The notes below the pieces were generated by a model. That model had not been told where the DNA came from and ran no database searches. It was given only the letters and a program-made list of their open reading frames with translations. From Eubacteriales bacterium (lineage in GTDB: Bacteria > Bacillota > Clostridia > Oscillospirales > CAG-272): DNA of 64,000 nt. Positions 1 through 64,000 of this stretch are shown here, piece after piece. Location of the stretch: the NCBI GenBank assembly GCA_045542075.1, contig JAZQKI010000001.1, positions 488 through 64,487 on the forward strand. The letters are read 5' to 3'. Position 1 is the first letter of the stretch. Every line of letters begins with the position of its first letter. Made by a program: the position numbers and the translations under genes.

Positions 1-574
1 GCTTGATGTTGAATACGAAGTAGGTATTGATGAGGCGGCGTTCTACGGACCTAAGCTTGACATTCAGTACAAGAACGTATTTGGCAAGGAAGATACCATA
101 GTTACTATTCAGATAGATATGCTTTTGGCAGAGAAGTTCGGAATGGAATACGTAGATTCCGATAACACGATGAAGCATCCTTATATCATCCACCGCACGT
201 CGCTTGGCTGCTATGAGCGTACACTTGCGTACCTTATCGAAAGATATGCAGGCGCGCTTCCTACGTGGATGGCTCCCGTTCAGGTCAAGATGCTTCCTAT
301 TGGTGACGAGCAGGTCGCTTACTGTGACGAGATCGCAAGAAAGCTTACTAATCTCGGCGTAAGAGTTGAGGTTGACCGTCGAAACGAGACTATCGGCTAC
401 AAGCTCCGTAACGCTCAGCTTGAAAAGGTGCCCTACATGTTGGTTGTGGGCGCAAAGGAGGTCGAGGCAAACACCGTTGCCGTCCGCTCGCGCAAGGAAG
501 GTGAGAAGGGCGCAATGTCTGTCGACGCATTCATCTGCGAGCTTATGTGTGAGATCTCTGAAAAGAGAAGATAA
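1..574 (+). CDS. thrS: threonine--tRNA ligase, C-terminal portion (5' end is upstream of the window)
   Basis: Frame 2 is open from the window edge to the stop at 572-574. The translation LDVEYEVGIDEAAFYGPKLDIQ...IIHRTSLGCYERTLAYLIERYAGALPTWMAPVQVKMLPI matches the end of the class II ThrRS core plus the anticodon-binding domain. A hairpin terminator follows. Confidence 0.92.
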   Translation, partial: LDVEYEVGIDEAAFYGPKLDIQYKNVFGKEDTIVTIQIDMLLAEKFGMEYVDSDNTMKHPYIIHRTSLGCYERTLAYLIERYAGALPTWMAPVQVKMLPIGDEQVAYCDEIARKLTNLGVRVEVDRRNETIGYKLRNAQLEKVPYMLVVGAKEVEANTVAVRSRKEGEKGAMSVDAFICELMCEISEKRR

Positions 575-589
575 TTTCCCGAAATTTGA

Positions 590-629
590 CTCCGCGGCAA
601 AAAAAACAAATATTTTGCCGCGGAGTTTA
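590..629 (+). terminator. rho-independent terminator after thrS
   Basis: An 11-bp perfect stem, ctccgcggcaa (590-600) / ttgccgcggag (615-625), is followed by TTTA. Confidence 0.8.
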
Positions 630-649
630 CAAATGTTTACAAAATATTG

Positions 650-678
650 TTTACTAATATTATAAATAGTAGTATAAT
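650..678 (+). promoter_or_regulatory. putative sigma-A promoter of pyrH
   Basis: TTTACT (650-655), a 17-nt spacer, then TATAAT (673-678), about 35 nt upstream of the pyrH ATG. Confidence 0.5.
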
Positions 679-713
679 ATTCTAAAGAGTATATTTTTAA
701 GGAGTTTTCAGCT

Positions 714-1430
714 ATGGGATGTCCTGTTTACAAGAGGGTTCTGATAAAAATTTCGGGCGAGGCGCTCGCACATGACAATAAAAAGGGCGAGCTTTATGAC
801 TTTGGCTTTATGGACAAGGTTGCGTCTGTGATAAAAAAATGTGTTGACGAGGGCGTGCAGGTCGCACTGATCGTCGGCGCGGGCAATATTTGGCGAGGCG
901 CAAAGGGAACGGCAATATCAAGATGCCGCGGTGACCACATGGGAATGCTGGCAACAGTGATAAATGCGTTGGCGCTTCAGGATACGTTCCTCCGTGCAGG
1001 AATGGACGCGAGAGTGCTTTCCTCTGTAGAGATGAACACATTTGCGGATTTCTATACGCAGAGAGACGCAAACGACCTTCTGAACTCAGGAAAGGTGGTA
1101 ATTCTTGCAGGCGGCTCGGGAGTACCGTTCTTCTCAACAGATACACCCGCGGTAGTTCGCGCTGCAGAGATAGGAGCGGACGCGGTGCTTATGGCGAAGA
1201 ACGTTGACGGTGTCTATACCGCCGACCCCAAGACAGACCCAACCGCAAAAAAGATAGAGGATATAACTTATTCCGAAATTCTGGAGAAAAATCTCCGCGC
1301 GTTTGATATGACCGCCGTTTCGTTCTGTAACGACAACGACATTACTTCATTCGCATTTGCTCTCTCAGATCCCGATAATATTTATGACATTATTATGGGT
1401 AAATCGACAGGAACAAAAATGCATAAATGA
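714..1430 (+). CDS. pyrH: UMP kinase
   Basis: 238 aa. YKRVLIKISGEAL...VALIVGAGNIWRG...ILAGGSGVPFFSTDTPAVVRAAEIGADAVLMAKNVDGVYTADP is the amino-acid-kinase fold typical of PyrH. RBS is AAGGAG. The gene sits in the canonical pyrH-frr context. Confidence 0.95.
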   Translation: MGCPVYKRVLIKISGEALAHDNKKGELYDFGFMDKVASVIKKCVDEGVQVALIVGAGNIWRGAKGTAISRCRGDHMGMLATVINALALQDTFLRAGMDARVLSSVEMNTFADFYTQRDANDLLNSGKVVILAGGSGVPFFSTDTPAVVRAAEIGADAVLMAKNVDGVYTADPKTDPTAKKIEDITYSEILEKNLRAFDMTAVSFCNDNDITSFAFALSDPDNIYDIIMGKSTGTKMHK

Positions 1431-1472
1431 TCCGCAGATCATCATAATCATATAAAAAGAAAGGGAATTATT

Positions 1473-2027
1473 ATGGGATACAACACTAAAGAAATCGAAA
1501 CAAAAATGCAGAAATCTATTGCTTCATACGAGGAAAATCTTGCTTCCATACGCGCAAGCCAGGCAAATCCCGCAGTACTTAACCGCGTGACCTTTGACTA
1601 TTGGGGCTCTCCTACAGAGATCACGTCTATGGCAGGTATATCCGTGGCAGACGCAAAGACTCTTGTTATCACACCCTACGACGCAAGCACACTTAAGGCT
1701 ATGGAAAAGGCGATACTTATGTCGGATATCGGCATCACTCCCTCCAACGACGGTAAGGTGATCCGCCTCGTATTCCCTCAGCTTACAGAGGAGCGCCGTC
1801 GCGAGCTTGCAAAACAGGTTCAGAAGATGGGCGAGGAGGCAAAGGTTGCAGTCAGAAACCTTCGCAGAACCGCAAATGACGAGATCAAAAAGCAGAAAAA
1901 GGACAATCTTCTCACCGAGGACGACGTAAAGAATGCTGAAAAGGCAGTTCAGGATCTTACCGACAAGTACATCAAGAATATTGATACGCTTACCGCGAAG
2001 AAGGAAAAAGATATTCTTACGGTTTAA
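1473..2027 (+). CDS. frr: ribosome recycling factor
   Basis: 184 aa. ...ASIRASQANPAVLNRVTFDYWGSPTEI...VIRLVFPQLTEERRRELAKQV... is an RRF signature. It lies directly downstream of pyrH. Confidence 0.95.
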   Translation: MGYNTKEIETKMQKSIASYEENLASIRASQANPAVLNRVTFDYWGSPTEITSMAGISVADAKTLVITPYDASTLKAMEKAILMSDIGITPSNDGKVIRLVFPQLTEERRRELAKQVQKMGEEAKVAVRNLRRTANDEIKKQKKDNLLTEDDVKNAEKAVQDLTDKYIKNIDTLTAKKEKDILTV

Positions 2028-2069
2028 TCAAAATGTTTGGCACAGCACAAACATACCGACTAAATTGAC

Positions 2070-2100
2070 AGCGGGAGTTAAAACACTCCCGCTTTAAGTT
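2070..2100 (+). terminator. rho-independent terminator after frr
   Basis: Stem agcgggagt / actcccgct with a 6-nt loop, followed by a T-rich tail. Confidence 0.7.
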
Positions 2101-2123
2101 TGATTTATGGGAGTTTATGAACT

Positions 2124-2852
2124 ATGGCAAAAATCAGCGATGAAACAAATCAGCTAAGACAAGCTGTGCTTGAGAGCGGGCTGAAGCACTTGGCGTTTAT
2201 AATGGACGGAAACGGACGTTGGGCGCAAAAGCGCGGAATGCCGCGAGAGTACGGTCACAGACAGGGTACAGAGACGTTTAAGAGAGTTATATCTCACTGT
2301 TACGATCTCGGCCTTGAGTGTGTGACGGTGTATGCCTTTTCCACGGAGAATTGGAAAAGACCTCAAAAAGAGGTGGACTCAATAATGAAGCTTCTTGAGA
2401 CGTATCTCGACGGAAATTATCCTGATGAGGCATCTGTAAGGTTCATAGGTGACAGAACACCCCTGAGCGACAGACTTAAGAGAAAAATGGAAAAGGCGGA
2501 AAAAGAGACGAAGGGCAGACCCTTCAGAGTCAACGTGGCACTGAATTACGGCTCAAGAGCGGAGATAACAAATGCCTTTAATCAATTGGCTTTGGAAGGG
2601 AAAACCCAAATTACCGAGGATGATATAACGTCGCATCTCTATACAAACGGATCTCCCGAGCTTGACCTTGTAGTCAGAACAGGGGGAGATTTGCGAATAT
2701 CTAACTTTCTGCTATGGCAGGCAGCGTATGCGGAGTTTTATTTTACCGATACACTTTGGCCCGATCTTTCGGACGATGACGTGAATGACGCAGTAAGATC
2801 ATTCTGTTCGAGAAAAAGAAGATTTGGCGGGCTTGACGGCGACGCCAAATAA
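2124..2852 (+). CDS. uppS: undecaprenyl (isoprenyl) diphosphate synthase
   Basis: 242 aa. HLAFIMDGNGRWA...GHRQG...VTVYAFSTENWKRP...RTGGDLRISNFLLWQAAYAEFYF are the cis-prenyltransferase motifs. Confidence 0.95.
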   Translation: MAKISDETNQLRQAVLESGLKHLAFIMDGNGRWAQKRGMPREYGHRQGTETFKRVISHCYDLGLECVTVYAFSTENWKRPQKEVDSIMKLLETYLDGNYPDEASVRFIGDRTPLSDRLKRKMEKAEKETKGRPFRVNVALNYGSRAEITNAFNQLALEGKTQITEDDITSHLYTNGSPELDLVVRTGGDLRISNFLLWQAAYAEFYFTDTLWPDLSDDDVNDAVRSFCSRKRRFGGLDGDAK

Positions 2853-2885
2853 TTAAGCTTTTAATTTCTTTCACGGAGTAGAATT

Positions 2886-3722
2886 ATGTTAAAAAGAATT
2901 ATTACCTCAATACTCGCGCTTTGTGTTTTCGTGCCCGCAATTATTTTTTCGGACACAATGCTTTTTGCATCATTGGTTGCTGTATGCGCTTTCCTTGGCT
3001 GCTATGAGATGCTCTCGTGCACGGGATTTAAGAATAATATCTGGCTTACACTCCCCATATATGTGGCAGCTCTTGTCTTGCCCATTGCAAAGAGACTTAT
3101 TATGCCTGAGACGTTTACAACTCTGGCGCTTTGCCTTGCGGGTGTAATAATCGTATATATGCTTGGAGTTTCGGTATTCCAGCACAAAAAGGTGTCCGTT
3201 ACCGATCTCGGTTTAGCCTTTGCGGGATGCTTTTATATCATATTTGCGTTTATAGGCATTATGTATCTCCACGATAATATAGAATATGGCAAATACATAT
3301 ATCTGCTTGTGTTTATCTGCGCGTGGATCACGGACATATTTGCATACTTTACAGGATGGCTCTTCGGCAAGCATAAGCTTATACCCGAGGTAAGCCCAAA
3401 AAAGACGATTGAGGGTGCTATTGGCGGAACAGTGTTCTGCATTGCGGCAACCATAGTGTTCGGAGTTGTGATCGTAAAGCTCTTCAATCCCAGCGGAACT
3501 ATTGAGGCAAACTATCTTTTGCTTGGAATAAGCGGATTGCTTTTGTCCGTTGTATCCCAGCTTGGAGACCTTGTTATGTCGCTTATCAAGCGTCATTACG
3601 GTATTAAGGACTACGGCAAAATATTCCCGGGACACGGAGGAATACTTGACAGATTTGACTCAGTTATGGCAGTGTGCGTAGTGCTTACCTTCATTTGTAC
3701 GTATTTTAATCTTTTAGTATAA
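2886..3722 (+). CDS. cdsA: phosphatidate cytidylyltransferase
   Basis: 278 aa and polytopic. The C-terminal motif SLIKRHYGIKDYGKIFPGHGGILDRFDS is the CDP-diglyceride synthase signature. Confidence 0.9.
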   Translation: MLKRIITSILALCVFVPAIIFSDTMLFASLVAVCAFLGCYEMLSCTGFKNNIWLTLPIYVAALVLPIAKRLIMPETFTTLALCLAGVIIVYMLGVSVFQHKKVSVTDLGLAFAGCFYIIFAFIGIMYLHDNIEYGKYIYLLVFICAWITDIFAYFTGWLFGKHKLIPEVSPKKTIEGAIGGTVFCIAATIVFGVVIVKLFNPSGTIEANYLLLGISGLLLSVVSQLGDLVMSLIKRHYGIKDYGKIFPGHGGILDRFDSVMAVCVVLTFICTYFNLLV

Positions 3723-3747
3723 ATTTACACAGAAAGGACTGAGGCTT

Positions 3748-4926
3748 TTGCAAAATTATAAATATCCCGATATGATAGTGCTTGGCTCAACGGGCTCTGT
3801 CGGTGAGCAGGCTATAGACGTAGCGCAAAAGCTCGGTGTGAGTGTAAATGCTATATCTGCTCATAAAAATTCAAAAAGAGTTGAGGAGCAAGCAAGAAAA
3901 TTCGGCGTTTTCGCGTGCGCTATGAGTGACGAGATTGCGGCTGCGGATCTGAAGGTCAGACTTGCCGACACCAAAATTAAGGTGTACGCAGGCACAGAGG
4001 GTATCTGTGAAATGATAAACGCTACCGAAACCGACAATGAGGCGGGGCAGATAGTAGAAAACTCCATAGTGGGCGAGGCGGGGCTTTTACCGACCCTGGC
4101 AACACTAAAGGCAGGAAAAAAGCTTGCCCTGGCAAACAAGGAGTCTCTTGTTGCGGGCGGTGAGATAGTAATGCCCTTGGCAAAGGCATCGGGACAGGAT
4201 ATTTTGCCTGTGGACAGTGAGCATTGCGCAATATTTCAGTGCTTGCGCTCGGGAAAGCCGAGAGAGATAAAAAAAATAATTCTCACCGCGTCAGGCGGTC
4301 CGTTCTTTGGATATAACAGGGAGCAGCTTTCATCAATTACGGTAGAGCGCGCGTTGGCTCATCCTACGTGGAAAATGGGCGCAAAAATAACTGTTGACAG
4401 CTCAACTCTTATGAACAAGGGATTTGAGGTTATTGAAGCGGTGCATTTGTTTGGAGTAATGCCCGATCAGATTCAGGTCACGGTACATCGGGAAAGCATA
4501 ATTCATTCGGCAGTGGAGTATATTGATAACAGTATTATTGCGCAGCTTTCTCTGCCCGATATGAGGCATTGCGTACAGTACGCCTTGACTCATCCCAACA
4601 GACTCGAAGGTCCTACTGACGAGCTTGACTTGTTCAAGGTAGGAAGACTTACGTTTGATAAGCCCGATATGGAGACATTTCCGCTTTTGCGCATAGCCTT
4701 TGACTCTATAAGGCTTGGCGGAGGCGTGCCCGCCGCGCTCAACGCGGCAAACGAGGAGGCCGTAGCGGCATTCCTTGAGAAAAAAATATCCTATCCCCAA
4801 ATATCCGAGGTGGTCGAGCATACTGTTGAGAATATGCGATATGCTAAGGATATTCACGATCTTGAGGGGATCATGTCTGCTTCTGCTGAAGCGAGACGCA
4901 TAGCTAACTCTAAAATCTATAACTGA
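3748..4926 (+). CDS. dxr: 1-deoxy-D-xylulose-5-phosphate reductoisomerase
   Basis: LGSTGSVGEQA...LANKESLV...PVDSEHCAIFQCL...LTASGGPF...HPTWKMGAKITVDSSTLMNKGFEVIEA. The start is ambiguous. It could be TTG 3748 (AAAGGA 9 nt upstream) or ATG 3772, which would give MIVLGSTGS. Confidence 0.93.
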   Translation: MQNYKYPDMIVLGSTGSVGEQAIDVAQKLGVSVNAISAHKNSKRVEEQARKFGVFACAMSDEIAAADLKVRLADTKIKVYAGTEGICEMINATETDNEAGQIVENSIVGEAGLLPTLATLKAGKKLALANKESLVAGGEIVMPLAKASGQDILPVDSEHCAIFQCLRSGKPREIKKIILTASGGPFFGYNREQLSSITVERALAHPTWKMGAKITVDSSTLMNKGFEVIEAVHLFGVMPDQIQVTVHRESIIHSAVEYIDNSIIAQLSLPDMRHCVQYALTHPNRLEGPTDELDLFKVGRLTFDKPDMETFPLLRIAFDSIRLGGGVPAALNAANEEAVAAFLEKKISYPQISEVVEHTVENMRYAKDIHDLEGIMSASAEARRIANSKIYN

Positions 4927-4949
4927 TAATCATAGGTGGTATAAATTCA

Positions 4950-6143
4950 ATGCCTTTTGTTTACCTCTTACTCACTCTGCTATTGCTTAGCGTAATGGTA
5001 GTGATTCACGAGCTGGGACATTTTCTGTTCGCAAAGCTTTTTGGCGTTACTATTCTTGAGTTTTCCGTGGGAATGGGACCCGCTATATATACAACTAAAA
5101 AGAAAAATAAAAAGAATAATGATGATTCTCCCTTCGAGCTTTCACCGACCTTCACAAGAGATGGAAAGGCTCCCGAGATCGACGCGGAGCCAATTTCAGA
5201 CGAGCCGACTCCCGAGAATTACGAGGACGCTGAGAGTACGGAGAAGACGGAAGATCAAAAGACTGTATTCAGCATAAGAGCTCTTCCAATAGGCGGATAC
5301 GTCAGTATGGCGGGCGAGGATAAGGCGTCCGAGGACAAAAATGCGTTTTGCAACAAAAAGGTCTGGCAGAGACTTGTTATAACCCTTGCAGGTCCCGCGA
5401 TGAATCTCCTTTTGGGATTTCTCTGTGTTTGCATACTTGTTGGTGTTGACGGCGCAAAGAACGAGCTGCCGTCAAATATGATATCCTACAACGAGGTCAA
5501 GGAATCCATTTCCGACAAATGCGAAAACCCTCTTATGAGCGGAGACAAAATTATCAAGGTCAATAATGTGTACGTCCACACTGGCAACGAGCTTGACTAT
5601 GAGATAACCAATCAGGGCTATGAGCCGCTTGATCTTACGGTTATACGTAACGGAGAGCAGATAGTCCTTGAGGACGTGACGTTTCCCGTATTTGAGACAC
5701 AGGGTGTTAAGATGGGTAGCATGGACTTTAAGGTCTACCGCGACGAGGTGACCTTTGGTAATATCGTAAAGCATGCGTTTTTCCGTTCGGTCAGTATGGT
5801 CAAGATGATAGTTGACAGCATTGTTGATCTGATTGGCGGAAGATACGGAGTTGACGCACTATCGGGTCCTGTTGGTGTCTCCGAGGTAGTCGGTCAGGCA
5901 ACAAAGAACGGATTTTATCCCGTGCTGTATCTGTTCAGCTTTATTACCATAAATCTTGGAGTATTCAATCTTATACCTTTTCCCGCGCTTGACGGAGGAA
6001 GAGTATTATTCCTCGCCTATGAGGGAATTTTCAGAAAGCCTGTTAAAAAAGAAGTTGAACAGGCAATCAATACCGTCGGTCTTATGCTGCTTATGGGACT
6101 TGCGGTATTCGTAATGATAAAGGATATATTTACACTATTTTAG
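4950..6143 (+). CDS. rseP: RIP site-2 metalloprotease (RseP/RasP family)
   Basis: 397 aa. HELGHF in TM1, LPIGGYVSMAGED, a PDZ-like middle region, and C-terminal NLIPFPALDGGR. It holds the canonical position between dxr and ispG. An acidic insertion of about 55 aa follows TM2. Confidence 0.9.
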   Translation: MPFVYLLLTLLLLSVMVVIHELGHFLFAKLFGVTILEFSVGMGPAIYTTKKKNKKNNDDSPFELSPTFTRDGKAPEIDAEPISDEPTPENYEDAESTEKTEDQKTVFSIRALPIGGYVSMAGEDKASEDKNAFCNKKVWQRLVITLAGPAMNLLLGFLCVCILVGVDGAKNELPSNMISYNEVKESISDKCENPLMSGDKIIKVNNVYVHTGNELDYEITNQGYEPLDLTVIRNGEQIVLEDVTFPVFETQGVKMGSMDFKVYRDEVTFGNIVKHAFFRSVSMVKMIVDSIVDLIGGRYGVDALSGPVGVSEVVGQATKNGFYPVLYLFSFITINLGVFNLIPFPALDGGRVLFLAYEGIFRKPVKKEVEQAINTVGLMLLMGLAVFVMIKDIFTLF

Positions 6144-6224
6144 TTTTAAGCGTAAGGCGTGAAATTTTCATGTGAGTTTCACGCCTACACGTGTCAAAAA
6201 GGAAGAAAAAAAGGAGGGAAGCTT

Positions 6225-7313
6225 ATGAATTATAACAGCATCAGACGAAAGACCCGTGAGGTCAGAATCGGTAAAATAGCCATTGGAGGCAATAACAAAG
6301 TTGCCATTCAGTCTATGACAAATACCGATACCAAGGATGCAAAGGCGACCCTGGATCAGATAAAGGAGCTTGCCTGTGCGGGCTGTGATATAGTAAGAAT
6401 TACCGTGCCAGATGAAGAGGCGGCAGAGACCGTCCGATATATAAAGGAGAGCGGTATTGATACGCCAATAGTCGCGGATATTCATTTTGATTACAGGGCG
6501 GCTCTAAAATCTGCGGAGTACGGTGTTGATAAGATAAGAATAAATCCGGGTAATATCGGAGACGACAGCAGGGTGTTTGAGGTAGCAAGAATTTGCCGCG
6601 AGAAAAACATTCCCATAAGAATAGGTGTCAACAGTGGCTCTGTTGAAAAGCATATACTGGCAAAGCACGGCGGTCCCACACCCGAGGCTCTCTGCGAGAG
6701 CGCGTTTTATCACACGTCACTGCTTGAAAAATATGATTTTTATAATACTGTCATTTCAATAAAGGCATCGGGTGTTTCGGAAATGATAGCGGCTAACAGA
6801 CTTGTAGCCGAGAGATGCGACTATCCCATACACCTTGGTGTGACCGAAGCGGGAAGCGAGAGAATGGGCATTATCAAGAGCGCAGCAGGTATTGGATCGC
6901 TCTTGTGTGACGGTATAGGAGACACTTTCCGTGTATCTCTCACTGCGGACCCTGTGCGTGAGATTTCTGCCGCAAGAGATATACTCAGCGCGTTGAATGT
7001 TGAGGGCCAGTGCGGTATGAATATTGTAAGCTGCCCCACCTGTGGACGTACAAAAATTGACCTTATAACGCTTTCAAAGCGTTTTGAGGATGCCGCAAGG
7101 TCCGAAGGAATTCTTGACTATCCTATCAAGGTAGCTCTTATGGGGTGCATTGTCAATGGACCCGGAGAGGCAAGAGAAGCGGATATAGGAATAGCGGGCG
7201 GTGTCGGAGAGGCACTCCTTATCTCTCACGGAGAGATTATTGGAAAGATAAAAGAAGAAGATATTATAAGCACGCTTATTGAAAAGATAAAGGAAATAAA
7301 AGAAAGAGCTTAA
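6225..7313 (+). CDS. ispG: 4-hydroxy-3-methylbut-2-enyl diphosphate synthase
   Basis: The ORF track begins at GTG 6159, but ATG 6225 is preceded by AAGGAGGGAAG. Motifs include RRKTREVRIGKIAIGGNNKVAIQSMTNT...INPGNIG...SCPTCGRT...GCIVNGPGEA. Confidence 0.94.
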   Translation: MNYNSIRRKTREVRIGKIAIGGNNKVAIQSMTNTDTKDAKATLDQIKELACAGCDIVRITVPDEEAAETVRYIKESGIDTPIVADIHFDYRAALKSAEYGVDKIRINPGNIGDDSRVFEVARICREKNIPIRIGVNSGSVEKHILAKHGGPTPEALCESAFYHTSLLEKYDFYNTVISIKASGVSEMIAANRLVAERCDYPIHLGVTEAGSERMGIIKSAAGIGSLLCDGIGDTFRVSLTADPVREISAARDILSALNVEGQCGMNIVSCPTCGRTKIDLITLSKRFEDAARSEGILDYPIKVALMGCIVNGPGEAREADIGIAGGVGEALLISHGEIIGKIKEEDIISTLIEKIKEIKERA

Positions 7314-7314
7314 G

Positions 7315-10300
7315 ATGAGTAAGACTTTTTTAGAAATTTTTTATAAATACAAGCCCGACGGCGACAAGCGAGATATACTTGATACCGCAACGGACATAAA
7401 GGTGCAGGCGGACAAGGAAAACAGACTGCTTCAAGCACACGTCAGCTTCCCGCGTATAGTTAAAAAGGACGAGCTGTACCAAATAGAAAGGGAAATAGAA
7501 AAAGCATACGAGCTTAACAGAGTAACGCTGTTTGTGCATTATCCGTCTGAGCTTTTTGGGGAAAATTATATTCCCGAGCTATTGCGCGAAACTGAAACAA
7601 TAGGAATAGTGGCAAAGGGCTTTTTCTCAAAATACAGATTTAATCTTGAAAATTCTACGCTCACTATCGAGATACCTTTCTCGGTGGACGGTGTTTCGTT
7701 ATTGCTTGATGCGAGAACACCCGAAATTATGCAGGGAATAATCCGATCGGAATTTGGCTTGAATATCAAGGTAAATATCATCCATTCCGATGATATGAGC
7801 TTTCTTATGAGTAACAATTCTCTTGAGCAGACTATCCGTGAATTTGACGAGAAAATGAGCAAGCGAGCAATACTGAGCGAGGCAATACGGGCAGATCAGC
7901 CTACAGGACAAGCCACCCCGGCGGATCAGACCTTGCCAAGAATAGCGTCAATATTCAAGGGCGACTCCACGCCTGTAATTGAGGACGGTGTCTGTAGGAT
8001 AGGTCACGCAAAATTTGATATATCATCCCCCGAATACTTTTACGGAGACGCATTCACGCTTCAGCCCGTATCGATTGCCTCTATAACAAGACCGCAGAGA
8101 AATATTGTTGTGATCGGCACTGTCTCGGGCTTTACTAAGGAGCTTAATCGCGCGGGGGACAAGTATAATATAACCTTTGCGATATTTGACGGAAATTCCT
8201 CTATTGAGGTCAAATGCTTTTCTCTTGTGCAAGAGGATGTTGACACTGTCTGCTCAGGCATTAAGGACGGAGCGGTCGTGGCTCTATACGGATATGCGAA
8301 GCGCGAGACCCGCAAGGACAAAACGGAGGGACTTGACTTTCAGTTTTTCTTCAGTGCAGCGGCAAAAATCAAAAGGATACCGCGTACAGATAATGCGCCC
8401 GTCAAGAGAGTAGAGCTTCATCTGCATACAAATATGTCCTTCATGGACGCACTGATCCATCCGGATGATGCGGTAAAGCAAGCGAAGGCTTGGGGACACC
8501 CAGCTATAGCCATAACCGACCACGGAAACGTTCAGGGCTATCAGCAAGCAATGCTGACCAGCGAAAAGATCGGGCAGAAGGTTATTTACGGTATGGAGGC
8601 ATACTTTGTAAATAATACTGCATCTGCTATATACGGTAATTTTAACGAGTCCTTTGATGCTGAAGCCATTGTGTTCGACATTGAGACTACGGGTCTTTCG
8701 GTTCAGAACGACAGAATCACGGAAATTGGAGCGGTCAAGATAAGAAACGGTGAGATTATTGACACCTTCGATATTTTCGTCAATCCCGAAATGGAGATTT
8801 CCGCCGAGATCACCGAGCTTACGTCCATTACTAACGAAATGGTCAAGGATGCTCCGCTTTGCGATGAGGCGTTAAGACTTTTCTTTGAATTTATACATAA
8901 TACAAATCCCGCGCATAAGCCCTTGCTTATTGCGCATAACGCGACGTTTGATACGGGATTTATTCGAGCTGCCGCGCAGAGATACGGAATGGAATTCGAC
9001 TACCCATATCTCGACACTCTTGCGCTCTCAAGATTCCTTAATCCCGACCTCAAAAAGCACAAGCTTGATATAATCGCAAAGCATTATAATCTTGAAGAGT
9101 TCCATCACCACAGAGCGTGTGATGACGCGGATATTCTCGCGAAAATATACTTTAAGATGACAAAGCAGATGCGCGATAGGGATATCGCAAGCTTCACTTA
9201 TCTGTCAAAGGATATGAACGCGAATGCCGATCCACTCAAGGGTGACACCTATCACCAGATAATACTTGTAAAAAACAAGGCAGGACTGAAAAATCTTTAT
9301 AAGCTTGTTTCTTACAGTAATCTCAAATATTTCAAGAAGAGACCGCGTATTCCCAAGACTGAATTGGAAGCACATAGGGAGGGACTTATAATCGGCTCTG
9401 CATGTGAAGCGGGCGAGCTTTTTATGGCTATACTTGAAAATAAGCCCGAGTCCGAAATTGAGGAAATAGTCAATTTCTACGATTATCTTGAGATACAGCC
9501 TATCTCCAACAACCGTTTCCTTATCGCAAAGGGCAAAGCGAGAGATGAGGAGGATCTCAAAAACCTCAACCGCAGAATAGTTGAGCTTGGAGAAAAATAC
9601 AATAAGCCCGTAGTAGCTACCTGCGACGCCCACTTTATGAATCTTGAGGATGAGATATACCGTCAGATACTCCTTGCGGGTCAGAAGTATTCTGACTATG
9701 ATACAGAGAGCCAGCTTTATTTCCGCACGACAGAGGAAATGCTTGAGGAATTCTCATATCTTGGCGAGGAAAAGGCTTATGAGGTCGTAGTAACAAATAC
9801 CAATCTTATCAACGATATGATAGATACCGACATCCGTCCGTTCCCCAAGGGCACGTTCACACCCAATATGGAGGGCGCGGAGGAGGATCTTCAACGAATC
9901 TGCTACGAGAGAGCAAGGTCCATGTACGGAGATCCGCTCCCTGAAATAGTCGCGCAGAGACTTGACAAGGAGCTTACCTCTATTATAAAGAACGGCTTTG
10001 CCGTGCTTTATATGATAGCTCAAAAGCTTGTATGGTACAGCGAAAGTCAGGGATATCTTGTCGGCTCTCGAGGCTCGGTAGGCTCGTCTTTTGTAGCTTC
10101 TATGGCGGGTATTTCTGAGGTAAACCCACTTCCCGCGCATTATTGGTGCTCCGAATGTCAGTATAACGACTTTTCAAATCCCACGGGCGCAGGATCGGGC
10201 TTTGATTTGCCTGACAGACTGTGTCCCCGTTGCGGAAAAAAGCTTCATGCCGACGGACACAATATACCATTTGAGACCTTCCTTGGCTTTTACGGCGATA

Positions 10301-11736
10301 AATCACCCGATATAGACCTGAACTTCTCGGGTGAGGTGCAGGGAAAGGTGCATAAATACACTGAAGAGCTGTTTGGAGCGGAGAACGTGTTCCGAGCGGG
10401 CACTATAGGAACTCTTGCGGACAAGACGGCTTACGGATATATACAAAAATACCTTGAGGACAAGGGCGTCAGCCTCTCACGAGCTGAGGTAAACCGTATG
10501 GTATCCTGCTGTGTGGGAGTTAAGAGAAGCACGGGTCAGCACCCCGGAGGCATAGTCGTTGTTCCTAAGGAATACGAAATATACGATTTCTGCCCAGTCC
10601 AGCATCCAGCAGATGATCCCACGTCGGATATTGTAACAACTCACTTTACGTTTGAATATCTTCACGATACGCTTCTCAAGCTCGATGAGCTTGGACACGA
10701 TATTCCTACCAAGTACAAGTATCTTGAAAAGTATTCAAATACAAGTGTAATGGATGTCCCTATGAATGACCCTGACGTATACGGACTGTTCTTATCCACA
10801 AAACCTCTTGGAATTTCTCCCGAGGATATAGATTGTAATATCGGTACGTTTGGACTCCCCGAGTTTGGTACACGCTTTGTTATCAAGATGGTTGAGGAGG
10901 CAAAGCCAAAGTCCTTCTCAGACCTGCTTCAGATTTCGGGACTCTCTCACGGCACAGACGTTTGGACGGGAAATGCGCAGGACCTTATAAACAACGGAAT
11001 ATGTGATATTTCTCACGTTATAGGATGTCGTGACAACATAATGAACGACCTGATCGCCTACGGTGTTGAGAAATCCCACGCCTTCAAGATAATGGAGTCC
11101 GTTCGAAAGGGAAAAGGACTGACACCCGAATGGGAGGCGGAAATGCGTGAGGCAAACGTCCCCGAATGGTACATAGGCTCATGTAAAAAGATCAAATACA
11201 TGTTCCCCAAGGCACATGCTGCGGCATACGTTATGTCGGCTATACGTCTTGGTTGGTACAAGGTGCATAAGCCACTTGCATTCTACTGCGCAATGCTTAC
11301 TGTTGCGCCGGGTGGATTTGACGCGGCTGTAGTTATGGGAGGCAAGCGCAAGGTGGTTGAGACCATACGGGATATAGACAAGCGTGTAAAGGAAAAGAAA
11401 GAGGTGACACCGAAGGAGATACAAAGCCTTCCCGTGCTTCACCTGGTCAACGAAATATTCGCAAGAGGAATTAAATTCTTGCCGATAAATATCAAAAAAT
11501 CCGATGCTTCCGCATTTGAGCCCGAAAATGGAATGATACGAATGCCGTTTTCAGCTCTCGGCGGTCTTGGAGAGAATGCTGCGGCAAATATTGTTGCGGC
11601 ACGTAATGAGGAGCCGTTTTTCTCGGTAGAGGATTTGCAGATACGCGCTCGACTGACAAAGTCTGTTATTGAGGTGCTACGATCAAACGGAGTGCTTGAG
11701 GGACTTGACGAGACGGATCAGATATCTTTTTTCTGA
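7315..11736 (+). CDS. polC: DNA polymerase III alpha subunit, PolC type
   Basis: 1473 aa. It has a PHP domain (VELHLHTNMS), an internal DEDD exonuclease (VFDIETTGLS...HNATFDTGF...HHRACDDA), a zinc-finger region (CSECQY...CPRCG) and the polymerase core. Confidence 0.97.
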   Translation: MSKTFLEIFYKYKPDGDKRDILDTATDIKVQADKENRLLQAHVSFPRIVKKDELYQIEREIEKAYELNRVTLFVHYPSELFGENYIPELLRETETIGIVAKGFFSKYRFNLENSTLTIEIPFSVDGVSLLLDARTPEIMQGIIRSEFGLNIKVNIIHSDDMSFLMSNNSLEQTIREFDEKMSKRAILSEAIRADQPTGQATPADQTLPRIASIFKGDSTPVIEDGVCRIGHAKFDISSPEYFYGDAFTLQPVSIASITRPQRNIVVIGTVSGFTKELNRAGDKYNITFAIFDGNSSIEVKCFSLVQEDVDTVCSGIKDGAVVALYGYAKRETRKDKTEGLDFQFFFSAAAKIKRIPRTDNAPVKRVELHLHTNMSFMDALIHPDDAVKQAKAWGHPAIAITDHGNVQGYQQAMLTSEKIGQKVIYGMEAYFVNNTASAIYGNFNESFDAEAIVFDIETTGLSVQNDRITEIGAVKIRNGEIIDTFDIFVNPEMEISAEITELTSITNEMVKDAPLCDEALRLFFEFIHNTNPAHKPLLIAHNATFDTGFIRAAAQRYGMEFDYPYLDTLALSRFLNPDLKKHKLDIIAKHYNLEEFHHHRACDDADILAKIYFKMTKQMRDRDIASFTYLSKDMNANADPLKGDTYHQIILVKNKAGLKNLYKLVSYSNLKYFKKRPRIPKTELEAHREGLIIGSACEAGELFMAILENKPESEIEEIVNFYDYLEIQPISNNRFLIAKGKARDEEDLKNLNRRIVELGEKYNKPVVATCDAHFMNLEDEIYRQILLAGQKYSDYDTESQLYFRTTEEMLEEFSYLGEEKAYEVVVTNTNLINDMIDTDIRPFPKGTFTPNMEGAEEDLQRICYERARSMYGDPLPEIVAQRLDKELTSIIKNGFAVLYMIAQKLVWYSESQGYLVGSRGSVGSSFVASMAGISEVNPLPAHYWCSECQYNDFSNPTGAGSGFDLPDRLCPRCGKKLHADGHNIPFETFLGFYGDKSPDIDLNFSGEVQGKVHKYTEELFGAENVFRAGTIGTLADKTAYGYIQKYLEDKGVSLSRAEVNRMVSCCVGVKRSTGQHPGGIVVVPKEYEIYDFCPVQHPADDPTSDIVTTHFTFEYLHDTLLKLDELGHDIPTKYKYLEKYSNTSVMDVPMNDPDVYGLFLSTKPLGISPEDIDCNIGTFGLPEFGTRFVIKMVEEAKPKSFSDLLQISGLSHGTDVWTGNAQDLINNGICDISHVIGCRDNIMNDLIAYGVEKSHAFKIMESVRKGKGLTPEWEAEMREANVPEWYIGSCKKIKYMFPKAHAAAYVMSAIRLGWYKVHKPLAFYCAMLTVAPGGFDAAVVMGGKRKVVETIRDIDKRVKEKKEVTPKEIQSLPVLHLVNEIFARGIKFLPINIKKSDASAFEPENGMIRMPFSALGGLGENAAANIVAARNEEPFFSVEDLQIRARLTKSVIEVLRSNGVLEGLDETDQISFF

Positions 11737-11762
11737 TATGATGTATCAGAAATTATAACAAC

Positions 11763-11793
11763 AAAACCCCTGTGTTTCAAACACAGGGGTTTT
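11763..11793. terminator. bidirectional terminator between polC and the convergent nuclease gene
   Basis: Stem cccctgtgt / acacagggg (11767-11789) is flanked by an A-run on the left and a T-run on the right. Confidence 0.8.
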
Positions 11794-11804
11794 ATTTATT
11801 TGTT

Positions 11805-13667
11805 TTATCTTTTTTTCTTTGTTAGCACAAAGCCTGCCGCGATAGCGGTCACAAGTCCGATTAGGGAAATGCTTACAGTCGAGTCGCAACCTGCATCTGT
11901 TTGATCAGGAGGGGGAGTCTCGCTGTCATTTGGCTTGGAATCGGTGCTCGGACTCTCGGTACTCGGGCTCTCTGTGGGATCTTCGGGTGTGTCGTCGGAT
12001 GATTCGAGCTTGGGAATAGAATCAAGCTTTTCTTCGCCACAATCTTCGCATACGCTCTTTGAAATTCCCGAGCTGCTCTCGGTTGCGGGAACTATCACCT
12101 CAGGCTCTCCAAAGCTATGGCCGGAGACAGGGAAGACCGTACCGACAACGAGAAGCTCTCCACAATCCGCGCAGACCTTGTCGCCACTGTATCCATCCTC
12201 GGTACAGCTCGGTTTAGCTCCTGAAATAACTGTATTTTCGTGAGCGCAGGGAGTTGGAGGAGTCTCTGTAGGTTTCTCCGTAGGAGGTTCAGAGGGAGTC
12301 TCCGTGGGCTTTTCCGTAGGAGGCTCGGTGGGAGTCTCGGTTATTGCATCGTCATCTAATATTTTTACACACATAACGTAATTTGCAACGCCATTTATGT
12401 ATTTAGTCGCCATTTCTATTTTGCCATAGTAATTTTTGACGTATCCTCGGGCGACAATAGTATCACCGACCTTAAAGCCTGAAATGCCGCTACCCATATT
12501 TATCGTGTAGATAAGGAAATCATCTATTCCGTCTGTTATATATACGTCCTTGTAGTAGCTTCCGGTCTGACCTATTGCAACTACCTTGCCTTTTACGTAG
12601 AACACCTCGTCTGAAGATTCATCATTTGCAAGATCTGAGTTTGCAATGAGTATCTGTGACACGGTAAGAGGGTCCTCCAAGGTTCCGTTAGGAGTTGTCG
12701 GGGGAGGAATAACGGGTTTTTCAGTGGGAGTTTCTGTAGGAGCTTCTGACGGCTTTTGGGTGGGAGTTGTTGATGTGCCGCTCATAGCCTCACCTGACGG
12801 TGTTACCATATCGTCGGGGATCTCTTCGTCAAAAAGCACCCACGCAAGCTCGGGGTAGTCGATAAATACATTTCTGTTGCCCTGAATGTTCTGGATGACC
12901 TCGTTTCGTCCCATTTCCCAAGTGTCGACAGGGTCAAGCTCGCACCACTCAAGAAGAACGTCAACACTCTGGAAAACCTTGGTGATATCGGTTGCGCCCC
13001 AATCAGAGCCCCATCTTACGTAAACGTACAGACATATTCTTGCAACGTCGCCCTTGACATTATCCAGGGGCTCATAATACGTGGAGCTGTGTCCACCGAG
13101 GTAGCCTGATGCGGGATTTGATCCATAGACTGCCTTACCGGTTGCCGCATATCCGTATTTTTTGTTACTGCGAGTGCTATTTACAACAGCGTCAGAAGGA
13201 CGAATGTGATGCATGTCAGCTCCGCCACCCGTGGTTGAATTACCGCCGAGAGACTTGGGCCAAACGTGCTCGCGATTCCAACCGTTCCATTGACTCATAG
13301 TAGCGCTGTAGCTTGTATAGATAAGGGATACGCTTTCGTCTCCGTTTTGACAGTCCGTACGGTTAGCCTTATAATGACAGTCATCGTAGGATGATATATA
13401 CTTGTGTGTACTCCTCATAAGCGTTTGAAGGGAAGAATACAGTGACGACTCAGAAAGAGTCGAAAGGTTATCGTACGTATAATTTCCCGTATAGTAAGAC
13501 GGCGCGCTTGTTCCGTTAAGCGAGGTGCAGATAACATCTCTTTGACCTGAATTGTAATTCTTTGAATAAGACGAGGGCTGCGTTGCTGCAAGGATCGGCA
13601 GTATGCTTCCTATTATAAGGAAAATTGATAGCAACACCGCCACAAGGCTCTTTGTATAGCGTTTCAT
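11805..13667 (-). CDS. secreted Endonuclease-I-family (EndA/Vvn/Bsn-like) nuclease with OB-fold-like module, Cys-rich module and C-terminal membrane-anchor tail (paralog 1)
   Basis: 620 aa. The RBS is GGAGGAC. The signal peptide is MKRYTKSLVAVLLSIFLIIGSILPILA. Nuclease motifs are NREHVWPKSLGG and DMHHIRPSDAVVNSTRSNKKYG. Two PTE-type linkers flank a beta-rich module of about 110 aa (VFYVKGKVVAIG...VGDTIVARGYVKNYYGKIEM). These are followed by a Cys-rich module and the tail GLVTAIAAGFVLTKKKR. Confidence 0.85.
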   Translation of the reverse strand: MKRYTKSLVAVLLSIFLIIGSILPILAATQPSSYSKNYNSGQRDVICTSLNGTSAPSYYTGNYTYDNLSTLSESSLYSSLQTLMRSTHKYISSYDDCHYKANRTDCQNGDESVSLIYTSYSATMSQWNGWNREHVWPKSLGGNSTTGGGADMHHIRPSDAVVNSTRSNKKYGYAATGKAVYGSNPASGYLGGHSSTYYEPLDNVKGDVARICLYVYVRWGSDWGATDITKVFQSVDVLLEWCELDPVDTWEMGRNEVIQNIQGNRNVFIDYPELAWVLFDEEIPDDMVTPSGEAMSGTSTTPTQKPSEAPTETPTEKPVIPPPTTPNGTLEDPLTVSQILIANSDLANDESSDEVFYVKGKVVAIGQTGSYYKDVYITDGIDDFLIYTINMGSGISGFKVGDTIVARGYVKNYYGKIEMATKYINGVANYVMCVKILDDDAITETPTEPPTEKPTETPSEPPTEKPTETPPTPCAHENTVISGAKPSCTEDGYSGDKVCADCGELLVVGTVFPVSGHSFGEPEVIVPATESSSGISKSVCEDCGEEKLDSIPKLESSDDTPEDPTESPSTESPSTDSKPNDSETPPPDQTDAGCDSTVSISLIGLVTAIAAGFVLTKKKR

Positions 13668-13763
13668 TACGTCCTCCGAATTCTATAAATTTAACAGTTC
13701 TTGCAGTCTGATTTTTATTATACGCTTTGTTTTTTGCAATAATAAATACAGACATACCATAAA

Positions 13764-13781
13764 CCCCTCTGTGCAGAGGGG
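13764..13781 (-). terminator. hairpin between the two nuclease genes
   Basis: Stem cccctct / agagggg sits immediately downstream of the paralog-2 stop codon. The T tail is weak. Confidence 0.5.
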
Positions 13782-13791
13782 ATTTATGTTT

Positions 13792-15396
13792 TTATCTTTT
13801 TTTCTTTGTTAGCACGAAGCCTGCCGCGATAGCGGTCACAAGTCCGATAAGGGAAATGCTTACGGTTGATCCGCAGCCTTCATCTGTTTGATCGGGCGGG
13901 GGAGTCTCGCTGTCATTTGGCTTGGAATCTGCGCTCGGACTCTCTGTGGGATTCTCGGGTGTGTTGTCGGATGATTCGAGCTTAGGAATAGAATCAAGCT
14001 TTTCTTCGCCACAACCTTCGCATACGCTCTTTGAAATTCCTGAGCTACTCTCGGTTGCGGGAACTATCACCTCAGGCTCTCCAAAGCTATGGCCGGAGAC
14101 AGGGAAGACCGTACCGACAACGAGAAGCTTTCCGCAATCCGCGCAGACCTTATCGCCACTGTATCCATCCTCGGTGCAGCTCGGTTTAGCACCTGAAATA
14201 ACTGTATTTTCGTGAGTGCAGGGAGTTGGGGCTTCGGTAGGAGTCTCTGTCGGAGTTTCTGTAGGTGTCTCCGTGGGCCTTTCCGTAGGAGCCGTTGTAG
14301 GAGTCTCCGTGGGCCTTTCCGTAGGAGCCGTTGTAGGAGTCTCTGTGGGCTTTTCTGTAGGAGTTGTTGTAGGAGTCTCTGTGGGCTTTTCCGTGGGTTT
14401 TTCTGTAGGAGCCGTTGTAGGAGCCTCTGTGGGCTTTTCTGTAGGAGCCGTTGTAGGAGTTTCCGTAGGCTTTTCCGTAGGAGTTGTGGAGCTGCCACCC
14501 ATGGCTTCACCGGAGGGAGTTACCATATTTTCAGGAACTTCCTTGTCGAAAAGTATCCAGGCAAGCTCGGGGTAGTCGATAAATACATTTCTGTTACCCT
14601 GAATGCTCTGAACGACCTCGTTTCGTCCCATTTCCCACGTGTCAACAGGATCAAGCTCACACCATTCAAGAAGAACGTCAACACTTTGGAATACCCTTGT
14701 AATGTCTGAGCATTTTGAATATTCGCCGCCCCATCTTACGTGAACGTAAAGGCATATTCTCGCAACGTCACCCTTGACATTGTCAAGCGGTTCATAATAG
14801 TTTCCCGTCATAGTTCCGCCAACCAATCCGCTCAAGTTTCCTGTCGAGCTGGAATTGCCAGAAACATTACCGTATTTTAGGTTTCCTCGTTGAGAATTTG
14901 TTCTGTTTTCTGAAGGACGGATATGATGCAGGTCGGCACCGGCACCTTCTTTATCAAATCCTCCAAGGCTTTTGGGCCAAACGTGTTCACGGTTCCAGCC
15001 GTTTCCATTGTTGTATTCGGCGTGGCTGGACGCATAGGATGTGTAGAGAGTAATTATAGATTTAGCGTCTGCGTTCTCGCAATCTGTTTTGTTGGCGTAA
15101 TCACGGCAATTTGAATAAGATGTTATTCTTGTGTGAGTATCCTTCATCAGTTTGCGCAGGGTAGAGAGCAAGGCTGACGAGGAAAGCTCCGAGAGGTTAT
15201 CGTACGTATAATCTCCCGTATAGTAAGCTGTCGCACTTGTTCCGTTAAGAGTTGTGCATACAACGTGCCTTTTGCCCGAGTTGGCAGACTTTGAATAAGC
15301 CGAGGGCTGCGTAGATGCAAATATTGGAATTATACTTCCGACTATAAGGAAAACAATCAACAGCATTGTTACAGTATGCTTTAAGAATCTTTTCAT
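13792..15396 (-). CDS. secreted Endonuclease-I-family nuclease with long Pro/Thr repeat linker, Cys-rich module and C-terminal anchor tail (paralog 2)
   Basis: The track ORF extends to 15564, but ATG 15396 follows CGGAGGC and gives a signal peptide, MKRFLKHTVTMLLIVFLIVGSIIPIFA. Nuclease motifs are NREHVWPKSLGG and DLHHIRPSENRTNSQRGNLKYG. The C-terminal 140 aa or so are nearly identical to paralog 1. Confidence 0.85.
   Translation of the reverse strand: MKRFLKHTVTMLLIVFLIVGSIIPIFASTQPSAYSKSANSGKRHVVCTTLNGTSATAYYTGDYTYDNLSELSSSALLSTLRKLMKDTHTRITSYSNCRDYANKTDCENADAKSIITLYTSYASSHAEYNNGNGWNREHVWPKSLGGFDKEGAGADLHHIRPSENRTNSQRGNLKYGNVSGNSSSTGNLSGLVGGTMTGNYYEPLDNVKGDVARICLYVHVRWGGEYSKCSDITRVFQSVDVLLEWCELDPVDTWEMGRNEVVQSIQGNRNVFIDYPELAWILFDKEVPENMVTPSGEAMGGSSTTPTEKPTETPTTAPTEKPTEAPTTAPTEKPTEKPTETPTTTPTEKPTETPTTAPTERPTETPTTAPTERPTETPTETPTETPTEAPTPCTHENTVISGAKPSCTEDGYSGDKVCADCGKLLVVGTVFPVSGHSFGEPEVIVPATESSSGISKSVCEGCGEEKLDSIPKLESSDNTPENPTESPSADSKPNDSETPPPDQTDEGCGSTVSISLIGLVTAIAAGFVLTKKKR
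14225..14488 (-). repeat. in-frame Pro/Thr-rich tandem repeat (PTEKPTETPTTA-type linker) inside nuclease paralog 2
   Basis: The translation is TTPTEKPTETPTTAPTEKPTEAPTTAPTEKPTEKPTETPTTTPTEKPTETPTTAPTERPTETPTTAPTERPTETPTETPTETPTEAPTP. The DNA shows an imperfect 24/36-nt periodicity. Confidence 0.9.
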
Positions 15397-15504
15397 TCCG
15401 GCCTCCGAGATACAAATATTTTTGAGCATAATATCACTAATACCATTATACCATATATTTGATTTTTTTGCAATAGCTATTATATATATATTGATAAATT
15501 TCGT

Positions 15505-15540
15505 CAAAAAAATGATGAGCAGTGCAAACTGCCCATCATT
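15505..15540 (-). terminator. rho-independent terminator after the small LRR gene
   Basis: On the minus strand the sequence is aatgatgggcagtttgcactgctcatcattttttt, a stem-loop followed by T7. Confidence 0.75.
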
Positions 15541-15584
15541 ACATATAATCGACATATAAGTCAAGTGAATTTGTAAATTTGTCT

Positions 15585-16268
15585 TTAGGATACCTTAAAC
15601 TGTTCAAAATTGAATCCGCTTTCGTAGAACGCCGCCGAGTTTACTATAACCGAGCGGTTGATTCTCATACCCTCAAGGGAAATGCAGTAAGCAAATGCAT
15701 ACTCATCTATATATTTCAGATTTGCTGGGAGAATTACTCGCTTAAGATTCATACAGGCATTAAACGTACTGTTGCTTATTTCACGCAGCTTTGCGGGGAG
15801 AGTTGCGCTTTCAAGGTTCTTGCAGCCCTCAAACACACCTGTTCCCATGAAAAACAGACTGTCGGGAAGAACTATATCTCTGATAGCCGTGCAGTAGGAA
15901 AACGCCTTATCTTCAATGGATTCAAGACGCTTCGACAAGGAAACCCGGCAGAGCTTTTTACAACCCATAAATGCACGCTCCTCGATAAATACTACTCCGG
16001 GGGCAATGATTATCTCAAGATCGGAGCACCAAGCAAACGCGTAAGCACCAATGGTGTTAACGGTAGCGGGGAGATTTATGGATTCGATGCCGTCGCATCT
16101 GAAAAAAGCCTTCTCAGAGACGCCAACAACGATTCTGCCATCGGGAAGCTTGTCCGGTATTACGATATTTGTGTCTGTACAAAAGCCAATGCCGTTTACA
16201 AGCACTGTGGTCTGACTGTCCTTGACGTACTCAAGTCCTATTGAAAACTTAATATCCAACCAAAACAC
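15585..16268 (-). CDS. BspA-type leucine-rich repeat (LRR_5) protein, no signal peptide
   Basis: 227 aa. It has repeated units of about 23 aa of the form C.xL.xI.LP..l..I...AF..C (for example CDGIESINLPATVNTIGAYAFAWCSDLEII and CKNLESATLPAKLREISNSTFNACMNLKRV). The antisense ORF 15579-16244 is a shadow. Confidence 0.8.
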   Translation of the reverse strand: MFWLDIKFSIGLEYVKDSQTTVLVNGIGFCTDTNIVIPDKLPDGRIVVGVSEKAFFRCDGIESINLPATVNTIGAYAFAWCSDLEIIIAPGVVFIEERAFMGCKKLCRVSLSKRLESIEDKAFSYCTAIRDIVLPDSLFFMGTGVFEGCKNLESATLPAKLREISNSTFNACMNLKRVILPANLKYIDEYAFAYCISLEGMRINRSVIVNSAAFYESGFNFEQFKVS

Positions 16269-16532
16269 GCTCCTTTCTGCTCAGGTATCCAAAAATCGCT
16301 TTGGTACAGTTATTTTACACCTCTTTCGATATTTTGTCAAGTCCAACTTTGTAAATATTTATATTCTGATGTGAAAGAGTGTCTTTTTTCCTTAAAGGTA
16401 CAAGCCCTTCTCACTAAACAATATTAAATATATTTGAGAAATATTACCTCAAAATTTGTTTTATTAACTTTGCGTTAATTATTTGTTGCTATAATTATAG
16501 TGTATATTTGTATTTTAGGAGAGGATTACTCT

Positions 16533-16976
16533 ATGAAAACAACTGTTAAGGTAAAAAAGCTTTCGGATAAGGCGATCATTCCCACGTATGGGACGGAGTT
16601 TTCGGCAGGCGCGGACATTTATGCGCTCCTTGATGAACCGGTGACTATAGCTCCGGGTGAAACCAAGCTTATTCACACAGGTCTTGCTTTCGCTATTCCC
16701 GAGGGCCTTGTAGGTCTTAATTTTGCGCGTAGCGGAATGGCAACAAAGCGCGGACTTGCTCCTGCAAATAAGGTTGGCGTTATTGATAGCGACTATCGCG
16801 GAGAGATTATGGTAGCACTTTATAATCAGGGAGACGTTCCCCAGACCGTCGAGCATGGCGACAGAATTGCGCAGATGGTATTTGTTCCATATTATACCGC
16901 AAGCTTTGAGCAGACTGACGAGCTTGAAAAAACAGCTCGCGGCGAGGGCGGCTTTGGCTCTACGGGAACAAAATAA
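16533..16976 (+). CDS. dut: dUTP diphosphatase
   Basis: ATG 16533 follows AGGAGAGG. Motifs include SAGADIY...ARSGMATKRG...GVIDSDYRGEI...GDRIAQMV...RGEGGFGSTG. Confidence 0.95.
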   Translation: MKTTVKVKKLSDKAIIPTYGTEFSAGADIYALLDEPVTIAPGETKLIHTGLAFAIPEGLVGLNFARSGMATKRGLAPANKVGVIDSDYRGEIMVALYNQGDVPQTVEHGDRIAQMVFVPYYTASFEQTDELEKTARGEGGFGSTGTK

Positions 16977-17007
16977 CACAATTTACATAAAGAGAAAGGC
17001 AAATAAA

Positions 17008-18237
17008 ATGACAAGGATCGATATTTTCTCCGGATTTCTCGGAGCAGGAAAAACAACACTTATTAAAAAGCTTATTGAGGAGGCCTACAAGGGCGAAAAA
17101 ATAGTTCTTATCGAAAACGAGTTTGGTGAGATAGGTATTGACGGCGGATTTCTCTCTGAGGCAGGTGTGCATATAAACGAGATGAACTCAGGCTGTATCT
17201 GCTGCTCGCTTGTCGGCGACTTTGCGGAGGCGCTCAAAAAGGTAATAAGCGAATATCAGCCCGACAGAGTTCTTATCGAGCCCTCAGGCGTTGGTAAGCT
17301 TTCCGACGTTATTAAGGCGGTACAAAATGCCGACACAGAGGGAGCGGTGCTCAACGGCTTTACGACCGTAGTGGATGCGAACAAGTGCAAGATGTATATG
17401 AAAAATTTTGGAGAGTTCTTTAATGACCAGGTCGAGCATGCGGGCTGCATAATATTCAGCCACACGGACAACGCAAGTCAGAAGAAGATAGACGAGGGCG
17501 TAGCCCTCATCCGTGAGCATAATCCCAATGCCGTGATAGTCACAACTCCTTGGGGACAACTCTCAGGCGCGCAGCTTCTTGAGGCTATGGAGCGCAAGGA
17601 TACTCTTGCCGCTGAGCTTGAAAAGCTTGAGCATGAACATCATCACCACGGACATCATCATCACCACGACCACGAGGAATGTTGCCATCACGAGCACCAC
17701 CACGACCACGATCACGACGAGTGTTGCCATCACGAGCATCATCACGACCATGACCACGATCACGATGAGTGCTGCCACGGACACCACCACGATCATGACC
17801 ACGAGGAATGCTGCCACGGACACCACCACGATCATGACCACGGGGAGTGCTGTCACGGACATCATCACGACCATGACCACGAGGAATGCTGCCATGATCA
17901 CCATGAGCATCACTTAGATGCAGACGGAAACTGCTCCTGCGGTCACCACCATCACCACCATGCCGATGAGGTGTTCGAGAGCTGGGGAACGGAGACCACA
18001 AAGAAGTTCAATGCAGAGCAGCTTAAGGCGGCTCTTGACGAGCTTTGCGACGAGAATAAATACGGCATAATTCTGCGCGCAAAGGGAATAGTCGCATCCG
18101 ACGACGGTAGATGGATCCATTTCGACTACATCCCCGGCGAGCCCGACGTACGTTTTGGCGGAGCGTCTGTAATCGGCAGACTCTGCGTTATAGGCTCAAA
18201 GATGAACAAGGATGCGATAATCTCGCTTTTTATGTAA
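17008..18237 (+). CDS. COG0523/CobW-family G3E GTPase (metallochaperone-type) with long His/Asp/Cys-rich insertion
   Basis: ATG 17008. The track ORF start at 16855 overlaps dut. The Walker A motif is GFLGAGKTTLIKKL. The CxCC motif is GCICCS. ENEFGEIGID and IEPSGVG are also present. A His-rich segment of about 110 aa precedes the CobW C-terminal domain (ILRAKGIV...WIHFDYI). Confidence 0.9.
   Translation: MTRIDIFSGFLGAGKTTLIKKLIEEAYKGEKIVLIENEFGEIGIDGGFLSEAGVHINEMNSGCICCSLVGDFAEALKKVISEYQPDRVLIEPSGVGKLSDVIKAVQNADTEGAVLNGFTTVVDANKCKMYMKNFGEFFNDQVEHAGCIIFSHTDNASQKKIDEGVALIREHNPNAVIVTTPWGQLSGAQLLEAMERKDTLAAELEKLEHEHHHHGHHHHHDHEECCHHEHHHDHDHDECCHHEHHHDHDHDHDECCHGHHHDHDHEECCHGHHHDHDHGECCHGHHHDHDHEECCHDHHEHHLDADGNCSCGHHHHHHADEVFESWGTETTKKFNAEQLKAALDELCDENKYGIILRAKGIVASDDGRWIHFDYIPGEPDVRFGGASVIGRLCVIGSKMNKDAIISLFM
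17629..17961 (+). repeat. in-frame His/Asp/Cys-rich repeat region (six ECCH units)
   Basis: The translation is EHEHHHHGHHHHHDHEECCHHEHHHDHDHDECCHHEHHHDHDHDHDECCHGHHHDHDHEECCHGHHHDHDHGECCHGHHHDHDHEECCHDHHEHH...CSCGHHHHHH. Units of about 42 nt recur at the DNA level. Confidence 0.9.
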
Positions 18238-18254
18238 TTTAAGGAGGGAAGAAT

Positions 18255-19202
18255 ATGACACCAAATATTCCCGTATATCTTTTCACAGGCTTTCTTGAGG
18301 GCGGTAAGACTCATATAATCCAGGAGTCTATGTGCGACGAGCGCTTCAACACAGGCGAAAAGACCTTGATAATTCTCTGCGAGGAGGGGATCGAGGAGCT
18401 TGATCCCACGCTTTTCTACGGAAAGAACGTATATTTTGCTACTATTGACGACGTATCAGACCTCACTCCCGAAAAGCTTGATGCTTGCCGTAACGGTCAT
18501 AAAATAGACCGTGTAATCATTGAGTACAACGGTATGTGGATGCTTAAGGATTTGTATGAAAATCTCCCGAAGGAGTGGTTTATCTTCCAGAATATGATGT
18601 TTGCGGACGCAAATACCTTCTTTACCTACAACGCAAATATGCGCTCGCTTATGGTAGATAAGCTTCTCGACTGTGAGATGATAGTCCTCAACCGTACTCC
18701 CGAGAACATCGACAAGGAGGAGGTGCACAAGATAGTCCGCGGTATCTCCCGCCGTGCCTCCATTACCTATGATTATCCCGACGGACATGTCGAGTACGAC
18801 GAGATAGAGGATCCTCTGCCTTTTGACATCAATGCCCCCATAATTGAGATAGACGAGAACGACTATGCCGTATGGTACAGAGATCTCGCCGAGGAGACTG
18901 AAAAATACGAGGGTAAGACTGTTAAATTCAAGGGAATTATCGCGCGCGACGTAAAGCTCGGCAAGGACGCGATAGTTATCGGCAGACACGTAATGACCTG
19001 CTGCGTTGAGGATATTGCCTACAACGGACTTGTATGCAAGTTTGAGTCTGCAGTTCCTTATAAAACGCGCGATTGGCTCACGGTCACGGGTAAGATCAAG
19101 ATAGAGAAGAACAAGCTCTACGGACGCCCCGGACCAGTGCTTTACGCGACAAGCGCGGCATATACCTCCAAACCCGAAAAAGAGGTCGCGACTTTTTATT
19201 GA
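18255..19202 (+). CDS. divergent COG0523-like GTPase lacking CxCC, with C-terminal CC-motif domain (DUF1980/TIGR03943-C-like by recollection)
   Basis: 315 aa. The RBS is AAGGAGGGAAG. The Walker A motif is GFLEGGKTHII. The CxCC position reads ILCEEG. The C-terminal 100 aa or so read YEGKTVKFKGII...IGRHVMTCCVEDIAYNGLVC...WLTVTGKI. Confidence 0.7.
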   Translation: MTPNIPVYLFTGFLEGGKTHIIQESMCDERFNTGEKTLIILCEEGIEELDPTLFYGKNVYFATIDDVSDLTPEKLDACRNGHKIDRVIIEYNGMWMLKDLYENLPKEWFIFQNMMFADANTFFTYNANMRSLMVDKLLDCEMIVLNRTPENIDKEEVHKIVRGISRRASITYDYPDGHVEYDEIEDPLPFDINAPIIEIDENDYAVWYRDLAEETEKYEGKTVKFKGIIARDVKLGKDAIVIGRHVMTCCVEDIAYNGLVCKFESAVPYKTRDWLTVTGKIKIEKNKLYGRPGPVLYATSAAYTSKPEKEVATFY

Positions 19203-19226
19203 TAAGTGATTCTCGGAGGAGATAAA

Positions 19227-21977
19227 ATGAAAAAGTTTTTAAGAGTTTTAGTATTACTTCTCGTGCTTTCAATGAGTTTTTCCGTATTCACCGCATGTGA
19301 TAAGGGCGAAAACTCTATAACGGCACCCACGGAAGTATCTACGGACGCTCCAACAGAAGCATCTACGAGCGCGCCCACGGAGACACCCACAAGTGCTCCG
19401 ACAGAGGCGCCCACGAGTGCTCCCACAGAGGCGCCCACAAGCGCTCCCACAGAAGCGGCTACAAACGTGCCCACGGAAGCGCCTACGAGCGCACCCACAG
19501 AAGCACCCACGGATGCACCGACAGAGACGCCTACGGACGCACCGACTGAAGCACCCACGGAAACGCCTACTGAACATATTCATGAATATGGTGATTGGGT
19601 TGTAAGGATAGAGCCAACCTGTGTTGATAAAGGAATAAAGTCAAGTGACTGCGCGTGCGGTGACTATAAGCTCGGATATATTGATGCTCTCGGCCACACG
19701 GCGGGTGCTGCGGCAACGTGTACAACCGAGCAAAAATGTACCGTTTGCGGAGACACACTTGCAGCAGCCCTTGGACATAAGCCCAAAACGGTAGAGGAAA
19801 ACAGAATAGAGTCTACTTGTACGGAGAAGGGCTCGTATGATGCGGTAGTATATTGTTCCGATTGCAATGACGAATTGAGCAGAGAAAACAAATCTATAAA
19901 CGCTCTCGGACATACAGCAGGTGCTGAGGCAACATGTATCACGGCTCAGAAATGTACTGTTTGCAAAGAGATTCTTGTGGCGGCGCATGGGCACAAGCCT
20001 GCTGTAGCAGTTGAAGAAAACAGAGTGGAGCCGACTTGTACTAAAAACGGTTCGTATGATGTGGTTGTATATTGTTTAGCGTGTGGCGATGAGTTAAGCA
20101 GGGATGTAGTGAGTGTGAATGCGCTTGGACATAAGCCTGGTATTGAATCGACCTGCACAACTGATCAGACATGCACTGCGTGCGGGGAAATATTGGTTGA
20201 GGCTCTTGGACATGATTACGTTAACAAAATATGCACAGTTTGTGGGAAACTAAAGACAAGCGAAGGATTGCGATTCGTTTCCAAAGGTGGAGGAATTTGC
20301 TATGTCAGCAGTATAGGCAATTGTACGGATACGGACATAATTATCCCAGCAGTATCGCCTACGGGTGAAACTGTTACGGGTATAGACTATGCAGCGTTTG
20401 AAAGCCGTGCTGACATTACGAGTATCGTTATTCCTGATACTGTAACAAACATTGGACCTTTTGCTTTCATTCGTTGCAGTGGACTTATGATGATAGAAAT
20501 TCCCGATAGTGTAACAAGCATATCTCGAGGAGCATTTGAGGATTGTACTAGCATTGCAAATATAGTCATCCCAAACGGTGTCACGAGCATTGGCGAAAGA
20601 ACATTCTACGGTTGCAGTAGCCTTGTGAATTTAGTAATTCCCGACAGTATAACAAGCATAGGTGAGAGGGCGTTCTACGGTTGCGGTAGTCTTGCAAATT
20701 TGGAAATTCCCAACAGCTTATCAAGTATAGGTGAGTATGCATTCTATAATTGCAGTAATCTTACGAGTATAGAAATCCCTGACAATGTAACAAGCATAGG
20801 AAATAATGCATTTGCTGGTTGCACAAACCTTACAAGTGTCGGGCTGGGAGAGAACAGTCGATTAGCTAGTATAGGAGATTATGCATTTTATAATTGCAGT
20901 AAACTTACAAGCATAGCAATTCCTGATGATGTAATAAGTGTAGGTAAGGAATCGTTTGATGATTGCATTAATCTTACGCATGTTGTCTTTAGCGAAAACA
21001 ATTCCTTAATGAGCATAGGAGAACGGGCATTCTCGGGTTGCAGAAACCTTACAAGTATAAATATTCCCAGTAGTGTGTTGAGCATTGGTGCAGGAGCATT
21101 CTCAGGCTGCAATAGCCTTAAGACTATTGATATACCTCATGGTATGACGAGCATAAGCGATGCAATGTTATCCGGGTGCAGTAGCATTGAGAACATAACA
21201 ATCCCCGATGGAGTAGTGAGCATAGGAAATAATGCGTTCGCTGGCTGCAGTAGTATTACCAACATAGAAATTCCCGACAGCGTAACGAGTATAGGGATTG
21301 CTGCGTTTGATTCTTGCAGTAGCCTTAAGAGTATAAAAGTCCCCGACAGCATAACGAGCATAAGCAATGCTATGTTTTATTGTTGTAGTGGACTTGAGAA
21401 AGTTGAATTCCCCCAAAATGTAACAAACATAGGTGCTGATGCGTTTGGAGGTTGCAACAGCCTGGTTAGTATCGTCATACCTAACAGTGTAATAAGTATA
21501 GATAAGCAAGCATTTATCGCTTGCAAAAACTTGGAAAGTGTTGTTATTTCTGACGGAGTAACAAGCATAGGTGATTCTGCATTTGCTAATTGTACTAACC
21601 TTACAAGTGTGGTCATTCCCGACAGTATCACGAGTATTGGTTCATATGTATTTGCTAATTGCAGTAGCCTTGAAGGGATTGCGATTCCCAACCACATAAC
21701 AGGTATAGGTGAATATGCATTCTATAATTGCAGTAAACTTACAAGCATAGCAATCCCCGACAATTTAATGAGCATAGGCAAGCGTGCATTTTCGGGTTGT
21801 AGTATCCTTACGAGTATAAATATTCCCAAAGGAGTGACGAGCATAGGTGGTTCTGCGTTCTATGGTTGCAGCAGCCTTACAATATATTGTGAATTGGCAT
21901 CTAAACCTTCAGGATGGAGTTCTAATTGGAACTCTTCCGGTTGCCCCGTGGTCTGGGGTTATAAGGCGGAGGAATAA
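19227..21977 (+). CDS. surface lipoprotein: Pro/Thr linker, Cys-rich modules and about twenty BspA-type LRR_5 repeats
   Basis: ATG 19227 follows GGAGGAG. The lipoprotein signal is MKKFLRVLVLLLVLSMSFSVFTAC. An APTE(A/T)PTS linker comes next, then repeated ALGH...C..C modules, then repeats of about 23 aa (IPDSVTSIG..AF..CSSL..I). The C-terminus is KPSGWSSNWNSSGCPVVWGY. Confidence 0.88.
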   Translation: MKKFLRVLVLLLVLSMSFSVFTACDKGENSITAPTEVSTDAPTEASTSAPTETPTSAPTEAPTSAPTEAPTSAPTEAATNVPTEAPTSAPTEAPTDAPTETPTDAPTEAPTETPTEHIHEYGDWVVRIEPTCVDKGIKSSDCACGDYKLGYIDALGHTAGAAATCTTEQKCTVCGDTLAAALGHKPKTVEENRIESTCTEKGSYDAVVYCSDCNDELSRENKSINALGHTAGAEATCITAQKCTVCKEILVAAHGHKPAVAVEENRVEPTCTKNGSYDVVVYCLACGDELSRDVVSVNALGHKPGIESTCTTDQTCTACGEILVEALGHDYVNKICTVCGKLKTSEGLRFVSKGGGICYVSSIGNCTDTDIIIPAVSPTGETVTGIDYAAFESRADITSIVIPDTVTNIGPFAFIRCSGLMMIEIPDSVTSISRGAFEDCTSIANIVIPNGVTSIGERTFYGCSSLVNLVIPDSITSIGERAFYGCGSLANLEIPNSLSSIGEYAFYNCSNLTSIEIPDNVTSIGNNAFAGCTNLTSVGLGENSRLASIGDYAFYNCSKLTSIAIPDDVISVGKESFDDCINLTHVVFSENNSLMSIGERAFSGCRNLTSINIPSSVLSIGAGAFSGCNSLKTIDIPHGMTSISDAMLSGCSSIENITIPDGVVSIGNNAFAGCSSITNIEIPDSVTSIGIAAFDSCSSLKSIKVPDSITSISNAMFYCCSGLEKVEFPQNVTNIGADAFGGCNSLVSIVIPNSVISIDKQAFIACKNLESVVISDGVTSIGDSAFANCTNLTSVVIPDSITSIGSYVFANCSSLEGIAIPNHITGIGEYAFYNCSKLTSIAIPDNLMSIGKRAFSGCSILTSINIPKGVTSIGGSAFYGCSSLTIYCELASKPSGWSSNWNSSGCPVVWGYKAEE
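19321..19572 (+). repeat. in-frame Pro/Thr/Ala tandem repeat (APTEAPTS-type linker)
   Basis: The translation is APTEVSTDAPTEASTSAPTETPTSAPTEAPTSAPTEAPTSAPTEAATNVPTEAPTSAPTEAPTDAPTETPTDAPTEAPTETPTE, with 24-nt periodicity. Confidence 0.9.
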
Positions 21978-22051
21978 TTCATTGTAATCAAAAATGGTGC
22001 ATCCTCATCTGTCAGCAAAGCTGACACCTTCCCCTCAGGGGGAAGCCTGAA

Positions 22052-22085
22052 AGGGCGTTGCTTTGGCAACGCCCTCATTTTTTAT
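22052..22085 (+). terminator. rho-independent terminator after the LRR lipoprotein gene
   Basis: Stem agggcgttgc / gcaacgccct (22052-22075) followed by cATTTTTTATT. Confidence 0.8.
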
Positions 22086-22183
22086 TGACACAAACCACTC
22101 ACACTCCCGAAAATTCGACATACAATGATAGCGAGAGGTGCTTTTTTGTATCTCGTATTACATTTATTACAGGGGGAAATATT

Positions 22184-23044
22184 ATGCCCGATAACAGATT
22201 TTGCGGCGGAAACGGCGTGGGCAGAGATTCTGTTTATATAGAGACCAACAGAATTCTTGATTCCTGCCGTGATCGCGATTGCTTTGAGAACGTTCGCGTA
22301 TTTCTTACCGATTTCGGCAACGAGATAATCGAACACACAAACACAGTCCGCGCAAAGAGCGCTTGCATCGCGTGGACGTCCATCACACTTGACCCCGTTC
22401 AGTTCAACAGAGGCTTTTACTCGGTAAACATCCGCTTCTACGTAAAGCTTATATTCGAGGCTTGCGTGGGCGGCGGCAGAGCGCAGGAATTTGACGGCGT
22501 GGCTGTGCTTGAAAAGAAGATAATCCTTTTCGGCGGAGAGGGAAACGTCAGCACCTTCCGTTCCAGCACTGACGGCGACGGATTCTGCGCGGAGATAAAG
22601 CCCTGCTGCCAGGAAAAGAGCTTGCCTACTGCTACGGTTGAGGTCGTAGAGCCCATAATTCTTGACACGAGAATTGTTGAGCGCGAGAGCGACTGCTGCT
22701 GTTGCTGCTGCGCTTGCGACGTACCCGACTGCGTAGTCGGCGGTCTGTCAGGCTCGCTTTGCGGCGACTACGGCAAGGACAGGGAAAGATACCTTGCGGT
22801 ATCGCTCGGTATATTCTCCATAGTCAGAATTACCCGTCCCGCGCAGCTTCTCATCAGCGCGTCCGAATACTGTGTTCCCGATAAGGAATGCGTTGAGGCG
22901 AAAAAGGACGATCCCTGCGGAATTTTCAGAACAATGAGTTTCCCAACGTCCGAATTTTGTCCTTCAACCTTTCCCGCGGTAAACGATAAGTCCTGCTTTG
23001 ATAAGCCCTTTGACAAAGGCGGCAAATGCGGCTGCGGTAACTAA
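22184..23044 (+). CDS. uncharacterised Cys-rich protein (24 Cys in 286 aa, CCCCCC run), no signal peptide
   Basis: ATG 22184 follows AGGGGGA. The track ORF starts at 22058. Features are MPDNRFCGGNG...ILDSCRDRDCFENVRV..., SDCCCCCCACDVPDC (CCCCCC = 22694-22711) and the C-terminus KGGKCGCGN. The gene has its own terminator. Confidence 0.75.
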   Translation: MPDNRFCGGNGVGRDSVYIETNRILDSCRDRDCFENVRVFLTDFGNEIIEHTNTVRAKSACIAWTSITLDPVQFNRGFYSVNIRFYVKLIFEACVGGGRAQEFDGVAVLEKKIILFGGEGNVSTFRSSTDGDGFCAEIKPCCQEKSLPTATVEVVEPIILDTRIVERESDCCCCCCACDVPDCVVGGLSGSLCGDYGKDRERYLAVSLGIFSIVRITRPAQLLISASEYCVPDKECVEAKKDDPCGIFRTMSFPTSEFCPSTFPAVNDKSCFDKPFDKGGKCGCGN

Positions 23045-23060
23045 ATCTCAAAGCTATACT

Positions 23061-23092
23061 AAAAATACCGAGGTTAAGCCTCGGTATTTTTG
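23061..23092 (+). terminator. rho-independent terminator
   Basis: Stem ataccgagg / cctcggtat followed by TTTTTG. Confidence 0.8.
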
Positions 23093-23212
23093 TGTGCAAT
23101 ATCATTATAACATTTTTAAGTGAAAGGCAGGGAATTAGTATATTAGACTATTGCGCTTTTGACTTTTTTATGTTAAAATTTATATGTAAACTTAAAGAAG
23201 AGGTGATTTTTG

Positions 23213-23872
23213 ATGCTCACGTTTGAAGAAATAAAGCACAATGAAACAATAAACCAATATATAAAAAAGGCAGACGAGTCGCTCGTGGCTCTCGGCTTTA
23301 CGGAGCATAGCTTTGCTCATGTGACAAAGGTCGCGACCACAGCGGCGTATATACTTGATAGCCTTGGATATGACGAGCACGATATAGAAATAGCCAAAAT
23401 TGCGGGATATCTGCACGATATAGGAAATCTCGTCAACAGAATAGACCACTCTCAAAGCGGTGCGGTCATGGCGTTCAGAATACTTGACCATATGGATATG
23501 GACGCATGCGATATAGCAACTATCGTAACAGCTATCGGAAATCACGACGAGGGCACGGGAGTTGCGGTAAATCCCGTTGCGGCGGCACTTATTCTCGCGG
23601 ATAAGAGCGACGTCAGACGGAGCCGCGTGCGAAATCGCGATCTTGCAACCTTCGATATTCATGACCGTGTAAATTACTCGGTAGTCAGCTCCAAGCTTGA
23701 AATAAATGAGGATAAGACTGTAATTTCCCTGGAGCTCGAAATAGACACCGAGATAAGCTCGGTGATGGACTATTTTGAGATATTTCTCAAGCGAATGATA
23801 ATGTGCAAAAAGGCGGCGGAGTGTCTGAAGCTGAGATTCAGCCTGATAATTAACAATCAGACGTTGATGTGA
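23213..23872 (+). CDS. HD-domain phosphohydrolase family protein
   Basis: 219 aa. HSFAHVTKVA...AGYLHDIGN...IGNHDE fits the H...HD...D pattern of the HD superfamily. The specific function is unknown. Confidence 0.75.
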   Translation: MLTFEEIKHNETINQYIKKADESLVALGFTEHSFAHVTKVATTAAYILDSLGYDEHDIEIAKIAGYLHDIGNLVNRIDHSQSGAVMAFRILDHMDMDACDIATIVTAIGNHDEGTGVAVNPVAAALILADKSDVRRSRVRNRDLATFDIHDRVNYSVVSSKLEINEDKTVISLELEIDTEISSVMDYFEIFLKRMIMCKKAAECLKLRFSLIINNQTLM

Positions 23873-23982
23873 TCTATCTGTTTTGAGCTTTAGGCAGTGT
23901 TTAATGTATGCCGTAGTTCAGAATAAAAAATGCGCTTTTGACGTTTTTTCTGAATTTTAGATAAATTTAGCAAACTTACCCC

Positions 23983-24011
23983 TTGAAATTTTCTCAAAGA
24001 TATTGTATTAT
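23983..24011 (+). promoter_or_regulatory. putative sigma-A promoter of the Na/Pi transporter gene
   Basis: TTGAAA (23983-23988), a 17-nt spacer, then TATTAT (24006-24011). Confidence 0.5.
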
Positions 24012-24065
24012 TAAAATAGTGTTATTTGATAAATAACCTTTTCCAAAAATGGAGGACAAAAAAAC

Positions 24066-25868
24066 ATGGGACTTATGGAGATTTTAGGACTTATCTGCGG
24101 TCTGGCTCTGTTCCTTTACGGAATGGACGTCATGGGCGACGCTCTTAAAAAGAGCGCTGGCAGAAAGCTCAAAACCATCTTAGGAAATCTCACGTCAAAC
24201 AAATTAAAAGGATTTTTGCTTGGACTTTTAGTCACAGCGATAATTCAGTCATCATCAGCTACCACCGTAATGGTCGTCGGTTTTGTAAACTCAGGCACAA
24301 TGCTTTTGTCACAGGCTGTCGGCGTTATTATGGGCGCAAACGTAGGAACTGCGGTCACAGCATGGATTACGGCTCTCAACGGCATTGAGGGCGGAGCGGA
24401 GGCTACCGCATGGCTCAATTATCTCAAGCCCGATGCATGGATGCCTATACTTGCTCTTGCGGGTATATGCCTCATTATGTTTGCCAAAAAGGACAAGCAG
24501 AAGGACGTAGGCTCTATTCTTATGGGATTTGCCGTACTTATGGTCGGTATGTCTCTTATGTCCGACGCAGTAAGCGGACTTAAGGATGATCCTAACTTTA
24601 CAAGAATACTTACTCTCTTTAACAATCCTATCTTCGGCGTACTTGCAGGAACGGCACTTACGGCAATAGTCCAGTCCTCGTCTGCATCTATCGGTATTTT
24701 GCAAGCTTTATCAACCACGGGATCCATATCCTTTGGCATGGCTATTCCGATAATTCTCGGTCAGAATATAGGTACGTGCATTACGGCTATGATATCCTCT
24801 GTAAGCGCTAACAAGAACGGTAAGCGTGCAGCGGTCGTTCATCTTTACTTTAATATAATCGGCGTTGTATTCTGGCTCGGTATGTATTATCTTATCGGTT
24901 GGATATTCAAGATAAGCGGGCTGTTTGATTATATGAGCCTGGCTAACGGAACCACGATAAACATGTGGGGAATCGCTATAGTTCATACGACCTTCAAGCT
25001 TTTGTCTGTTCTTCTTATGGCTCCTTTCACAAAGCTTCTCGAAAAGCTTGCCGTTGCAACTATTCGCGGCACGGACAAAAAGGGTGACGAATATACCAAT
25101 ATGCTTGATGAAAGACTTCTTGACACTCCCTCCGTTGCGATCGAAAGAAGCCGCACGGTTGCGTCTCAGATGGCTCAGCTATCATCCGAGGCTATGCACC
25201 TGGCTATAGGTCTGTTTGACACGTATGATAGCAAGGTCGCGCAGCGAGTACGCGATATTGAGGATAAGGTGGATATATACGAGGACGTTCTTGGCTCGTA
25301 TCTTGTAAAGCTGTCGTCAAGAAGCATGGATGAGGTGGACAGCCACGAGGTTACAAAACTGCTCCATATGATCGGAGACCTTGAGAGAATTTCCGACCAT
25401 GCGGTGAATCTGGTTGAATCTGCGGAGGAGATAAACGATAAGAATCTTACGTTCTCGGCAGATGCACTCAGCGAGCTTCATTCTATGTACGGTGCGGTTG
25501 ACGAGATACTTACGATCACGGAAGACGCCTTTGTGAACAACGATATGAACAAGGCTTATATTGTAGAGCCTCTTGAACAGGTAGTTGACTATCTCCGCGA
25601 TCAGATAAAGCTCCAGCACATTCTTCGTCTCCAGAAGAGCGAATGTACTATAGAGCACGGATTTGTCCTCTCGGATATTCTTACAAACCTTGAAAGAGTT
25701 TCTGACCACTGCTCAAACATTGCGGGTTGTTTGGTTGAAATGTCAAAGCACGATTCTCTTGACGTTCACGATTATCTGCATAAGGTAAAGGCAGGCGGAA
25801 TGGAATACGATGCGCTTTATAACGCGTATATGGAAAAATACTCAATTAAATCTATTGAAACAAAATAA
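24066..25868 (+). CDS. Na+/phosphate cotransporter family protein with C-terminal PhoU-like repeats
   Basis: 600 aa. The N-terminal half is polytopic with duplicated QSSSATTV / QSSSASIG motifs typical of the NptA/YjbB family. The C-terminal soluble half has two ERISDHAVN / ERVSDHCSN PhoU-type motifs. Confidence 0.88.
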   Translation: MGLMEILGLICGLALFLYGMDVMGDALKKSAGRKLKTILGNLTSNKLKGFLLGLLVTAIIQSSSATTVMVVGFVNSGTMLLSQAVGVIMGANVGTAVTAWITALNGIEGGAEATAWLNYLKPDAWMPILALAGICLIMFAKKDKQKDVGSILMGFAVLMVGMSLMSDAVSGLKDDPNFTRILTLFNNPIFGVLAGTALTAIVQSSSASIGILQALSTTGSISFGMAIPIILGQNIGTCITAMISSVSANKNGKRAAVVHLYFNIIGVVFWLGMYYLIGWIFKISGLFDYMSLANGTTINMWGIAIVHTTFKLLSVLLMAPFTKLLEKLAVATIRGTDKKGDEYTNMLDERLLDTPSVAIERSRTVASQMAQLSSEAMHLAIGLFDTYDSKVAQRVRDIEDKVDIYEDVLGSYLVKLSSRSMDEVDSHEVTKLLHMIGDLERISDHAVNLVESAEEINDKNLTFSADALSELHSMYGAVDEILTITEDAFVNNDMNKAYIVEPLEQVVDYLRDQIKLQHILRLQKSECTIEHGFVLSDILTNLERVSDHCSNIAGCLVEMSKHDSLDVHDYLHKVKAGGMEYDALYNAYMEKYSIKSIETK

Positions 25869-25869
25869 A

Positions 25870-25908
25870 AAAATTAGGTCGGTGTGATTTTCACACCGAC
25901 CGTTTTTA
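25870..25908. terminator. bidirectional terminator between convergent genes
   Basis: Stem ggtcggtgtga / tcacaccgacc with an A-run on the left and a T-run on the right. Confidence 0.8.
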
Positions 25909-26646
25909 TTATTTATCAAATTCGTCAATTACCTTGAAGGGAATATGGGAGGAGCTGCGAGGGAAAGGGTATCCAATCTCTACGGGAGCGACCCAATAAA
26001 CCGCGTTTGTAATGATTTTTTGTACGTACTCGTTATAGAAGGAGCGGCATAATTCGTGTCCGGGCTGGAAATAAAATATCTTGCCAAGTCCGCGTTCAAA
26101 GCAAACTCCGCTTCTGAATATGAAGCCGTCCTCATACCATGAGCCAAACACAAGCGCGTCAGGCTGGGGAATATAGAATGGCTCGCTGTACAGCTCCTCA
26201 AGCTCGAGCGTAAAATGCTCGGGAATGCCCTGAGCTATAGGGTGTGTGGGATAAAGATTCCATACAACCTCCTTTTGATCACGCCCCCACGAGAGATCTC
26301 CCGTAGTTCCGACAACGGATTTGAATACCTTGGAGTGATGTCCCGAATGAAGCACGACAAGTCCCATTTTGCCCGCATAAACCCGCTGACGTATTTTTTC
26401 AACAAGCTCGTCGTTTACCTCGTGGTGCGCCATGTGTCCCCACCATATAAGCACGTCTGTCTTGCTTAAAAGCTCGTCGGAAATGCCCTGATATTCATCA
26501 TCAAGCGCAGCAAGGGTAATATTTAAGTCTGTATTCTTGCCAAGAAAGCTTTTGATACATCCATGAATACCGTCGGGATATATTTCGCGGCAGGAGTCCT
26601 CAAGCTTTTCGTGTCGGTACTCGTTCCAGATAACAACGTTTAACAT
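25909..26646 (-). CDS. ThuA-domain (trehalose-utilisation-like) protein
   Basis: ATG 26646 follows CGGAGGA. Motifs include MLNVVIWNEYRHE...DVLIWWGHMAHHEV...LVVLHSGHHSK...HPIAQG...YFQPGHE. Confidence 0.8.
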   Translation of the reverse strand: MLNVVIWNEYRHEKLEDSCREIYPDGIHGCIKSFLGKNTDLNITLAALDDEYQGISDELLSKTDVLIWWGHMAHHEVNDELVEKIRQRVYAGKMGLVVLHSGHHSKVFKSVVGTTGDLSWGRDQKEVVWNLYPTHPIAQGIPEHFTLELEELYSEPFYIPQPDALVFGSWYEDGFIFRSGVCFERGLGKIFYFQPGHELCRSFYNEYVQKIITNAVYWVAPVEIGYPFPRSSSHIPFKVIDEFDK

Positions 26647-26858
26647 GATATAATCCTCCGTAAATAAAGTCATATTTCTGATTTAATTATACACGCTTTT
26701 ATGTATTATTTCAAGTACTTATTGAAAAATATAGATTCTGGAAAAGTTCGCAATTTTACTGAGAAGTACTTAAAAATGAGTGTAAAAAGCCTTTACTTTT
26801 TATTTAATATATGTTATAATTTATATAACTAATGTAAAAAGGACAGGGAATAGAACTC

Positions 26859-27545
26859 ATGGTAAATAATAAGGTTTGCGTCATTGTCGGCGGTGCAGAC
26901 GTTATATGCGCATATTCTGCCAAGGAAATGGCAAAAAACGGTTACGTAACCGCAATAGTTGACACAAATATTGATAATGCCAAGAAAATTGCAGATGAAA
27001 TATGCACATTTGGTGGTCTTGCCAAGGCGTTTGAGGGAGATTGCTATAGTTATGACTCCTTGTCACACGTGCATGGACTGATTTCGTCTGAATTCGGAAA
27101 ATGTAACGTAATTGTGAACAATTTGCAGTGCAGCTCCAACAATGAATCCGCGATGACGTGCGCATTGATATCAGCGAAGGTATTTGTGAATGAAATGATA
27201 GGTGAGCCGGGATGCTCCGTGGTCAATATTTTTCCCGGCGGCGAGCTTGAGAAAGAGGCAGAAGAGCTTACAAGAAAAATGGCTGTAAATCTTGCGGATT
27301 CAGGAATCAGAGTAAACGCGATAGCTTATAAGAATATAGTTGCAAAAAGCAACAAGAGCGATTTTTTTAATGACGACAACACGCCCACCCAAGCAGCGCA
27401 AACAATTCTTGATGCAATACCTATGGGCAGATTCGGAAGACCTGATGAGGTAGTGGGCGCGCTTAAATATCTGAGCGATCCCGTAGCAGCATCATATACA
27501 ACCGGTACGGTTATACGGGTTGACGGTGGGTATTCAGCGCGATAA
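26859..27545 (+). CDS. short-chain dehydrogenase/reductase-like protein with degenerate cofactor and catalytic motifs
   Basis: 228 aa. The SDR C-terminus is IRVNAIAY...PMGRFGRPDEVVGALKYLSD..ASYTTGTVIRVDGGYS. The Gly-rich motif reads VGGADVICAY. No Y-x3-K is visible where it is expected. Confidence 0.65.
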   Translation: MVNNKVCVIVGGADVICAYSAKEMAKNGYVTAIVDTNIDNAKKIADEICTFGGLAKAFEGDCYSYDSLSHVHGLISSEFGKCNVIVNNLQCSSNNESAMTCALISAKVFVNEMIGEPGCSVVNIFPGGELEKEAEELTRKMAVNLADSGIRVNAIAYKNIVAKSNKSDFFNDDNTPTQAAQTILDAIPMGRFGRPDEVVGALKYLSDPVAASYTTGTVIRVDGGYSAR

Positions 27546-27710
27546 TTTATAAAGTGTCAGATAGATAATCATAGGATATCAAACTTGACAAATTATTGTA
27601 AACTGTATTAAGATCGTAACCGTGCATCAAAGATCACGTTCTGACCGTGCGTCAAAAAATTACACAAGCAAGCTATAAGTTGTGTAAAATAAAAATTCAT
27701 TTTAGAAAAT

Positions 27711-27737
27711 CAAAAAAGCCTTATTGAATAAGGCTTT
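27711..27737 (-). terminator. hairpin with T-run on the minus strand, about 300 nt downstream of spoIIID
   Basis: A 10-bp perfect palindrome, aagccttatt g aataaggctt (27716-27736). The plus-strand A6 run at 27712-27717 gives a T-run after the stem on the minus strand. Confidence 0.55.
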
Positions 27738-28030
27738 GCAGAGAATTATGCAATTGCGAGAAATTGCACAGGGCATTTGAGCTTGTGTAAAAATATAATA
27801 ACACATAAAAAAAGAGACCGGGGGCAAGGGAAAGCCCTATATGGCAAGGAGACAAATAATTATACAAAATCAAAATTTTGTATAATTTGGGGTATGAAAA
27901 ATGGCCTAAAATGCTAAAAAAGCCCCCCTAAAACCCCTTTGACGCTCCTTCTGCCAATTTTTGAGGCTTTGGGAACGTTTTTTAATAATGCATGATTTCT
28001 TATTTATTCAAATCAGTTTTTTTGTAAGTA

Positions 28031-28297
28031 TTACGTGTTTTTTCCCTCGAACAAATATTTTTTCTTAGTTGCTTCGCCTCCGCGTATGTGCCGCTCCTCC
28101 TTGTTTTTTGCAAGCACTTGCTTTGCCTCATTGTACAGAGACGGATTTATGTTTTTCAGATTTTGAGTTATATCCTTATGTACAGTGCTTTTACTTATTC
28201 CAAAATGCGTTGCCACACTTCTGACCGTGGCATTGTTTTCCACTAAATACAACGCAAGCGTTACACATCTTTCCTTGCAAGACGATAAATACATCAT
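28031..28297 (-). CDS. spoIIID: sporulation transcriptional regulator SpoIIID
   Basis: 88 aa. ...VENNATVRSVATHFGISKSTVHKDIT..L..INP.L...V..VL..NK.ERHIRGGEATKKKY closely follows B. subtilis SpoIIID (FGVSKSTVHKDLT...RHLRGGEATK). Confidence 0.92.
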   Translation of the reverse strand: MMYLSSCKERCVTLALYLVENNATVRSVATHFGISKSTVHKDITQNLKNINPSLYNEAKQVLAKNKEERHIRGGEATKKKYLFEGKNT

Positions 28298-28383
28298 GTG
28301 ATAACCTCTGTATATATAAATGTTATTTCATTCAATTATATGACGCTTCGCTTGCTTATATTATATTAATTTGGGAGTTTTTA

Positions 28384-29181
28384 ATGTTTTTGCAAAATAC
28401 TATTGACAATCTCTATACCGATCAATTTGATATTTTTGAAGGTATGACCTCTATATCTGCCGTTATAAACTCAATAAATACAGGTGCCAATAACCGTAAG
28501 GTTATACGCGTGCTGTACGATAAGGACAAGGCAGTCAAAAAATCCCGTGAGCTTGCATTCCTGGGTATTATGTCTCAACGGCTTTCTTTCGAGCTTGTTG
28601 CCACAGACAGCTCGGAGCTGGATAATCTTGTATCCGGTACTACTCACGGTGGATTTGTAGCATTATGTACTAAAAGGACTCTGATCCCGCTTGCGAGTCT
28701 TGAATTATCCTCTGATAAGCCTTATTTTTTCGTGCTTCTTGAAGGTATTGAGGACCCTTATAATTTTGGATATTCCGTCCGCTCAATATATGCGTCGGGT
28801 GCTGACGGTATAGTGCTTCCTCCACGAAATTGGCTTGAGCTTTCAAGCACCGTAGCCCGCTCATCTGCGGGCAGCTCTGAGCTTGCGGATATATACGTAT
28901 CAGATCCCGTAGAAGCTGTTAAATTCTTTAAGAATAAAGGATTTTCAATAGTCTGCGCAGGAATTCGCGACTCGGTATCCGTGTACGATGCGGATTTTAC
29001 CAAGCCCACGCTTTTGATCGTCGGCGGCGAGAAACGCGGCATATCGAGAAAGCTTCTTGATATGTGTGACGTGACCGTAAGGATAGATTACGGCCGAGAG
29101 TTCAAGGGCTCGTTGCCCACTGCATCGGCAGTGGCTGTAATTGCCTTTGAGGTGGCAAAGCAAAGGCAAAAAAACGTATGA
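28384..29181 (+). CDS. TrmH/SpoU-family RNA 2'-O-methyltransferase
   Basis: 265 aa. LLEGIEDPYNFGYSVRSIYASGADGIVLP...LLIVGGEKRGISRKLLDMCDVTVRIDYG are SPOUT-class motifs. Confidence 0.85.
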   Translation: MFLQNTIDNLYTDQFDIFEGMTSISAVINSINTGANNRKVIRVLYDKDKAVKKSRELAFLGIMSQRLSFELVATDSSELDNLVSGTTHGGFVALCTKRTLIPLASLELSSDKPYFFVLLEGIEDPYNFGYSVRSIYASGADGIVLPPRNWLELSSTVARSSAGSSELADIYVSDPVEAVKFFKNKGFSIVCAGIRDSVSVYDADFTKPTLLIVGGEKRGISRKLLDMCDVTVRIDYGREFKGSLPTASAVAVIAFEVAKQRQKNV

Positions 29182-29282
29182 TTTTGTATAATTATCAGGA
29201 CTGAATTGCAAAAATATCAGCAAAAAAACATGTTGCATTTGGTCTGTCTGAACGATATGTTTGTTTGGAAAGGTCGAAATTT

Positions 29283-30128
29283 ATGAGAAAAAAGATATCT
29301 TTTATAGGTGTTGGTAATATGGCGAGCGCCATAATTGCGGGTATCACTTCGCAAAACAACCCTTCGCCATATCTTATGTCGGATATTATTCTTTACGATA
29401 GATCCCCCGAAAAAACAGTTGAATATCAAAGGCTCGGAGCAAGCATTGCATCATCAGAGAGAGCCGCGGCAGAAATGGCAGACTGCGTATTTCTCTGTGT
29501 AAAGCCCCAAAATTTTTCAGAGGTGCTTCCCTGCTTTGCGGATATTCCAGATATTGAGAGCAAGCTTTTTGTAACTATTGCCGCGGGAATATCTATGCAA
29601 ACCGTAGCTGATGCAACACACGGCGCGGCAGTTGTACGCGTATTGCCCAACACACCGATCATTGTGGGTATGGGGGTGAGCGCGGTCTGCACGACCTCCA
29701 ATGTGTCGGACGAGGATTATAATTTTGTATGCAATATATTTGCTTCCTCGGGCAGCGTGCTTGCTGTGGATGAGTCGCAGATGAACAGAATAATCGGAGT
29801 TACATCCTCCTCGCCCGCCTATGTTTTCGCGTTTGTAAAAGCGATATTTGAGGGCGCAGCAGCACAAGGACTTATAAAGTCTCCCGAGAATCCCGATGGA
29901 ATTGACCAAAAGCAGATGACAGACAGCATTTGTGATATGATAATTGGTTCTGCGCAGCTGATGAAGACGTCGGATATGACACCCGATGAGCAAATAAGCA
30001 GAGTTGCCTCAAAGGGCGGCACTACTGAGCAGGCACTGCTTGAGCTTGAAAGATACAGCTTTGGTGAAGGTGTCGTCAGCGCAATGAAAAAATGTACTCA
30101 AAGAGCCGATGAGCTTGGTAATAAATGA
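29283..30128 (+). CDS. proC: pyrroline-5-carboxylate reductase
   Basis: ATG 29283. Motifs include ISFIGVGNMASAII...CVKPQNF...RVLPNTP...VTSSSPAYVF...SKGGTTEQAL. Confidence 0.92.
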   Translation: MRKKISFIGVGNMASAIIAGITSQNNPSPYLMSDIILYDRSPEKTVEYQRLGASIASSERAAAEMADCVFLCVKPQNFSEVLPCFADIPDIESKLFVTIAAGISMQTVADATHGAAVVRVLPNTPIIVGMGVSAVCTTSNVSDEDYNFVCNIFASSGSVLAVDESQMNRIIGVTSSSPAYVFAFVKAIFEGAAAQGLIKSPENPDGIDQKQMTDSICDMIIGSAQLMKTSDMTPDEQISRVASKGGTTEQALLELERYSFGEGVVSAMKKCTQRADELGNK

Positions 30129-30152
30129 TTATAAGAAAAGGAAATATATAAG

Positions 30153-31136
30153 GTGGAAAAGAAAAAGCTAAAAAAATTCAAGCTGTTTGATATGAATCGC
30201 GATGGCAAGGGCGTCGAGCCCGGCGAGGACAGAACGCCGGGATTGAAGTTTTTCTTCAAGCAGCTTGCAAGAAAGTTCTCAAAATTACTTTCTTTGAATA
30301 TGTTGACTATGTTTCAGATCCTGCCCCTGGCAGCGATAGTTATACTTTATTTCTTTGCTATTCCCAGAACGGCGACACATGTTTATTCGGAATATCCTGT
30401 CCTGTTTGGAATGAATTTTGCGTCCTCCTCTGCTGTTACGTCCGCAAACCTCGGTATATTCTCGTATCAGTTTGGAATACAGGAGCACGGCACAAGTATG
30501 TATTGGGTGCTTGCCGCTATCGCAATAGTTTACGTTCTCACGTACGGTTTGCAAAAGGTCGGTACAATATACGTCACGCGTGGTCTTGTGCGCGGCGACA
30601 GTGTGTTTGTTTTTTCTGATTTCTTCTACGGCATCAAAAAGAATTTCAAGCAGGGCTTAATATTTGGAATTGTTGATTGTCTGTTTATGTTTATTATGGG
30701 ATATAACTTCCTGTATTTTTGGCCTCTGTTCGGCACCTCCGTGGGACTCAGCATAATGTTTGTTATGACAAGTGCTTTAATAGTGCTTTATATTATGATG
30801 AGGTTCTATATATACCTTATGCTTGTCACATTCAACATAAAAATAATAAAAGCAATTAAAAACGCGCTCATATTTACCGCGTTGGGACTTAAGAGAAATA
30901 TTATGGCTTGCATCGGACTTTTGATAGTCACCGCGATTGCTGTAGTGCCTATACTCTTCCTGTTTCCCAAGTTCGGAGTTGTAATAGTACTTCCCTTGTT
31001 GTACTATCTTGGAATTTGCTCGTTTATTTATACGTACGCGGCATATCCCGTTATTAAGAAATATATGATAGACCCGTCCCCGAGTGAGTCAAGTGAATCT
31101 GCCGAGAATGCGGCTGACGAAGCTGTTGAAAGCTGA
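30153..31136 (+). CDS. polytopic membrane protein (DUF624/YesL-like, uncertain)
   Basis: 327 aa with about 6 hydrophobic helices and an acidic C-terminal tail. It uses a GTG start. The family call is from weak recollection only. Confidence 0.6.
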   Translation: MEKKKLKKFKLFDMNRDGKGVEPGEDRTPGLKFFFKQLARKFSKLLSLNMLTMFQILPLAAIVILYFFAIPRTATHVYSEYPVLFGMNFASSSAVTSANLGIFSYQFGIQEHGTSMYWVLAAIAIVYVLTYGLQKVGTIYVTRGLVRGDSVFVFSDFFYGIKKNFKQGLIFGIVDCLFMFIMGYNFLYFWPLFGTSVGLSIMFVMTSALIVLYIMMRFYIYLMLVTFNIKIIKAIKNALIFTALGLKRNIMACIGLLIVTAIAVVPILFLFPKFGVVIVLPLLYYLGICSFIYTYAAYPVIKKYMIDPSPSESSESAENAADEAVES

Positions 31137-31142
31137 TCTTAC

Positions 31143-31178
31143 AATAAGGTCTTGCCACAACTGTGGCAAGACCTTATT
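31143..31178. terminator. bidirectional terminator between convergent genes
   Basis: Long stem aataaggtcttgccaca / tgtggcaagaccttatt. Confidence 0.8.
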
Positions 31179-31866
31179 GCTTTGTTCCTATAAGCTCGCT
31201 GACTGTTACGAAATTATAGCCTTTTTCAAGTAATACAGGTATAAAAAGCTCAAGAGCCTTAGGTGTTGGACTGTTTCTGCCTATGAAGTCATGCATCAAT
31301 ATCACGTCGCCCGCCTTTATGTTGTTTATCACGTTTTGAGCTATAAGATCGGGTGGAGTGTGTGCCCAGTCACGCGTGTCGAGGTTCCACAGTATTACCG
31401 TATAATCCATACCGTCTGCAATATTTGTCATCTCGGAGCTTATCATTCCCTCGGGCGGACGAAACAGCTTGGTTTTATATTCCGTCACGTTGAATATTTC
31501 CGCCTCACAACGCTCAATTTCACCTTCAAGTCTATATATATTGGAGCTCGATAGTGTTATATGGGAATACGTGTGATTTGCTATTTCATGCCCCCTACGT
31601 TCTGTTTCTATCAGTGCGCCGGGATATTCCTTTGCATTTTGACCTATAACGAAAAACGTAGCCTTTATACCGTATTTATCAAGAATGTCAAGTATTTGCG
31701 GAGTGTATCTCGGATGCGGTCCGTCGTCAAAGGTGAGAGCTATCTTCATCTGACTGTTTTTGTTGTTGAAATAGACCTGCTTTGATGCCTGACAGCAGAT
31801 GCTCCCTGAATAAAGCAATATCAGTATCAGGGATAAAAACAAGCATATGCCTTTTGTTTTTTTCAT
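31174..31866 (-). CDS. polysaccharide (peptidoglycan) deacetylase, NodB-homology domain, secreted
   Basis: 230 aa with a signal peptide. Motifs include IALTFDDGPHPRYTPQILDILDKYGIKATFFVIG...HEIANHTYSH...LFRPPEG. Confidence 0.88.
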   Translation of the reverse strand: MKKTKGICLFLSLILILLYSGSICCQASKQVYFNNKNSQMKIALTFDDGPHPRYTPQILDILDKYGIKATFFVIGQNAKEYPGALIETERRGHEIANHTYSHITLSSSNIYRLEGEIERCEAEIFNVTEYKTKLFRPPEGMISSEMTNIADGMDYTVILWNLDTRDWAHTPPDLIAQNVINNIKAGDVILMHDFIGRNSPTPKALELFIPVLLEKGYNFVTVSELIGTKQ

Positions 31867-32666
31867 TGAGAGCTATCACCCGATTCTCTACATAATTCGT
31901 CAAGATTTCCGAATCTGTAGCCTTGAGCCTTCAGCTCAATTATTACGTCCTGCAGTATCGCCGCGTTTGTACTTGACGTAGGATGCAACAAAAGCACTGC
32001 CCCGTTGTGAATATTGTCAAGTATTTTCTTTTTTGCAGCGAGGGGACTCATCTGCTTGTTGTTATCCCAATCCGCATAAGCAAAGCTCCAGAAAATAGTT
32101 TTATATCCCATCTCCTGTGCGTACCTTAAGCTGTTTTCATCAAATCTGCCTTCAGGAGGGCGATAATACTTTGAAAGCGTCTTCCCTGTTCTCTCAATGC
32201 AGGCAGTTTCAAGCTTTTCAAGCTCCGTGACGAATTCTTCCTGCGTCTTCCCAACCATACATTCGTGAGAATAGGTATGATTGCATACCAGATGTCCTTC
32301 ATTGAACATTCTGTTTATAAGATCTGTGTTTTTCTCAATAAGGTTGCCAAGCACGAAAAACGCCCCCGTTACGTTTTCTTTCTTCAGCACGTTGAGTATT
32401 TTTTCCACGTTACCGTTTTCGTATCCCGCGTCAAATGTGAGATATACCACCTTGTCCCCGTTACCGTCGCCGTGATTTTTATCTATACTGTAGCCACCGT
32501 ATTGACTTACAAATGAAATGTCTCCTCCGATTGGAGGTTGAGTGTGGTCTTTTGTGCGTTTGCAGTACCACGAAAACGATGCCGCAGACGTGACCGTGGG
32601 AAATATAAAGATACATATAAGACAAAACGAGGTAATGATTAAAAGAATTTTTTTGAGTTTTTTCAT
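31863..32666 (-). CDS. pdaA: PdaA-type polysaccharide deacetylase (delta-lactam-biosynthetic de-N-acetylase-like)
   Basis: 267 aa with a signal peptide. VYLTFDAGYENGNVEKILNVLKKENVTGAFFVLGN...HLVCNHTYSH...YYRPPEGRF resembles B. subtilis PdaA (YLTFDNGYENGYT). There is a 4-nt overlap with the downstream deacetylase gene. Confidence 0.75.
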   Translation of the reverse strand: MKKLKKILLIITSFCLICIFIFPTVTSAASFSWYCKRTKDHTQPPIGGDISFVSQYGGYSIDKNHGDGNGDKVVYLTFDAGYENGNVEKILNVLKKENVTGAFFVLGNLIEKNTDLINRMFNEGHLVCNHTYSHECMVGKTQEEFVTELEKLETACIERTGKTLSKYYRPPEGRFDENSLRYAQEMGYKTIFWSFAYADWDNNKQMSPLAAKKKILDNIHNGAVLLLHPTSSTNAAILQDVIIELKAQGYRFGNLDELCRESGDSSQ

Positions 32667-32794
32667 TTTGCACCTCCATAAAGCTTTCTTGATTTATTTT
32701 GTGTAGAAAAAAGCAATAAATTAGAGTGTAAAAAAAGAATTTACGCAAATTTTTTGATTTATCTACTTATTTTGTAAAATCGGCGGGTTGTATC

Positions 32795-32823
32795 TTGATT
32801 TTTTTGGTAACATAGGTTATAAT
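32795..32823 (+). promoter_or_regulatory. putative sigma-A promoter of the VTC/DUF4956 pair
   Basis: TTGATT (32795-32800), a 17-nt spacer, then TATAAT (32818-32823). Confidence 0.55.
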
Positions 32824-32867
32824 AAAAATGGACATTGAAGTTCAACTAATACGGAAGGACGGCATAT

Positions 32868-33596
32868 ATGGCAAAGCATACGTTTGAACGTCGCGAGAAG
32901 AAAATGCTTATTGACAATGAGCTTGTAGAAGATTTTGTCAATGATATTCTTGAATATATGACACCTGACGAGCACAATGTGGACGGCGAGCCGTATATGA
33001 TAAGCAACATCTATTTTGACGACGATGGAGACAATGTGATACGGCATTCCGTATCCAAGCCGCAGTTCAAGGAAAAGCTCAGAATAAGAAGCTATGGCGT
33101 GCCAGATAAGGATACGCAGGTATATATTGAGATAAAAAGAAAGCTTAAGGGCGTCGGAACCAAGCGTCGAGCAAAGCTTCCGCTCTGCCAGTTGAATGAG
33201 TATCTTCAAACTGGCAAGCATCCCGAGGGCATTAAATATATTGACGAGCAGGTACTCCGCGAGGTAGACTATTACCGCGCTATCTACGGTGTATCGCCAA
33301 AGATCTACATAAGCTATATGCGAAACGCATACTTTAGCAAAGAAAATAAAAACTTCAGACTAACGCTCGACAAGAAAATCACTACGCGGAGATATGATCT
33401 TGATCTCTCGCTGGGAAGCTACGGTGAGCAGCTTCTGCCCGAGGGCAAAACATTGCTTGAGGTAAAATTTGAGGGAGCGGTTCCCTTGTGGTTTGCCCGC
33501 ATAATGAGCAAATATTCCCTTTCATTTACTCCGTATTCCAAATATGGAGTAGAGTTTAAGCAGACGCAGAGAAAACAGAATTTTTCGGAGGTTTAA
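32868..33596 (+). CDS. VTC-domain (polyphosphate-polymerase-like, CYTH-related) protein
   Basis: 242 aa. ...YMISNIYFDDDGDNVIRHSV.KP.FKEKLRIRSYG....VYIEIKRKLKGVGTKRR...LLEVKF matches the bacterial VTC-domain pattern as I recall it. Confidence 0.7.
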   Translation: MAKHTFERREKKMLIDNELVEDFVNDILEYMTPDEHNVDGEPYMISNIYFDDDGDNVIRHSVSKPQFKEKLRIRSYGVPDKDTQVYIEIKRKLKGVGTKRRAKLPLCQLNEYLQTGKHPEGIKYIDEQVLREVDYYRAIYGVSPKIYISYMRNAYFSKENKNFRLTLDKKITTRRYDLDLSLGSYGEQLLPEGKTLLEVKFEGAVPLWFARIMSKYSLSFTPYSKYGVEFKQTQRKQNFSEV

Positions 33597-33602
33597 CAAC
33601 AA

Positions 33603-34292
33603 ATGCAGGAATTTTTTAATAAGGTGCTGACTTACCTTGATATTTCGACTATCACAGTCGGGATCGCGTTGAAGACCATAGTTTCGGCTTTGGTGATTTG
33701 CTTGATGATCTCGCTCGTATACATATTTACGCACAGAAAAACGGGATTTCCTTCATCAATGATAATTTCAATATTGCTTATGGGCCCCGTTGCGTCAATA
33801 ATTATTGTTTGTATCGGAAGTAACCTCGCAAGAGCTATTTCCATTGGCGGAGGTCTTGCTCTCATACGTTACAGAAATACCGTAGAAGACCCCAAGGACC
33901 TTGTGTATCTTTTCCTCTCGCTTGCTGTAGGTATGGCGTGCGGTACGGGCTTTATCGGATATGGCGCGCTTGCAGTGGGAATAATTCTGGCAGTTCTTCT
34001 TATCGCTAACCTTACAAAATTTGATTCCCTGGGCGGAAATATTATGAAGCTCACGATAGTGGTTCCCGAAAATCTTGATTTTGACGGAGTATTTGATCCG
34101 GTGCTTAAGAAATACTGCAGATATTTCCATCTTGAAAAGATAAAGACCACGGACTACGGAACTCTTGCGGAGCTTCACTACAGGATAAAGCTCAGAAATA
34201 TATCGACACAGAAGATGCTTATAGATGAGATAAGAGAAAGAAATGCTAATCTTAATGTCACCATAGTCAGAAAAGCAGTTGATAAATATTGA
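33603..34292 (+). CDS. DUF4956-like membrane protein (partner of VTC-domain proteins)
   Basis: 229 aa. The N-terminal half has 4 TM helices and the C-terminal half is soluble. It starts 7 nt after the VTC gene. The family call is by recollection of the usual VTC-DUF4956 pairing. Confidence 0.6.
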   Translation: MQEFFNKVLTYLDISTITVGIALKTIVSALVICLMISLVYIFTHRKTGFPSSMIISILLMGPVASIIIVCIGSNLARAISIGGGLALIRYRNTVEDPKDLVYLFLSLAVGMACGTGFIGYGALAVGIILAVLLIANLTKFDSLGGNIMKLTIVVPENLDFDGVFDPVLKKYCRYFHLEKIKTTDYGTLAELHYRIKLRNISTQKMLIDEIRERNANLNVTIVRKAVDKY

Positions 34293-34312
34293 TTATCATA
34301 AGGAACAATTAC

Positions 34313-34343
34313 AAAAATCCGCAGGAAAACTGCGGATTTTTGC
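34313..34343 (+). terminator. rho-independent terminator
   Basis: Stem aaatccgcag / ctgcggattt followed by TTTGCCTTTTT. Confidence 0.8.
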
Positions 34344-34451
34344 CTTTTTGGTGAAATATTTTTATTTTTACTCTATACAAAAAGTTTATTGTATGATATA
34401 ATAAATATAATAGTGTGCATTTTTATACTTAATGCTTGAAAGGATAGAAAA

Positions 34452-35306
34452 ATGGCAGATTACAAAAACAACGGTAATAAGAAATTCCGCTCGGACAATA
34501 ATGCTCCGCACAAGGATCATAAAAAGAGATCAGATAACAAATACACAAAAACCCCCGACGTAACCCCTGAAGCGCAGGAAGGTCTTATCATAGGCAGAAA
34601 CGCTGTAAGAGAGCTTCTCCGCTCCGGTCGTGACGTTGATAAGCTTTTGGTACAAAAAGGCAACCGTGAGGGTTCTATCGTTGTTATCGTTGCGGAGGCT
34701 ATCGAGCGCGGTATTCCCGTTGTTGAGTCAGATAAGTCAAAGCTTGATGCGATGTGCGGATTTGTTCCCCACCAGGGTGTTATTGCTATGGCGTCCGAAA
34801 AGGAATATTGCTCGGTCGAGGACATACTCGCTATTGCCGATGAACGCGGAGAGGCACCGTTTATCGTAATTGCCGACGGCATAACTGATCCCTATAATCT
34901 CGGCGCGCTTATCAGATGCGCGGAGGGTGCGGGTGCTCACGGACTCATCATTTCCAAAAGGCGTGCGGTTGGACTTACTCCGCTTGTTGCAAAATCCAGC
35001 ACAGGCGCTATAGAGCATTTGGCAATAGCAAAGGTAGCAAATATTGCTAATACAGTGCGCTCACTTAAGGAAAAGGGTATCTGGGTGTTTGCTGCGGAGG
35101 CGGGAGGCACGCCTTATTACGAGACTAATTTTAAGGGAGCGTGCGCTCTTGTATTTGGCAGTGAGGGTAACGGAGTATCCCCTGTCGTAGTAGAAAATTG
35201 CGACGGACTCACGTCCATACCAATGTACGGACACGTAAATTCCTTTAATGTATCTACTGCCGCGGCGGTAATATTATGCGAGGCGGCAAGACAAAATAAA
35301 GCGTAA
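34452..35306 (+). CDS. rlmB: 23S rRNA (guanosine-2'-O)-methyltransferase RlmB-type, with basic N-terminal extension
   Basis: 284 aa. Motifs include GRNAVRELLRSGRDVDKLLV...DGITDPYNLGALIRCAEGAGAHGLI...LVFGSEGNGVS...SFNVSTAAAV. Confidence 0.88.
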   Translation: MADYKNNGNKKFRSDNNAPHKDHKKRSDNKYTKTPDVTPEAQEGLIIGRNAVRELLRSGRDVDKLLVQKGNREGSIVVIVAEAIERGIPVVESDKSKLDAMCGFVPHQGVIAMASEKEYCSVEDILAIADERGEAPFIVIADGITDPYNLGALIRCAEGAGAHGLIISKRRAVGLTPLVAKSSTGAIEHLAIAKVANIANTVRSLKEKGIWVFAAEAGGTPYYETNFKGACALVFGSEGNGVSPVVVENCDGLTSIPMYGHVNSFNVSTAAAVILCEAARQNKA

Positions 35307-35338
35307 AAGCATCAAAAATAATTGGGAGGTGAGATATA

Positions 35339-38300
35339 ATGGGCAAAAAGAAGGCTTCGGGCAACAATGATATGACCGCAATCATAAATCAGCTGCAGAA
35401 AACCTACAGTGTCGATAATGAGGATGATATTTTTGAATCAGAAACTGCCTATGAGGACACAGAGCTTAGTGACCTTCTTGCCAAAATCCTCTCTGACGAT
35501 AATTCCTGCGATGATGATGGTCAAGGTGACGAGGAAGAACTTGATTTGCACGAGAACACTTCTGTAGGAGCCAAGCGTAAGCAAAAAAACAGTAAGAGAT
35601 CGGGCGGAGCTGACGTATCCACCGATATCCAGAATATTATTATGTCCGAGGAATATATCTCGGTCCTGCGTGACTGCGAGGCAGACACTGAAATTGCTGA
35701 TGAGACCTCCGAGACATCTGAATCGCAAAAGGAAAAAAATGATTCTGTGGAAGAGGTTGCTCTTTTGGCGGATATTGATGAATCACCCGAGCAGGAAAAT
35801 TCGGAAGCGGTTCATCTCCAATCTGAGCTAATATCGGCAGATACAGGCCATGCTGAAAAGTCACAGCTGGTATCTGTTCGTGAATCAGATTTGAATTTGG
35901 CGCATGAAGAAGCCGATGATGGAATAAATGGGCAGAACAACGTTGATGAAGAGCTTACCTTTGGCGACCTCGATGACGAGGAAAGTGACGTTGATGAAGA
36001 GCTTACCTTTGGCGACCTCGATGACGAGGAAAGTGACGTTGATGAAGGCCTTACCTTCGGAGATCTTGATGACGAGGAGAGCGACGTTGATGAAGGCCTT
36101 ACCTTCGGCGACCTCGACGACGAGGAGAGTGACGTTGATGAAAGCCTTACCTTCGGCGACCTCGACGACGAGCAGAGTGACGTTGATGAAAGCCTAACCT
36201 TCGGAGATCTTGATGACGAGGAAAGCGACGTTGATGAAAGCCTTACCTTCGGCGACCTCGATGACGAGGAGAGCGACATTGATGAAAGCCTTACCTTCGG
36301 CGACCTCGACGACGAGGAAAGTGACGTTGATGAAGGTCTTACCTTCGGAGATCTTGATGACGAGGAAAGTGACGTTGATGAAAGCCTTACCTTCGGCGAA
36401 TTCGATGACGAGGAGAGAAAGACCAATGAAGATGTTCCCCTCGATGACGTTAACGAAGATAAGAAGGACGTAATTGCGACAGAGGATGAAAGCCCTGACG
36501 AGGACGGTACTTTCGCTGTTTTCGACGAGCTCGATGAGGTTCACTCTGTTGACGGGTATGCGGTATCGCAATCCCCCGATTATGAAGATATTGCTGATCG
36601 GGATATTTCCCAGACCGAGACCGAAAAGAAATTCTATTACACCGTTCTTGAGGAAATGAATCTTGAGGACACACCGGATATCTCGGACACTTACACTTAC
36701 GTACAAAAAGAAATGGAAGAGCCGGTGGCTGAGAACCTTATACAAGTCCCTGAACAACCGCCAAAGGATATATACATAGTTCTTTCAAAGGAATCCTATA
36801 CAGACGACCCGTTGCAGTGGCGTCTTGACAGAGTAAGGGCGAAATTGAAGGATGAGACGGAGGATGATGACACACAGGAGACCGCAAAGAAGTCCGTAGA
36901 GATAGAGGATGATGATATTTCCCTTCTTCTTCAGCTTGGATATAAGGACGAGCTTAAGTCAGAGGTTGGTCAGGAACGAACGGATTCTGTGGTCCGCAGT
37001 ATAAGCAATTCCTACCGTCCCGACAAAAATAAGATCCCATTCGGCTTTTGCGGAAAGGAATTTTCCGACAGCAGTCAGATTGATAAAATAAAGCAAAGAT
37101 ATGATTACGACAAGAGAATCGTAATAATAAAGCTTGCGTTTTTCGCATGTATTTCGCTTGTTCTCTTGCTCCTCGGCATGCTGTTCAAAAGTTATACGAC
37201 GGTAAATTCGGTAATTATGTTCTCTGTTATGGAGCTTCTCATTGCATCACTTGGCTGTGTCGTAATGCATAAGGAGCTGGTTTCCGGAATAAAAGGAGTA
37301 TTAAAGTTCTCCCCCACCGTGTTTACAATGCCGTTGTTCTCACTTTTGGTATTGACGGCGTATGACATATTCAATATTATTACGTGTATTGCACATCCTG
37401 ACAAAATATCGGCAAATACCACGTCGTTATTTGGATTTACAACGTCTATGTTCTTTATATTTGCTCTTGTAGTGCAGCTTATTAACTGCGTGCGTGAGCA
37501 AAAGACCTTTAACCTCATTTCTGCCTCGGATGAGCTATATACTGCGGAAACTCTTGTTTCGCAGCGTGGTGATAATTCTGACACAAATAATTTGCGTTCA
37601 CACGAGATACGAAAGCAGATCAAGGGGAACGCAGTCATTGTAAAGAAGACCAAATACATATCCGAATATTTCAAGAGATGCTCAGAGTCGTCGTACGGTA
37701 TAGGAGGCTTTGTGCTTATATTGGGCGTTGTTCCGCTTGCGGCAATTATTCTTGCGTGTATAATAATAGCTACGGGACGTACTGCGGCAGATGTTGCTTC
37801 GACGGTTGTATTCGCATTTTATATGTGCCTGTCTGCATCGTTTGCTCTGATAATGCCGGTGACACTATTTGCGGCTTCTCAGAGCCTTGCACAGAAAAAA
37901 TGCGGAATAATAGGCACGGGAGCGGTTATGGAGTATGCGGATACAAATTCCGTTATATTCCCCGATACGTCCGCGTTTGAGATAGGTAATGACATAGAGG
38001 TTATACCAATGGGCGACGTTGATATGAATTCTTCTATGAAGACCGCAAACAGACTGTTCTCAGCGCTTGGCGGCACCTTGTCGGATATAGTTGGAGAGAA
38101 CTCTTTTAACAAGGATCTATCCGTAAGCGAGGCGGACATAAATATTGCGTCTGTCGACGATAACGGAATAGAGCTTTATATGGACAATGAAACTCACATA
38201 TTGCTTGGAAACGAAAAATATGTGTACGAGAGGCGCCGTCAGCTCAGCTTTGAGGCATGTGATTTTATTCCCTCCTCGGCAAGTGCGGGGCGAGAGGTAA

Positions 38301-38797
38301 TATATCTCGCAATAAACGGAGCTGTGTGCCTTGGATACATTATATCGTTTGGCGTTAAGACTGAATTTACGGATAAGGTCAAGCTTCTCGCTCAGCATAG
38401 CATAAAGACGTATGTCTCAACATACGAGCCCCACATAAAGGCAAAGCGCTATAACGGTTGCAAGATAGGAGTTTACAGACCCTACGATCACACATCTCCA
38501 TCAACGCCACCGTCGTGTTACGGCGGAATCGTGGCATCGGGAGATGCTAAAAACATTACGTATCCATTGATAATGACCTCAGAAATTCTGAAGAGCGTTA
38601 AAAAATCATCCAAAACGTCGGTATGGTTTGTGCTTGGCGGCATAGCGGTATCTTTTGCTATAACCCTTGTGGGATACCTTGTTCCGGGTGCTTTTGGACT
38701 CCTTCGCTACAGAGATGTTTTCACAGTCATAAGCCAGCTGCTCAGCGTTATACCTCTTTCGGTAAGCGCGATAAAGCTTTGGAAAAAGTACAAGTAA
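35339..38797 (+). CDS. large membrane protein: hyper-acidic repeat-containing N-terminal half plus degenerate P-type (P1B-like) ATPase scaffold
   Basis: 1152 aa. The RBS is GGGAGGTGAG. Residues about 1-580 are strongly acidic and include 10 repeats of 16 aa. Residues about 590-1152 have TM pairs and loops that are collinear with heavy-metal ATPases, but with substituted motifs (see findings). Confidence 0.8.
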   Translation: MGKKKASGNNDMTAIINQLQKTYSVDNEDDIFESETAYEDTELSDLLAKILSDDNSCDDDGQGDEEELDLHENTSVGAKRKQKNSKRSGGADVSTDIQNIIMSEEYISVLRDCEADTEIADETSETSESQKEKNDSVEEVALLADIDESPEQENSEAVHLQSELISADTGHAEKSQLVSVRESDLNLAHEEADDGINGQNNVDEELTFGDLDDEESDVDEELTFGDLDDEESDVDEGLTFGDLDDEESDVDEGLTFGDLDDEESDVDESLTFGDLDDEQSDVDESLTFGDLDDEESDVDESLTFGDLDDEESDIDESLTFGDLDDEESDVDEGLTFGDLDDEESDVDESLTFGEFDDEERKTNEDVPLDDVNEDKKDVIATEDESPDEDGTFAVFDELDEVHSVDGYAVSQSPDYEDIADRDISQTETEKKFYYTVLEEMNLEDTPDISDTYTYVQKEMEEPVAENLIQVPEQPPKDIYIVLSKESYTDDPLQWRLDRVRAKLKDETEDDDTQETAKKSVEIEDDDISLLLQLGYKDELKSEVGQERTDSVVRSISNSYRPDKNKIPFGFCGKEFSDSSQIDKIKQRYDYDKRIVIIKLAFFACISLVLLLLGMLFKSYTTVNSVIMFSVMELLIASLGCVVMHKELVSGIKGVLKFSPTVFTMPLFSLLVLTAYDIFNIITCIAHPDKISANTTSLFGFTTSMFFIFALVVQLINCVREQKTFNLISASDELYTAETLVSQRGDNSDTNNLRSHEIRKQIKGNAVIVKKTKYISEYFKRCSESSYGIGGFVLILGVVPLAAIILACIIIATGRTAADVASTVVFAFYMCLSASFALIMPVTLFAASQSLAQKKCGIIGTGAVMEYADTNSVIFPDTSAFEIGNDIEVIPMGDVDMNSSMKTANRLFSALGGTLSDIVGENSFNKDLSVSEADINIASVDDNGIELYMDNETHILLGNEKYVYERRRQLSFEACDFIPSSASAGREVIYLAINGAVCLGYIISFGVKTEFTDKVKLLAQHSIKTYVSTYEPHIKAKRYNGCKIGVYRPYDHTSPSTPPSCYGGIVASGDAKNITYPLIMTSEILKSVKKSSKTSVWFVLGGIAVSFAITLVGYLVPGAFGLLRYRDVFTVISQLLSVIPLSVSAIKLWKKYK
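35939..36415 (+). repeat. ten in-frame 48-bp tandem repeats (SDVDExLTFGDLDDEE)
   Basis: I counted the units directly. Each is ...cttaccttYggMgaYctYgaYgacgagSARagYgacRttgatgaa... with a few mostly synonymous differences. The tenth unit is degenerate (LTFGEFDDEERK). Confidence 0.95.
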
Positions 38798-38812
38798 TTT
38801 TAAGGAAATAAT

Positions 38813-40672
38813 ATGAATCAGAAGTTTAACGAAATTTTGAAGCAGGTCTCAAAGCCGGGACGTTACTCCGGCGGCGAGTACGGTCAGATAATAAAGGACA
38901 AGTCAAATATCAAGGCAAGATTCGCATTTGCTTTTCCCGATACATACGAGATAGGAATGTCAAATCTTGGCAGCAGAATTCTTTACAACTGTCTTAACAA
39001 CGAAGAAGACATTTGGTGCGAGAGAGTTTATGCTCCCTGGACGGATATGCAAGAAAAAATGCGCGAGAATAACATTCCCCTTTGGGCACACGAGAGCAAG
39101 GACGCTGTATCGGAATTTGATTTTCTCGGCTTTACGCTTCAGTATGAGATGTGCTACACGACCGTCCTCAATATGCTTGAGCTTGCGGGTATGCCCTTGC
39201 GCTCACGCGACAGAGATGAAAGCTTTCCGCTTGTTATCGGCGGAGGACCTTGCGCATATAATCCCGAGCCTGTTGCGGACTTTTTTGATCTGTTCAACAT
39301 AGGAGAGGGCGAGCATATGCTCGTTGAGATCGTGCGCCTTTACATTCAGATGCATGATGAGGGTAGATATACAAAGGCAGACTTTTTGCATGAGGCTGCA
39401 AGAACTATCAAGGGTGTTTACGTTCCCTCGCTGTATGAGGTCACGTACAATGAGGACGGCACGATAAACGCATATACTCCTATATACGATGATATTCCCA
39501 CAAAAATTGAAAAGCGTATCATAGAGGATATGGATACGGCGCTTTTCCCCGAAAAAGTGGTTATGCCGTACACAGAGGTAGTTCATGACAGAATTATGCT
39601 TGAGGTATTCCGCGGCTGCATCCGTGGCTGCCGTTTCTGTCAGGCGGGCATAATATACCGCCCTGTGCGAGAGAAAACCCCCGAGCTGCTCAACAAGCAG
39701 GCTCAGTGCCTGTATGAGAATACAGGATATGAGGAAATATCACTTTCATCCCTCTCGATAAGCGATTACACGGGACTTCCCGAGCTTACGGACAAGCTTC
39801 TGGATTGGACTGTTGATAATATGGTTAGCTTCTCGCTTCCGTCACTCCGAGTAGACAGCTTCAATAAAGAGCTTATGGATAAGGTAGCGTCGGTGCGCTC
39901 GTCTTCCCTTACCTTTGCGCCCGAAGCGGGTACGCAGAGACTTCGTGACGTAATAAATAAAAACGTCTATGAGGACGACCTTATGCGCGCGGTAAACGTT
40001 GCGTTTGACGGCGGCAAGCATCAGGTAAAGCTCTACTTTATGCAGGGCCTTCCCACTGAAACAGACGAGGATCTTCGCGGTATTCCCGATCTTGCAAAAA
40101 AGGTTATCGAAGCATATTATGCGAATCCGAACAGAAACCGCGCAAAGCAGCCCTCGGTAACGTTCAGTGTGTCCTGCTTTATTCCCAAGCCCTTCACTCC
40201 CTTCCAGTGGGAGCCGCAGGATAGCCTTGAGGAGCTTTACAGAAAACAGGAGTTCATTGGCGAGTGCGTGACCGACCGCAAGATAAGATATCAGCATCAC
40301 GATGCACAGACCTGCCGCATTGAGGCCGTACTTGCGCGCGGAGACAGACGTCTTTCGGATGCGCTCGAGCTTGCCTGCAAGGAAGGATTTACGTTTGACG
40401 CGTGGAGCGAATTTTTCGACTACAATAAATGGATTTCCGTATTTGAGCGCACGGGAATAGATCCCGCGTTCTATGCTAACAGAAGATGGTCTTACGACGA
40501 GGTTTTGCCGTGGGATATCATTGACTGCGGAGTTACAAAGGAATTTCTTATCCGCGAGAGCAAAAAGGCGCATGAGGGCGCTACTACCCCTAACTGCCGT
40601 GAGAAATGCTCGGGTTGCGGAGCAAATAAGCTTGGAGGTGAAAGAACGTGTTGTCCCAAGATAAACAAGTAA
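38813..40672 (+). CDS. TIGR03960-type radical SAM protein (B12-binding-like N-domain), function unknown
   Basis: 619 aa. The N-terminus is VSKPGRYSGGEYGQIIKD. The radical-SAM cluster motif is CIRGCRFCQAG. Confidence 0.85.
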   Translation: MNQKFNEILKQVSKPGRYSGGEYGQIIKDKSNIKARFAFAFPDTYEIGMSNLGSRILYNCLNNEEDIWCERVYAPWTDMQEKMRENNIPLWAHESKDAVSEFDFLGFTLQYEMCYTTVLNMLELAGMPLRSRDRDESFPLVIGGGPCAYNPEPVADFFDLFNIGEGEHMLVEIVRLYIQMHDEGRYTKADFLHEAARTIKGVYVPSLYEVTYNEDGTINAYTPIYDDIPTKIEKRIIEDMDTALFPEKVVMPYTEVVHDRIMLEVFRGCIRGCRFCQAGIIYRPVREKTPELLNKQAQCLYENTGYEEISLSSLSISDYTGLPELTDKLLDWTVDNMVSFSLPSLRVDSFNKELMDKVASVRSSSLTFAPEAGTQRLRDVINKNVYEDDLMRAVNVAFDGGKHQVKLYFMQGLPTETDEDLRGIPDLAKKVIEAYYANPNRNRAKQPSVTFSVSCFIPKPFTPFQWEPQDSLEELYRKQEFIGECVTDRKIRYQHHDAQTCRIEAVLARGDRRLSDALELACKEGFTFDAWSEFFDYNKWISVFERTGIDPAFYANRRWSYDEVLPWDIIDCGVTKEFLIRESKKAHEGATTPNCREKCSGCGANKLGGERTCCPKINK

Positions 40673-40701
40673 AGCCTTGCTATTCAAAATTTTCACGTCC
40701 C

Positions 40702-41379
40702 ATGCTCCCCTCTCCTATAACGGTAAGAATCAAGTTTTGCAAGGTGGGAAATCTGCAGTTTATATCGCATCTCGATCTGCAAAGATCATTCCATCGCATA
40801 CTTGTCCGCTCGGGTATTCCTATGTGGTATACAAAGGGCTTTAACCCTCATGCGAAGCTTGTTTTCGGACTTCCGCTATCAGTGGGCACCGAGAGCATGT
40901 GTGAGATGGCAGACCTTAAAATCGAGCGTGAAATATCTCTTGAGGAGATAAAAAATCAGCTCAACGCTAACCTTACAGACGAGATGTACGTGCTTGATGC
41001 GTATATTCCTACCAGCAAATACGCAGAAATAGCTTATGCAAATTATACGATAACAGTAAAGTCGGACAAGCTGACAAACAAAAGCGCCGATGCTGTAAAA
41101 GAGCTGTTCTCTGCTCCAATAAATATGATGAAGCGTTCAAAATCAGGCGAGCGCGAGGTTGACATCACGACCTATATCAAATCTCTTGATGCGTCTCTTT
41201 GCGACGGAGAGCTTAAAATAAACGCTACTATATCGGCAGGAAATACCGAGAGCTTAAATCCCGAGTATCTTGCTACCGCTATTAAGGAGAGACTTGATTT
41301 TATGACGGCTGATTGCAATTATTCCTACAGAATAATGCGAAATGTTGTATATAAAGCGGATATGAGCGAGTTCAGATAA
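40702..41379 (+). CDS. TIGR03936/DUF2344 radical-SAM-linked protein
   Basis: RIKFCKVGNLQFISHLDLQRSFHRILVRSGIPMWYTKGFNPHAKLVFGLPLSVG. The start is either ATG 40702 or the overlapping GTG 40648. Confidence 0.8.
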   Translation: MLPSPITVRIKFCKVGNLQFISHLDLQRSFHRILVRSGIPMWYTKGFNPHAKLVFGLPLSVGTESMCEMADLKIEREISLEEIKNQLNANLTDEMYVLDAYIPTSKYAEIAYANYTITVKSDKLTNKSADAVKELFSAPINMMKRSKSGEREVDITTYIKSLDASLCDGELKINATISAGNTESLNPEYLATAIKERLDFMTADCNYSYRIMRNVVYKADMSEFR

Positions 41380-41437
41380 TCCTTTCCCGAATAACAAAAA
41401 TACAATAAATCAATAATCTATTTTGGAGGAACAAAAA

Positions 41438-41857
41438 ATGGCTATCAAAATGAGAGTCCTTTGCTACCCCGAGAAGAAAAAGCTTCTCGAAATCGGAAAC
41501 ATGATCAAGGCGGAGTACGAGCTCAACGTAAACTCGGTTGACAGAATTCCCCCCGCATATTCCTGCGACAAGGAAAGAATAGTTATCCTTGCTATCAATA
41601 TCAAGGGCAACCTTCCCGATGATTACAGACTTTTCGTAAGAGAGCTTACCAAGGCAAGAGCGGCTAACGTTGCAATCCTTACCGCAGGTGACGACGTTGC
41701 AGTTGAAAAGACCAAGGCGCTTCTCGCTGAAGCTGGCACGCACTATATTGACAATGTAAAGCACATCAAGATGGGACTTTTCGATAACAAGGTATCTGAT
41801 GCCGAAAAGACGGAAATTCTCGCATGGGTCGAGGAGATCAAGGCATCTCTCGCATAA
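41438..41857 (+). CDS. hypothetical protein (139 aa)
   Basis: ATG 41438 follows GGAGGA. The composition is balanced and a terminator follows. I recognise no motif. The antisense ORF 41372-41881 is a shadow. Confidence 0.65.
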   Translation: MAIKMRVLCYPEKKKLLEIGNMIKAEYELNVNSVDRIPPAYSCDKERIVILAINIKGNLPDDYRLFVRELTKARAANVAILTAGDDVAVEKTKALLAEAGTHYIDNVKHIKMGLFDNKVSDAEKTEILAWVEEIKASLA

Positions 41858-41870
41858 TTTGCAGGTACAT

Positions 41871-41903
41871 AAAAGAACCACGGCAGCGCCGTGGTTCTTT
41901 TTC
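41871..41903. terminator. bidirectional terminator
   Basis: Stem agaaccacggc / gccgtggttct with an A-run on the left and a T-run on the right. Confidence 0.8.
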
Positions 41904-41910
41904 GTGGATT

Positions 41911-42285
41911 TTATTTTTTCTTTTTAGTAAGACAATAGCTTTTATCTATAAGCGAAATTACAAGCGATTCTGAAAGCGAATTATCAAGCGGGACTGTTAT
42001 CCAATGGGTTTTATTCATATGATATGCGGGGATTATCTCGGGGTACAGGTCAAACAATATTATTGAATCCTCGGGGTTGCTTTTGAGGTTCATTACGTCA
42101 AGCGGCGCAGGGTCTTCCCTGCCTATTTTTATGCCGCTGACCGACATTATTATTCCAAACCACTTGCCGCTGTCCTTGTGTCGCATAACAGTAGTGTTAA
42201 AATCCTCCTCAAACGGACAGTCGTAGGACGCGCCCGAAAGAGCTTTTATATAGTCCAGAACAAACTGCTTGTCCGTCATTATCAA
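41911..42285 (-). CDS. MmcQ/YjbR-family protein
   Basis: 124 aa. ...ALSGASYDCPFEEDFNTTVMRHKDSGKWFGIIM... is the typical YjbR-fold N-terminal pattern. Confidence 0.7.
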   Translation of the reverse strand: MIMTDKQFVLDYIKALSGASYDCPFEEDFNTTVMRHKDSGKWFGIIMSVSGIKIGREDPAPLDVMNLKSNPEDSIILFDLYPEIIPAYHMNKTHWITVPLDNSLSESLVISLIDKSYCLTKKKK

Positions 42286-42863
42286 AGCTCCTTTACGTCA
42301 CCGTAGGTGTCGGGGCTTTCGGAGTAAAGCTTGTAGTATTCCATTATAACGGAAACCACCTCGTCGGGAGTCTTATTTGTGGTATCAACGACGAGGTTGT
42401 AGTTGTTGAAGTCGTAATAGTCCACGCCGTAGATCTCAATAAATCTCTTGCGCTCTACCATGCTTCTCTCAACAAGCTTTTCACATGCGTCATTGACGTC
42501 GGTATAGCTTTCCTCGCAGCTGCTGCGGTGATAAAACACTCTTGTTGCTGCTTCCATAGGATCTATTGTGAGGAATATTTTGAAGGTGTCTTCAGCGAAA
42601 TGCCAAGCCATACGGGAGTCAAAAATAAGATTCTCGCCCTTGTGCTCTCGCGACATTCTCGTTACGGTATTATCTATTTCGTCGTCAAGCTCGGGATTCT
42701 CCTTCATGCGTTTATTAAGCTCAAGTGTTGAGATTCCCTTGCTTCTTGCAAACTCTCTTTGTATAGCTCCGGTGCTGAATATCTCAAAGCCGTATCTTTC
42801 CTTCATAATTCCGCACACGGTACTTTTTCCGCTTCCAAGCCGTCCTGTAATCGATATTAACAT
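42282..42863 (-). CDS. cytidylate-kinase-like P-loop NMP kinase family protein
   Basis: 193 aa with the P-loop ISITGRLGSGKSTV. It has a 4-nt overlap with the downstream gene. Confidence 0.7.
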   Translation of the reverse strand: MLISITGRLGSGKSTVCGIMKERYGFEIFSTGAIQREFARSKGISTLELNKRMKENPELDDEIDNTVTRMSREHKGENLIFDSRMAWHFAEDTFKIFLTIDPMEAATRVFYHRSSCEESYTDVNDACEKLVERSMVERKRFIEIYGVDYYDFNNYNLVVDTTNKTPDEVVSVIMEYYKLYSESPDTYGDVKEL

Positions 42864-42949
42864 ACTATCCTCCGAAGTTTTAACGTGTCTATCCTTAATA
42901 TCTAAAAATATTACGAGTGCTATTTTTGTAGCACCCGTAATTATTTATT

Positions 42950-43528
42950 TTATTCCGGAGCCTCGGTGTTTGCCTCTTCATCGGGAGTTCCCACAAGCAC
43001 TACTGTGAAGGTCTCTCCGTCTGCAAGCACATGCTCGGACATGGAGCTAATCATATAGCTCTGCAAAATATTTTCATTTTCAGGCTTTACAAGATTTTTT
43101 ACCGTGATGGGATTGCCGTTGCTATCGGTGAATTTGTTTCCTCTGAGCGCAGTCCAATACTGTCCGGGCTTCGCTTCATAATCTCCTATGATCCATATCA
43201 TATTTGAGAATTCTTCTTCCTCATAGGTGGCAATATATTCGTTGATCTCAACCTCAAAATAATATTTAAGAACGCCGAGAATGGTGGGCTCAAATCCCTT
43301 ATATTCATAATCAAGCTCACGGTAGATGTTTGTTCCGGAGCTGTCCTTTATTTCAAAGGATACCTTTATTTCGGTGATACCCTGAGACGGAGTACCTACA
43401 GGAGGAGGTGTGGTGTCCTTCTCTACCTTAGGCTTGTCTCCCGCATCATCCTCAGGCATACAAGCTACAAATGAACAACCAATCATTGCTACAAGCAACA
43501 CTATGGCAATAATTTTTACGAATTTCAT
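42950..43528 (-). CDS. lipoprotein, function unknown
   Basis: 192 aa. The signal/lipobox is MKFVKIIAIVLLVAMIGCSFVAC. The mature part is beta-rich. Confidence 0.7.
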   Translation of the reverse strand: MKFVKIIAIVLLVAMIGCSFVACMPEDDAGDKPKVEKDTTPPPVGTPSQGITEIKVSFEIKDSSGTNIYRELDYEYKGFEPTILGVLKYYFEVEINEYIATYEEEEFSNMIWIIGDYEAKPGQYWTALRGNKFTDSNGNPITVKNLVKPENENILQSYMISSMSEHVLADGETFTVVLVGTPDEEANTEAPE

Positions 43529-43652
43529 ATTTACCCCTCCGATAAATTCTACTTAATACAAAAATTATACTACATTATCCTTGTTTTGTCAATAGATTTT
43601 AAGAGCGGATTTATAAAATTTAATATAAAGACTATGGCAATATACAAAATTT

Positions 43653-44201
43653 TCAATTCTGCATTATGACCAATAAATTTACAAGCAGGATATAGAAAAG
43701 CCATAGACTGTTTGCGATCATCAGCACACACGAAAGCAGGCTGACCTCCCGCCAGAATAAAGCGCACATAGCGGAACAGACCACACATAGAAAAATTATC
43801 AGCAGGGAGAGTGCAAGTGCCTCACCTCCGAAAAACAAAGGGTGCCACATAAGCGAGAGAAAGAATAGGGATACGTAAAACAGACACCCCTGATACAGAC
43901 ACACCTCTCCCCTGCCGTTTATCCTTCCGCACATCTTGCGCCCGAATATTGAGCCGACTGCTATACCGCACACAAAAAACCAAAAGATGCAGAAAAAATT
44001 AAATAGCCAGATAGCTGGCAGATAAGCGTCGATCCCAAGAGTGTGAACGGCATTGTACGGACTGCCCGAGCATATACGCACAGCAAGTCCGGAAATGGCG
44101 TATACCGCTCCGCAGATCAAGGCGCATTTTTTTATTATATCTGAGCCGGTTTTGTTTTTACGAGATGACATTCTCCTACCCCCGAGTGCTTTTTGCTTCA
44201 T
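43653..44201 (-). CDS. small polytopic membrane protein, function unknown
   Basis: 182 aa with about 5 TM helices, rich in Cys, Phe and Trp. It lies downstream of the PBP gene on the same strand. The start may instead be ATG 44171. Confidence 0.6.
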   Translation of the reverse strand: MKQKALGGRRMSSRKNKTGSDIIKKCALICGAVYAISGLAVRICSGSPYNAVHTLGIDAYLPAIWLFNFFCIFWFFVCGIAVGSIFGRKMCGRINGRGEVCLYQGCLFYVSLFFLSLMWHPLFFGGEALALSLLIIFLCVVCSAMCALFWREVSLLSCVLMIANSLWLFYILLVNLLVIMQN

Positions 44202-44222
44202 TATATGGGTGTAAAATGCAAC

Positions 44223-46253
44223 TTATTCTCTTATAAACCAACCTTCCGCGATATCTTCGGTTTTGTCGCCCCATGATATCGGTGCGCCTGTTCTTTTGTT
44301 ATAGGTCTGCTTTTCAATGTTGCTTGAATACCTGAATTCATTCGGCGCATTCTTGTATTTTTCCGTACGGTATATCTCGCTCATAACGTCGTCCCATATT
44401 TTTATTGAGGGATTGCCGAGCGATGCGCTTATAGGCTCGGGATAATCATATCCGCACCACACTCCGCCGAGGAGCGAAGGGGTATATCCAACAAAGAGTC
44501 TGTCACAATTATTTTGAGTGGTTCCCGTCTTGCCGGCGACTGAAACCTGATCTGCCAGGGAGATCCTTCCCTTTGCCGTTCCTCTGCTGACGACCTCGCA
44601 GAGAAGCTTGGTCATGACGGACGCGCTTTCTTCTTTTATAACGCTTGTTTGATTTTGCCTGTTGTCGAAAATAATATTTCCGTCAGCGTCGGTGACCTTG
44701 TAATACGAGCGGGATCTGCTCATATTTCCTTGCGCGAATATACTGTAAGCCGAGACAAGCTCGCGCAGCGTTATTCCGTGAAGGGTTTGTCCAAGTGCCA
44801 GGGATACGGCGTTTTGGTCGTCAGGCGAGCTTTTTGACGGGCTGACAAGGCTTTGGATATTAAGACTGTCCTTCAAAAAGGATAACGACTTGTCCTCTCC
44901 AAGCTTGTAAAGCATTTTTACGGCGACCGTATTTACCGAATTTGCTATAGCATCGGATATATCAATGTTTCCGGAATAAATCCTATTTGCGTTTTGCGGC
45001 CATTCCTTGCCCGAGGCCGAGCTTACGGGTGAATCTTCAACAATTGTTGACCAGCTTATCTCCCCGCTGTCAATCAGGGGCGCATATACGGATATTGGTT
45101 TTATAGCCGAGCCGGGCGGACGCTTTGTGTCGGTGGCATAATTCTGTAAAAGCTCACCCTGCTTTGTTCCCACCGCTCCCACAATGCCTAAAATATTTCC
45201 GTTATAGGGATCTGTTATTATCATAGCGGACTGTGGAGGTGGCTTGTTTGTAGTCAACCTCTTATCAAGTGATACGTAGTAGCGCTCAAGTATTGTCTGT
45301 ATTTCGGGGTCAACGGTAGTGTATATCTTAAGACCGCCGTGAAAGATCCGGCTATACGCGAATTGACGCGAGTATCCGAGAGACATAAAATCACCTACAA
45401 GGTCTGAAATGACTGTCTCGGTAAACCACGAGTTTTTTGAGTTTTGATAATTAGTATCCGTGCTTAATGTCAGAGGTTGTTCCTTTGCGCGGTTGTATTC
45501 ATTCTCAGAAATATAGCCCTGCTCCAGCATGCAGTAAAGTACAGTATCTCTCCGTCTTTTAGTGTTTTCAGGGTGTCTTATGGGGTCATAAAGAGAAGGA
45601 TTGTTTGTTATCGCGGCTATTGTTGCAATCTCATGCAACAGAAGCTTGTCGGGGCTTTTTGAAAAATAATATTCCGAGGCTGCGCCAACACCCGTGCATC
45701 CGTTTGAAAGATTGATTATGTTAAGATATATTTCAAGTATTTCGTCCTTTGAATGATTTTTTTCAAGATTTAAGGCCTGGAATACTTCGTTTATTTTTCT
45801 TTGCGGTGTACGCTGACTTTGTCCAGTAATATTTTTGACGGTCTGCTGTGTTATGGTGGATGCGCCAAACGAGGATGATTTTTTCAGGACGTAATTAAGC
45901 ACCGCCTTACCGCTTCGCAAAAAGTCTACCCCGCCGTGCTTGAAGAATCGCTTATCCTCAATCGCCACAAATGCGTTGATCATATTTTGTGGTATCTTAC
46001 TTATGGGGGTGTACTTGTATTTTGCGCTCGAGCTTGACAGATTTTCAGTGAGGACGAGCGGATGATTTGCGTCTCCGTTCTCATAATAGTACAAGGTGGT
46101 ATTATCATCACGCTGTACACTTGAAAGTAAGTCGTTGTTTATTTGAAGCTTTGATTTATCCGAAAGCAACATAAATGCGCCTGCCGAAGCCACGGTGCCG
46201 AAAAGCATTGAAATAATTATAATGATAAGTATGGCGCTGACAAATTTTTTCAT
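44223..46253 (-). CDS. class A penicillin-binding protein (glycosyltransferase + transpeptidase)
   Basis: 676 aa with an N-terminal TM anchor. The GT51 motifs are AFVAIEDKRFFKHGGVD and GASTITQQ. The transpeptidase motifs are GSAIKP (SxxK) and KTGTT. Confidence 0.92.
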   Translation of the reverse strand: MKKFVSAILIIIIISMLFGTVASAGAFMLLSDKSKLQINNDLLSSVQRDDNTTLYYYENGDANHPLVLTENLSSSSAKYKYTPISKIPQNMINAFVAIEDKRFFKHGGVDFLRSGKAVLNYVLKKSSSFGASTITQQTVKNITGQSQRTPQRKINEVFQALNLEKNHSKDEILEIYLNIINLSNGCTGVGAASEYYFSKSPDKLLLHEIATIAAITNNPSLYDPIRHPENTKRRRDTVLYCMLEQGYISENEYNRAKEQPLTLSTDTNYQNSKNSWFTETVISDLVGDFMSLGYSRQFAYSRIFHGGLKIYTTVDPEIQTILERYYVSLDKRLTTNKPPPQSAMIITDPYNGNILGIVGAVGTKQGELLQNYATDTKRPPGSAIKPISVYAPLIDSGEISWSTIVEDSPVSSASGKEWPQNANRIYSGNIDISDAIANSVNTVAVKMLYKLGEDKSLSFLKDSLNIQSLVSPSKSSPDDQNAVSLALGQTLHGITLRELVSAYSIFAQGNMSRSRSYYKVTDADGNIIFDNRQNQTSVIKEESASVMTKLLCEVVSRGTAKGRISLADQVSVAGKTGTTQNNCDRLFVGYTPSLLGGVWCGYDYPEPISASLGNPSIKIWDDVMSEIYRTEKYKNAPNEFRYSSNIEKQTYNKRTGAPISWGDKTEDIAEGWFIRE

Positions 46254-46386
46254 TTTTCTGCTCCCTTTTTTTATTTATTTTTTCTCGTAATTTCGGGAGT
46301 AAAACGAGGTAAGTTTGATGCTTTTTGCCATAAAAAAACGTAAAATAAAAAATAACCCAATAAAGAATTGGGTTATTTCAACATTT

Positions 46387-47151
46387 TTATATACTTCTCA
46401 CGTGAATTGACAATACCTCCGTCGGATTGAACAGTCTTGGTATTTTTATGGGACGCGTGCTATTGGAGCAACCGCGGCTTATTATTAGACGTCCGTCGTG
46501 AATTCCCGACGTATATTTTGGGAAGAATCCTTGGCTCGGCGCATAAAGTCCACGACCGAAAAAACTCCACTGACCGCCGTGCGCGTGTCCCGACAGTATC
46601 ATGTCAATATCCTTATCGGCAAGATATTTCGGATAATATTCGGGATGGTGGCAGATCAGTATTTTGTACTGAGATAGCTTTGAAAAGCTCTCAACAAAAT
46701 GAATATTAGGTCTGCCGTCATTCTTATGCGATCCCGATATAAGTCCTCCTATTGCGATATTGTCATTGAGCAGATTATATGAGTCAAAAACTGTGTGTAC
46801 GCCAAGACCTTCAAGTTGCTCGAGAATGCGTGTCGGTATGCTTTTGTATCCCGCAATTTCTGGATATCCCTCATGGGGCTCGCCCTCAATTTCGTGATTT
46901 CCGAGGCAGTAATACGTTGGCGCAATTTTTACTGACTGCTCAAAAAACATAAATCCGTTTTGATTTATTTGCGAGTTTTTATCCTCAAAGCACTCAAATA
47001 TATCTCCCGCGCAAAGAATTACATCCGGGTGTATCTGCTCAAGCGCAGATATCACGGGCGAGGGCTCTTTTGAATGCAGGTCTGCGACAACGGCAATTTT
47101 AAGGTCGATATTGGGTTTTTGAGTTTGTAAATTATATTCCGTTATCTTCAA
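46387..47151 (-). CDS. metallophosphoesterase
   Basis: 254 aa. IAVVADLHS...CAGDIF...GNHE...SGHAHGGQ are calcineurin-like phosphoesterase motifs. Confidence 0.85.
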   Translation of the reverse strand: MKITEYNLQTQKPNIDLKIAVVADLHSKEPSPVISALEQIHPDVILCAGDIFECFEDKNSQINQNGFMFFEQSVKIAPTYYCLGNHEIEGEPHEGYPEIAGYKSIPTRILEQLEGLGVHTVFDSYNLLNDNIAIGGLISGSHKNDGRPNIHFVESFSKLSQYKILICHHPEYYPKYLADKDIDMILSGHAHGGQWSFFGRGLYAPSQGFFPKYTSGIHDGRLIISRGCSNSTRPIKIPRLFNPTEVLSIHVRSI

Positions 47152-47152
47152 A

Positions 47153-47635
47153 TCAGACTCCCTCGATTCCCTGTTCTATAAGATGCTCCGCTAAAAGCCG
47201 CGCGGCAACCTTTACGAGCTCGCCGCAGGGACGCTTTTTATAGTATTGCGGGCTTCTCTGCTCGGGCTCTCCGCCGTCTGTGTGAGGCACGCCTGCAAGC
47301 AGCTCCCGACAAATTATTGAACCGTTCTCGTCAGAGTATTTTCCAGCAAGTCCGCGCACCTTTTCGTAGAGTTGGCTTTTGCCTGTAACGTCCTTGGGAT
47401 CGGAATATCCAAGCAGCATTCCCTCAACAATAAACATGCCGCTTACCGCTCCGCATACCTCGCGCATTCTTCCCATACCCCCACCAAACGGCGATGCGAG
47501 TTTTGAGAGAGTTTCTTTATCCGCAGGTAAAAGGTCGGCAAAAGCAAGGACTACTGCCTGAGCGCAGTTATAGCCTTCTGTAAAGTATTCCTTTGCTATC
47601 TCGGAGCGAGCCGAGACTCTTTGTTCTGTGCACAT
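47153..47635 (-). CDS. C_GCAxxG_C_C-family redox-type protein
   Basis: 160 aa. The pattern is YNCAQAV...VCGAVSG...ICRELL...RPCGELV. All positions are Cys and there is no in-frame TGA. Confidence 0.75.
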   Translation of the reverse strand: MCTEQRVSARSEIAKEYFTEGYNCAQAVVLAFADLLPADKETLSKLASPFGGGMGRMREVCGAVSGMFIVEGMLLGYSDPKDVTGKSQLYEKVRGLAGKYSDENGSIICRELLAGVPHTDGGEPEQRSPQYYKKRPCGELVKVAARLLAEHLIEQGIEGV

Positions 47636-47688
47636 ATATTTGCAGTCCTCTCAAAAAAATTTATATAATTATTTTATCAGAAAATACT

Positions 47689-50010
47689 TCACCCGTCAAT
47701 CCTTGAAAACCTAAATCTATATATCTCGGGCGACAGGATCAGTATTGTATCGGGCGAGACGTACGAGCTTGTGTCATAATATGATGCGATCTTGTCTGTT
47801 GAGAATATCACTGTCTCGATATTAAAGCCGTTTTGTATTTTATATTTTTGCTTGGGAGCGGGACCTCGACTGCCGAAAATAAGATGGTCGGTGTTCTCAA
47901 GCGTGTCGAACACATCCTGCGCAAGATCGCTTTCCACGTAAGACGGCGAAACGTATGTCAGAGACTCATTACCAACATTAACGGACAGCATGGTTATCGG
48001 AGCGGTTGAGCGGCTAATGGTTTCCCTGTTTATTTTTACCGAAAGACCATCTATAAGGTATAGCTCTTCGCCATCCTCGTAAAATTCCACGATTACCCCG
48101 TGATCTGCGGCACATTCCATTATTGCTGTCATTCTGAAATAGTCGTCGTTGTTATCAGGCTTTGGTATGTATAGCTTTCTTATGAGCTGTGACTGAAATG
48201 ATTTTGAGAGGCTTGAAATATGAGCTGTTGTGTATTTCGTAAGCACGAAGCAGTCTATCTCGGTAGCATTGAGGTGGCTTAGCTCACTGTATGCGAAGTT
48301 CAGGCTTGAATAATATCCCGGGGTCATATCAAACAGCACAGTATCCTCACCGTTGTTTGCGAGAATTACGTTTCTGTCGTCTGCCTGGTTGACGTATGAT
48401 ATTCGTATGTCATCAGCATTTTGATGAGACACGCACCCAATAGCTACGAAAAAGACGGTAAGCGCGATAATAAACGGCACAGGCGACAGATATTTGCGCT
48501 TGAATCTCAACGCAAGACAGAAAAACAGTATAATTCCTAAAATTACTGCGGCGACTGTGATGAATTCATAGTTGAGAGATATTATGCAATCATCTCGTAA
48601 GGATATTTTTTCGCAATATCCTATCATGAATTTTGCGCAAGCTGTGATTCCCATCTCTATAAGCTTTCCGAGAACGGGCACCTTCATAAATACAAGATAA
48701 AGCGGTATCATTATGAGCAATGCCTCGGTTGGAAGCCCTAAAAGTAAGGAGGATGGCACCGAAAACAAAGACATCTCCTGCGTGAAGATGCAAAAAACTA
48801 TGATAAGAGGTGCAATTGCACAAACAGACGTCAAGATCAGTATAATAAAGGTGCGTATGGGGGCGATTATTATTTTCCACTTTGAATAATACGGCTGAAA
48901 CGTGTAGAACGCGAAGCTTTGAAAAGTCGGGATATATACTAAAATTCCAAATGTTGCGGCAAATGACATCCAAAAGCCCGCGTCAAGAATTGCATATGGA
49001 GAAATCGCAAAAATGATCACACCCGCAATCGAGAGTGATGTCAGCGGATCAGACTGATAAGAGCATATCATTGAAAGATACACTGTCAAAAGCATAATTA
49101 TGGAACGTGTGGCTGATATTGAAAATCCTGTGAAGGCAAGATAAAACAGAGCAAGCAGAGAAAGTATCACGGCGCGCGCCTTGTAAGGAACAAAAAGTCT
49201 TTTGAGTATAAATGCAATAACACCGAATATTATACTCATATGCATACCGCTTATCGCCAGTATATGTGATGCGCCCGCGCGTCTGAAATCACGCTTGATG
49301 CTTGTGGGGATGACCTCCTTATTTCCAAGGAACAGGGCGGAGCTTACACCTCCGACGTCATCGCCTAAGGCGTTGATCAGCTTATGAGATAGTCTTGTGT
49401 TTATTCTTGAGAGGACGGCTAAGGGATGATTGCTTTTTTCCATATATACGCCGAGATCCTCCTCGGAGTCCGATACGAACTTAACGAGTATTCCGTCGGC
49501 GAGCATCATGTCCGCTTCCCTATATGAGCCGACCTGTTCTTCAAATTCACCGCGCGTGAACTGACCGTGTATCTCGTTTCCGGGCTGAATGTTGGCGAGA
49601 TAATCACATTCAAGGTTTGCTTTGAAGGAATCGGACCTGCCGTTTATGCTTGTGACGAGGATGGTATATTCGCTCGATGCTCCCGCCGCATATGACTCTG
49701 AGAGAACTATACCCTCGATCATATATTCCTGATATTCGGGGAGATCTTTATATTTTTTGAATCTGAGATCAAAAAACGAAAACGAAGAAGCTGCCGATAG
49801 GATAATGAACACGCAACAAAAAATAATCGTGATGAATTTATTGATCGGGATCTTACGGAGAATTCTGAGCGTTACAAATATCAGTGCGACAAGCAAGGAA
49901 ACTGCGGCGCATACTATTTTTGTTTTTAGATCGAGGTTATAAAAAATAACGGAGAAAGTAATAAATAACATACATCCGCAAAACAAGGGTCTATTCTTAA
50001 AAATGCTCAT
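47689..50010 (-). CDS. comEC: ComEC/Rec2-family membrane protein with degenerate C-terminal metallo-beta-lactamase-like domain
   Basis: 773 aa. The competence-domain motif is RRAGASHILAISGMHMSIIFG, with many TM helices. The C-terminal domain reads FVLTKYTTAHISS where THxHxDH is expected. Confidence 0.85.
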   Translation of the reverse strand: MSIFKNRPLFCGCMLFITFSVIFYNLDLKTKIVCAAVSLLVALIFVTLRILRKIPINKFITIIFCCVFIILSAASSFSFFDLRFKKYKDLPEYQEYMIEGIVLSESYAAGASSEYTILVTSINGRSDSFKANLECDYLANIQPGNEIHGQFTRGEFEEQVGSYREADMMLADGILVKFVSDSEEDLGVYMEKSNHPLAVLSRINTRLSHKLINALGDDVGGVSSALFLGNKEVIPTSIKRDFRRAGASHILAISGMHMSIIFGVIAFILKRLFVPYKARAVILSLLALFYLAFTGFSISATRSIIMLLTVYLSMICSYQSDPLTSLSIAGVIIFAISPYAILDAGFWMSFAATFGILVYIPTFQSFAFYTFQPYYSKWKIIIAPIRTFIILILTSVCAIAPLIIVFCIFTQEMSLFSVPSSLLLGLPTEALLIMIPLYLVFMKVPVLGKLIEMGITACAKFMIGYCEKISLRDDCIISLNYEFITVAAVILGIILFFCLALRFKRKYLSPVPFIIALTVFFVAIGCVSHQNADDIRISYVNQADDRNVILANNGEDTVLFDMTPGYYSSLNFAYSELSHLNATEIDCFVLTKYTTAHISSLSKSFQSQLIRKLYIPKPDNNDDYFRMTAIMECAADHGVIVEFYEDGEELYLIDGLSVKINRETISRSTAPITMLSVNVGNESLTYVSPSYVESDLAQDVFDTLENTDHLIFGSRGPAPKQKYKIQNGFNIETVIFSTDKIASYYDTSSYVSPDTILILSPEIYRFRFSRIDG

Positions 50011-50076
50011 TACCTATCTCCTTTCTAAAAAAATATAGTATAAAAAGTCCAAAATAAAAAAATTTTTCAAAATTGC

Positions 50077-50105
50077 TTGACAAACGGATTAAAAGACTAT
50101 ATAAT
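50077..50105 (+). promoter_or_regulatory. putative sigma-A promoter of acpP
   Basis: TTGACA (50077-50082), a 17-nt spacer, then TATAAT (50100-50105). Confidence 0.65.
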
Positions 50106-50166
50106 AAGCGTGTTGTGACAGTTGAAGCTATTCGACTGCAAATGAAAATTTACAGGAGGAATTGAA

Positions 50167-50391
50167 ATGTTTGAGAAAGTTAAGGAGCTTCTCGTATCTG
50201 AGCTCCAGATAAACGAGTCTGATATCACACTTGATGCAGAGCTTTCTGCTGACCTTGGAATCAACTCTATCGAGCTTGCTGACCTTGTATTGATCTGCGA
50301 GGAAAAGTTCGATCTTACCATTGAGGATGAAGATCTTCATTCTTTCATCACTGTTGGTGACGTAGTAAACTATCTCGAGTCAACCCTTTGA
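50167..50391 (+). CDS. acpP: acyl carrier protein
   Basis: 74 aa. DLGINSIELADLV contains the phosphopantetheine Ser motif (D-x-x-x-S). The RBS is AGGAGGA. Confidence 0.9.
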   Translation: MFEKVKELLVSELQINESDITLDAELSADLGINSIELADLVLICEEKFDLTIEDEDLHSFITVGDVVNYLESTL

Positions 50392-50409
50392 TTTGACAAA
50401 CTTCAATAT

Positions 50410-50446
50410 ATAATCCGCATCCTGATCTACGGGATGCGGATTTTCT
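50410..50446. terminator. bidirectional terminator between acpP and ispE
   Basis: Stem aatccgcatcc / ggatgcggatt followed by TTTC. Confidence 0.8.
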
Positions 50447-51289
50447 TTATACAGGCTCGCACAGATAAGCAACGGCACCCATACCCGTGAGCGCAACGCA
50501 TGCGTCGGTTGCCTTCTCCTTTGATGAGAATATTCCAAATACGGATGGGCCGCTTCCACTCATCATGGAATGCTCCGCTCCGTATCTCAGCATAGTGTCC
50601 TTTATTTTTTGCACTGCGGGGCGCTCGGGTATGACCGCCGATTCGAAAATGTTGAACATCCCGCGCAAATTTTCTTCTTCAAGCAAGGCGAGAAAATCTC
50701 TTCGCGGTCTGTAATTTTCAAAATTATCAAACATTGAATCAAGCATAGAGTACGCTTTGGGAGTGGACACACCGTCTCCCATCTTGGAGATTACGATATA
50801 GCAGTCAGAGAGCGGCTTAAAATCAGTCAGCTTCTCTCCGATTCCGCGCGTGAGCTTTGTTCCGCCCGAAATACAGAAAGGAACGTCTGCGCCGATTTTT
50901 GCGCCAATGGACAGAAGCTCGTCGGCACTCTTTTTGTTTCCTGTCAGCTGATTCAAAAGCGTAAGAACTGCCGCCGCATCCGTACTGCCTCCCGCAAGTC
51001 CTGCTGCCGCGGGAATTCTTTTTTCGATGTGTATTTTAACCTTGCCCGAATCAAGAAAAAGGTTTGCAGCTTTGTAGGCTATATTCTTTTCTCCAAGCGG
51101 AATTGAAGGGTCGTCGCAGCTTATCTCGATAGACTTTTCAGCACTCTCACTGTATTCCACGGTGACAGTGTCACAAAGGCTGACGCTCTGCATAACGCTT
51201 ATTATATTGTGATATCCGTCGACTCTTTTGGATTCTATATCCAAAAACAGATTTATTTTGGCGTAAGCATCCTTTTGCAGTATCTTCAT
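50447..51289 (-). CDS. ispE: 4-diphosphocytidyl-2-C-methyl-D-erythritol kinase
   Basis: 280 aa. AYAKINLFLDI...DGYHNI...IEKRIPAAAGLAGGSTDAAAVL is a GHMP kinase signature. Confidence 0.93.
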   Translation of the reverse strand: MKILQKDAYAKINLFLDIESKRVDGYHNIISVMQSVSLCDTVTVEYSESAEKSIEISCDDPSIPLGEKNIAYKAANLFLDSGKVKIHIEKRIPAAAGLAGGSTDAAAVLTLLNQLTGNKKSADELLSIGAKIGADVPFCISGGTKLTRGIGEKLTDFKPLSDCYIVISKMGDGVSTPKAYSMLDSMFDNFENYRPRRDFLALLEEENLRGMFNIFESAVIPERPAVQKIKDTMLRYGAEHSMMSGSGPSVFGIFSSKEKATDACVALTGMGAVAYLCEPV

Positions 51290-51429
51290 AAGGCTCCCCC
51301 TTCAGCTTTTATACGTATATTATACTACGTTTTTTCATTTTTTCTGTTAATATATGTTAAATTTTTTAATAAATAGCCGAGAAATCCGCTGTTTTTACAA
51401 AAAAATAAGAATTGGGAGCGGAGTTAATC

Positions 51430-51458
51430 TTGACGAATAATCAAAAAAGGTATATAAT
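51430..51458 (+). promoter_or_regulatory. putative sigma-A promoter
   Basis: TTGACG (51430-51435), a 17-nt spacer, then TATAAT (51453-51458). Confidence 0.65.
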
Positions 51459-51543
51459 ATAATTTGAGGCGGACGTAAAGGCGCTGCCCGGAATTTTACA
51501 AATAAAAATCAAGGATGAATTTAATAAAAAAGGAGATAGAAAA

Positions 51544-51798
51544 ATGGAACACATTACTTACACTCCCCATGGAGTTTGCTCAAGAAAAATAGACATAGAC
51601 GTTGAGGACGGAATTATCAAGGATGCCAAATTCACTGGCGGCTGCTCGGGTAATACCCAGGGCGTTTGCTCTCTGCTTATCGGCATGAGCGTTGAGGAGG
51701 CAATAAAGAGACTTGAGGGTATCAAGTGCGGTCCTCGTCCCACGTCCTGTCCCGACCAGCTTTCCCGCGCGCTCAAGGAATATCTTGCAAATAAATAA
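51544..51798 (+). CDS. TIGR03905-type TSCPD-domain small Cys protein
   Basis: 84 aa. YTPHGVCSRKIDIDVEDGII.DAKFTGGCSGNTQGV..L..G....E.I..L.GI.CG.R.TSCPDQL. Confidence 0.8.
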   Translation: MEHITYTPHGVCSRKIDIDVEDGIIKDAKFTGGCSGNTQGVCSLLIGMSVEEAIKRLEGIKCGPRPTSCPDQLSRALKEYLANK

Positions 51799-51813
51799 TA
51801 ATAGAGGTGTCAA

Positions 51814-53529
51814 ATGGAAAAGTATTTGGAAAACTACAACCGTTGGTTAAACTCCCCCGTTCTTTCCCAGGCAGAAAAGCAGGAGCTTTTGTCAATCAAG
51901 GATGACGAAAACGAGATAAAGTTCCGCTTTTCATCTTATCTGTCCTTTGGTACTGCGGGACTCCGCGGCACAATGAAGGTCGGCATGAACGCGATGAATA
52001 TCTACACCGTCGCTCACGCAACGCAGGGCCTCGCTTCCCTCATTTTGAAGGAAGGCAGAGCGGCAGACGGCGTGGCTATCGCGTACGACTCCAGAAACAA
52101 CTCCGAGCTTTTTGCCCACGTATCCGCAGAGGTGCTTGCGGCGTCAGGAATTCCCGTTTACATTTTTGACGCGCTTCGCCCCACACCCGAGCTTTCATTT
52201 GCTCTTCGTGAGCTGAAATGCGTTGCGGGTATTAACATAACGGCATCTCACAACCCCAAGCAGTATAACGGCTATAAGGCTTATTGGGAGGACGGTGCAC
52301 AGCTTCCCCCCGAGCACGCGGACACAGTAAGTGCTGAGATTGCAAAGGTTGACATTTTTGACGGCGTTAAGAGAATGGACTTTGACGAGGGCGTAAAGTC
52401 GGGTATTATCACTATAATCGGTGACGAGATCGACGAAAAGTATCTTACTCAGGTTCAGGCGCAGGCGGTAAATCCCAATGCGGTAAAGAACGTATCTGAC
52501 GACCTCAAGATAGTTTACACTCCCCTTCACGGCACGGGACACAAGCTCGTTCCCGAGATCCTCAAGAGAACGGGACTCAAGCATCTCTACACGGTTGATG
52601 AGCAGTGCGTAATAGACGGCAATTTCCCCACAGTTGAGAAGCCCAACCCCGAGTATGCGGAGGTATTTTCTCTCGGTATTGAGCTTGCAAACAAGGTGGG
52701 AAGCGACCTTATAATTGCTACCGACCCCGACGCTGACCGAGTTGGCGTTGTTGCAAGAACAAAGGACGGCTCGTTCAGAACCATCACGGGCAACCAGATG
52801 GGCGCGCTCCTCCTTGACTATATAATCACGGCTTACGAGCAGACAAACACCATGCCCCCTCTTCCCTATGCCGTAAAGACTATCGTGACGACCGAGCTTG
52901 CCTCAAAAATCTGTCAGTCGCACGGAGTTGAGATATTCAACGTGCTTACGGGCTTTAAGTTTATCGGCGAGGTAATCAAGAACCACGAAAAGAGCGGTCA
53001 GGGCTCGTACATTTTCGGCTTTGAGGAGAGCTACGGCTACCTCAAGGGTACTTACGCAAGAGACAAGGACGCTGTCGTGGCTTCAATGCTTATCTGCGAG
53101 ATGACGGCTTACTATGCGGCAAAGAATATGACTCTCTCCGACGCGCTTGAGCTTCTTTACGAGAGATACGGCTACTGCTGCGAGTCCAACTCCGAGATTT
53201 ATATGGAAGGCGTTGACGGTCCCGCAAAGATTGCGGCTATTATGGACGGTCTCCGCAACAACGCTCCCTCCTCTATCGGTGGCGCTGACGTTGTCACCTT
53301 CGGCGACTATAACGCCGAGGAGTTTACGGATATTGCAACGGGCAAGAAGACTCCCACGGGACTTCCCAAGTCAAACGTGCTTTATTTCAAGCTGGACAAC
53401 GGCGACGTTATCATCGTTCGTCCCTCGGGTACAGAGCCCAAGATAAAGTTCTATTTCCTCGTTATTGCTGAAAATGCAGATAACGCGCAGGAAAAGATTT
53501 CAAGCTATAAGGTTTCCCTTGGAATTTAA
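51814..53529 (+). CDS. phosphoglucomutase/phosphomannomutase family protein
   Basis: 571 aa. FGTAGLRG, the active-site motif ITASHNPKQYNGYK, ATDPDADR and GFEESYGY are present. Confidence 0.92.
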   Translation: MEKYLENYNRWLNSPVLSQAEKQELLSIKDDENEIKFRFSSYLSFGTAGLRGTMKVGMNAMNIYTVAHATQGLASLILKEGRAADGVAIAYDSRNNSELFAHVSAEVLAASGIPVYIFDALRPTPELSFALRELKCVAGINITASHNPKQYNGYKAYWEDGAQLPPEHADTVSAEIAKVDIFDGVKRMDFDEGVKSGIITIIGDEIDEKYLTQVQAQAVNPNAVKNVSDDLKIVYTPLHGTGHKLVPEILKRTGLKHLYTVDEQCVIDGNFPTVEKPNPEYAEVFSLGIELANKVGSDLIIATDPDADRVGVVARTKDGSFRTITGNQMGALLLDYIITAYEQTNTMPPLPYAVKTIVTTELASKICQSHGVEIFNVLTGFKFIGEVIKNHEKSGQGSYIFGFEESYGYLKGTYARDKDAVVASMLICEMTAYYAAKNMTLSDALELLYERYGYCCESNSEIYMEGVDGPAKIAAIMDGLRNNAPSSIGGADVVTFGDYNAEEFTDIATGKKTPTGLPKSNVLYFKLDNGDVIIVRPSGTEPKIKFYFLVIAENADNAQEKISSYKVSLGI

Positions 53530-53545
53530 GAGAATAATAAAATAA

Positions 53546-53590
53546 ACCGCCGAGAGCGACTAAAGCAGTTGCTCTCGGCGGTATTTCTTA
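53546..53590. terminator. bidirectional terminator
   Basis: 12-bp stem accgccgagagc / gctctcggcggt followed by ATTTCTT. Confidence 0.75.
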
Positions 53591-54559
53591 TTATGAATTT
53601 GGAAGTATAATTGTTGTCAGTGCCTTTCTCTGCTCTTCGGTAGGCAGACCCAGCTTGCCGTTATTCAAAAGCGCAACAATACAGTGAAGCAAGAACCAAC
53701 TGTCAGAGTGGAACACAAACTGCAGCTCATACTCTTTGATCTTTCTCAAATGCGCCGGAACACACTCCAAAGCAGCCTTGGCATACGGTGCTTTGAGTGC
53801 TTCAAATTGATCCTTATATTTCGCCTTAATGCGCTCACCGATCATAAGCAACTCGTTTTGCACTTCCTTATTGGTCAGAACAATGATTTTCCATGCTGTC
53901 TTGAAGCATCCGTCGTAGTCACCCCAGGTCTTAATGTAGCCACGCTCACCAAGCCATGCATAATCCTCCTTGGAGAGCAGCCATTCTTTTTCATGGTCGT
54001 AGAGCGAAAGCACGCGCTTGGCATCATCCGCGTACACGAAATATCCTTTATAATCGCCTCGATTAGACCATTCGCTATCGATCTGCCACAAGATATGACC
54101 GTCATGCTCGTTCCACATAGGTCCGCACCAATTCTTCATGTATACGTGGCCCTCGGGCAACACTATATCATCCGGCACGACCGTCGCATGAAAGATATTT
54201 TGCCCACCGTCGGGACGAATGGTTGCCACCTCGTCAAACGTAATACGCTTATCCATCAAATCATCACCCGACAAAGCGGCAATATACGGAACGAGCGACC
54301 ATAAAAGGAAATTATGATCTCTTTGCGGCTTTTCGAGTGTCGTTTCGGGCATCATATAGTTGCAAAAAATGCGCTCGTCATCTAAGATTCCGCTACTTTT
54401 CAGCTGATCAAACAGATCGTTTGCAAACAGCTCCGCAGCCTTTTTATACATATTGTTCTGCATGACCAATAGCTCTGCCGTAGGTTCGTTGATGATAAAA
54501 TTGATCAGATACTTGTCCTTTTGCTTTATCAAAAAGCCGTATTCCTCTAAAATATCCAC
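53591..54559 (-). CDS. uncharacterised 322-codon ORF, in frame with and 2 codons downstream of the stop of the sigma ORF (possible C-terminal half of a split gene)
   Basis: It is open from GTG 54559 with no RBS. The first ATG is 32 codons in. The N-terminus VDILEEYGFLIKQKDKYLINF looks like the end of a winged helix whose first helices lie in the upstream ORF. Confidence 0.5.
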   Translation of the reverse strand: MDILEEYGFLIKQKDKYLINFIINEPTAELLVMQNNMYKKAAELFANDLFDQLKSSGILDDERIFCNYMMPETTLEKPQRDHNFLLWSLVPYIAALSGDDLMDKRITFDEVATIRPDGGQNIFHATVVPDDIVLPEGHVYMKNWCGPMWNEHDGHILWQIDSEWSNRGDYKGYFVYADDAKRVLSLYDHEKEWLLSKEDYAWLGERGYIKTWGDYDGCFKTAWKIIVLTNKEVQNELLMIGERIKAKYKDQFEALKAPYAKAALECVPAHLRKIKEYELQFVFHSDSWFLLHCIVALLNNGKLGLPTEEQRKALTTIILPNS

Positions 54560-54565
54560 CTCTGT

Positions 54566-55258
54566 TTACACATAAACGGGTGATACACCCAGATCATCTG
54601 CGATCTCATTGACCGTCTTGGCGATGTTTCTGACGCAGTAGCATATATTCTGCGGCAGGCTTGACCGAAAAAATTCGTCCGGATTTCTGTTCCCCGCCGA
54701 GCCATTGATTCCGTATGCATGAAATTTTATCGGATTAAATTTGAGTTCACTTGTTTTTCTCATAGTATCCATACCTCGTTTCAATTCTTTTTTTGCTTCA
54801 AACAAGTGCCATTTAACTGTGCCGATAGGAATACCCAAATCTTTAGCAATATCTCCTTGCTTGCGATTTTCAAAATAGTACGCAATTACGATCTTTCGCT
54901 GGAGCTTTGAAAGATATGCAATTTCGCTCTGCAATCTACGTATGGTATCGGCATTGTCGTCGTCATTAAAAATAGAGTCGGGATCGGCAATTATCTCCGC
55001 CACCTCATCAATGGATACGCCTATCACGCTTTTAGCGGCATCTCTATAATAATTACTGAGCGCATTATGAGCAATCGTCCAAATAAATTTGTTAACGTCC
55101 CCGATATCGTCTTTGATCAAAAGCGCACGAAATGCTTTTAATACGATATCCTGCGAAAGATCCTCCGCGTCGTGTGCATTCTTACACCGCTTCAGCGCAA
55201 AGCCAAATATGGGATTAAGATATTTAGTGATGATTTTTTCGGCATCTTGTCTGTTCAC
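54566..55258 (-). CDS. ECF-type sigma-70 family RNA polymerase sigma factor with C-terminal extension
   Basis: 230 aa. Region 2 is AEDLSQDIVLKAFRAL...WTIAHNALSNYYR. Region 4 is LQRKIVIAYYFENRKQGDIAKDLGIPIGTVKWHLFEAKKELK. An extra 70 aa or so end in TVNEIADDLGVSPVYV, followed by TAA at 54566-54568. Confidence 0.82.
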   Translation of the reverse strand: MNRQDAEKIITKYLNPIFGFALKRCKNAHDAEDLSQDIVLKAFRALLIKDDIGDVNKFIWTIAHNALSNYYRDAAKSVIGVSIDEVAEIIADPDSIFNDDDNADTIRRLQSEIAYLSKLQRKIVIAYYFENRKQGDIAKDLGIPIGTVKWHLFEAKKELKRGMDTMRKTSELKFNPIKFHAYGINGSAGNRNPDEFFRSSLPQNICYCVRNIAKTVNEIADDLGVSPVYV

Positions 55259-55368
55259 TTGTTTGTACCTCGTTGAAAGCTTTCACCTATATAGACACGG
55301 ATTTTGAAAAAGGTTGGATTTTTTTAATAATTATATCATAAATTGAAAAAATGTCGACTTTTATGACT

Positions 55369-55400
55369 AAGGCACTTGCAGTAATTTTCACAAGTGCCTT
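55369..55400 (-). terminator. hairpin downstream of dnaE
   Basis: Stem aaggcacttg / caagtgcctt. The T-run is better on the plus strand, so its function on the minus strand is uncertain. Confidence 0.4.
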
Positions 55401-55409
55401 AGTTTTTGT

Positions 55410-58400
55410 TTATTTCAAAATACAATTCTCCTCTCCAAGCAGCTTTTTAAGCTCGGAGATGGCATATTCCGAGCAAAACATTTTTTCGCTGTACTCGGAG
55501 TATTTTTTTGTACTGCTGTCATAGAAAATGACTGAAAGGCTGCCCTCGTTGAATATATCTACAAGATTCTTTGCGTATTTGAATTTTTCGCACTCCATAT
55601 CGGGAACACGCAGATATATTTTTGTCGGGACTGTAGCCTGTTTTTGAGGCGCGGGCGCGGTCTTTTGTGTAGTCGGTGCTGGCTCTGCCGGCTTTGCCGG
55701 CGCGGCACTCATATAAGCCGAAAGATATACCGAAAGCCTTGGGTCTGCGGCGGGCTGCGCGGGGTTACTTGTCGGTTTATTTTCAACCGCTTTAAGCTGC
55801 TCCTGCTTTTCAAATACGGAGTTTTCCATCAAGGGAGATACTGTATTTACAAGTATCTTTGCGTCCTCGTCCTTATATGACAGAGTTCCCTCTATATACA
55901 CACCGTTGTCAAGCAATATTTCGTGCGAATAGTTGTTATATACCTTCGGGAAGGTAATGCACTCTATTTCGCCGAGCTTGTCCTCAAGCTTGAAAAACGC
56001 CATTCGCTCTTCTCTTCTCGTGGTCTTGAAGGTCACCGCGGTAACAATTCCCGCGAGCTTTACCTTAGCACCGTCACGGAGAGTGCTGTCGTCGGATATA
56101 ATATCCGTTATCTTTGTCACGGACAGAGACTTGACGTGGGACTCAAAGTTGTCTATCATATGTCCCGAGAAATACATCCCCGACGCGTCCTTTTCAAGCA
56201 TAAGCTTTTCGCGCATAGTAAACTCGGGAATATTGGGATACTCAAACGATGGCGTATCCGCGCCGCCCGCCATTGAGAACATATCCATCTGCCCCATAAT
56301 GTTGTTGCGCCTTTTCTGCTGTATATTGTCGATTATGCTCTCGTAGGATGCGAGAATTTGCGAGCGATGCGCGCCAAGACCGTCAAAGCCTCCCGCCTTG
56401 ATTATAGCCTCTACCTGACGCTTGTTAAGCTCGGTGGTCTCGGACATTCTCTCAACAAAGTTTTCAAAAGACGTAAACGGCTCGCGCGTTCTCTCGCGTA
56501 TAATTGCCGCGATAAACTGTCTGCCGACGTTTTTGAGCGCCGCCATACCGAAGCGGATATTGCCCTCAGTATCCGTGCCGAAATCAACTCGGCTTGTGTT
56601 TATATTGGGCGGCAGGACTGATATGCCGAATTTTGAGCATTCAGCAATATATTCCGCGGCTTTGGTACGGTTGTCAAGCACGCTTGTGAGAAGCGCCGCC
56701 ATATATTCACCCGTGTAGTGCGCCTTCAGATACGCCGTGCGGTAGGATATGAGCGCGTAGGCTGCTGCGTGGGACTTGTTAAAGGCATAGTTTGCAAAGC
56801 TTGACATATCCTCAAAAAGCTTTTCTGCCTTTTTGCCGTCAATTCCGTTGGCTTTAGCTCCCTCAATAAACTGCTCGCGCTCGGCATTCAATACCGACGC
56901 TTTTTTCTTTGACATCGCGCGGCGCACTATATCCGCGTGACCGAATGTATATCCCGCGATATTTCGGAAAATGCTCATTACCTGCTCCTGATATACGGTA
57001 CAGCCGTATGTGGACTTCAATATAGGCTCAAGCTCGGGAATGTCGTATTTGATTTTTGACGGGTCGTGCTTGCACTCGATAAATCTCGGTATGGAGTCCA
57101 TAGGTCCCGGACGGTAGAGGGCTATCGCTGCGATAATATCGTCTATACACTCGGGACGGAGATTCTGGAGCATCTGTCTCATTCCGTCGGACTCAAGCTG
57201 GAACACGCCAAGGGTATTTCCCTTTGAGATAAGCTCGTACGTCTCTTTATCGTCAAGGGGTATCTTTTCAATGTCAAAGTCGGGGTTATTCTCTTTTATC
57301 TGCTTTTCCGCGTCGCTGATGATTGTAAGATAACGCAGAGCCAAAAAGTCGAATTTGAGTAGTCCGAGTGCGGCTATGGTGTCCATATCAAACTGCGTGA
57401 CGGTCGCGCTGTTGCTGACTGCAAGCGGCACGTAGTCTGATACGGGCTCGTCGGTAATGACTACGCCCGCGGCGTGAACCGAGATGTTTCGGGGCATTCC
57501 CTCAAGAGCCATAGCGGTGTCTATAAGCTCGCGCACCTGCTCGGAGTCCTTATACATTTCCGCAAGCGCGGGGGATTTTATCGCCTGCTTCAAGGTTATT
57601 CCAAGCTCGTGAGGTACGGCTTTTGCCACTGCGTCAACGTCTGAATAAGACATACCCATAGCGCGACCGCAGTCGCGTATTGCCGCCTTTGCGGCAAGAG
57701 TTCCAAAGGTGATTATCTGCGAGACGTGATCCTTGCCGTATTTTTCCTCAACGTATCTTATGACCTCGTCGCGTCGCTCATAGCAGAAGTCAATATCAAT
57801 ATCGGGCATGCTTACTCGCTCGGGGTTGAGAAATCTCTCGAACAGCAGGTCGAATTTTATAGAGTCGACCTCGGTAATTCCAAGCAGATAAGCCACAAGG
57901 CTTCCCGCGCCCGATCCTCTGCCGGGTCCGACGGATATGCCTGATTTTTTTGCGAAGTTTACGTAGTCCTGAACTATGAGGAAATAGTCAGCGTATCCCA
58001 TAGACGAGATGACCGAAAGCTCGTACTTTATTCTTTCCTCGTAGGCAAGTCTGTTATTGTGAGGTTTATCTCCAAATACTATGTGTCCTCGTTCTATACG
58101 GCTCTCAAGTCCGCGCTGTGTAAGCTCACAGAGATATTCCTCCGCGCTCTTGCCCATAGGACACGGGAATTTCGGGAGAAGCACCTGCTCAAAGTCAAAC
58201 TCAAGATTGCACTTATCTGCTATTTTGACTGTGTTTTCTATTGCCGAGGGATATTCTGCGTAGATCTCGCGCATCTCCTCGGTGGTCTTGATGTAGTAGT
58301 CGTCCGAGTCAAATTCGGGCTTGTGAGGGTCTGTGAGTGTGGTGTTGGTCTGTATGCACATCAATACCTGCTGAACGTATGAGTCGCGACGGCGTAGGTA

Positions 58401-59024
58401 GTGGCAGTCGTTAGTCGCTACAAGCGGAATATCGCACTCTCCTGCAATTTTTACAAGCTGAGGAATAAGAGCCTTTGTTTCCTCCGTGCCGTGATCCTGA
58501 AGCTCAATATAGAAATTCCCTTCGCCAAAAGCCTGCTTATATTTGAGAGCAGTCTCCTTTGCCGCGTCGTAATCTCCGCGAGTGAGCTGCTTTGGTATCT
58601 TGCCCGACAGACATGCGGAGAGCGCTATAAGTCCGTCACAATGGTCAAAAAGCAGAGATTCGTCTATTCGCGGTCTCACGTAAAAGCCCTCGGTAAAGCC
58701 TTTTGATACAAGGTATATAAGGTTTTTATAACCCGTCATATTCTTGCAGAGCAAAACGAGGTGGTAATAGGAGGTGTCCGAAACAGGACGCTTTTCAAAG
58801 CGCGATGCGGGGGCTACGTAGACCTCGCAGCCGATTATAGGCTTTATTCCCTGCGAGCGACATTCCTTATAGAATGACAACACGCCGTACATATTTCCGT
58901 GGTCGGTTATAGCCACGGCGTCCTGACGGCATTCCTTTATTCTTTCGGGTATATCTTTGATACGGCATGCGCCGTCAAGGAGACTGTATTCACTATGAAG
59001 ATGCAGATGTACAAAATTTCCCAT
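55410..59024 (-). CDS. dnaE: DNA polymerase III alpha subunit, DnaE type
   Basis: 1204 aa. The PHP N-terminus is FVHLHLHSEYSLLDGA. The polymerase core includes GPGRGSGAGSLVAY and PDIDIDF, with an OB-fold region. The C-terminus has a Pro/Ala linker plus a tail domain of about 75 aa. Confidence 0.96.
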   Translation of the reverse strand: MGNFVHLHLHSEYSLLDGACRIKDIPERIKECRQDAVAITDHGNMYGVLSFYKECRSQGIKPIIGCEVYVAPASRFEKRPVSDTSYYHLVLLCKNMTGYKNLIYLVSKGFTEGFYVRPRIDESLLFDHCDGLIALSACLSGKIPKQLTRGDYDAAKETALKYKQAFGEGNFYIELQDHGTEETKALIPQLVKIAGECDIPLVATNDCHYLRRRDSYVQQVLMCIQTNTTLTDPHKPEFDSDDYYIKTTEEMREIYAEYPSAIENTVKIADKCNLEFDFEQVLLPKFPCPMGKSAEEYLCELTQRGLESRIERGHIVFGDKPHNNRLAYEERIKYELSVISSMGYADYFLIVQDYVNFAKKSGISVGPGRGSGAGSLVAYLLGITEVDSIKFDLLFERFLNPERVSMPDIDIDFCYERRDEVIRYVEEKYGKDHVSQIITFGTLAAKAAIRDCGRAMGMSYSDVDAVAKAVPHELGITLKQAIKSPALAEMYKDSEQVRELIDTAMALEGMPRNISVHAAGVVITDEPVSDYVPLAVSNSATVTQFDMDTIAALGLLKFDFLALRYLTIISDAEKQIKENNPDFDIEKIPLDDKETYELISKGNTLGVFQLESDGMRQMLQNLRPECIDDIIAAIALYRPGPMDSIPRFIECKHDPSKIKYDIPELEPILKSTYGCTVYQEQVMSIFRNIAGYTFGHADIVRRAMSKKKASVLNAEREQFIEGAKANGIDGKKAEKLFEDMSSFANYAFNKSHAAAYALISYRTAYLKAHYTGEYMAALLTSVLDNRTKAAEYIAECSKFGISVLPPNINTSRVDFGTDTEGNIRFGMAALKNVGRQFIAAIIRERTREPFTSFENFVERMSETTELNKRQVEAIIKAGGFDGLGAHRSQILASYESIIDNIQQKRRNNIMGQMDMFSMAGGADTPSFEYPNIPEFTMREKLMLEKDASGMYFSGHMIDNFESHVKSLSVTKITDIISDDSTLRDGAKVKLAGIVTAVTFKTTRREERMAFFKLEDKLGEIECITFPKVYNNYSHEILLDNGVYIEGTLSYKDEDAKILVNTVSPLMENSVFEKQEQLKAVENKPTSNPAQPAADPRLSVYLSAYMSAAPAKPAEPAPTTQKTAPAPQKQATVPTKIYLRVPDMECEKFKYAKNLVDIFNEGSLSVIFYDSSTKKYSEYSEKMFCSEYAISELKKLLGEENCILK

Positions 59025-59041
59025 ATTGCCATGCCTTTCCT

Positions 59042-59935
59042 TTAGATTTCTTGTGATAATTTCATTATTTTTTCAAGTCGGTGATTGAGCCCCGACTTTG
59101 TGATTGGCGGGTTGTGGAGGGATGCGAGAGCCTTCAGCGAAAGCTCGGGGTTTTCAATGCGAAGTCTTGCGGTCTGCTGAAGCTCGTCTGAGAGCATATA
59201 AAAGCGGTCTTTTTCAATAAGTCTTTGGATCGCCTGTATCTGCGGCGCGCCTGCGGTTACCGCTCTTTGAATGTTGCTGGCAACCAAATTCGTGGCTCTG
59301 TTCTCGTCCGCGCGGAGCTGATTTTCAAACTGCTGATTTACAAAGTCAAAAACTATGGTGCTGAGATGACAAAGCGTTAAAAATCCGCCTACCGACTCTC
59401 CATTTCTGAAGAACAGACTGTATCCGTTTTTTCTCTTTGTCATACCGGGATAAATATCTGTGCGGCAGGTAAAGATCTCATTTATCTTCTCCGCTCTCTG
59501 TTTGTTGGGTAAGGACAGCTCAAGGGTGTATGATTTTTCGGGATTGCTTACGCTTCCCACGGCGCAGAACAGTCCGCCAAAAAAATACGACAGACAGCTG
59601 TTACACGCAAAAATGCTATCAAAATCCTTGTGGGTGTCAATGCCACCGTCAATATCAGAGAGTAGCTTTATTGCCGTAGGCAGACAAAATTTTATTGTTA
59701 TAGTATTACAAAATCCACGCCTTGTTTCGCTTATATCCATTTCCCTTATCTTATATACCGTGCTTGCGATATACGTCAAAAGATCGGCCACCTCGGGCTC
59801 GCTTACCTTTAAGATTATGCCTTCCTCGGATATATCAGCGCCCATCAATGCGCCGTGGAAAAACGCCTTTTTACAGCATTTGTTTTTGAAATTAAGACTT
59901 AATATATCCTTTTTGACTCGTGTTGAAAATGACAT
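59042..59935 (-). CDS. whiA: DNA-binding protein WhiA
   Basis: 297 aa. MSFSTRVKKDI..... C.KAFF.G... is a degenerate LAGLIDADG scaffold, plus the C-terminal HTH (LSLKALASLHNPPITKSGLNHRLEKI). Confidence 0.9.
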   Translation of the reverse strand: MSFSTRVKKDILSLNFKNKCCKKAFFHGALMGADISEEGIILKVSEPEVADLLTYIASTVYKIREMDISETRRGFCNTITIKFCLPTAIKLLSDIDGGIDTHKDFDSIFACNSCLSYFFGGLFCAVGSVSNPEKSYTLELSLPNKQRAEKINEIFTCRTDIYPGMTKRKNGYSLFFRNGESVGGFLTLCHLSTIVFDFVNQQFENQLRADENRATNLVASNIQRAVTAGAPQIQAIQRLIEKDRFYMLSDELQQTARLRIENPELSLKALASLHNPPITKSGLNHRLEKIMKLSQEI

Positions 59936-59952
59936 TTATTCCTCCGTTTGTT

Positions 59953-60861
59953 TTATTTTTCGGGAATATATATTATCTCAAGCTCAAGAGTTACGCCGAA
60001 ATTTTCTCTGACTCTTTGCTTTACAATTTCCGCAAGAGCAAGAACATCCGCGCTTGTAGCGTGTCCCTTGTTTACGAAAAATCCTGCGTGCTTTACGGAT
60101 ACCTCCGCATCTCCTACCGAAAGTCCCTTGAGTCCGCAATCGTCAATAAGCTTTGCGGCAATATATCCGTCGGGGCGCTTGAACGTGCTGCCCGCATTGG
60201 GATATTCAAGCGGTTGTTTTTCCTTGCGGCTTTCCATATTTTTTAATGCTTTTTCCAATGCCTCTCCGTTTGTGTCATAACCAAGCTTTATGAGTGTGGA
60301 CAGTACAAAACAGCTTTTATTTTCCTGGAAAAAGCTGTGTCTGTACGAGAAATCGTGATCCTCTGCGGAAAGTGTGAAAAGCTTTCTTGTTTCTGAATTA
60401 TAGCAAGTGCTTTCAAGCACTATCTGTGACATCTCACCGCCGTACGCGCCCGCGTTCATATACACCGCTCCGCCGACACTTCCCGGTATGCCGTAAGCAA
60501 ATTCAAGTCCCGAAAGACCTCGTTTTTTAAGAGTCTCGCCCGCAAGCTCGGTGAGCTTTTTTCCGCATCCGACGAGCGCAAGCTCACCGTCGGTTTTTTT
60601 CGTGTATTGCACCTCATTCATTTTCTGTGTGAATATAAGCGCGCCTCTGTAGCCCTTATCGTCAAAGAGGATATTGCTGCCGTTGCCGATGACGTCAAAG
60701 CGCACTCCGCTGTCGGTCAAGCAATTAAGAGCGCATATAAATTCCTCTGTGCTTTTTGGGAAGATCGCAGCGTCGCACTCGCCGCCGATCTTGAAGGAGC
60801 TATACTTGGAAAGCGGTAGATTTTCCTTTATTTCTATGCCTTTTGGAAGGTTCAATATCAT
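59953..60861 (-). CDS. murB: UDP-N-acetylenolpyruvoylglucosamine reductase
   Basis: 302 aa. Motifs include LSKYSSFKIGG...GNGSNILF...GIPGSVGGAVYMNAGAYG...NAGSTFKRP. Confidence 0.94.
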   Translation of the reverse strand: MILNLPKGIEIKENLPLSKYSSFKIGGECDAAIFPKSTEEFICALNCLTDSGVRFDVIGNGSNILFDDKGYRGALIFTQKMNEVQYTKKTDGELALVGCGKKLTELAGETLKKRGLSGLEFAYGIPGSVGGAVYMNAGAYGGEMSQIVLESTCYNSETRKLFTLSAEDHDFSYRHSFFQENKSCFVLSTLIKLGYDTNGEALEKALKNMESRKEKQPLEYPNAGSTFKRPDGYIAAKLIDDCGLKGLSVGDAEVSVKHAGFFVNKGHATSADVLALAEIVKQRVRENFGVTLELEIIYIPEK

Positions 60862-61544
60862 AAAACGATATCCTCGATTTCAGAAAGCTTATTTACAATA
60901 TATGTTATCTTCATGCCCTCGGGAGCAACCTTGCCCTGCGGATTATACCAGCAGGTGTCAAGTCCCGCATTTATACCGCCCTGAATATCGGACGTCAAGG
61001 AGTCGCCTATGACGAGAGTTGATTTTTGGTCAAAATCGGGGATTTTTGATTTGACAATGTTAAAATACTCAACGCTCGGTTTTTCAAAGCCTATCTCCTC
61101 GGACACAAATCTGTCGATAAAGAGATCAGATAACGCGAGCTTACCCATTCTGCCGTTTTGTACCTTTTTGTTGCCGTTTGTGATTATATAAAGTCGGCAA
61201 TGCTTGGACAGAGTGCGGCAAAGCTGCTCCGCGCCTTCAAGCACGTAAGCCTTCTCGGATAGTTTGTCCAGATAAAGCTGACTTATTTTCTCTGCGTCGA
61301 TATCAAATCCGTAGTGATCCGCAAACGCTCTCCAACGCTCAGAATAAAGCTTTTTTTTCTCGATCTCGCCTCGCTCAAGCATTTTCCAATACATTGTGTT
61401 TATTTCAGAATATTTTGCGATAGTCTTATCGTCTGTTGGCACGGAAAAAGCCTTAAGACAGTCGGTTACTGCCTCATGCTCCGAGCGGTGAAAATCAAGC
61501 AGGGTCTGATCTGCGTCAAAAAGCAGAGTGGTATATTTTGGCAT
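60858..61544 (-). CDS. HAD-superfamily hydrolase (YjjG-like nucleotidase subfamily)
   Basis: ATG 61544. Motifs are LLFDADQTLLDF (DxD), ITNG and VIGDSLTSDIQGG. Confidence 0.82.
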   Translation of the reverse strand: MPKYTTLLFDADQTLLDFHRSEHEAVTDCLKAFSVPTDDKTIAKYSEINTMYWKMLERGEIEKKKLYSERWRAFADHYGFDIDAEKISQLYLDKLSEKAYVLEGAEQLCRTLSKHCRLYIITNGNKKVQNGRMGKLALSDLFIDRFVSEEIGFEKPSVEYFNIVKSKIPDFDQKSTLVIGDSLTSDIQGGINAGLDTCWYNPQGKVAPEGMKITYIVNKLSEIEDIVL

Positions 61545-61734
61545 ATTTTTTCTCCCCAAATGAATAAATAAATATACTTATACATTTTAATTATACAATA
61601 GTCGGGTCAAAAATGCAACTATAATTTTATATTTTATTTAATAATAAATAATAAAAAGATTTGCTTTCCCTCTTGAAAAAATCCCGCGGATGAGTTATAA
61701 TGTAATTTGGAGTATTTTATGTGGAGGTGTTGAT

Positions 61735-62346
61735 ATGACGGTTATCGGTCTTACGGGGCCAAGCGGCTCGGGCAAGGGCAAGATCGCTGAAATTTTGTCT
61801 GAATACGGTATTCAGCATATCAATGCGGATTCCGTATATCACAATATTCTTATCCCTCCCTCCCCCTGTCTTGACGAGCTTGTCGAGACATTTGGATACA
61901 AAATACTTAATGCGGGAGGTCAGCTTGACAGACGTGCGCTTGGAGCTATTGTGTTTGGTGACGAAAACAAGCAAAAGCTTGAAAGGCTCAACAGCATCAC
62001 GCACAAGTACGTCTGCGCGAGAATAAGACAGATAATCCGCTATTTTGAAAGTATGGACCGAAAAGCGTGCGTTATTGACGCTCCCCTGCTTTTAGAGTCG
62101 GGACTTGATCGTGACTGCGATTTTGTTATATCCGTGCTTGCGGACGCAGAGCTTCGATCCCGGAGGATAGCTCAAAGAGATGATATATCACTTGAGGACG
62201 CAAATTTGAGAATACGCTCGCAAAAATCAGACAGCTTTTATATTGATGGGGCGGATATCGTCATATACAATAACGGAGACGAAGATCAGCTGAGAGCTAC
62301 TCTGCTTGACGGTCTCAGAAATATAGATATTGGAGGTGCGGAGTGA
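61735..62346 (+). CDS. coaE: dephospho-CoA kinase
   Basis: ATG 61735 follows GGAGGTG. The motif is IGLTGPSGSGKG...INADSVYH. Confidence 0.9.
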   Translation: MTVIGLTGPSGSGKGKIAEILSEYGIQHINADSVYHNILIPPSPCLDELVETFGYKILNAGGQLDRRALGAIVFGDENKQKLERLNSITHKYVCARIRQIIRYFESMDRKACVIDAPLLLESGLDRDCDFVISVLADAELRSRRIAQRDDISLEDANLRIRSQKSDSFYIDGADIVIYNNGDEDQLRATLLDGLRNIDIGGAE

Positions 62347-62942
62347 GATATTCTGATAGATCCAATATGGGAAAAAGATATGCGATAGCTATTGCCGTTG
62401 TGTTGATATTTGCTATTCTCTTTGGCTTTTTACTCGATTTTGTGATTACAAAAATCGAGTATGCTACCTATAAAAAGCCCGAGGATTATTCGCAGTTTGT
62501 GGAAAAATATTCCGAGAAATACGACGTTCCCGAGCATATTATCTGGTCGGTAATAAAGGCGGAGAGCGGATTTGATTACACCGCTAAGTCTTCCGCGGGT
62601 GCTATAGGACTTATGCAGATGATGCCCGAGACCTTTGAGGACTTGACGGACAATCACTTAAAAGAATACTTTGATTCGGGTATGCTTTTTGACGCGGAGA
62701 CAAATATTCGTTATGGAACATATTATCTTTCCTATCTTTACAGATATTACGGTGATTGGTCGGTCGTGTTTGCCGCGTATAATGCAGGCATGGGAAACGT
62801 CAACGAGTGGCTTGAGGATGAGAAATATTCATCCGATGGAGAAACTCTTGACAAAATTCCATTCAGGGAGACTAAAGGTTACGTCTCAAAGGTGGAAAGA
62901 TACGAGAAAAAATATGACAAGCTTTATGATCAGGCGAAATAA
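62343..62942 (+). CDS. membrane-anchored lytic transglycosylase (SLT domain)
   Basis: 199 aa. The GTG start overlaps the coaE stop. It has an N-terminal TM helix. The catalytic region is IIWSVIKAESGFDYTAKSSAGAIGLMQMMPETF...AYNAG. Confidence 0.85.
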   Translation: MRYSDRSNMGKRYAIAIAVVLIFAILFGFLLDFVITKIEYATYKKPEDYSQFVEKYSEKYDVPEHIIWSVIKAESGFDYTAKSSAGAIGLMQMMPETFEDLTDNHLKEYFDSGMLFDAETNIRYGTYYLSYLYRYYGDWSVVFAAYNAGMGNVNEWLEDEKYSSDGETLDKIPFRETKGYVSKVERYEKKYDKLYDQAK

Positions 62943-62961
62943 ATTTTAAGGAGATATAAAA

Positions 62962-64000
62962 ATGAGTGAACTTACTTACACCAAAAAGAATTTCTATAAG
63001 GACTGCACCGAGGAGCAGGTCAAGGAGGCGTATGACTACTGTGTAGGTTATGCCGAATATCTTGATAAGAGCAAGACCGAGCGCGAGGCTGTAAAATACT
63101 CTGTTCAGCTTGCACAAAAGAACGGCTACAAGCCCTATTTCTTCGGTATGGAGATAAAGGCGGGAGATAAGTATTATTACAACAACCGCAACAGAAGCCT
63201 TTTCCTTTTCAGAGTCGGCAGTGAGGATATCAACAACGGTATGAGGATCGTTGCATCTCACATAGATAGCCCCAGACTCGACTTCAAGCAGATGCCTATA
63301 TATGAGGACGGCGGATTCTGCTTTGCAAAGACACGTTATTACGGCGGAGTGCGCAAGTATCAGTGGGTAGCCCTTCCATTGGCGCTTCACGGTGTTATTA
63401 TAAAGAAGAGCGGAGAGACTGTTGAAATAAATATCGGAGACGAGGAGAGCGATCCTATCTTCTATATCAATGATCTTCTTCCCCACCTCGCTCAGGAGCA
63501 GAGCAAAAAGCCTCTCTCGACCGCTATCCCCGCAGAGAGCCTTAACATTCTTCTCGGCTCTCGCCCCGTATCCGACGGTGACGACGGCAAGTCCATCAAG
63601 ATGAACGTGCTTTCTCTTATAAACGAAAAATACGGTGTTGACGAGGAGGATTTCCTCTCCGCGGATATATTCGTAGTTCCCGCGGGTAAGGCTCGTGACG
63701 TTGGATTTGACCGCTCGCTTATCAGTGCTTACGGTCATGATGATAAGGTCTGTGCTTATCCTTCCCTTACCGCGCTCTTTGAGTCGGACGACAGTGAGCA
63801 TACTGTTATGGTAGTTCTTGCTGACAAGGAGGAGATCGGAAGCGAGGGCAACACAGGTATGAAGTCCGAGCTGTTCACCGATATTATGCAGTCGATCTGT
63901 ATCGCGCTTGGCGGAAATTATTTTGCTATGAAGGCAAATTCCAAGTGCCTTTCCGCTGACGTTACCGCTTGCTTTGATCCCAACTTCTCCGAGTGCTATG
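62962..64000 (+). CDS. M18-family aminopeptidase, N-terminal portion (3' end is beyond the window)
   Basis: This ORF is not in the ORF track because it runs off the window edge. ATG 62962 follows AAGGAGA. My own translation gives MSELTYTKKNFYKD...RIVASHIDSPRLDFKQ...YYGGVRKYQW...GHDDKVCAY...LADKEEIGSEGNTG. Confidence 0.85.
   Translation, partial: MSELTYTKKNFYKDCTEEQVKEAYDYCVGYAEYLDKSKTEREAVKYSVQLAQKNGYKPYFFGMEIKAGDKYYYNNRNRSLFLFRVGSEDINNGMRIVASHIDSPRLDFKQMPIYEDGGFCFAKTRYYGGVRKYQWVALPLALHGVIIKKSGETVEINIGDEESDPIFYINDLLPHLAQEQSKKPLSTAIPAESLNILLGSRPVSDGDDGKSIKMNVLSLINEKYGVDEEDFLSADIFVVPAGKARDVGFDRSLISAYGHDDKVCAYPSLTALFESDDSEHTVMVVLADKEEIGSEGNTGMKSELFTDIMQSICIALGGNYFAMKANSKCLSADVTACFDPNFSECY

Follow-up and report, generated by a model that had tools for sequence, protein, structure and literature searches.

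Introduction

Surface-anchored multidomain nucleases are known from several Gram-positive bacteria, such as SpnA of Streptococcus pyogenes, SsnA of Streptococcus suis and YhcR of Bacillus subtilis. Gene conversion among paralogs is likewise known from the streptococcal emm-like genes, the neisserial opa and pil genes and the tufA/tufB pair. Among the nucleases of the Endonuclease I family, Dns of Vibrio cholerae acts on extracellular DNA in biofilm, in NET evasion and in the control of transformation (PMC3212620, PMC3764145). Here, we analyzed a pair of nuclease genes, A and B, in a 64,000-nucleotide stretch of DNA (the window) from an uncultured gut bacterium of the Oscillospiraceae/Eubacteriales (Clostridia). 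We consider it likely that this locus encodes two tandem exported, tethered, non-specific beta-beta-alpha-metal nucleases, and that their mosaic identity arose by non-allelic homologous recombination between the paralogs.

Results

As presented in Table 1, genes A and B are tandem ORFs in the same orientation. A preliminary description had proposed two co-oriented genes for signal-peptide proteins of the Endonuclease I type, and the ORFs, the Pfam match and the motifs were all found. Both proteins match the Endonuclease_1 profile (PF04231), the check that it had suggested, far above the Pfam cutoff of 25 bits (gene A, 123.6 bits, E 1.4e-35; gene B, 125.6 bits, E 3.4e-36). The active-site motifs NREHVWPKSLGG and D[ML]HHIRPS...N..R.N.KYG are intact at aa 131-142 and 151-172 of A and at aa 135-146 and 155-176 of B, and the E-H and N residues of the active site are invariant in 35 homologues. 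Similarity to homologous structures (Vvn/Endonuclease I, 1OUP, 2PU3 and 2G7E) was weak (E ~1e-6) and limited to aa ~123-270, and the AF2 model had low confidence near the active-site loops (residues 128-193, pLDDT 41-57).

Table 1. Coordinates in the window of the two nuclease genes and of their features.
Feature	Position	Strand	Description	Basis
Terminator-like hairpin, gene A/polC	11760..11796	-	bidirectional; intergenic between gene A and convergent polC	
Gene A	11805..13667	-	620 aa; predicted secreted Endonuclease I protein, g1-type head and g2-type tail	ORF; PF04231
Near-identical tract, A copy	11805..12257	-	Cys-rich domain, acidic Ser/Pro linker, putative Gly-Cys anchor, stop	alignment, dS
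Gene A tail	11808..11891	-	GCDSTV, ~20-aa hydrophobic helix, KKKR	
Gene A Pro/Thr linker	12249..12356	-	36-nt repeat units; g1/g2 junction zone	TRF array 12259-12338
OB-fold nucleic-acid-binding domain	12357..12689	-	gene A only, aa 327-437	AF2 and Foldseek
Conserved catalytic block, gene A	12840..12965	-	VDVLLEWC...YPELAW	aligns to Vvn PVDEWE...IQGNHNPF
Gene A active-site motifs	13152..13277	-	NREHVWPKSLGG (His134) and DMHHIRPSDAVVNSTRSNKKYG (Asn163)	aligned to Vvn
Terminator-like hairpin 3' of gene B	13764..13781	-		
Gene B	13792..15396	-	534 aa from MKRF start; g2-type, predicted secreted, B-type catalytic domain	ORF; PF04231
Near-identical tract, B copy	13792..14229	-		alignment; C-terminal tree
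Gene B tail	13795..13878	-	GCGSTV, hydrophobic helix, KKKR	
Gene B Pro/Thr linker	14221..14493	-	repeats, ~91 aa, in place of the OB fold of gene A	TRF arrays 14240-14485
Conserved catalytic block, gene B	14557..14682	-	3' junction of the L045 A-to-B conversion tract	
Segment replaced in strain L045	14700..15159	-	gene B codons ~80-233 replaced by A-type in this conspecific strain, ~460 nt	strain alignment
Gene B active-site motifs	14869..14994	-	His138, Asn167	
Gene B promoter-like site	15445..15473	-	TTGCAA, 17 nt, TG-TATAAT	

The genes lie at a conserved core-genome site, between uppS-cdsA-dxr-rseP-ispG-polC on one side and LRR_5-dut-cobW on the other. This is a housekeeping setting, and no mobile elements were found in the surrounding genes. 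The promoter-like region of gene B is ~85% conserved with the regions upstream of g2 in the related loci L041, L001, L043 and L042, a homology that supports the permuted gene order described below. For gene A, a sigma-70-type promoter was sought and no convincing one was found.

Gene A encodes a signal peptide, the catalytic domain, a Pro/Thr linker, an OB fold, a second Pro/Thr linker, a Cys-rich domain, an acidic linker and the tail; gene B has the same layout with a single Pro/Thr linker between the catalytic and Cys-rich domains. The Cys-rich domain is zinc-ribbon-like in both proteins. In gene A, the OB-fold region was modelled by AF2 with a pLDDT of ~90, and the top Foldseek matches were lysyl-tRNA synthetases and Stn1/CST OB folds (~100-125 aligned columns, probability 1.0). 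The N-terminal anticodon-binding domain of lysyl-tRNA synthetase is an OB fold. We assigned the matched stretch to aa 327-437, since this is the sole confidently modelled domain of such size. The PF01336 profile stayed below threshold in this region of gene A and was recorded for the homologues P0002, P0010, P0012 and P0013. The linker of gene B gave a weak Pfam PT match. Thus, of the different middle domains first described, the difference holds and gene A carries an OB fold, but the middle of gene B is a Pro/Thr linker and not a domain.

The Gly-Cys of the C-terminal tail is invariant in the examined homologues that bear the tail, and a Gly-Cys, transmembrane and basic tail is also present on unrelated proteins. 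An LPXTG motif is absent from the tails of genes A and B, and TIGR01167 aligned solely with the transmembrane helix and basic residues, over its profile positions 9-33 (19.1 bits). Both proteins are predicted to be exported and tethered to the membrane or surface. There they would cleave extracellular DNA, and the OB fold may help to bind the substrate. The roles first proposed for the pair, in scavenging of extracellular DNA, in biofilm or in competition, would be possible ones.

We then compared the two genes along their length. Their 3' ends had been described as almost identical, with a few dozen substitutions and a 15-nt indel; the tract is indeed 94% identical: in 438 aligned nt, 25 positions are substituted and there is a single 15-nt indel, and one run of 82 nt is perfect. 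The mosaic, rather than uniformly diverged, character of the pair was borne out by the alignment, by the contrast in dS and by a synonymous-codon permutation in which 0 of 20,000 replicates reached the score observed for the C-terminal segment. The dS between A and B is 0.13 in the Cys-rich domain and 0.29 in the tail; it is 1.4-1.8 between orthologous g2 tails of sister species, and 0.69-1.0 for polC between these species. The tract is thus younger than the split of the sister species. In the C-terminal tree, the two window genes are sisters (100% bootstrap), incongruent with the catalytic tree (100/100). Such low dS values, where the catalytic domain exceeds 1.5, together with the incongruent trees, show that recombination and not selection is the source of the C-terminal identity.

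According to the competing reading, purifying selection alone would account for the near-identical blocks, as the most constrained parts of old paralogs. It draws on a second block, within the catalytic domain, where 13 of 135 nt differ between A and B in the 45-codon window containing it. This block had also been taken as near-identical, and it exists as described, but it does not bear out conversion: among nine family genes from five genomes, all 36 pairs differ at 12-22 of the 135 nt (84-91% identity), with a dN of ~0.02-0.05 in every comparison. Its motif, PVD.WE...IQGN.N.F, is kept as far as Vibrio Vvn, and permutation within the catalytic domain alone gave only p ~0.01. Being conserved in all pairs, the block is no evidence of conversion in the window. 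The C-terminal tract behaves differently. Its synonymous sites are near-identical, with the same codon used at 71 of the 78 positions of identical amino acid, and g1-type orthologues lack the Cys-rich domain. For this tract, the dS values and the incongruent trees refute selection, which is very unlikely as an account of the whole mosaic.

Apart from the second block, the catalytic domains of A and B share 40-78% nucleotide identity. Their adjacency, common orientation and common architecture, as well as a copy number that varies among relatives (one nuclease gene in L042, two in the others), would fit a recent whole-gene tandem duplication in which positive selection rapidly diversified the catalytic domain and the tails stayed similar. 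However, the dS between A and B in the N-terminal catalytic region is saturated at 1.5-2.1, with a dN/dS of ~0.2-0.3 and not above 1. Furthermore, the A-type and B-type domains each have sister-species orthologues (78-82% nucleotide identity) in clades with 100% bootstrap, gene B grouping with L41_g2 and L44_g2 at 100%. Sister-species orthologues for both types and a saturated dS place the duplication before speciation, and a recent duplication is hardly credible.

Mapping the domains of 13 genes at 7 loci revealed the origin of the parts of gene A. Its head (signal peptide, A-type catalytic domain and OB fold) is collinear with the g1 genes of syntenic relatives, and its tail (Cys-rich domain, anchor and terminator) is collinear by BLAST with their g2 genes plus polC. 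Since the Cys-rich domain is wholly absent from g1-type orthologues, gene A is chimeric, combining a g1 head with a g2 tail. The junction lies within the Pro/Thr linker repeats, as A-to-B identity climbs from 30% to 97% across this linker. The gene order is also permuted, LRR-g2-g1*-polC in the window versus LRR-g1-g2-polC in four relatives; this requires at least two events, and its rooting is ambiguous.

A chimera and an altered order could be produced by an assembler jumping between paralogs or strains in the Pro/Thr linker. The window seems to be metagenome-assembled, a single 72-kb NCBI contig carries its exact protein, and 36-nt tandem repeats are a classic site of misassembly. Yet the conspecific strain L045, assembled independently from a different sample (ENA, 102-kb contig), likewise carries the chimeric gene A, in the order LRR-B-A-polC. 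The flanks of the two strains are 97-99% identical, their gene A tails differ by 13 substitutions and their gene A linkers by a 36-nt indel, so that linker length varies between strains. Moreover, the unique sequence upstream of gene A follows the terminator of gene B, and tail copies differing at 25 sites and by an indel are not a collapsed repeat. An artefact is therefore highly improbable. The C-terminal event took place before the two sampled strains diverged, with no refreshing since.

The strains also differ in gene B. In the segment of L045 replaced by A-type sequence, 23 of 450 nt differ from gene A of the same strain, versus 186 of 444 nt from gene B of the window. Informative sites are A-type at 181 positions and B-type at 12 over codons 81-236, and B-type at 27 versus A-type at 1 after codon 260. 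This A-type tract inside gene B makes recombination between the paralogs recurrent. The earlier reading of gene conversion therefore stands in this respect; at the C-terminus, it does not describe the homogenization of pre-existing homologous ends, g1-type genes lacking the Cys-rich domain. The tract is 5% diverged from gene A, versus 1-3% in the strain flanks, making its donor or its timing uncertain.

The mosaics could also stem from alleles that other strains or species donated through homologous recombination, instead of from exchange between resident paralogs. Codons 23-80 of L045 gene B match neither paralog (45/171 and 38/171 differences), the best sampled genes being ~79-80% identical (34-36/171 differences), so that an unsampled donor, possibly of another lineage, was involved in at least one event. 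In addition, the OB2 and Cys tail of L42_g are near-identical to those of L41_g2 (nucleotide identity 0.89-0.92), beside an unrelated C-type catalytic domain in L42_g, and an rve transposase adjoins g2 in L043. Against import, the tail of gene A is closest to the gene B tail of the same genome (96% versus at most 78%, 100% bootstrap), and codons 81-236 of L045 gene B are closest to the resident gene A (95% identity). We consider import unlikely as the general explanation.

Discussion

Under recombination between the resident paralogs, one event after the split of the sister species and before that of the sampled strains would have fused the head of a g1-type gene with the tail of a g2-type gene inside the Pro/Thr repeat linker, producing gene A. 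The same event would have left two ~450-nt tail copies, since diverged by 25 substitutions. Separately, in the conspecific strain, ~460 nt of A-type catalytic sequence would have been copied into gene B, ending at the ultra-conserved block. The repeats and conserved blocks may have supplied the homology for these exchanges, which would reassort the catalytic, OB and Cys-rich modules between A and B.

Paralog recombination is an already documented and fairly ordinary route of surface-protein gene evolution; the architecture is the novel part here. As in emm-like genes, opa/pil and tufA/tufB, the tracts are non-reciprocal, a few hundred nt long and bounded by conserved or repetitive sequence, the trees are incongruent along the gene and the tracts are polymorphic between strains. 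Unlike those systems, we found neither evidence of programmed or high-frequency switching nor silent cassettes: both copies are complete, and, with tracts 5-6% diverged, exchange seems to have occurred sporadically over evolutionary time.

The tail resembles known Cys-containing C-terminal signals in that a short motif bearing an invariant Cys (Gly-Cys-[GDKS]) directly precedes a hydrophobic helix, after which the protein ends in a basic cluster, and in that its passenger proteins are unrelated. It differs in that none of their NCBIfam models match, its basic cluster is Lys-rich and not Arg-rich, and a Gram-positive-type Clostridia host is absent from that published work.

With Vvn (PDB 1OUP), E. 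coli EndA and V. cholerae Dns, which are exported, both proteins share the PF04231 catalytic domain of the beta-beta-alpha-metal/His-Me finger type, the E-H general base, the Asn metal ligand and the C-terminal PVD.WE...IQGN.N.F motif. Those enzymes are single-domain, periplasmic or secreted proteins of ~210-235 aa from Gram-negative bacteria, whereas the products of genes A and B reach 534-620 aa in a member of the Clostridia and also contain ~100 further aa at the N-terminus, Pro/Thr linkers, a Cys-rich domain, a membrane tail at the C-terminus and, in gene A, an OB fold. In functional plan they resemble SpnA, SsnA and YhcR, in which a signal peptide and nucleic-acid-binding OB fold(s) accompany the nuclease domain, and an anchor at the C-terminus holds the enzyme on the cell; however, the nuclease folds of the latter are of the exo-endo-phosphatase or SNase type and their anchor is LPXTG/sortase, in contrast to the Endonuclease I domain and LPXTG-free tail of the present pair.

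Two Endonuclease I genes in a housekeeping neighbourhood

Genes A and B are co-oriented and lie between polC and a BspA-type LRR_5 gene. The polC side is the classic Firmicutes housekeeping block pyrH-uppS-cdsA-dxr-rseP-ispG-polC, and the opposite side carries dut, a His-rich CobW GTPase, DUF1980 and the larger LRR_5 protein. No mobile element was observed among the Pfam-annotated neighbours in the window (ORFs 714-7313 and 16500-23044), and no third paralog or further protein with the same tail was found in the window. Plus-strand ORFs inside A and B (e.g. 11935-12243 and 14216-14575) were rejected as genes, as they run antisense through the repetitive linker and tail.

Coordinates of the features discussed (window positions; codon numbers for L45_B, gene B of the same-species strain locus L045)
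Feature	Position	Strand	Description
polC	7315-11736	+	convergent with the nuclease pair
Gene A	11805-13667	-	620 aa
Tripartite tail of A	11808-11891	-	invariant Gly-Cys, ~20-aa hydrophobic helix, Lys-rich end
Gene B	13792-15396	-	534 aa from the MKRF start
Tripartite tail of B	13795-13878	-	invariant Gly-Cys, ~20-aa hydrophobic helix, Lys-rich end
LRR_5 gene, BspA-type	15585-16268	-	227 aa; other side of the nuclease pair
CobW-family GTPase	16855-18237	+	~110-aa insert of repeated HHHDHDH(E/D)ECCH units (His/Asp/Cys-rich)
LRR_5 protein, BspA-type	19206-21977	+	923 aa
L45_B	codons 1-22		best match window B, 1/66 differences
L45_B	codons 23-80		no sampled gene matches; 45/171 differences vs B, 38/171 vs A
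L45_B	codons 81-236		A-type; 23/450 differences vs own A, 186/444 vs window B
L45_B	codons 237 onward		best match window B, 5/222 differences

Two BspA-type LRR_5 proteins flank dut-cobW-DUF1980 beside the nuclease pair. The small one also adjoins the nuclease genes at the syntenic loci L041, L043, L044 and L045, and at the related locus L042 its position is taken by a 214-aa ORF with no recorded Pfam hit. The insert of the CobW protein looks like a metal-binding or metallochaperone region and is variable in length, since the orthologues are shorter (419 aa in L041, 393 aa in L044 and 368 aa in L045). The related loci come from MAGs of uncultured Oscillospiraceae, Eubacteriales and 'Ruminococcus' from yak, sheep, deer and other ruminant guts.

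The preliminary description had assigned both proteins to the Endonuclease I family, and the profile search agreed: A scored 123.6 bits and B 125.6 bits against Pfam Endonuclease_1 (PF04231), far above the curated gathering cutoff of 25. As the E. coli-type deoxyribonuclease I equivalog model NF011716 (NCBIfam) gave no more than 34-35 bits, its cutoff being 372, A and B are members of the family, not equivalogs. Both motifs quoted in that description occur in both proteins. The catalytic NREH is found in each (His134 of A, His138 of B) and the metal-ligand Asn lies in VNSTRSN in A (Asn163) and in TNSQRGN in B (Asn167), the catalytic Glu-His and this Asn being invariant across 35 homologues. 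For both proteins, homology to the solved Vibrio Endonuclease I/Vvn structures can be detected; in the alignment with 1OUP, Asn163 of A falls on the Asn of the Vvn EVNGDRSN segment. We take the corresponding Vvn residues to be E79/H80 for the catalytic pair and N127 for the metal ligand. By inspection, both N-termini open with MKR, continue with ~20 hydrophobic aa and then show an Ala-X-Ala-like site (ILA|AT, IFA|ST). The dN/dS ratio was about 0.1-0.3 throughout, indicating that both copies are under purifying selection. Taken together, these results show two intact Endonuclease I genes at the locus, whose products, judged from their sequences, are probably exported and would degrade extracellular nucleic acid, possibly for nutrient scavenging, biofilm remodelling or competition. 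The activity expected of the family is Mg2+-dependent, non-specific cleavage of DNA and RNA. A and B belong to a large clade of Endonuclease I proteins of Gram-positive type, so far uncharacterised, that combines OB folds, Cys-rich repeats and anchors freely; its members may contribute to the turnover of extracellular DNA in rumen and hindgut.

Recombination accounts for the near-identical 3' ends

The 3' ends of the two genes had been described as almost identical within otherwise mosaic genes. The alignment of A 11805-12257 with B 13792-14229 covers 438 nt and contains 25 substitutions, a single 15-nt indel and a perfect run of 82 nt; a codon-aligned sliding identity window revealed the mosaic. 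Nucleotide identity was 40-78% in the N-terminal two thirds of the catalytic domain, about 90% in a block at aa ~235-280 and 90-98% over the last ~145 codons. Upstream of the tract it fell to 70-80% in the Pro/Thr linker, and just past the stop codons to ~50%; terminator-like hairpins close both genes.

Codons for identical amino acids were kept the same at 71 of 78 positions in the C-terminal tract, compared to 58 of 109 in the N-terminal catalytic part, and in a maximal-segment permutation test on synonymous codon identity the observed score was matched 0 times in 20,000 shuffles. Synonymous divergence (dS, Nei-Gojobori) between A and B was 0.13 in the Cys-rich domain and 0.29 in the tail, against 1.5-2.1 in the N-terminal catalytic part. 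The same tail differed from sister-species orthologues by a dS of 1.4-1.8, and the adjacent polC between those species by 0.69-1.0. Synonymous divergence of the tract is thus much below that of the rest of the gene and of the orthologous tails, a first signature of gene conversion. A second came from neighbour-joining trees (200 bootstraps), which were incongruent between tract and flank. In the catalytic-domain tree, A grouped in the clade of A-type genes and of g1, the first of the two tandem gene types at syntenic loci of relatives, and B grouped with the g2-type genes of L041 and L044 (100% support each); in the tail tree, A and B were sisters with 100% bootstrap. Overall, selection alone cannot explain the identity of the tails, and the analysis shows that these shared tails derive from recombination.

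A second near-identical stretch had also been taken as a sign of gene conversion, and this did not hold for the window. In this 135-nt block, which encodes VDVLLEWCELDPVDTWEMGRNEV.Q.IQGNRNVFIDYPELAW, A and B show 13 differences, but all 36 pairs among nine genes of five genomes had 12-22, orthologous and paralogous alike. The block aligns with the Vvn PVDEWE...IQGNHNPF segment and is the most conserved segment seen across the nuclease family; most of its residues use two-fold-degenerate codons. A permutation test confined to the catalytic domain reached a p of about 0.01 only. Given this uniform similarity, the codon usage and the test result, the block reflects conservation and not demonstrable conversion.

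Gene order at syntenic loci and the structure of gene A

Four syntenic relatives (L041, L044, L001 and L043) have the common order LRR_5 - g1 - g2 - polC, with the exception that in L043 an rve transposase replaces polC. This rve-family fragment (L043 6018-6533), directly downstream of g2, is the sole mobile-element trace seen at the locus. The g1 head comprises an MKRY-type signal peptide, an A-type catalytic domain, an OB fold of type 1 and a long Pro/Thr linker, followed by a C-terminal part in which the Cys-rich domain is absent or replaced by another Cys array, with the Gly-Cys tail at the end. The g2 genes start from a conserved TTGCAA-17-TGnTATAAT promoter and an MKRF-type signal peptide, carry a B-type or A'-type catalytic domain and, in some cases, an OB fold of type 2, and end with the Cys-rich domain and the Gly-Cys tail.

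The window reads LRR_5 - B - A - polC. Gene B is a complete g2, its promoter included. Collinearity of gene A with g1 extends from -13 nt as far as the Pro/Thr linker (about 12258), and from about 12320 on gene A matches the order of the relatives' g2 tail, the downstream spacer and polC. As read from this switch in collinearity, gene A is a chimera whose g1 head is joined to a g2 tail within the 36-nt linker repeats, and the near-identical tails of A and B are two copies of one g2 tail. A single unequal crossover, or an excision with reintegration, starting from the canonical g1-g2 order was considered, but no single-event path fits; at least two recombination events are needed for the window arrangement, for which the rooting is ambiguous.

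L042 has g2 only, with a third catalytic type, and retains an apparent g1 terminator. Its single nuclease gene (2195-4000) has the catalytic type WTCNREHVWPQ with a ~21-aa loop deleted, and its OB fold of type 2 and Cys tail are 89-92% identical to those of the L041 g2. The hairpin resembling the g1 terminator lies within 210 nt upstream of this gene, and this leftover suggests that g1 was deleted. In L001 (3390-7025), both tandem genes have A-type catalytic domains with a mutual dS of 0.61-0.70, below the dS between this species and the others; this low value suggests that the catalytic domain of g2 was independently converted by g1 in the L001 lineage.

A conversion tract polymorphic between strains

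An exact look-up of the gene A product gave no hit; locus L045 was reached via P0121, a member of the 90% cluster of gene A, on a 102-kb ENA contig. Its flanks are 97-99% identical to the window, and it has the same gene order and the same chimeric gene A. Since this locus is independent, a misassembly of the window is ruled out. Between the strains, orthologous tails differ by 3 substitutions in B and 13 in A, compared to 25-27 between paralogs. The tail event is therefore older than the divergence of the strains, with no renewal after it.

As presented in the table, L45_B is a mosaic. L045 keeps gene A intact while its gene B holds about 460 nt of A-type sequence, and gene B of the window is B-type throughout; at its 3' end the A-type tract stops where the conserved block begins, and this block serves as an exchange point. 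Such a non-reciprocal transfer is a third signature of gene conversion. The comparison of L45_B with window B indicates that transfer between the paralogs is polymorphic within the species, and a strain-polymorphic conversion tract is thus shown. Of the gene conversion between paralogs first proposed as ongoing, the recombinant tails and the recurrence of recombination stand; the tail event itself preceded the strain split.

The length of the Pro/Thr linkers (window 12259-12338 and 14240-14485) is also polymorphic between the conspecific strains, which is consistent with repeat slippage or unequal exchange. In gene A the two strains differ by a single 36-nt unit; the gene B version of L045 is shorter by ~26 aa.

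Middle and Cys-rich modules

Different middle domains had been proposed for the two proteins; only A proved to have one. An AlphaFold2 model of the gene A protein, built on a 35-sequence alignment, was confident at aa ~330-437 (pLDDT about 90, all-beta over aa 355-436) and in the Cys-rich domain (pLDDT 76-91), but of poor quality near the loops of the active site. A Foldseek search of the PDB gave LysRS anticodon-binding and Stn1/CST OB folds with the maximal probability. Model and search thus place in gene A a domain like the known nucleic-acid-binding OB folds, which are five-stranded beta-barrels; the sequence match to PF01336 was sub-threshold (E 0.029), and several homologues have PF01336 hits, with up to three such domains. 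Pro/Thr repeats of about 91 aa occupy the corresponding position of gene B. The OB fold may give gene A additional substrate binding.

The Cys-rich module consists of CxxC...CxxC with two further Cys and one His, and zinc-ribbon profiles matched it below threshold only. No Pfam family scored above threshold for this repeat, which is highly portable and appears to be extracellular. In some homologues (e.g. P0011, P0014, P0018 and P0027) the unit C.H..T......A.C...GY(S/T)GD..C..CG......G......GH is repeated 4 to about 8 times, and the g1 of L044 (3896-6403) has a different Cys array.

A Gly-Cys tail without a sortase motif

Both proteins terminate in GC[DG]STVSISLIGLVTAIAAGFVLTKKKR, and the residues ahead of the helix are DQTD[AE]GC[DG]ST. 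An LPXTG/sortase anchor was rejected: neither LPXTG nor NPXTG occurs before the helix of A or B, TIGR01167 aligns with the helix and basic tail only (profile positions 9-33), and Rumino_NPXTG stayed below its cutoff of 23.5 bits, at 13.5. All 13 locus genes keep the Gly-Cys without exception, as do the more distant homologues bearing the tail. The same tail is present on a predicted secreted, non-nuclease 542-aa ORF of the further locus L023 (10623-12248), which has no Pfam match. A word-indexed protein search with the 41-aa tail gave no matches; an exhaustive search of 1.84 billion representatives with the 32-aa tail gave four significant hits, including two NAGPA-domain proteins (P0123 and P0124). 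These hits on unrelated proteins indicate that the tail is portable, their number being no measure of family size. The tail therefore combines an invariant Cys, a TM helix and a basic end on several unrelated passengers, as a tripartite Cys signal does.

Many family members lack the Gly-Cys tail and have a conserved amphipathic C-terminal motif instead (P0017, P0020, P0022, P0026, P0039, P0066, P0075, P0081 and others), either ...EEKIVAI(L/I)SxNA(I/L)YSxVxxLxTR(G/A/N) or ...D(A/S)EKILILLTLGxxDxxLLxxLSK.

From these features, long Pro/Thr stalks would carry A and B at the cell surface, with either the C-terminal helix or a processed Cys anchor as the attachment. This non-LPXTG tail, common to unrelated surface proteins, may mark an unrecognised anchoring route of Clostridia. 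A further-reaching proposal, which we regard as rather unlikely, would make the tail an undescribed Cys-dependent sorting signal of Oscillospiraceae of the MYXO-CTERM type (Cys-proximal cleavage, with lipid or wall attachment by a dedicated enzyme) and the polC-adjacent nuclease locus a selected diversification hotspot. If true, the hotspot would shuffle catalytic, OB and Cys-rich modules under phage, host antibody or competitor pressure and not by neutral drift.

Comparison with known systems

The initial observation was real and its core idea is right, with the corrections made here. The locus is a clean, well-calibrated natural case of modular evolution via paralog recombination in the core genome of an uncultured gut lineage, with tract boundaries at linker repeats and at the most conserved catalytic motif. 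None of the findings overturns current understanding: non-allelic recombination among tandem surface-protein paralogs is an already known kind of process, and the catalytic family itself is known. The shuffling of modules at a core locus is new, as is the architecture joining Endonuclease I, OB fold, Cys-rich domain and Gly-Cys tail, and this tail is the most novel lead. In contrast to curated CTERM systems, the tails matched none of the MYXO, JDVT, Synerg and CGP models at an E of 10 or better, and no cognate CPBP/Rce1-type protease is present among the Pfam-annotated neighbours (window ORFs 714-7313 and 16500-23044, and syntenic neighbours in relatives). Cys-containing tripartite sorting signals have been described, with no mention of Firmicutes (Haft, bioRxiv 10.1101/2023.06.07.544157), and the tail of A and B resembles their MYXO-CTERM-like architecture.

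Follow-up and report, generated by a model that had tools for sequence, protein, structure and literature searches.

Fused C-terminal extensions constitute the second commonest mode of regulation among ECF sigma factors and usually occur without an anti-sigma gene (PMC7826278). The groups that carry such regulatory extensions include ECF41, ECF42, ECF56, ECF238, and ECF264, among others (PMC3426412; PMC7826278), and in ECF41 partial truncation of the extension raised activity 20- to 120-fold, whereas its full removal left none (PMC3426412). The gene described here lies in a 64-kb stretch of DNA, referred to below as the window. It resembled the extended ECF groups in having sigma2 and sigma4 regions, no sigma3 region, and a long extension after sigma4, and in standing alone, with no adjacent anti-sigma gene. 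Its reading frame was interrupted at codon 231 by a single TAA, which we read, with a probability of roughly 0.6, as a recent G-to-T nonsense mutation that breaks a single sigma-fusion gene of 555 codons. The parts of this reading frame were as follows:

54569 to 55258, minus strand: truncated product, codons 1 to 230, with sigma2 (55231 to 55034), sigma4 (54940 to 54782), a linker, and helices 1 and 2 of the predicted winged helix
54566 to 54568, minus strand: premature TAA at codon 231, where relatives have GAA or GAG (Glu); one coding-strand base, at 54568, changed from G to T
53594 to 54565, minus strand: codons 232 to 555, in which the winged helix is completed and is followed by a long helix and by a C-terminal domain with alpha/beta and helical parts
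54488 to 54682, minus strand: winged helix, residues 193 to 257, placed by an AF2 model and by weak Pfam and PDB matches
53588 to 53593, minus strand: natural gene end, tandem TAA TAA, read from the sequence

The initial annotation had described a sigma ORF that ended at the TAA and a frame that continued beyond it, and the sequence bore out both. The ECF-type ORF (55258 to 54569, minus strand) comprised 230 codons from a GTG start, and its product ended in ...DDLGVSPVYV immediately before the stop. In the unchanged frame, the stop was followed by the codons ACA GAG GTG (T-E-V), and the frame remained open for 324 codons, initially given as 322, up to the tandem TAA TAA. The downstream ORF was likewise as first described, with a GTG at 54559 to 54557, its first ATG 32 codons after that GTG, and no ribosome-binding site: no GGAGG-type site was found upstream of the GTG, and the local GAGGTG includes the GTG itself. 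The bases around this GTG were ordinary coding sequence (E-T-E-V) in all relatives. Of 46 long ORFs in the window, 28 ended in TAA, more than in any other stop codon, and the tandem TAA at the gene's own end indicated that this codon terminates translation in the organism.

The read-through translation had end-to-end matches to approximately 2,000 database proteins, far more than chance could produce. The best 120 of these homologs were all single proteins of 515 to 571 amino acids (aa) that covered 93 to 100% of the read-through query, and a distant-profile search listed 120 further matches of 538 to 588 aa. All of the relatives examined read through codon 231, both the 240 listed proteins and 80 species-representative genomes, the latter being the loci in which the motif was found. 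Codon 231 was GAA in 68 of these 80 loci, GAG in 12, and a stop in none, and Glu231 was invariant in a 133-sequence alignment with identities of 49 to 86%. GAA was also present at codon 231 in the sister strain L001, which was 98.75% identical over a gap-free alignment of 20.4 kb, and in a third, conspecific copy, L086 (protein P0391); in both of these strains, approximately 99% identical to the window copy, the 555-aa ORF was intact. Compared with both conspecific copies and with all outgroups, the stop was therefore a point substitution, TAA for GAA. The initial annotation had proposed a single gene for a sigma-fusion protein of about 550 aa, had listed a nonsense mutation among the possible lesions, and had suggested an alignment of orthologs as a check; the single long ORFs of the relatives, their Glu codon at position 231, and the GAA codon of the nearest strains support all of this. 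No ortholog was found to have two genes and a ribosome-binding site at the position of the stop, the arrangement named there as contrary evidence. Because one base change separates the window copy from a gene that is single in all relatives, the stop points to a broken copy or a base-calling error and not to a regulated switch.

Two of the other 80 species-representative genomes, each with a MAG label, also had isolated in-frame stops in the sigma-fusion gene. A cluster look-up gave a single record of an identical 230-aa product, from a 72,113-bp NCBI contig, and on that contig only, public gene calling listed the sequence from GTG 54559 onward as a 322-aa protein of its own. Exact-product look-ups in a contig index returned no match, and two exact-pattern scans across the junction in JGI metagenome contigs found neither the TAA nor the GAA allele.

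The N-terminal part of the protein was an ECF-type sigma core, residues 1 to 165. Sigma70_r2 (residues 10 to 75, 4.7e-11) and Sigma70_r4_2 (residues 107 to 159, 6.1e-13) both passed the Pfam cut-offs, and the NCBIfam sigma70-ECF model TIGR02937 scored 82.6 bits against a cut-off of 42.9. No sigma3 family was listed in Pfam scans of the window copy and 18 distant members, and the presence of sigma2 and sigma4 without sigma3 or sigma1.1 identifies the core as an ECF (group 4) sigma-70 factor. The top PDB matches, by sequence and by fold, were the ECF sigma factors SigL, SigH, SigW, and AlgU. In all full-length relatives, approximately 390 aa followed sigma4, far above the length of about 50 aa beyond which a C-terminal part is counted as an extension.

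An AlphaFold (AF2) model built from the 133 sequences (mean pLDDT, 82.6), which replaced an earlier run on a shallow alignment (mean pLDDT, 61), placed a winged helix directly across the stop. The predicted elements were helices at residues 200 to 208, 216 to 223, and 227 to 239 and strands at 243 to 246 and 249 to 252, that is, a three-helix bundle followed by a beta-hairpin wing, with a pLDDT of 77 to 96 in this block. Residue 231 fell within the third helix of the model, between the sigma core and the C-terminal domain. Weak matches overlapped the same stretch; these were the below-cut-off Pfam families HTH_11, MarR, HTH_5 (ArsR), HTH_Crp_2, and PafC-HTH and, in the PDB, 2x4h (E = 0.017), the SelB winged helices, IdeR, and Sso10a. 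The model and these matches favor the original suggestion that the stop sits inside a winged helix. A cut inside helix 3 rather than at a domain boundary would leave neither half with a complete fold.

Beyond the winged helix, codons 232 to 555 include a domain of approximately 300 aa without a known family. No Pfam family exceeded the threshold in this region in the window copy or in 18 distant members, NCBIfam gave only the generic ECF model, and searches of the PDB by sequence and by fold (two models) gave no match for the C-terminal part among the matches listed. Matches to this part occurred in just 207 representative clusters of 1.84 billion, and the full-length members of these clusters carried it at approximately residues 232 to 555 of proteins of 526 to 571 aa; some representative clusters of 360 to 400 aa started at a conserved Met163/166, directly after sigma4. 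One further match, to a 4,419-aa DUF11-repeat surface protein, consisted of 17 weak repeats against residues 75 to 173 of the C-terminal query and was set aside as summed weak repeat matches and not homology. In the window copy, codons 232 to 555 are probably untranslated or merely inefficiently re-initiated.

The signals for expression of the gene were all in place. The elements flanking the reading frame were as follows:

55330 to 55357, minus strand: sigma-70-type promoter-like site, TCGACA, 16 nt, TG-n-TATAAT
55292 to 55317, minus strand: ECF-type promoter-like motif CCAACC-N13-GTGTCTA, conserved; putative auto-regulated promoter
55274 to 55285, no strand assigned: perfect palindrome of 12 bp, TGAAAGCTTTCA, downstream of the promoter motif and upstream of the ribosome-binding site
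55268 to 55271, minus strand: Shine-Dalgarno sequence GAGG, 9 nt before the GTG start at 55258 to 55256; kept in the upstream alignment
53546 to 53582, no strand assigned: G+C-rich hairpin between the convergent sigma-fusion and phosphoglucomutase genes; terminator-like on both strands

The sigma-70-type site agreed with the consensus at 11 of 12 positions and had an extended -10 element, and a stretch with TATAAT recurred 5' of many orthologs. The motif CCAACC-N13-GTGTCTA had a single match in the 64-kb window, with a chance expectation of 0, and at 74 of 86 loci it preceded the start codon by 35 to 60 nt; of 81 upstream regions, 79 contained CCAACC and 70 contained GTGTCTAT. The palindrome TGAAAGCTTTCA also had a single exact match in the window, and its core, GAAAGCTTTC, recurred in 75 of 81 species, with a constant spacing to the start codon. 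Its sequence is operator-like, and it may be a binding site. An RNA hairpin at the palindrome was not supported, since the predicted fold was not stable (minimum free energy, -2.5 kcal/mol; z-score, +1.09). The terminator-like hairpin had 16 pairs on the plus strand and a shorter site on the minus strand. The intact state of the promoter-like motifs, Shine-Dalgarno sequence, and terminator suggests that the lesion is recent.

In the window, the gene was flanked by dnaE and by the convergent phosphoglucomutase gene. Conserved synteny with these two genes was rejected, as the arrangement was absent in 80 other species; in one relative, a phosphoglucomutase gene again adjoined the sigma fusion. 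No anti-sigma Pfam family was found in the neighborhood, either in the window or in the few other contexts inspected, and the neighbors varied.

Comparison with the sister strain placed the gene within a stretch of unusually low divergence:

53470 to 55463, no strand assigned: low-divergence island relative to the sister strain, with just 8 window-private substitutions

The flanks of this island contained approximately 20 differences per 500 bp. Within it, all eight differences from L001 and L086, at positions 55157, 54568, 54354, 54336, 54273, 53897, 53736, and 53648, were private to the window copy, and the stretch was otherwise identical; private changes in the sister copies numbered 0 in L001 and 3 in L086. 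All eight replaced G/C by A/T, most of them as G to T when read on the non-template strand, and six were G:C-to-T:A, a proportion much higher than that found elsewhere (6/8 versus 19/247, p = 1.2e-5). A genome-wide mutator or library-damage signature was rejected, as the 19 G:C-to-T:A changes outside the gene were balanced by 17 in the reverse direction. Eight codons differed in the window copy, five of them non-synonymously (the stop included) and three synonymously, compared with 49 non-synonymous and 190 synonymous differences in the other 16 genes (Fisher p = 0.014), an excess that fits either relaxed constraint or random error. Set against ordinary nonsense pseudogenes, this one-sided, G-to-T-rich private cluster was the sole unusual feature of the locus.

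The private cluster bears on whether the mutation is real, as we believe it probably is, or whether the T at 54568 is a consensus artefact in a gene that is in fact intact, with GAA at codon 231, an alternative that we consider possible but on balance doubtful. Changes from G:C to T:A are a signature of oxidative damage (8-oxoG) and may arise in vitro, and their dominance among the private sites, within a stretch where two independent assemblies otherwise agree with the window, speaks for an artefact, as do the record of the TAA allele on a single NCBI contig and the two MAG-labelled genomes with isolated stops, which fit a background of assembly errors. If position 54568 was miscalled, the other seven private calls may be artefacts too, for example through low local coverage combined with 8-oxoG damage to the library. 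Synonymous private changes also appeared more numerous than in the sister copies, so that relaxed selection alone would not account for the cluster. The lack of a G:C-to-T:A excess outside the gene, however, argues against a library-wide artefact, which would not stay within 1.7 kb; moreover, the eight sites cover 1.5 kb, beyond one short read pair, and the complete absence of indels from the 20.4-kb alignment indicates that the assembly is otherwise clean. A more elaborate account, which we regard as improbable, also takes the stop as real but sees in it a sign that the sigma fusion is repeatedly inactivated or deregulated: loss of the winged helix and C-terminal domain would free the sigma core, which would then over-drive its own promoter and thereby expose the coding strand to transcription-associated oxidative damage. 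It draws on the 2-kb island, whose identity among strains would suit a recent sweep or exchange, on the eight later G/C-to-A/T changes in the window copy alone, on the independent nonsense codons in the same gene of two other species, and on the combination of a sigma core and its own winged helix with a strictly conserved palindrome downstream of a conserved promoter. If this account were true, the family would be a self-contained regulator of new design, sigma factor and operator-binding protein in one, and the window allele would be a natural separation-of-function allele.

Two further explanations give the stop a function. A functional split, which we hold to be very unlikely, would yield a 230-aa free sigma factor and a separate C-terminal protein, re-initiated at GTG 54559 or at an in-frame TTG nine codons further on, and the two might act in trans as a sigma factor and its regulator do. 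Both halves have entries of their own in public gene calls, the restart codon lies 7 nt after the stop, and the 360- to 400-aa clusters from Met163/166, if they are not fragments, may mean that sigma-less forms exist; these clusters begin elsewhere, however, and may be truncated calls on short contigs. The predicted position of the cut, which falls within the third helix of the winged helix instead of between domains, the GTG that lacks a ribosome-binding site and is plain coding sequence in all relatives, and the absence of a split at codon 231 from all 80 orthologs also argue against a split. Programmed read-through or recoding, as a regulated switch that makes the sigma factor with or without its C-terminal domain, is the least credible reading of all and draws on geometry alone, an in-frame stop that separates the sigma core from a putative regulatory module. 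The initial annotation had raised such a switch, and this suggestion fails: because no relative conserves the stop, not one of the 80 genomes and not even the two strains of approximately 99% identity, and Glu231 is invariant in its place, read-through and recoding were rejected. UAA is, furthermore, the stop codon that ends both this gene and most long ORFs of the window, and to our knowledge bacterial recoding systems use UGA or UAG with dedicated elements. An alternative genetic code was rejected on the same TAA usage and because the window contains no tRNA gene, suppressor or other. Around the stop, the window copy has the conserved coding sequence of its relatives, and the sole nearby hairpin, immediately 5' of the stop and within conserved codons, was a terminator-like match at chance level.

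The intact gene encodes a sigma core (residues 1 to 165), a predicted winged helix (approximately 193 to 257), and the C-terminal domain of approximately 300 aa. Under the preferred reading, that of a recent nonsense mutation, one G-to-T transversion would have converted the invariant Glu231 codon so that translation ends in helix 3 of the winged helix. The product would retain the whole sigma core but have neither a functional winged helix nor the C-terminal domain, and the remaining 324 codons would be dead sequence, at best weakly re-initiated. By analogy with other C-terminally extended ECF sigma factors, the fused module is most likely a cis-acting control on the sigma core, as would be expected of a stand-alone gene with its own promoter and terminator and no adjacent anti-sigma gene. 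The sigma factor probably drives its own conserved CCAACC-N13-GTGTCTA promoter, and the winged helix may bind at the palindrome directly 3' of that promoter. The truncated allele would then be either inactive or deregulated.

The stop itself is of minor importance, representing one broken or mis-called gene copy, and its direct consequence is that two publicly annotated "genes" should be read as one disrupted ORF. Of greater interest is the uncharacterized fusion family, with its conserved upstream promoter motif and palindrome; the closest of its roughly 2,000 database relatives that were found came nearly all from uncultured Clostridia metagenome assemblies, largely from the animal gut. A regulatory role of the C-terminal module, an auto-regulated promoter, and an operator are each suggested by these arrangements, and should the family be studied, the TAA allele would be a natural truncation exactly between the sigma core and the presumed regulatory module.

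Apart from the private cluster, the locus differed in no essential way from the ordinary nonsense pseudogenes or "split genes" of bacterial genome and MAG assemblies, with which it shares a single-base stop in a conserved ORF, intact expression signals, and the calling of two genes by annotation pipelines. In sigK of Bacillus subtilis, the large skin element is inserted and is excised by a recombinase; the window gene is similar in that a sigma-factor reading frame is interrupted but differs in that the interruption is one substituted base, with no insertion and no machinery for its reversal. Selenocysteine is recoded at UGA and pyrrolysine at UAG, and recoding sites are conserved among orthologs and use specific RNA elements. 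The window resembles these systems in having an in-frame stop within a conserved ORF, but its codon is UAA, occurs on one contig only, and replaces an invariant Glu. With the extended ECF groups, the likeness in architecture is accompanied by a difference in the extension itself, which comprises approximately 390 aa, with a predicted winged helix and a domain without a Pfam family or a listed PDB fold, and is not SnoaL-like, TPR, Cys-rich, or DUF1835; Pfam scans of the window protein and 18 distant members contained no SnoaL family, a SnoaL-like or NTF2-like C-terminal domain being the trait of ECF41 and ECF56. Since truncations of the ECF41 extension strongly alter activity, the nonsense codon in the window would, by analogy, be expected to do likewise.

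Features of the sigma-fusion gene in the window:
55258 to 54568..54566, minus strand: sigma ORF, from GTG start to TAA, 230 codons, C-terminal end ...KTVNEIADDLGVSPVYV
55357..55330, minus strand: sigma-70-type promoter-like site, TCGACA-16-TGnTATAAT
55317..55292, minus strand: CCAACC-N13-GTGTCTA, single occurrence in the window, against a chance expectation of zero
55285..55274: perfect 12-bp palindrome TGAAAGCTTTCA, just downstream of CCAACC-N13-GTGTCTA, sole exact copy in the window

The codons directly after the TAA are, in the same frame, ACA GAG GTG (T-E-V, with the GTG at 54559), and the frame remains open for 324 codons up to a tandem TAA TAA at 53593..53588. Rereading of the sequence confirmed the coordinates, the junction peptide, the GTG, and the 32 codons to the first ATG recorded in the initial annotation. 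Residues 1 to 165 constitute an ECF-type sigma factor, with Pfam Sigma70_r2 and Sigma70_r4_2 and an NCBIfam TIGR02937 score of 82.6 bits (cut-off 42.9). The 230-aa and 322-aa products were recorded once, on a single NCBI contig (72,113 bp) annotated with two genes. Just 5' of the premature stop (54577-54591, minus strand), GGGTG-TAT-CACCC and the TTTATGTG after it make up a small hairpin resembling a terminator; it falls within the strongly conserved codons for L-G-V-S-P-V-Y-V, and the resemblance is probably fortuitous.

A search with the read-through translation, carrying X at the stop, matched 2,156 proteins, the best 120 of which were all single proteins of 515 to 571 aa with query coverage of 93 to 100%; with a profile of distant members, 1,930 proteins matched, and the best 120 were all 538 to 588 aa. 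The proposed fusion of about 550 aa was thus borne out by best-matching relatives that are single proteins of 515 to 588 aa. The closest match, P0001 (99% identity, 555 aa), is encoded on a 102-kb ENA contig of the same species (locus L001), whose gap-free alignment with the window extends over 20.4 kb (98.75% identity). Codon 231 is GAA in L001 and TAA in the window, which differ there by one coding-strand substitution, G to T at 54568, and the third conspecific copy (L086, protein P0391) is likewise intact, with Glu231 present. In 80 species-representative genomes, nearly all of them uncultured Clostridia from metagenome assemblies and largely from animal gut, the alignment of orthologs suggested in the initial annotation as a check for a sense codon and a single long ORF found a Glu codon (GAA in 68, GAG in 12) after G-V-S-P-V-Y-V/I and an uninterrupted frame there in 80 of 80. 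Furthermore, Glu231 did not vary in either of two alignments, one of 27 sequences and one of 133 with identities of 49 to 86%. Because the relatives read as one ORF with an invariant Glu231, the gene is normally a single ORF, and the window copy is, as judged from these alignments, one with a nonsense substitution of that residue.

In-frame stops elsewhere in the gene were present in 2 of the 80 other species, both species-representative genomes labelled MAG:
L014, 2054-3706: TAG in the gene at aa 408, a Gln position in relatives
L038, 4001-5638: TAG in the gene at aa 152, a Leu position in relatives

Since these stops are at other sites, disrupted copies, whether real or assembly noise, appear to recur at differing positions and are not site-specific.

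AlphaFold gave a low-confidence model from a shallow alignment (mean pLDDT 61); with 133 sequences, the mean pLDDT was 82.6 and the pTM 0.66. This model contained sigma2 (helices 3-75), a disordered linker, sigma4 (103-165), a second linker, and a canonical winged helix (H200-208, H216-223, H227-239, and strands 243-246 and 249-252; block pLDDT 77-96). Its third helix has residue 231 in fifth position, in agreement with the earlier reading of a stop inside a helix-turn-helix plus wing. The same stretch had sub-cut-off Pfam matches to HTH_11, MarR, ArsR (HTH_5), Crp-type, and PafC HTH, and weak PDB winged-helix matches to 2x4h, SelB, IdeR, and Sso10a. Beyond it, the model continues through a long helix (261-289) and an alpha/beta region to a helical bundle ending at residue 555. 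This C-terminal part had no Pfam family in the window copy or in 18 distant members and no PDB fold match among the matches listed, and, of 1.84 billion representative clusters, it matched only 207; among these, the full-length ones were all 526 to 571 aa and carried the domain at about residues 232-555. In addition, six representative clusters of 360 to 400 aa (P0123, P0126, P0127, P0143, P0158, and P0174) start at a conserved Met163/166, just past sigma4 (M-D-T-M-R...LKFNPIKF), and hold the winged helix and C-terminal domain only; they may represent either natural proteins that lack the sigma core or gene calls cut short on small contigs.

The regulated read-through or truncation switch entertained in the initial annotation was rejected: no relative has a stop at codon 231, TAA is the commonest terminator in the window (28 of 46 long ORFs) and also forms the gene's own end, and the 64-kb window contains no tRNA gene. 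The bases 3' of the stop (ACAGAGGTG) are plain coding sequence in all relatives, and therefore the GTG and its GAGG-like string were rejected as an evolved restart signal. The remaining options are a real recent mutation, to which we assign a probability of about 0.6, and a consensus error with an artefactual T at 54568, which is appreciably less probable; either would be ordinary, the former as a gene interrupted by a nonsense codon and the latter as a miscalled base.

The indirect evidence on these two options is mixed, and JGI metagenome scans found neither allele. Within a 2-kb island (53470-55463), the window is identical to L001 except for eight substitutions, all within the sigma-fusion ORF, versus about 20 differences per 500 bp in the flanks (3' ends of dnaE and the phosphoglucomutase gene), which are mostly transitions and, within codons, mostly synonymous. 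Neither L001 nor L086 shares any of the eight, and these two copies have none and three private changes of their own in the gene, respectively; outgroup species marked the window state as derived at codons 231, 308, 329, and 454. In the window, all eight replace G/C by A/T, and G:C to T:A makes up six of them, compared with 19 of 247 differences elsewhere (Fisher p=1.2e-5), where the reverse change, with 17 cases, balances them. Five are non-synonymous (E231*, T302M, R308L, W329L, and R508K), against 49 non-synonymous to 190 synonymous in the other 16 genes (p=0.014). Such an excess would follow if the gene had died by a recent nonsense hit and then drifted, but drift of a dead gene leaves the one-sided excess of all changes and the G-to-T bias unaccounted for. 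Oxidative-damage artefacts in the consensus account for the substitution spectrum, yet give no reason why it should be limited to 1.7 kb when the rest of the assembly is clean. The island pattern suggests that this gene recently underwent exchange or a sweep and then a burst of change, or of error, in one direction.

Although flanking genes differ, the approximately 75 nt 5' of the start codon were almost invariant in 81 species, with the consensus TCCAACC-TTTT-N9-CGTGTCTATAT-GG-GTGAAAGCTTTCAAC-GAGG-N9-GTG. CCAACC-N13-GTGTCTA occurred at the equivalent place in 74 of 86 loci and looks like an ECF-type promoter, possibly auto-regulated; it is followed by the palindrome TGAAAGCTTTCA, whose core was found in 75 of 81 species, and then by the SD and GTG start. 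The palindrome gave no stable RNA hairpin (MFE -2.5 kcal/mol, z-score +1.09), which disfavours an RNA element and makes a protein-binding DNA site the better reading; as a putative operator, it is an obvious candidate target of the protein's own winged helix. A second motif copy, spaced CCAACC-N14/15-GTGTCTA, preceded an ECF-sigma-like ORF in three loci from related genomes (L051, L005, and L035), and was followed each time by another palindrome, AAGCGCTT. The L051 ORF (2077-5315), close to the 555-aa gene, is a second, much longer ECF-sigma fusion of 1,054 aa with the N-terminus MYYKNETDQTLVMLTLAG; ORFs at comparable positions in L005 (3980-4120) and L035 (602-740), only partly read, have a similar N-terminus.

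The sigma-fusion gene is a stand-alone unit whose neighbours vary between species; it shares a terminator hairpin with the convergent phosphoglucomutase gene, and no anti-sigma family adjoined it in the neighbourhoods inspected. This arrangement, a stand-alone gene without an adjacent anti-sigma gene, matches the one reported for ECF sigma factors that are regulated through fused C-terminal extensions (PMC7826278). When the ECF41 extension was shortened in part, activity rose 20- to 120-fold, and when it was deleted entirely, activity was lost (PMC3426412). The 230-aa product would, on this analogy, lack activity or be deregulated. The defining ECF domains were tested for and are present, and the window protein is a broken copy within this known family, although the fusion architecture and the conserved promoter and palindrome merit separate study. 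In its working, the protein is closest to ECF groups with fused regulatory extensions, but its extension, which combines a winged helix with a domain of about 300 aa that has no match, is of none of the types named in PMC7826278 and PMC3426412 (SnoaL-like, TPR, Cys-rich, DUF1835, and transmembrane).
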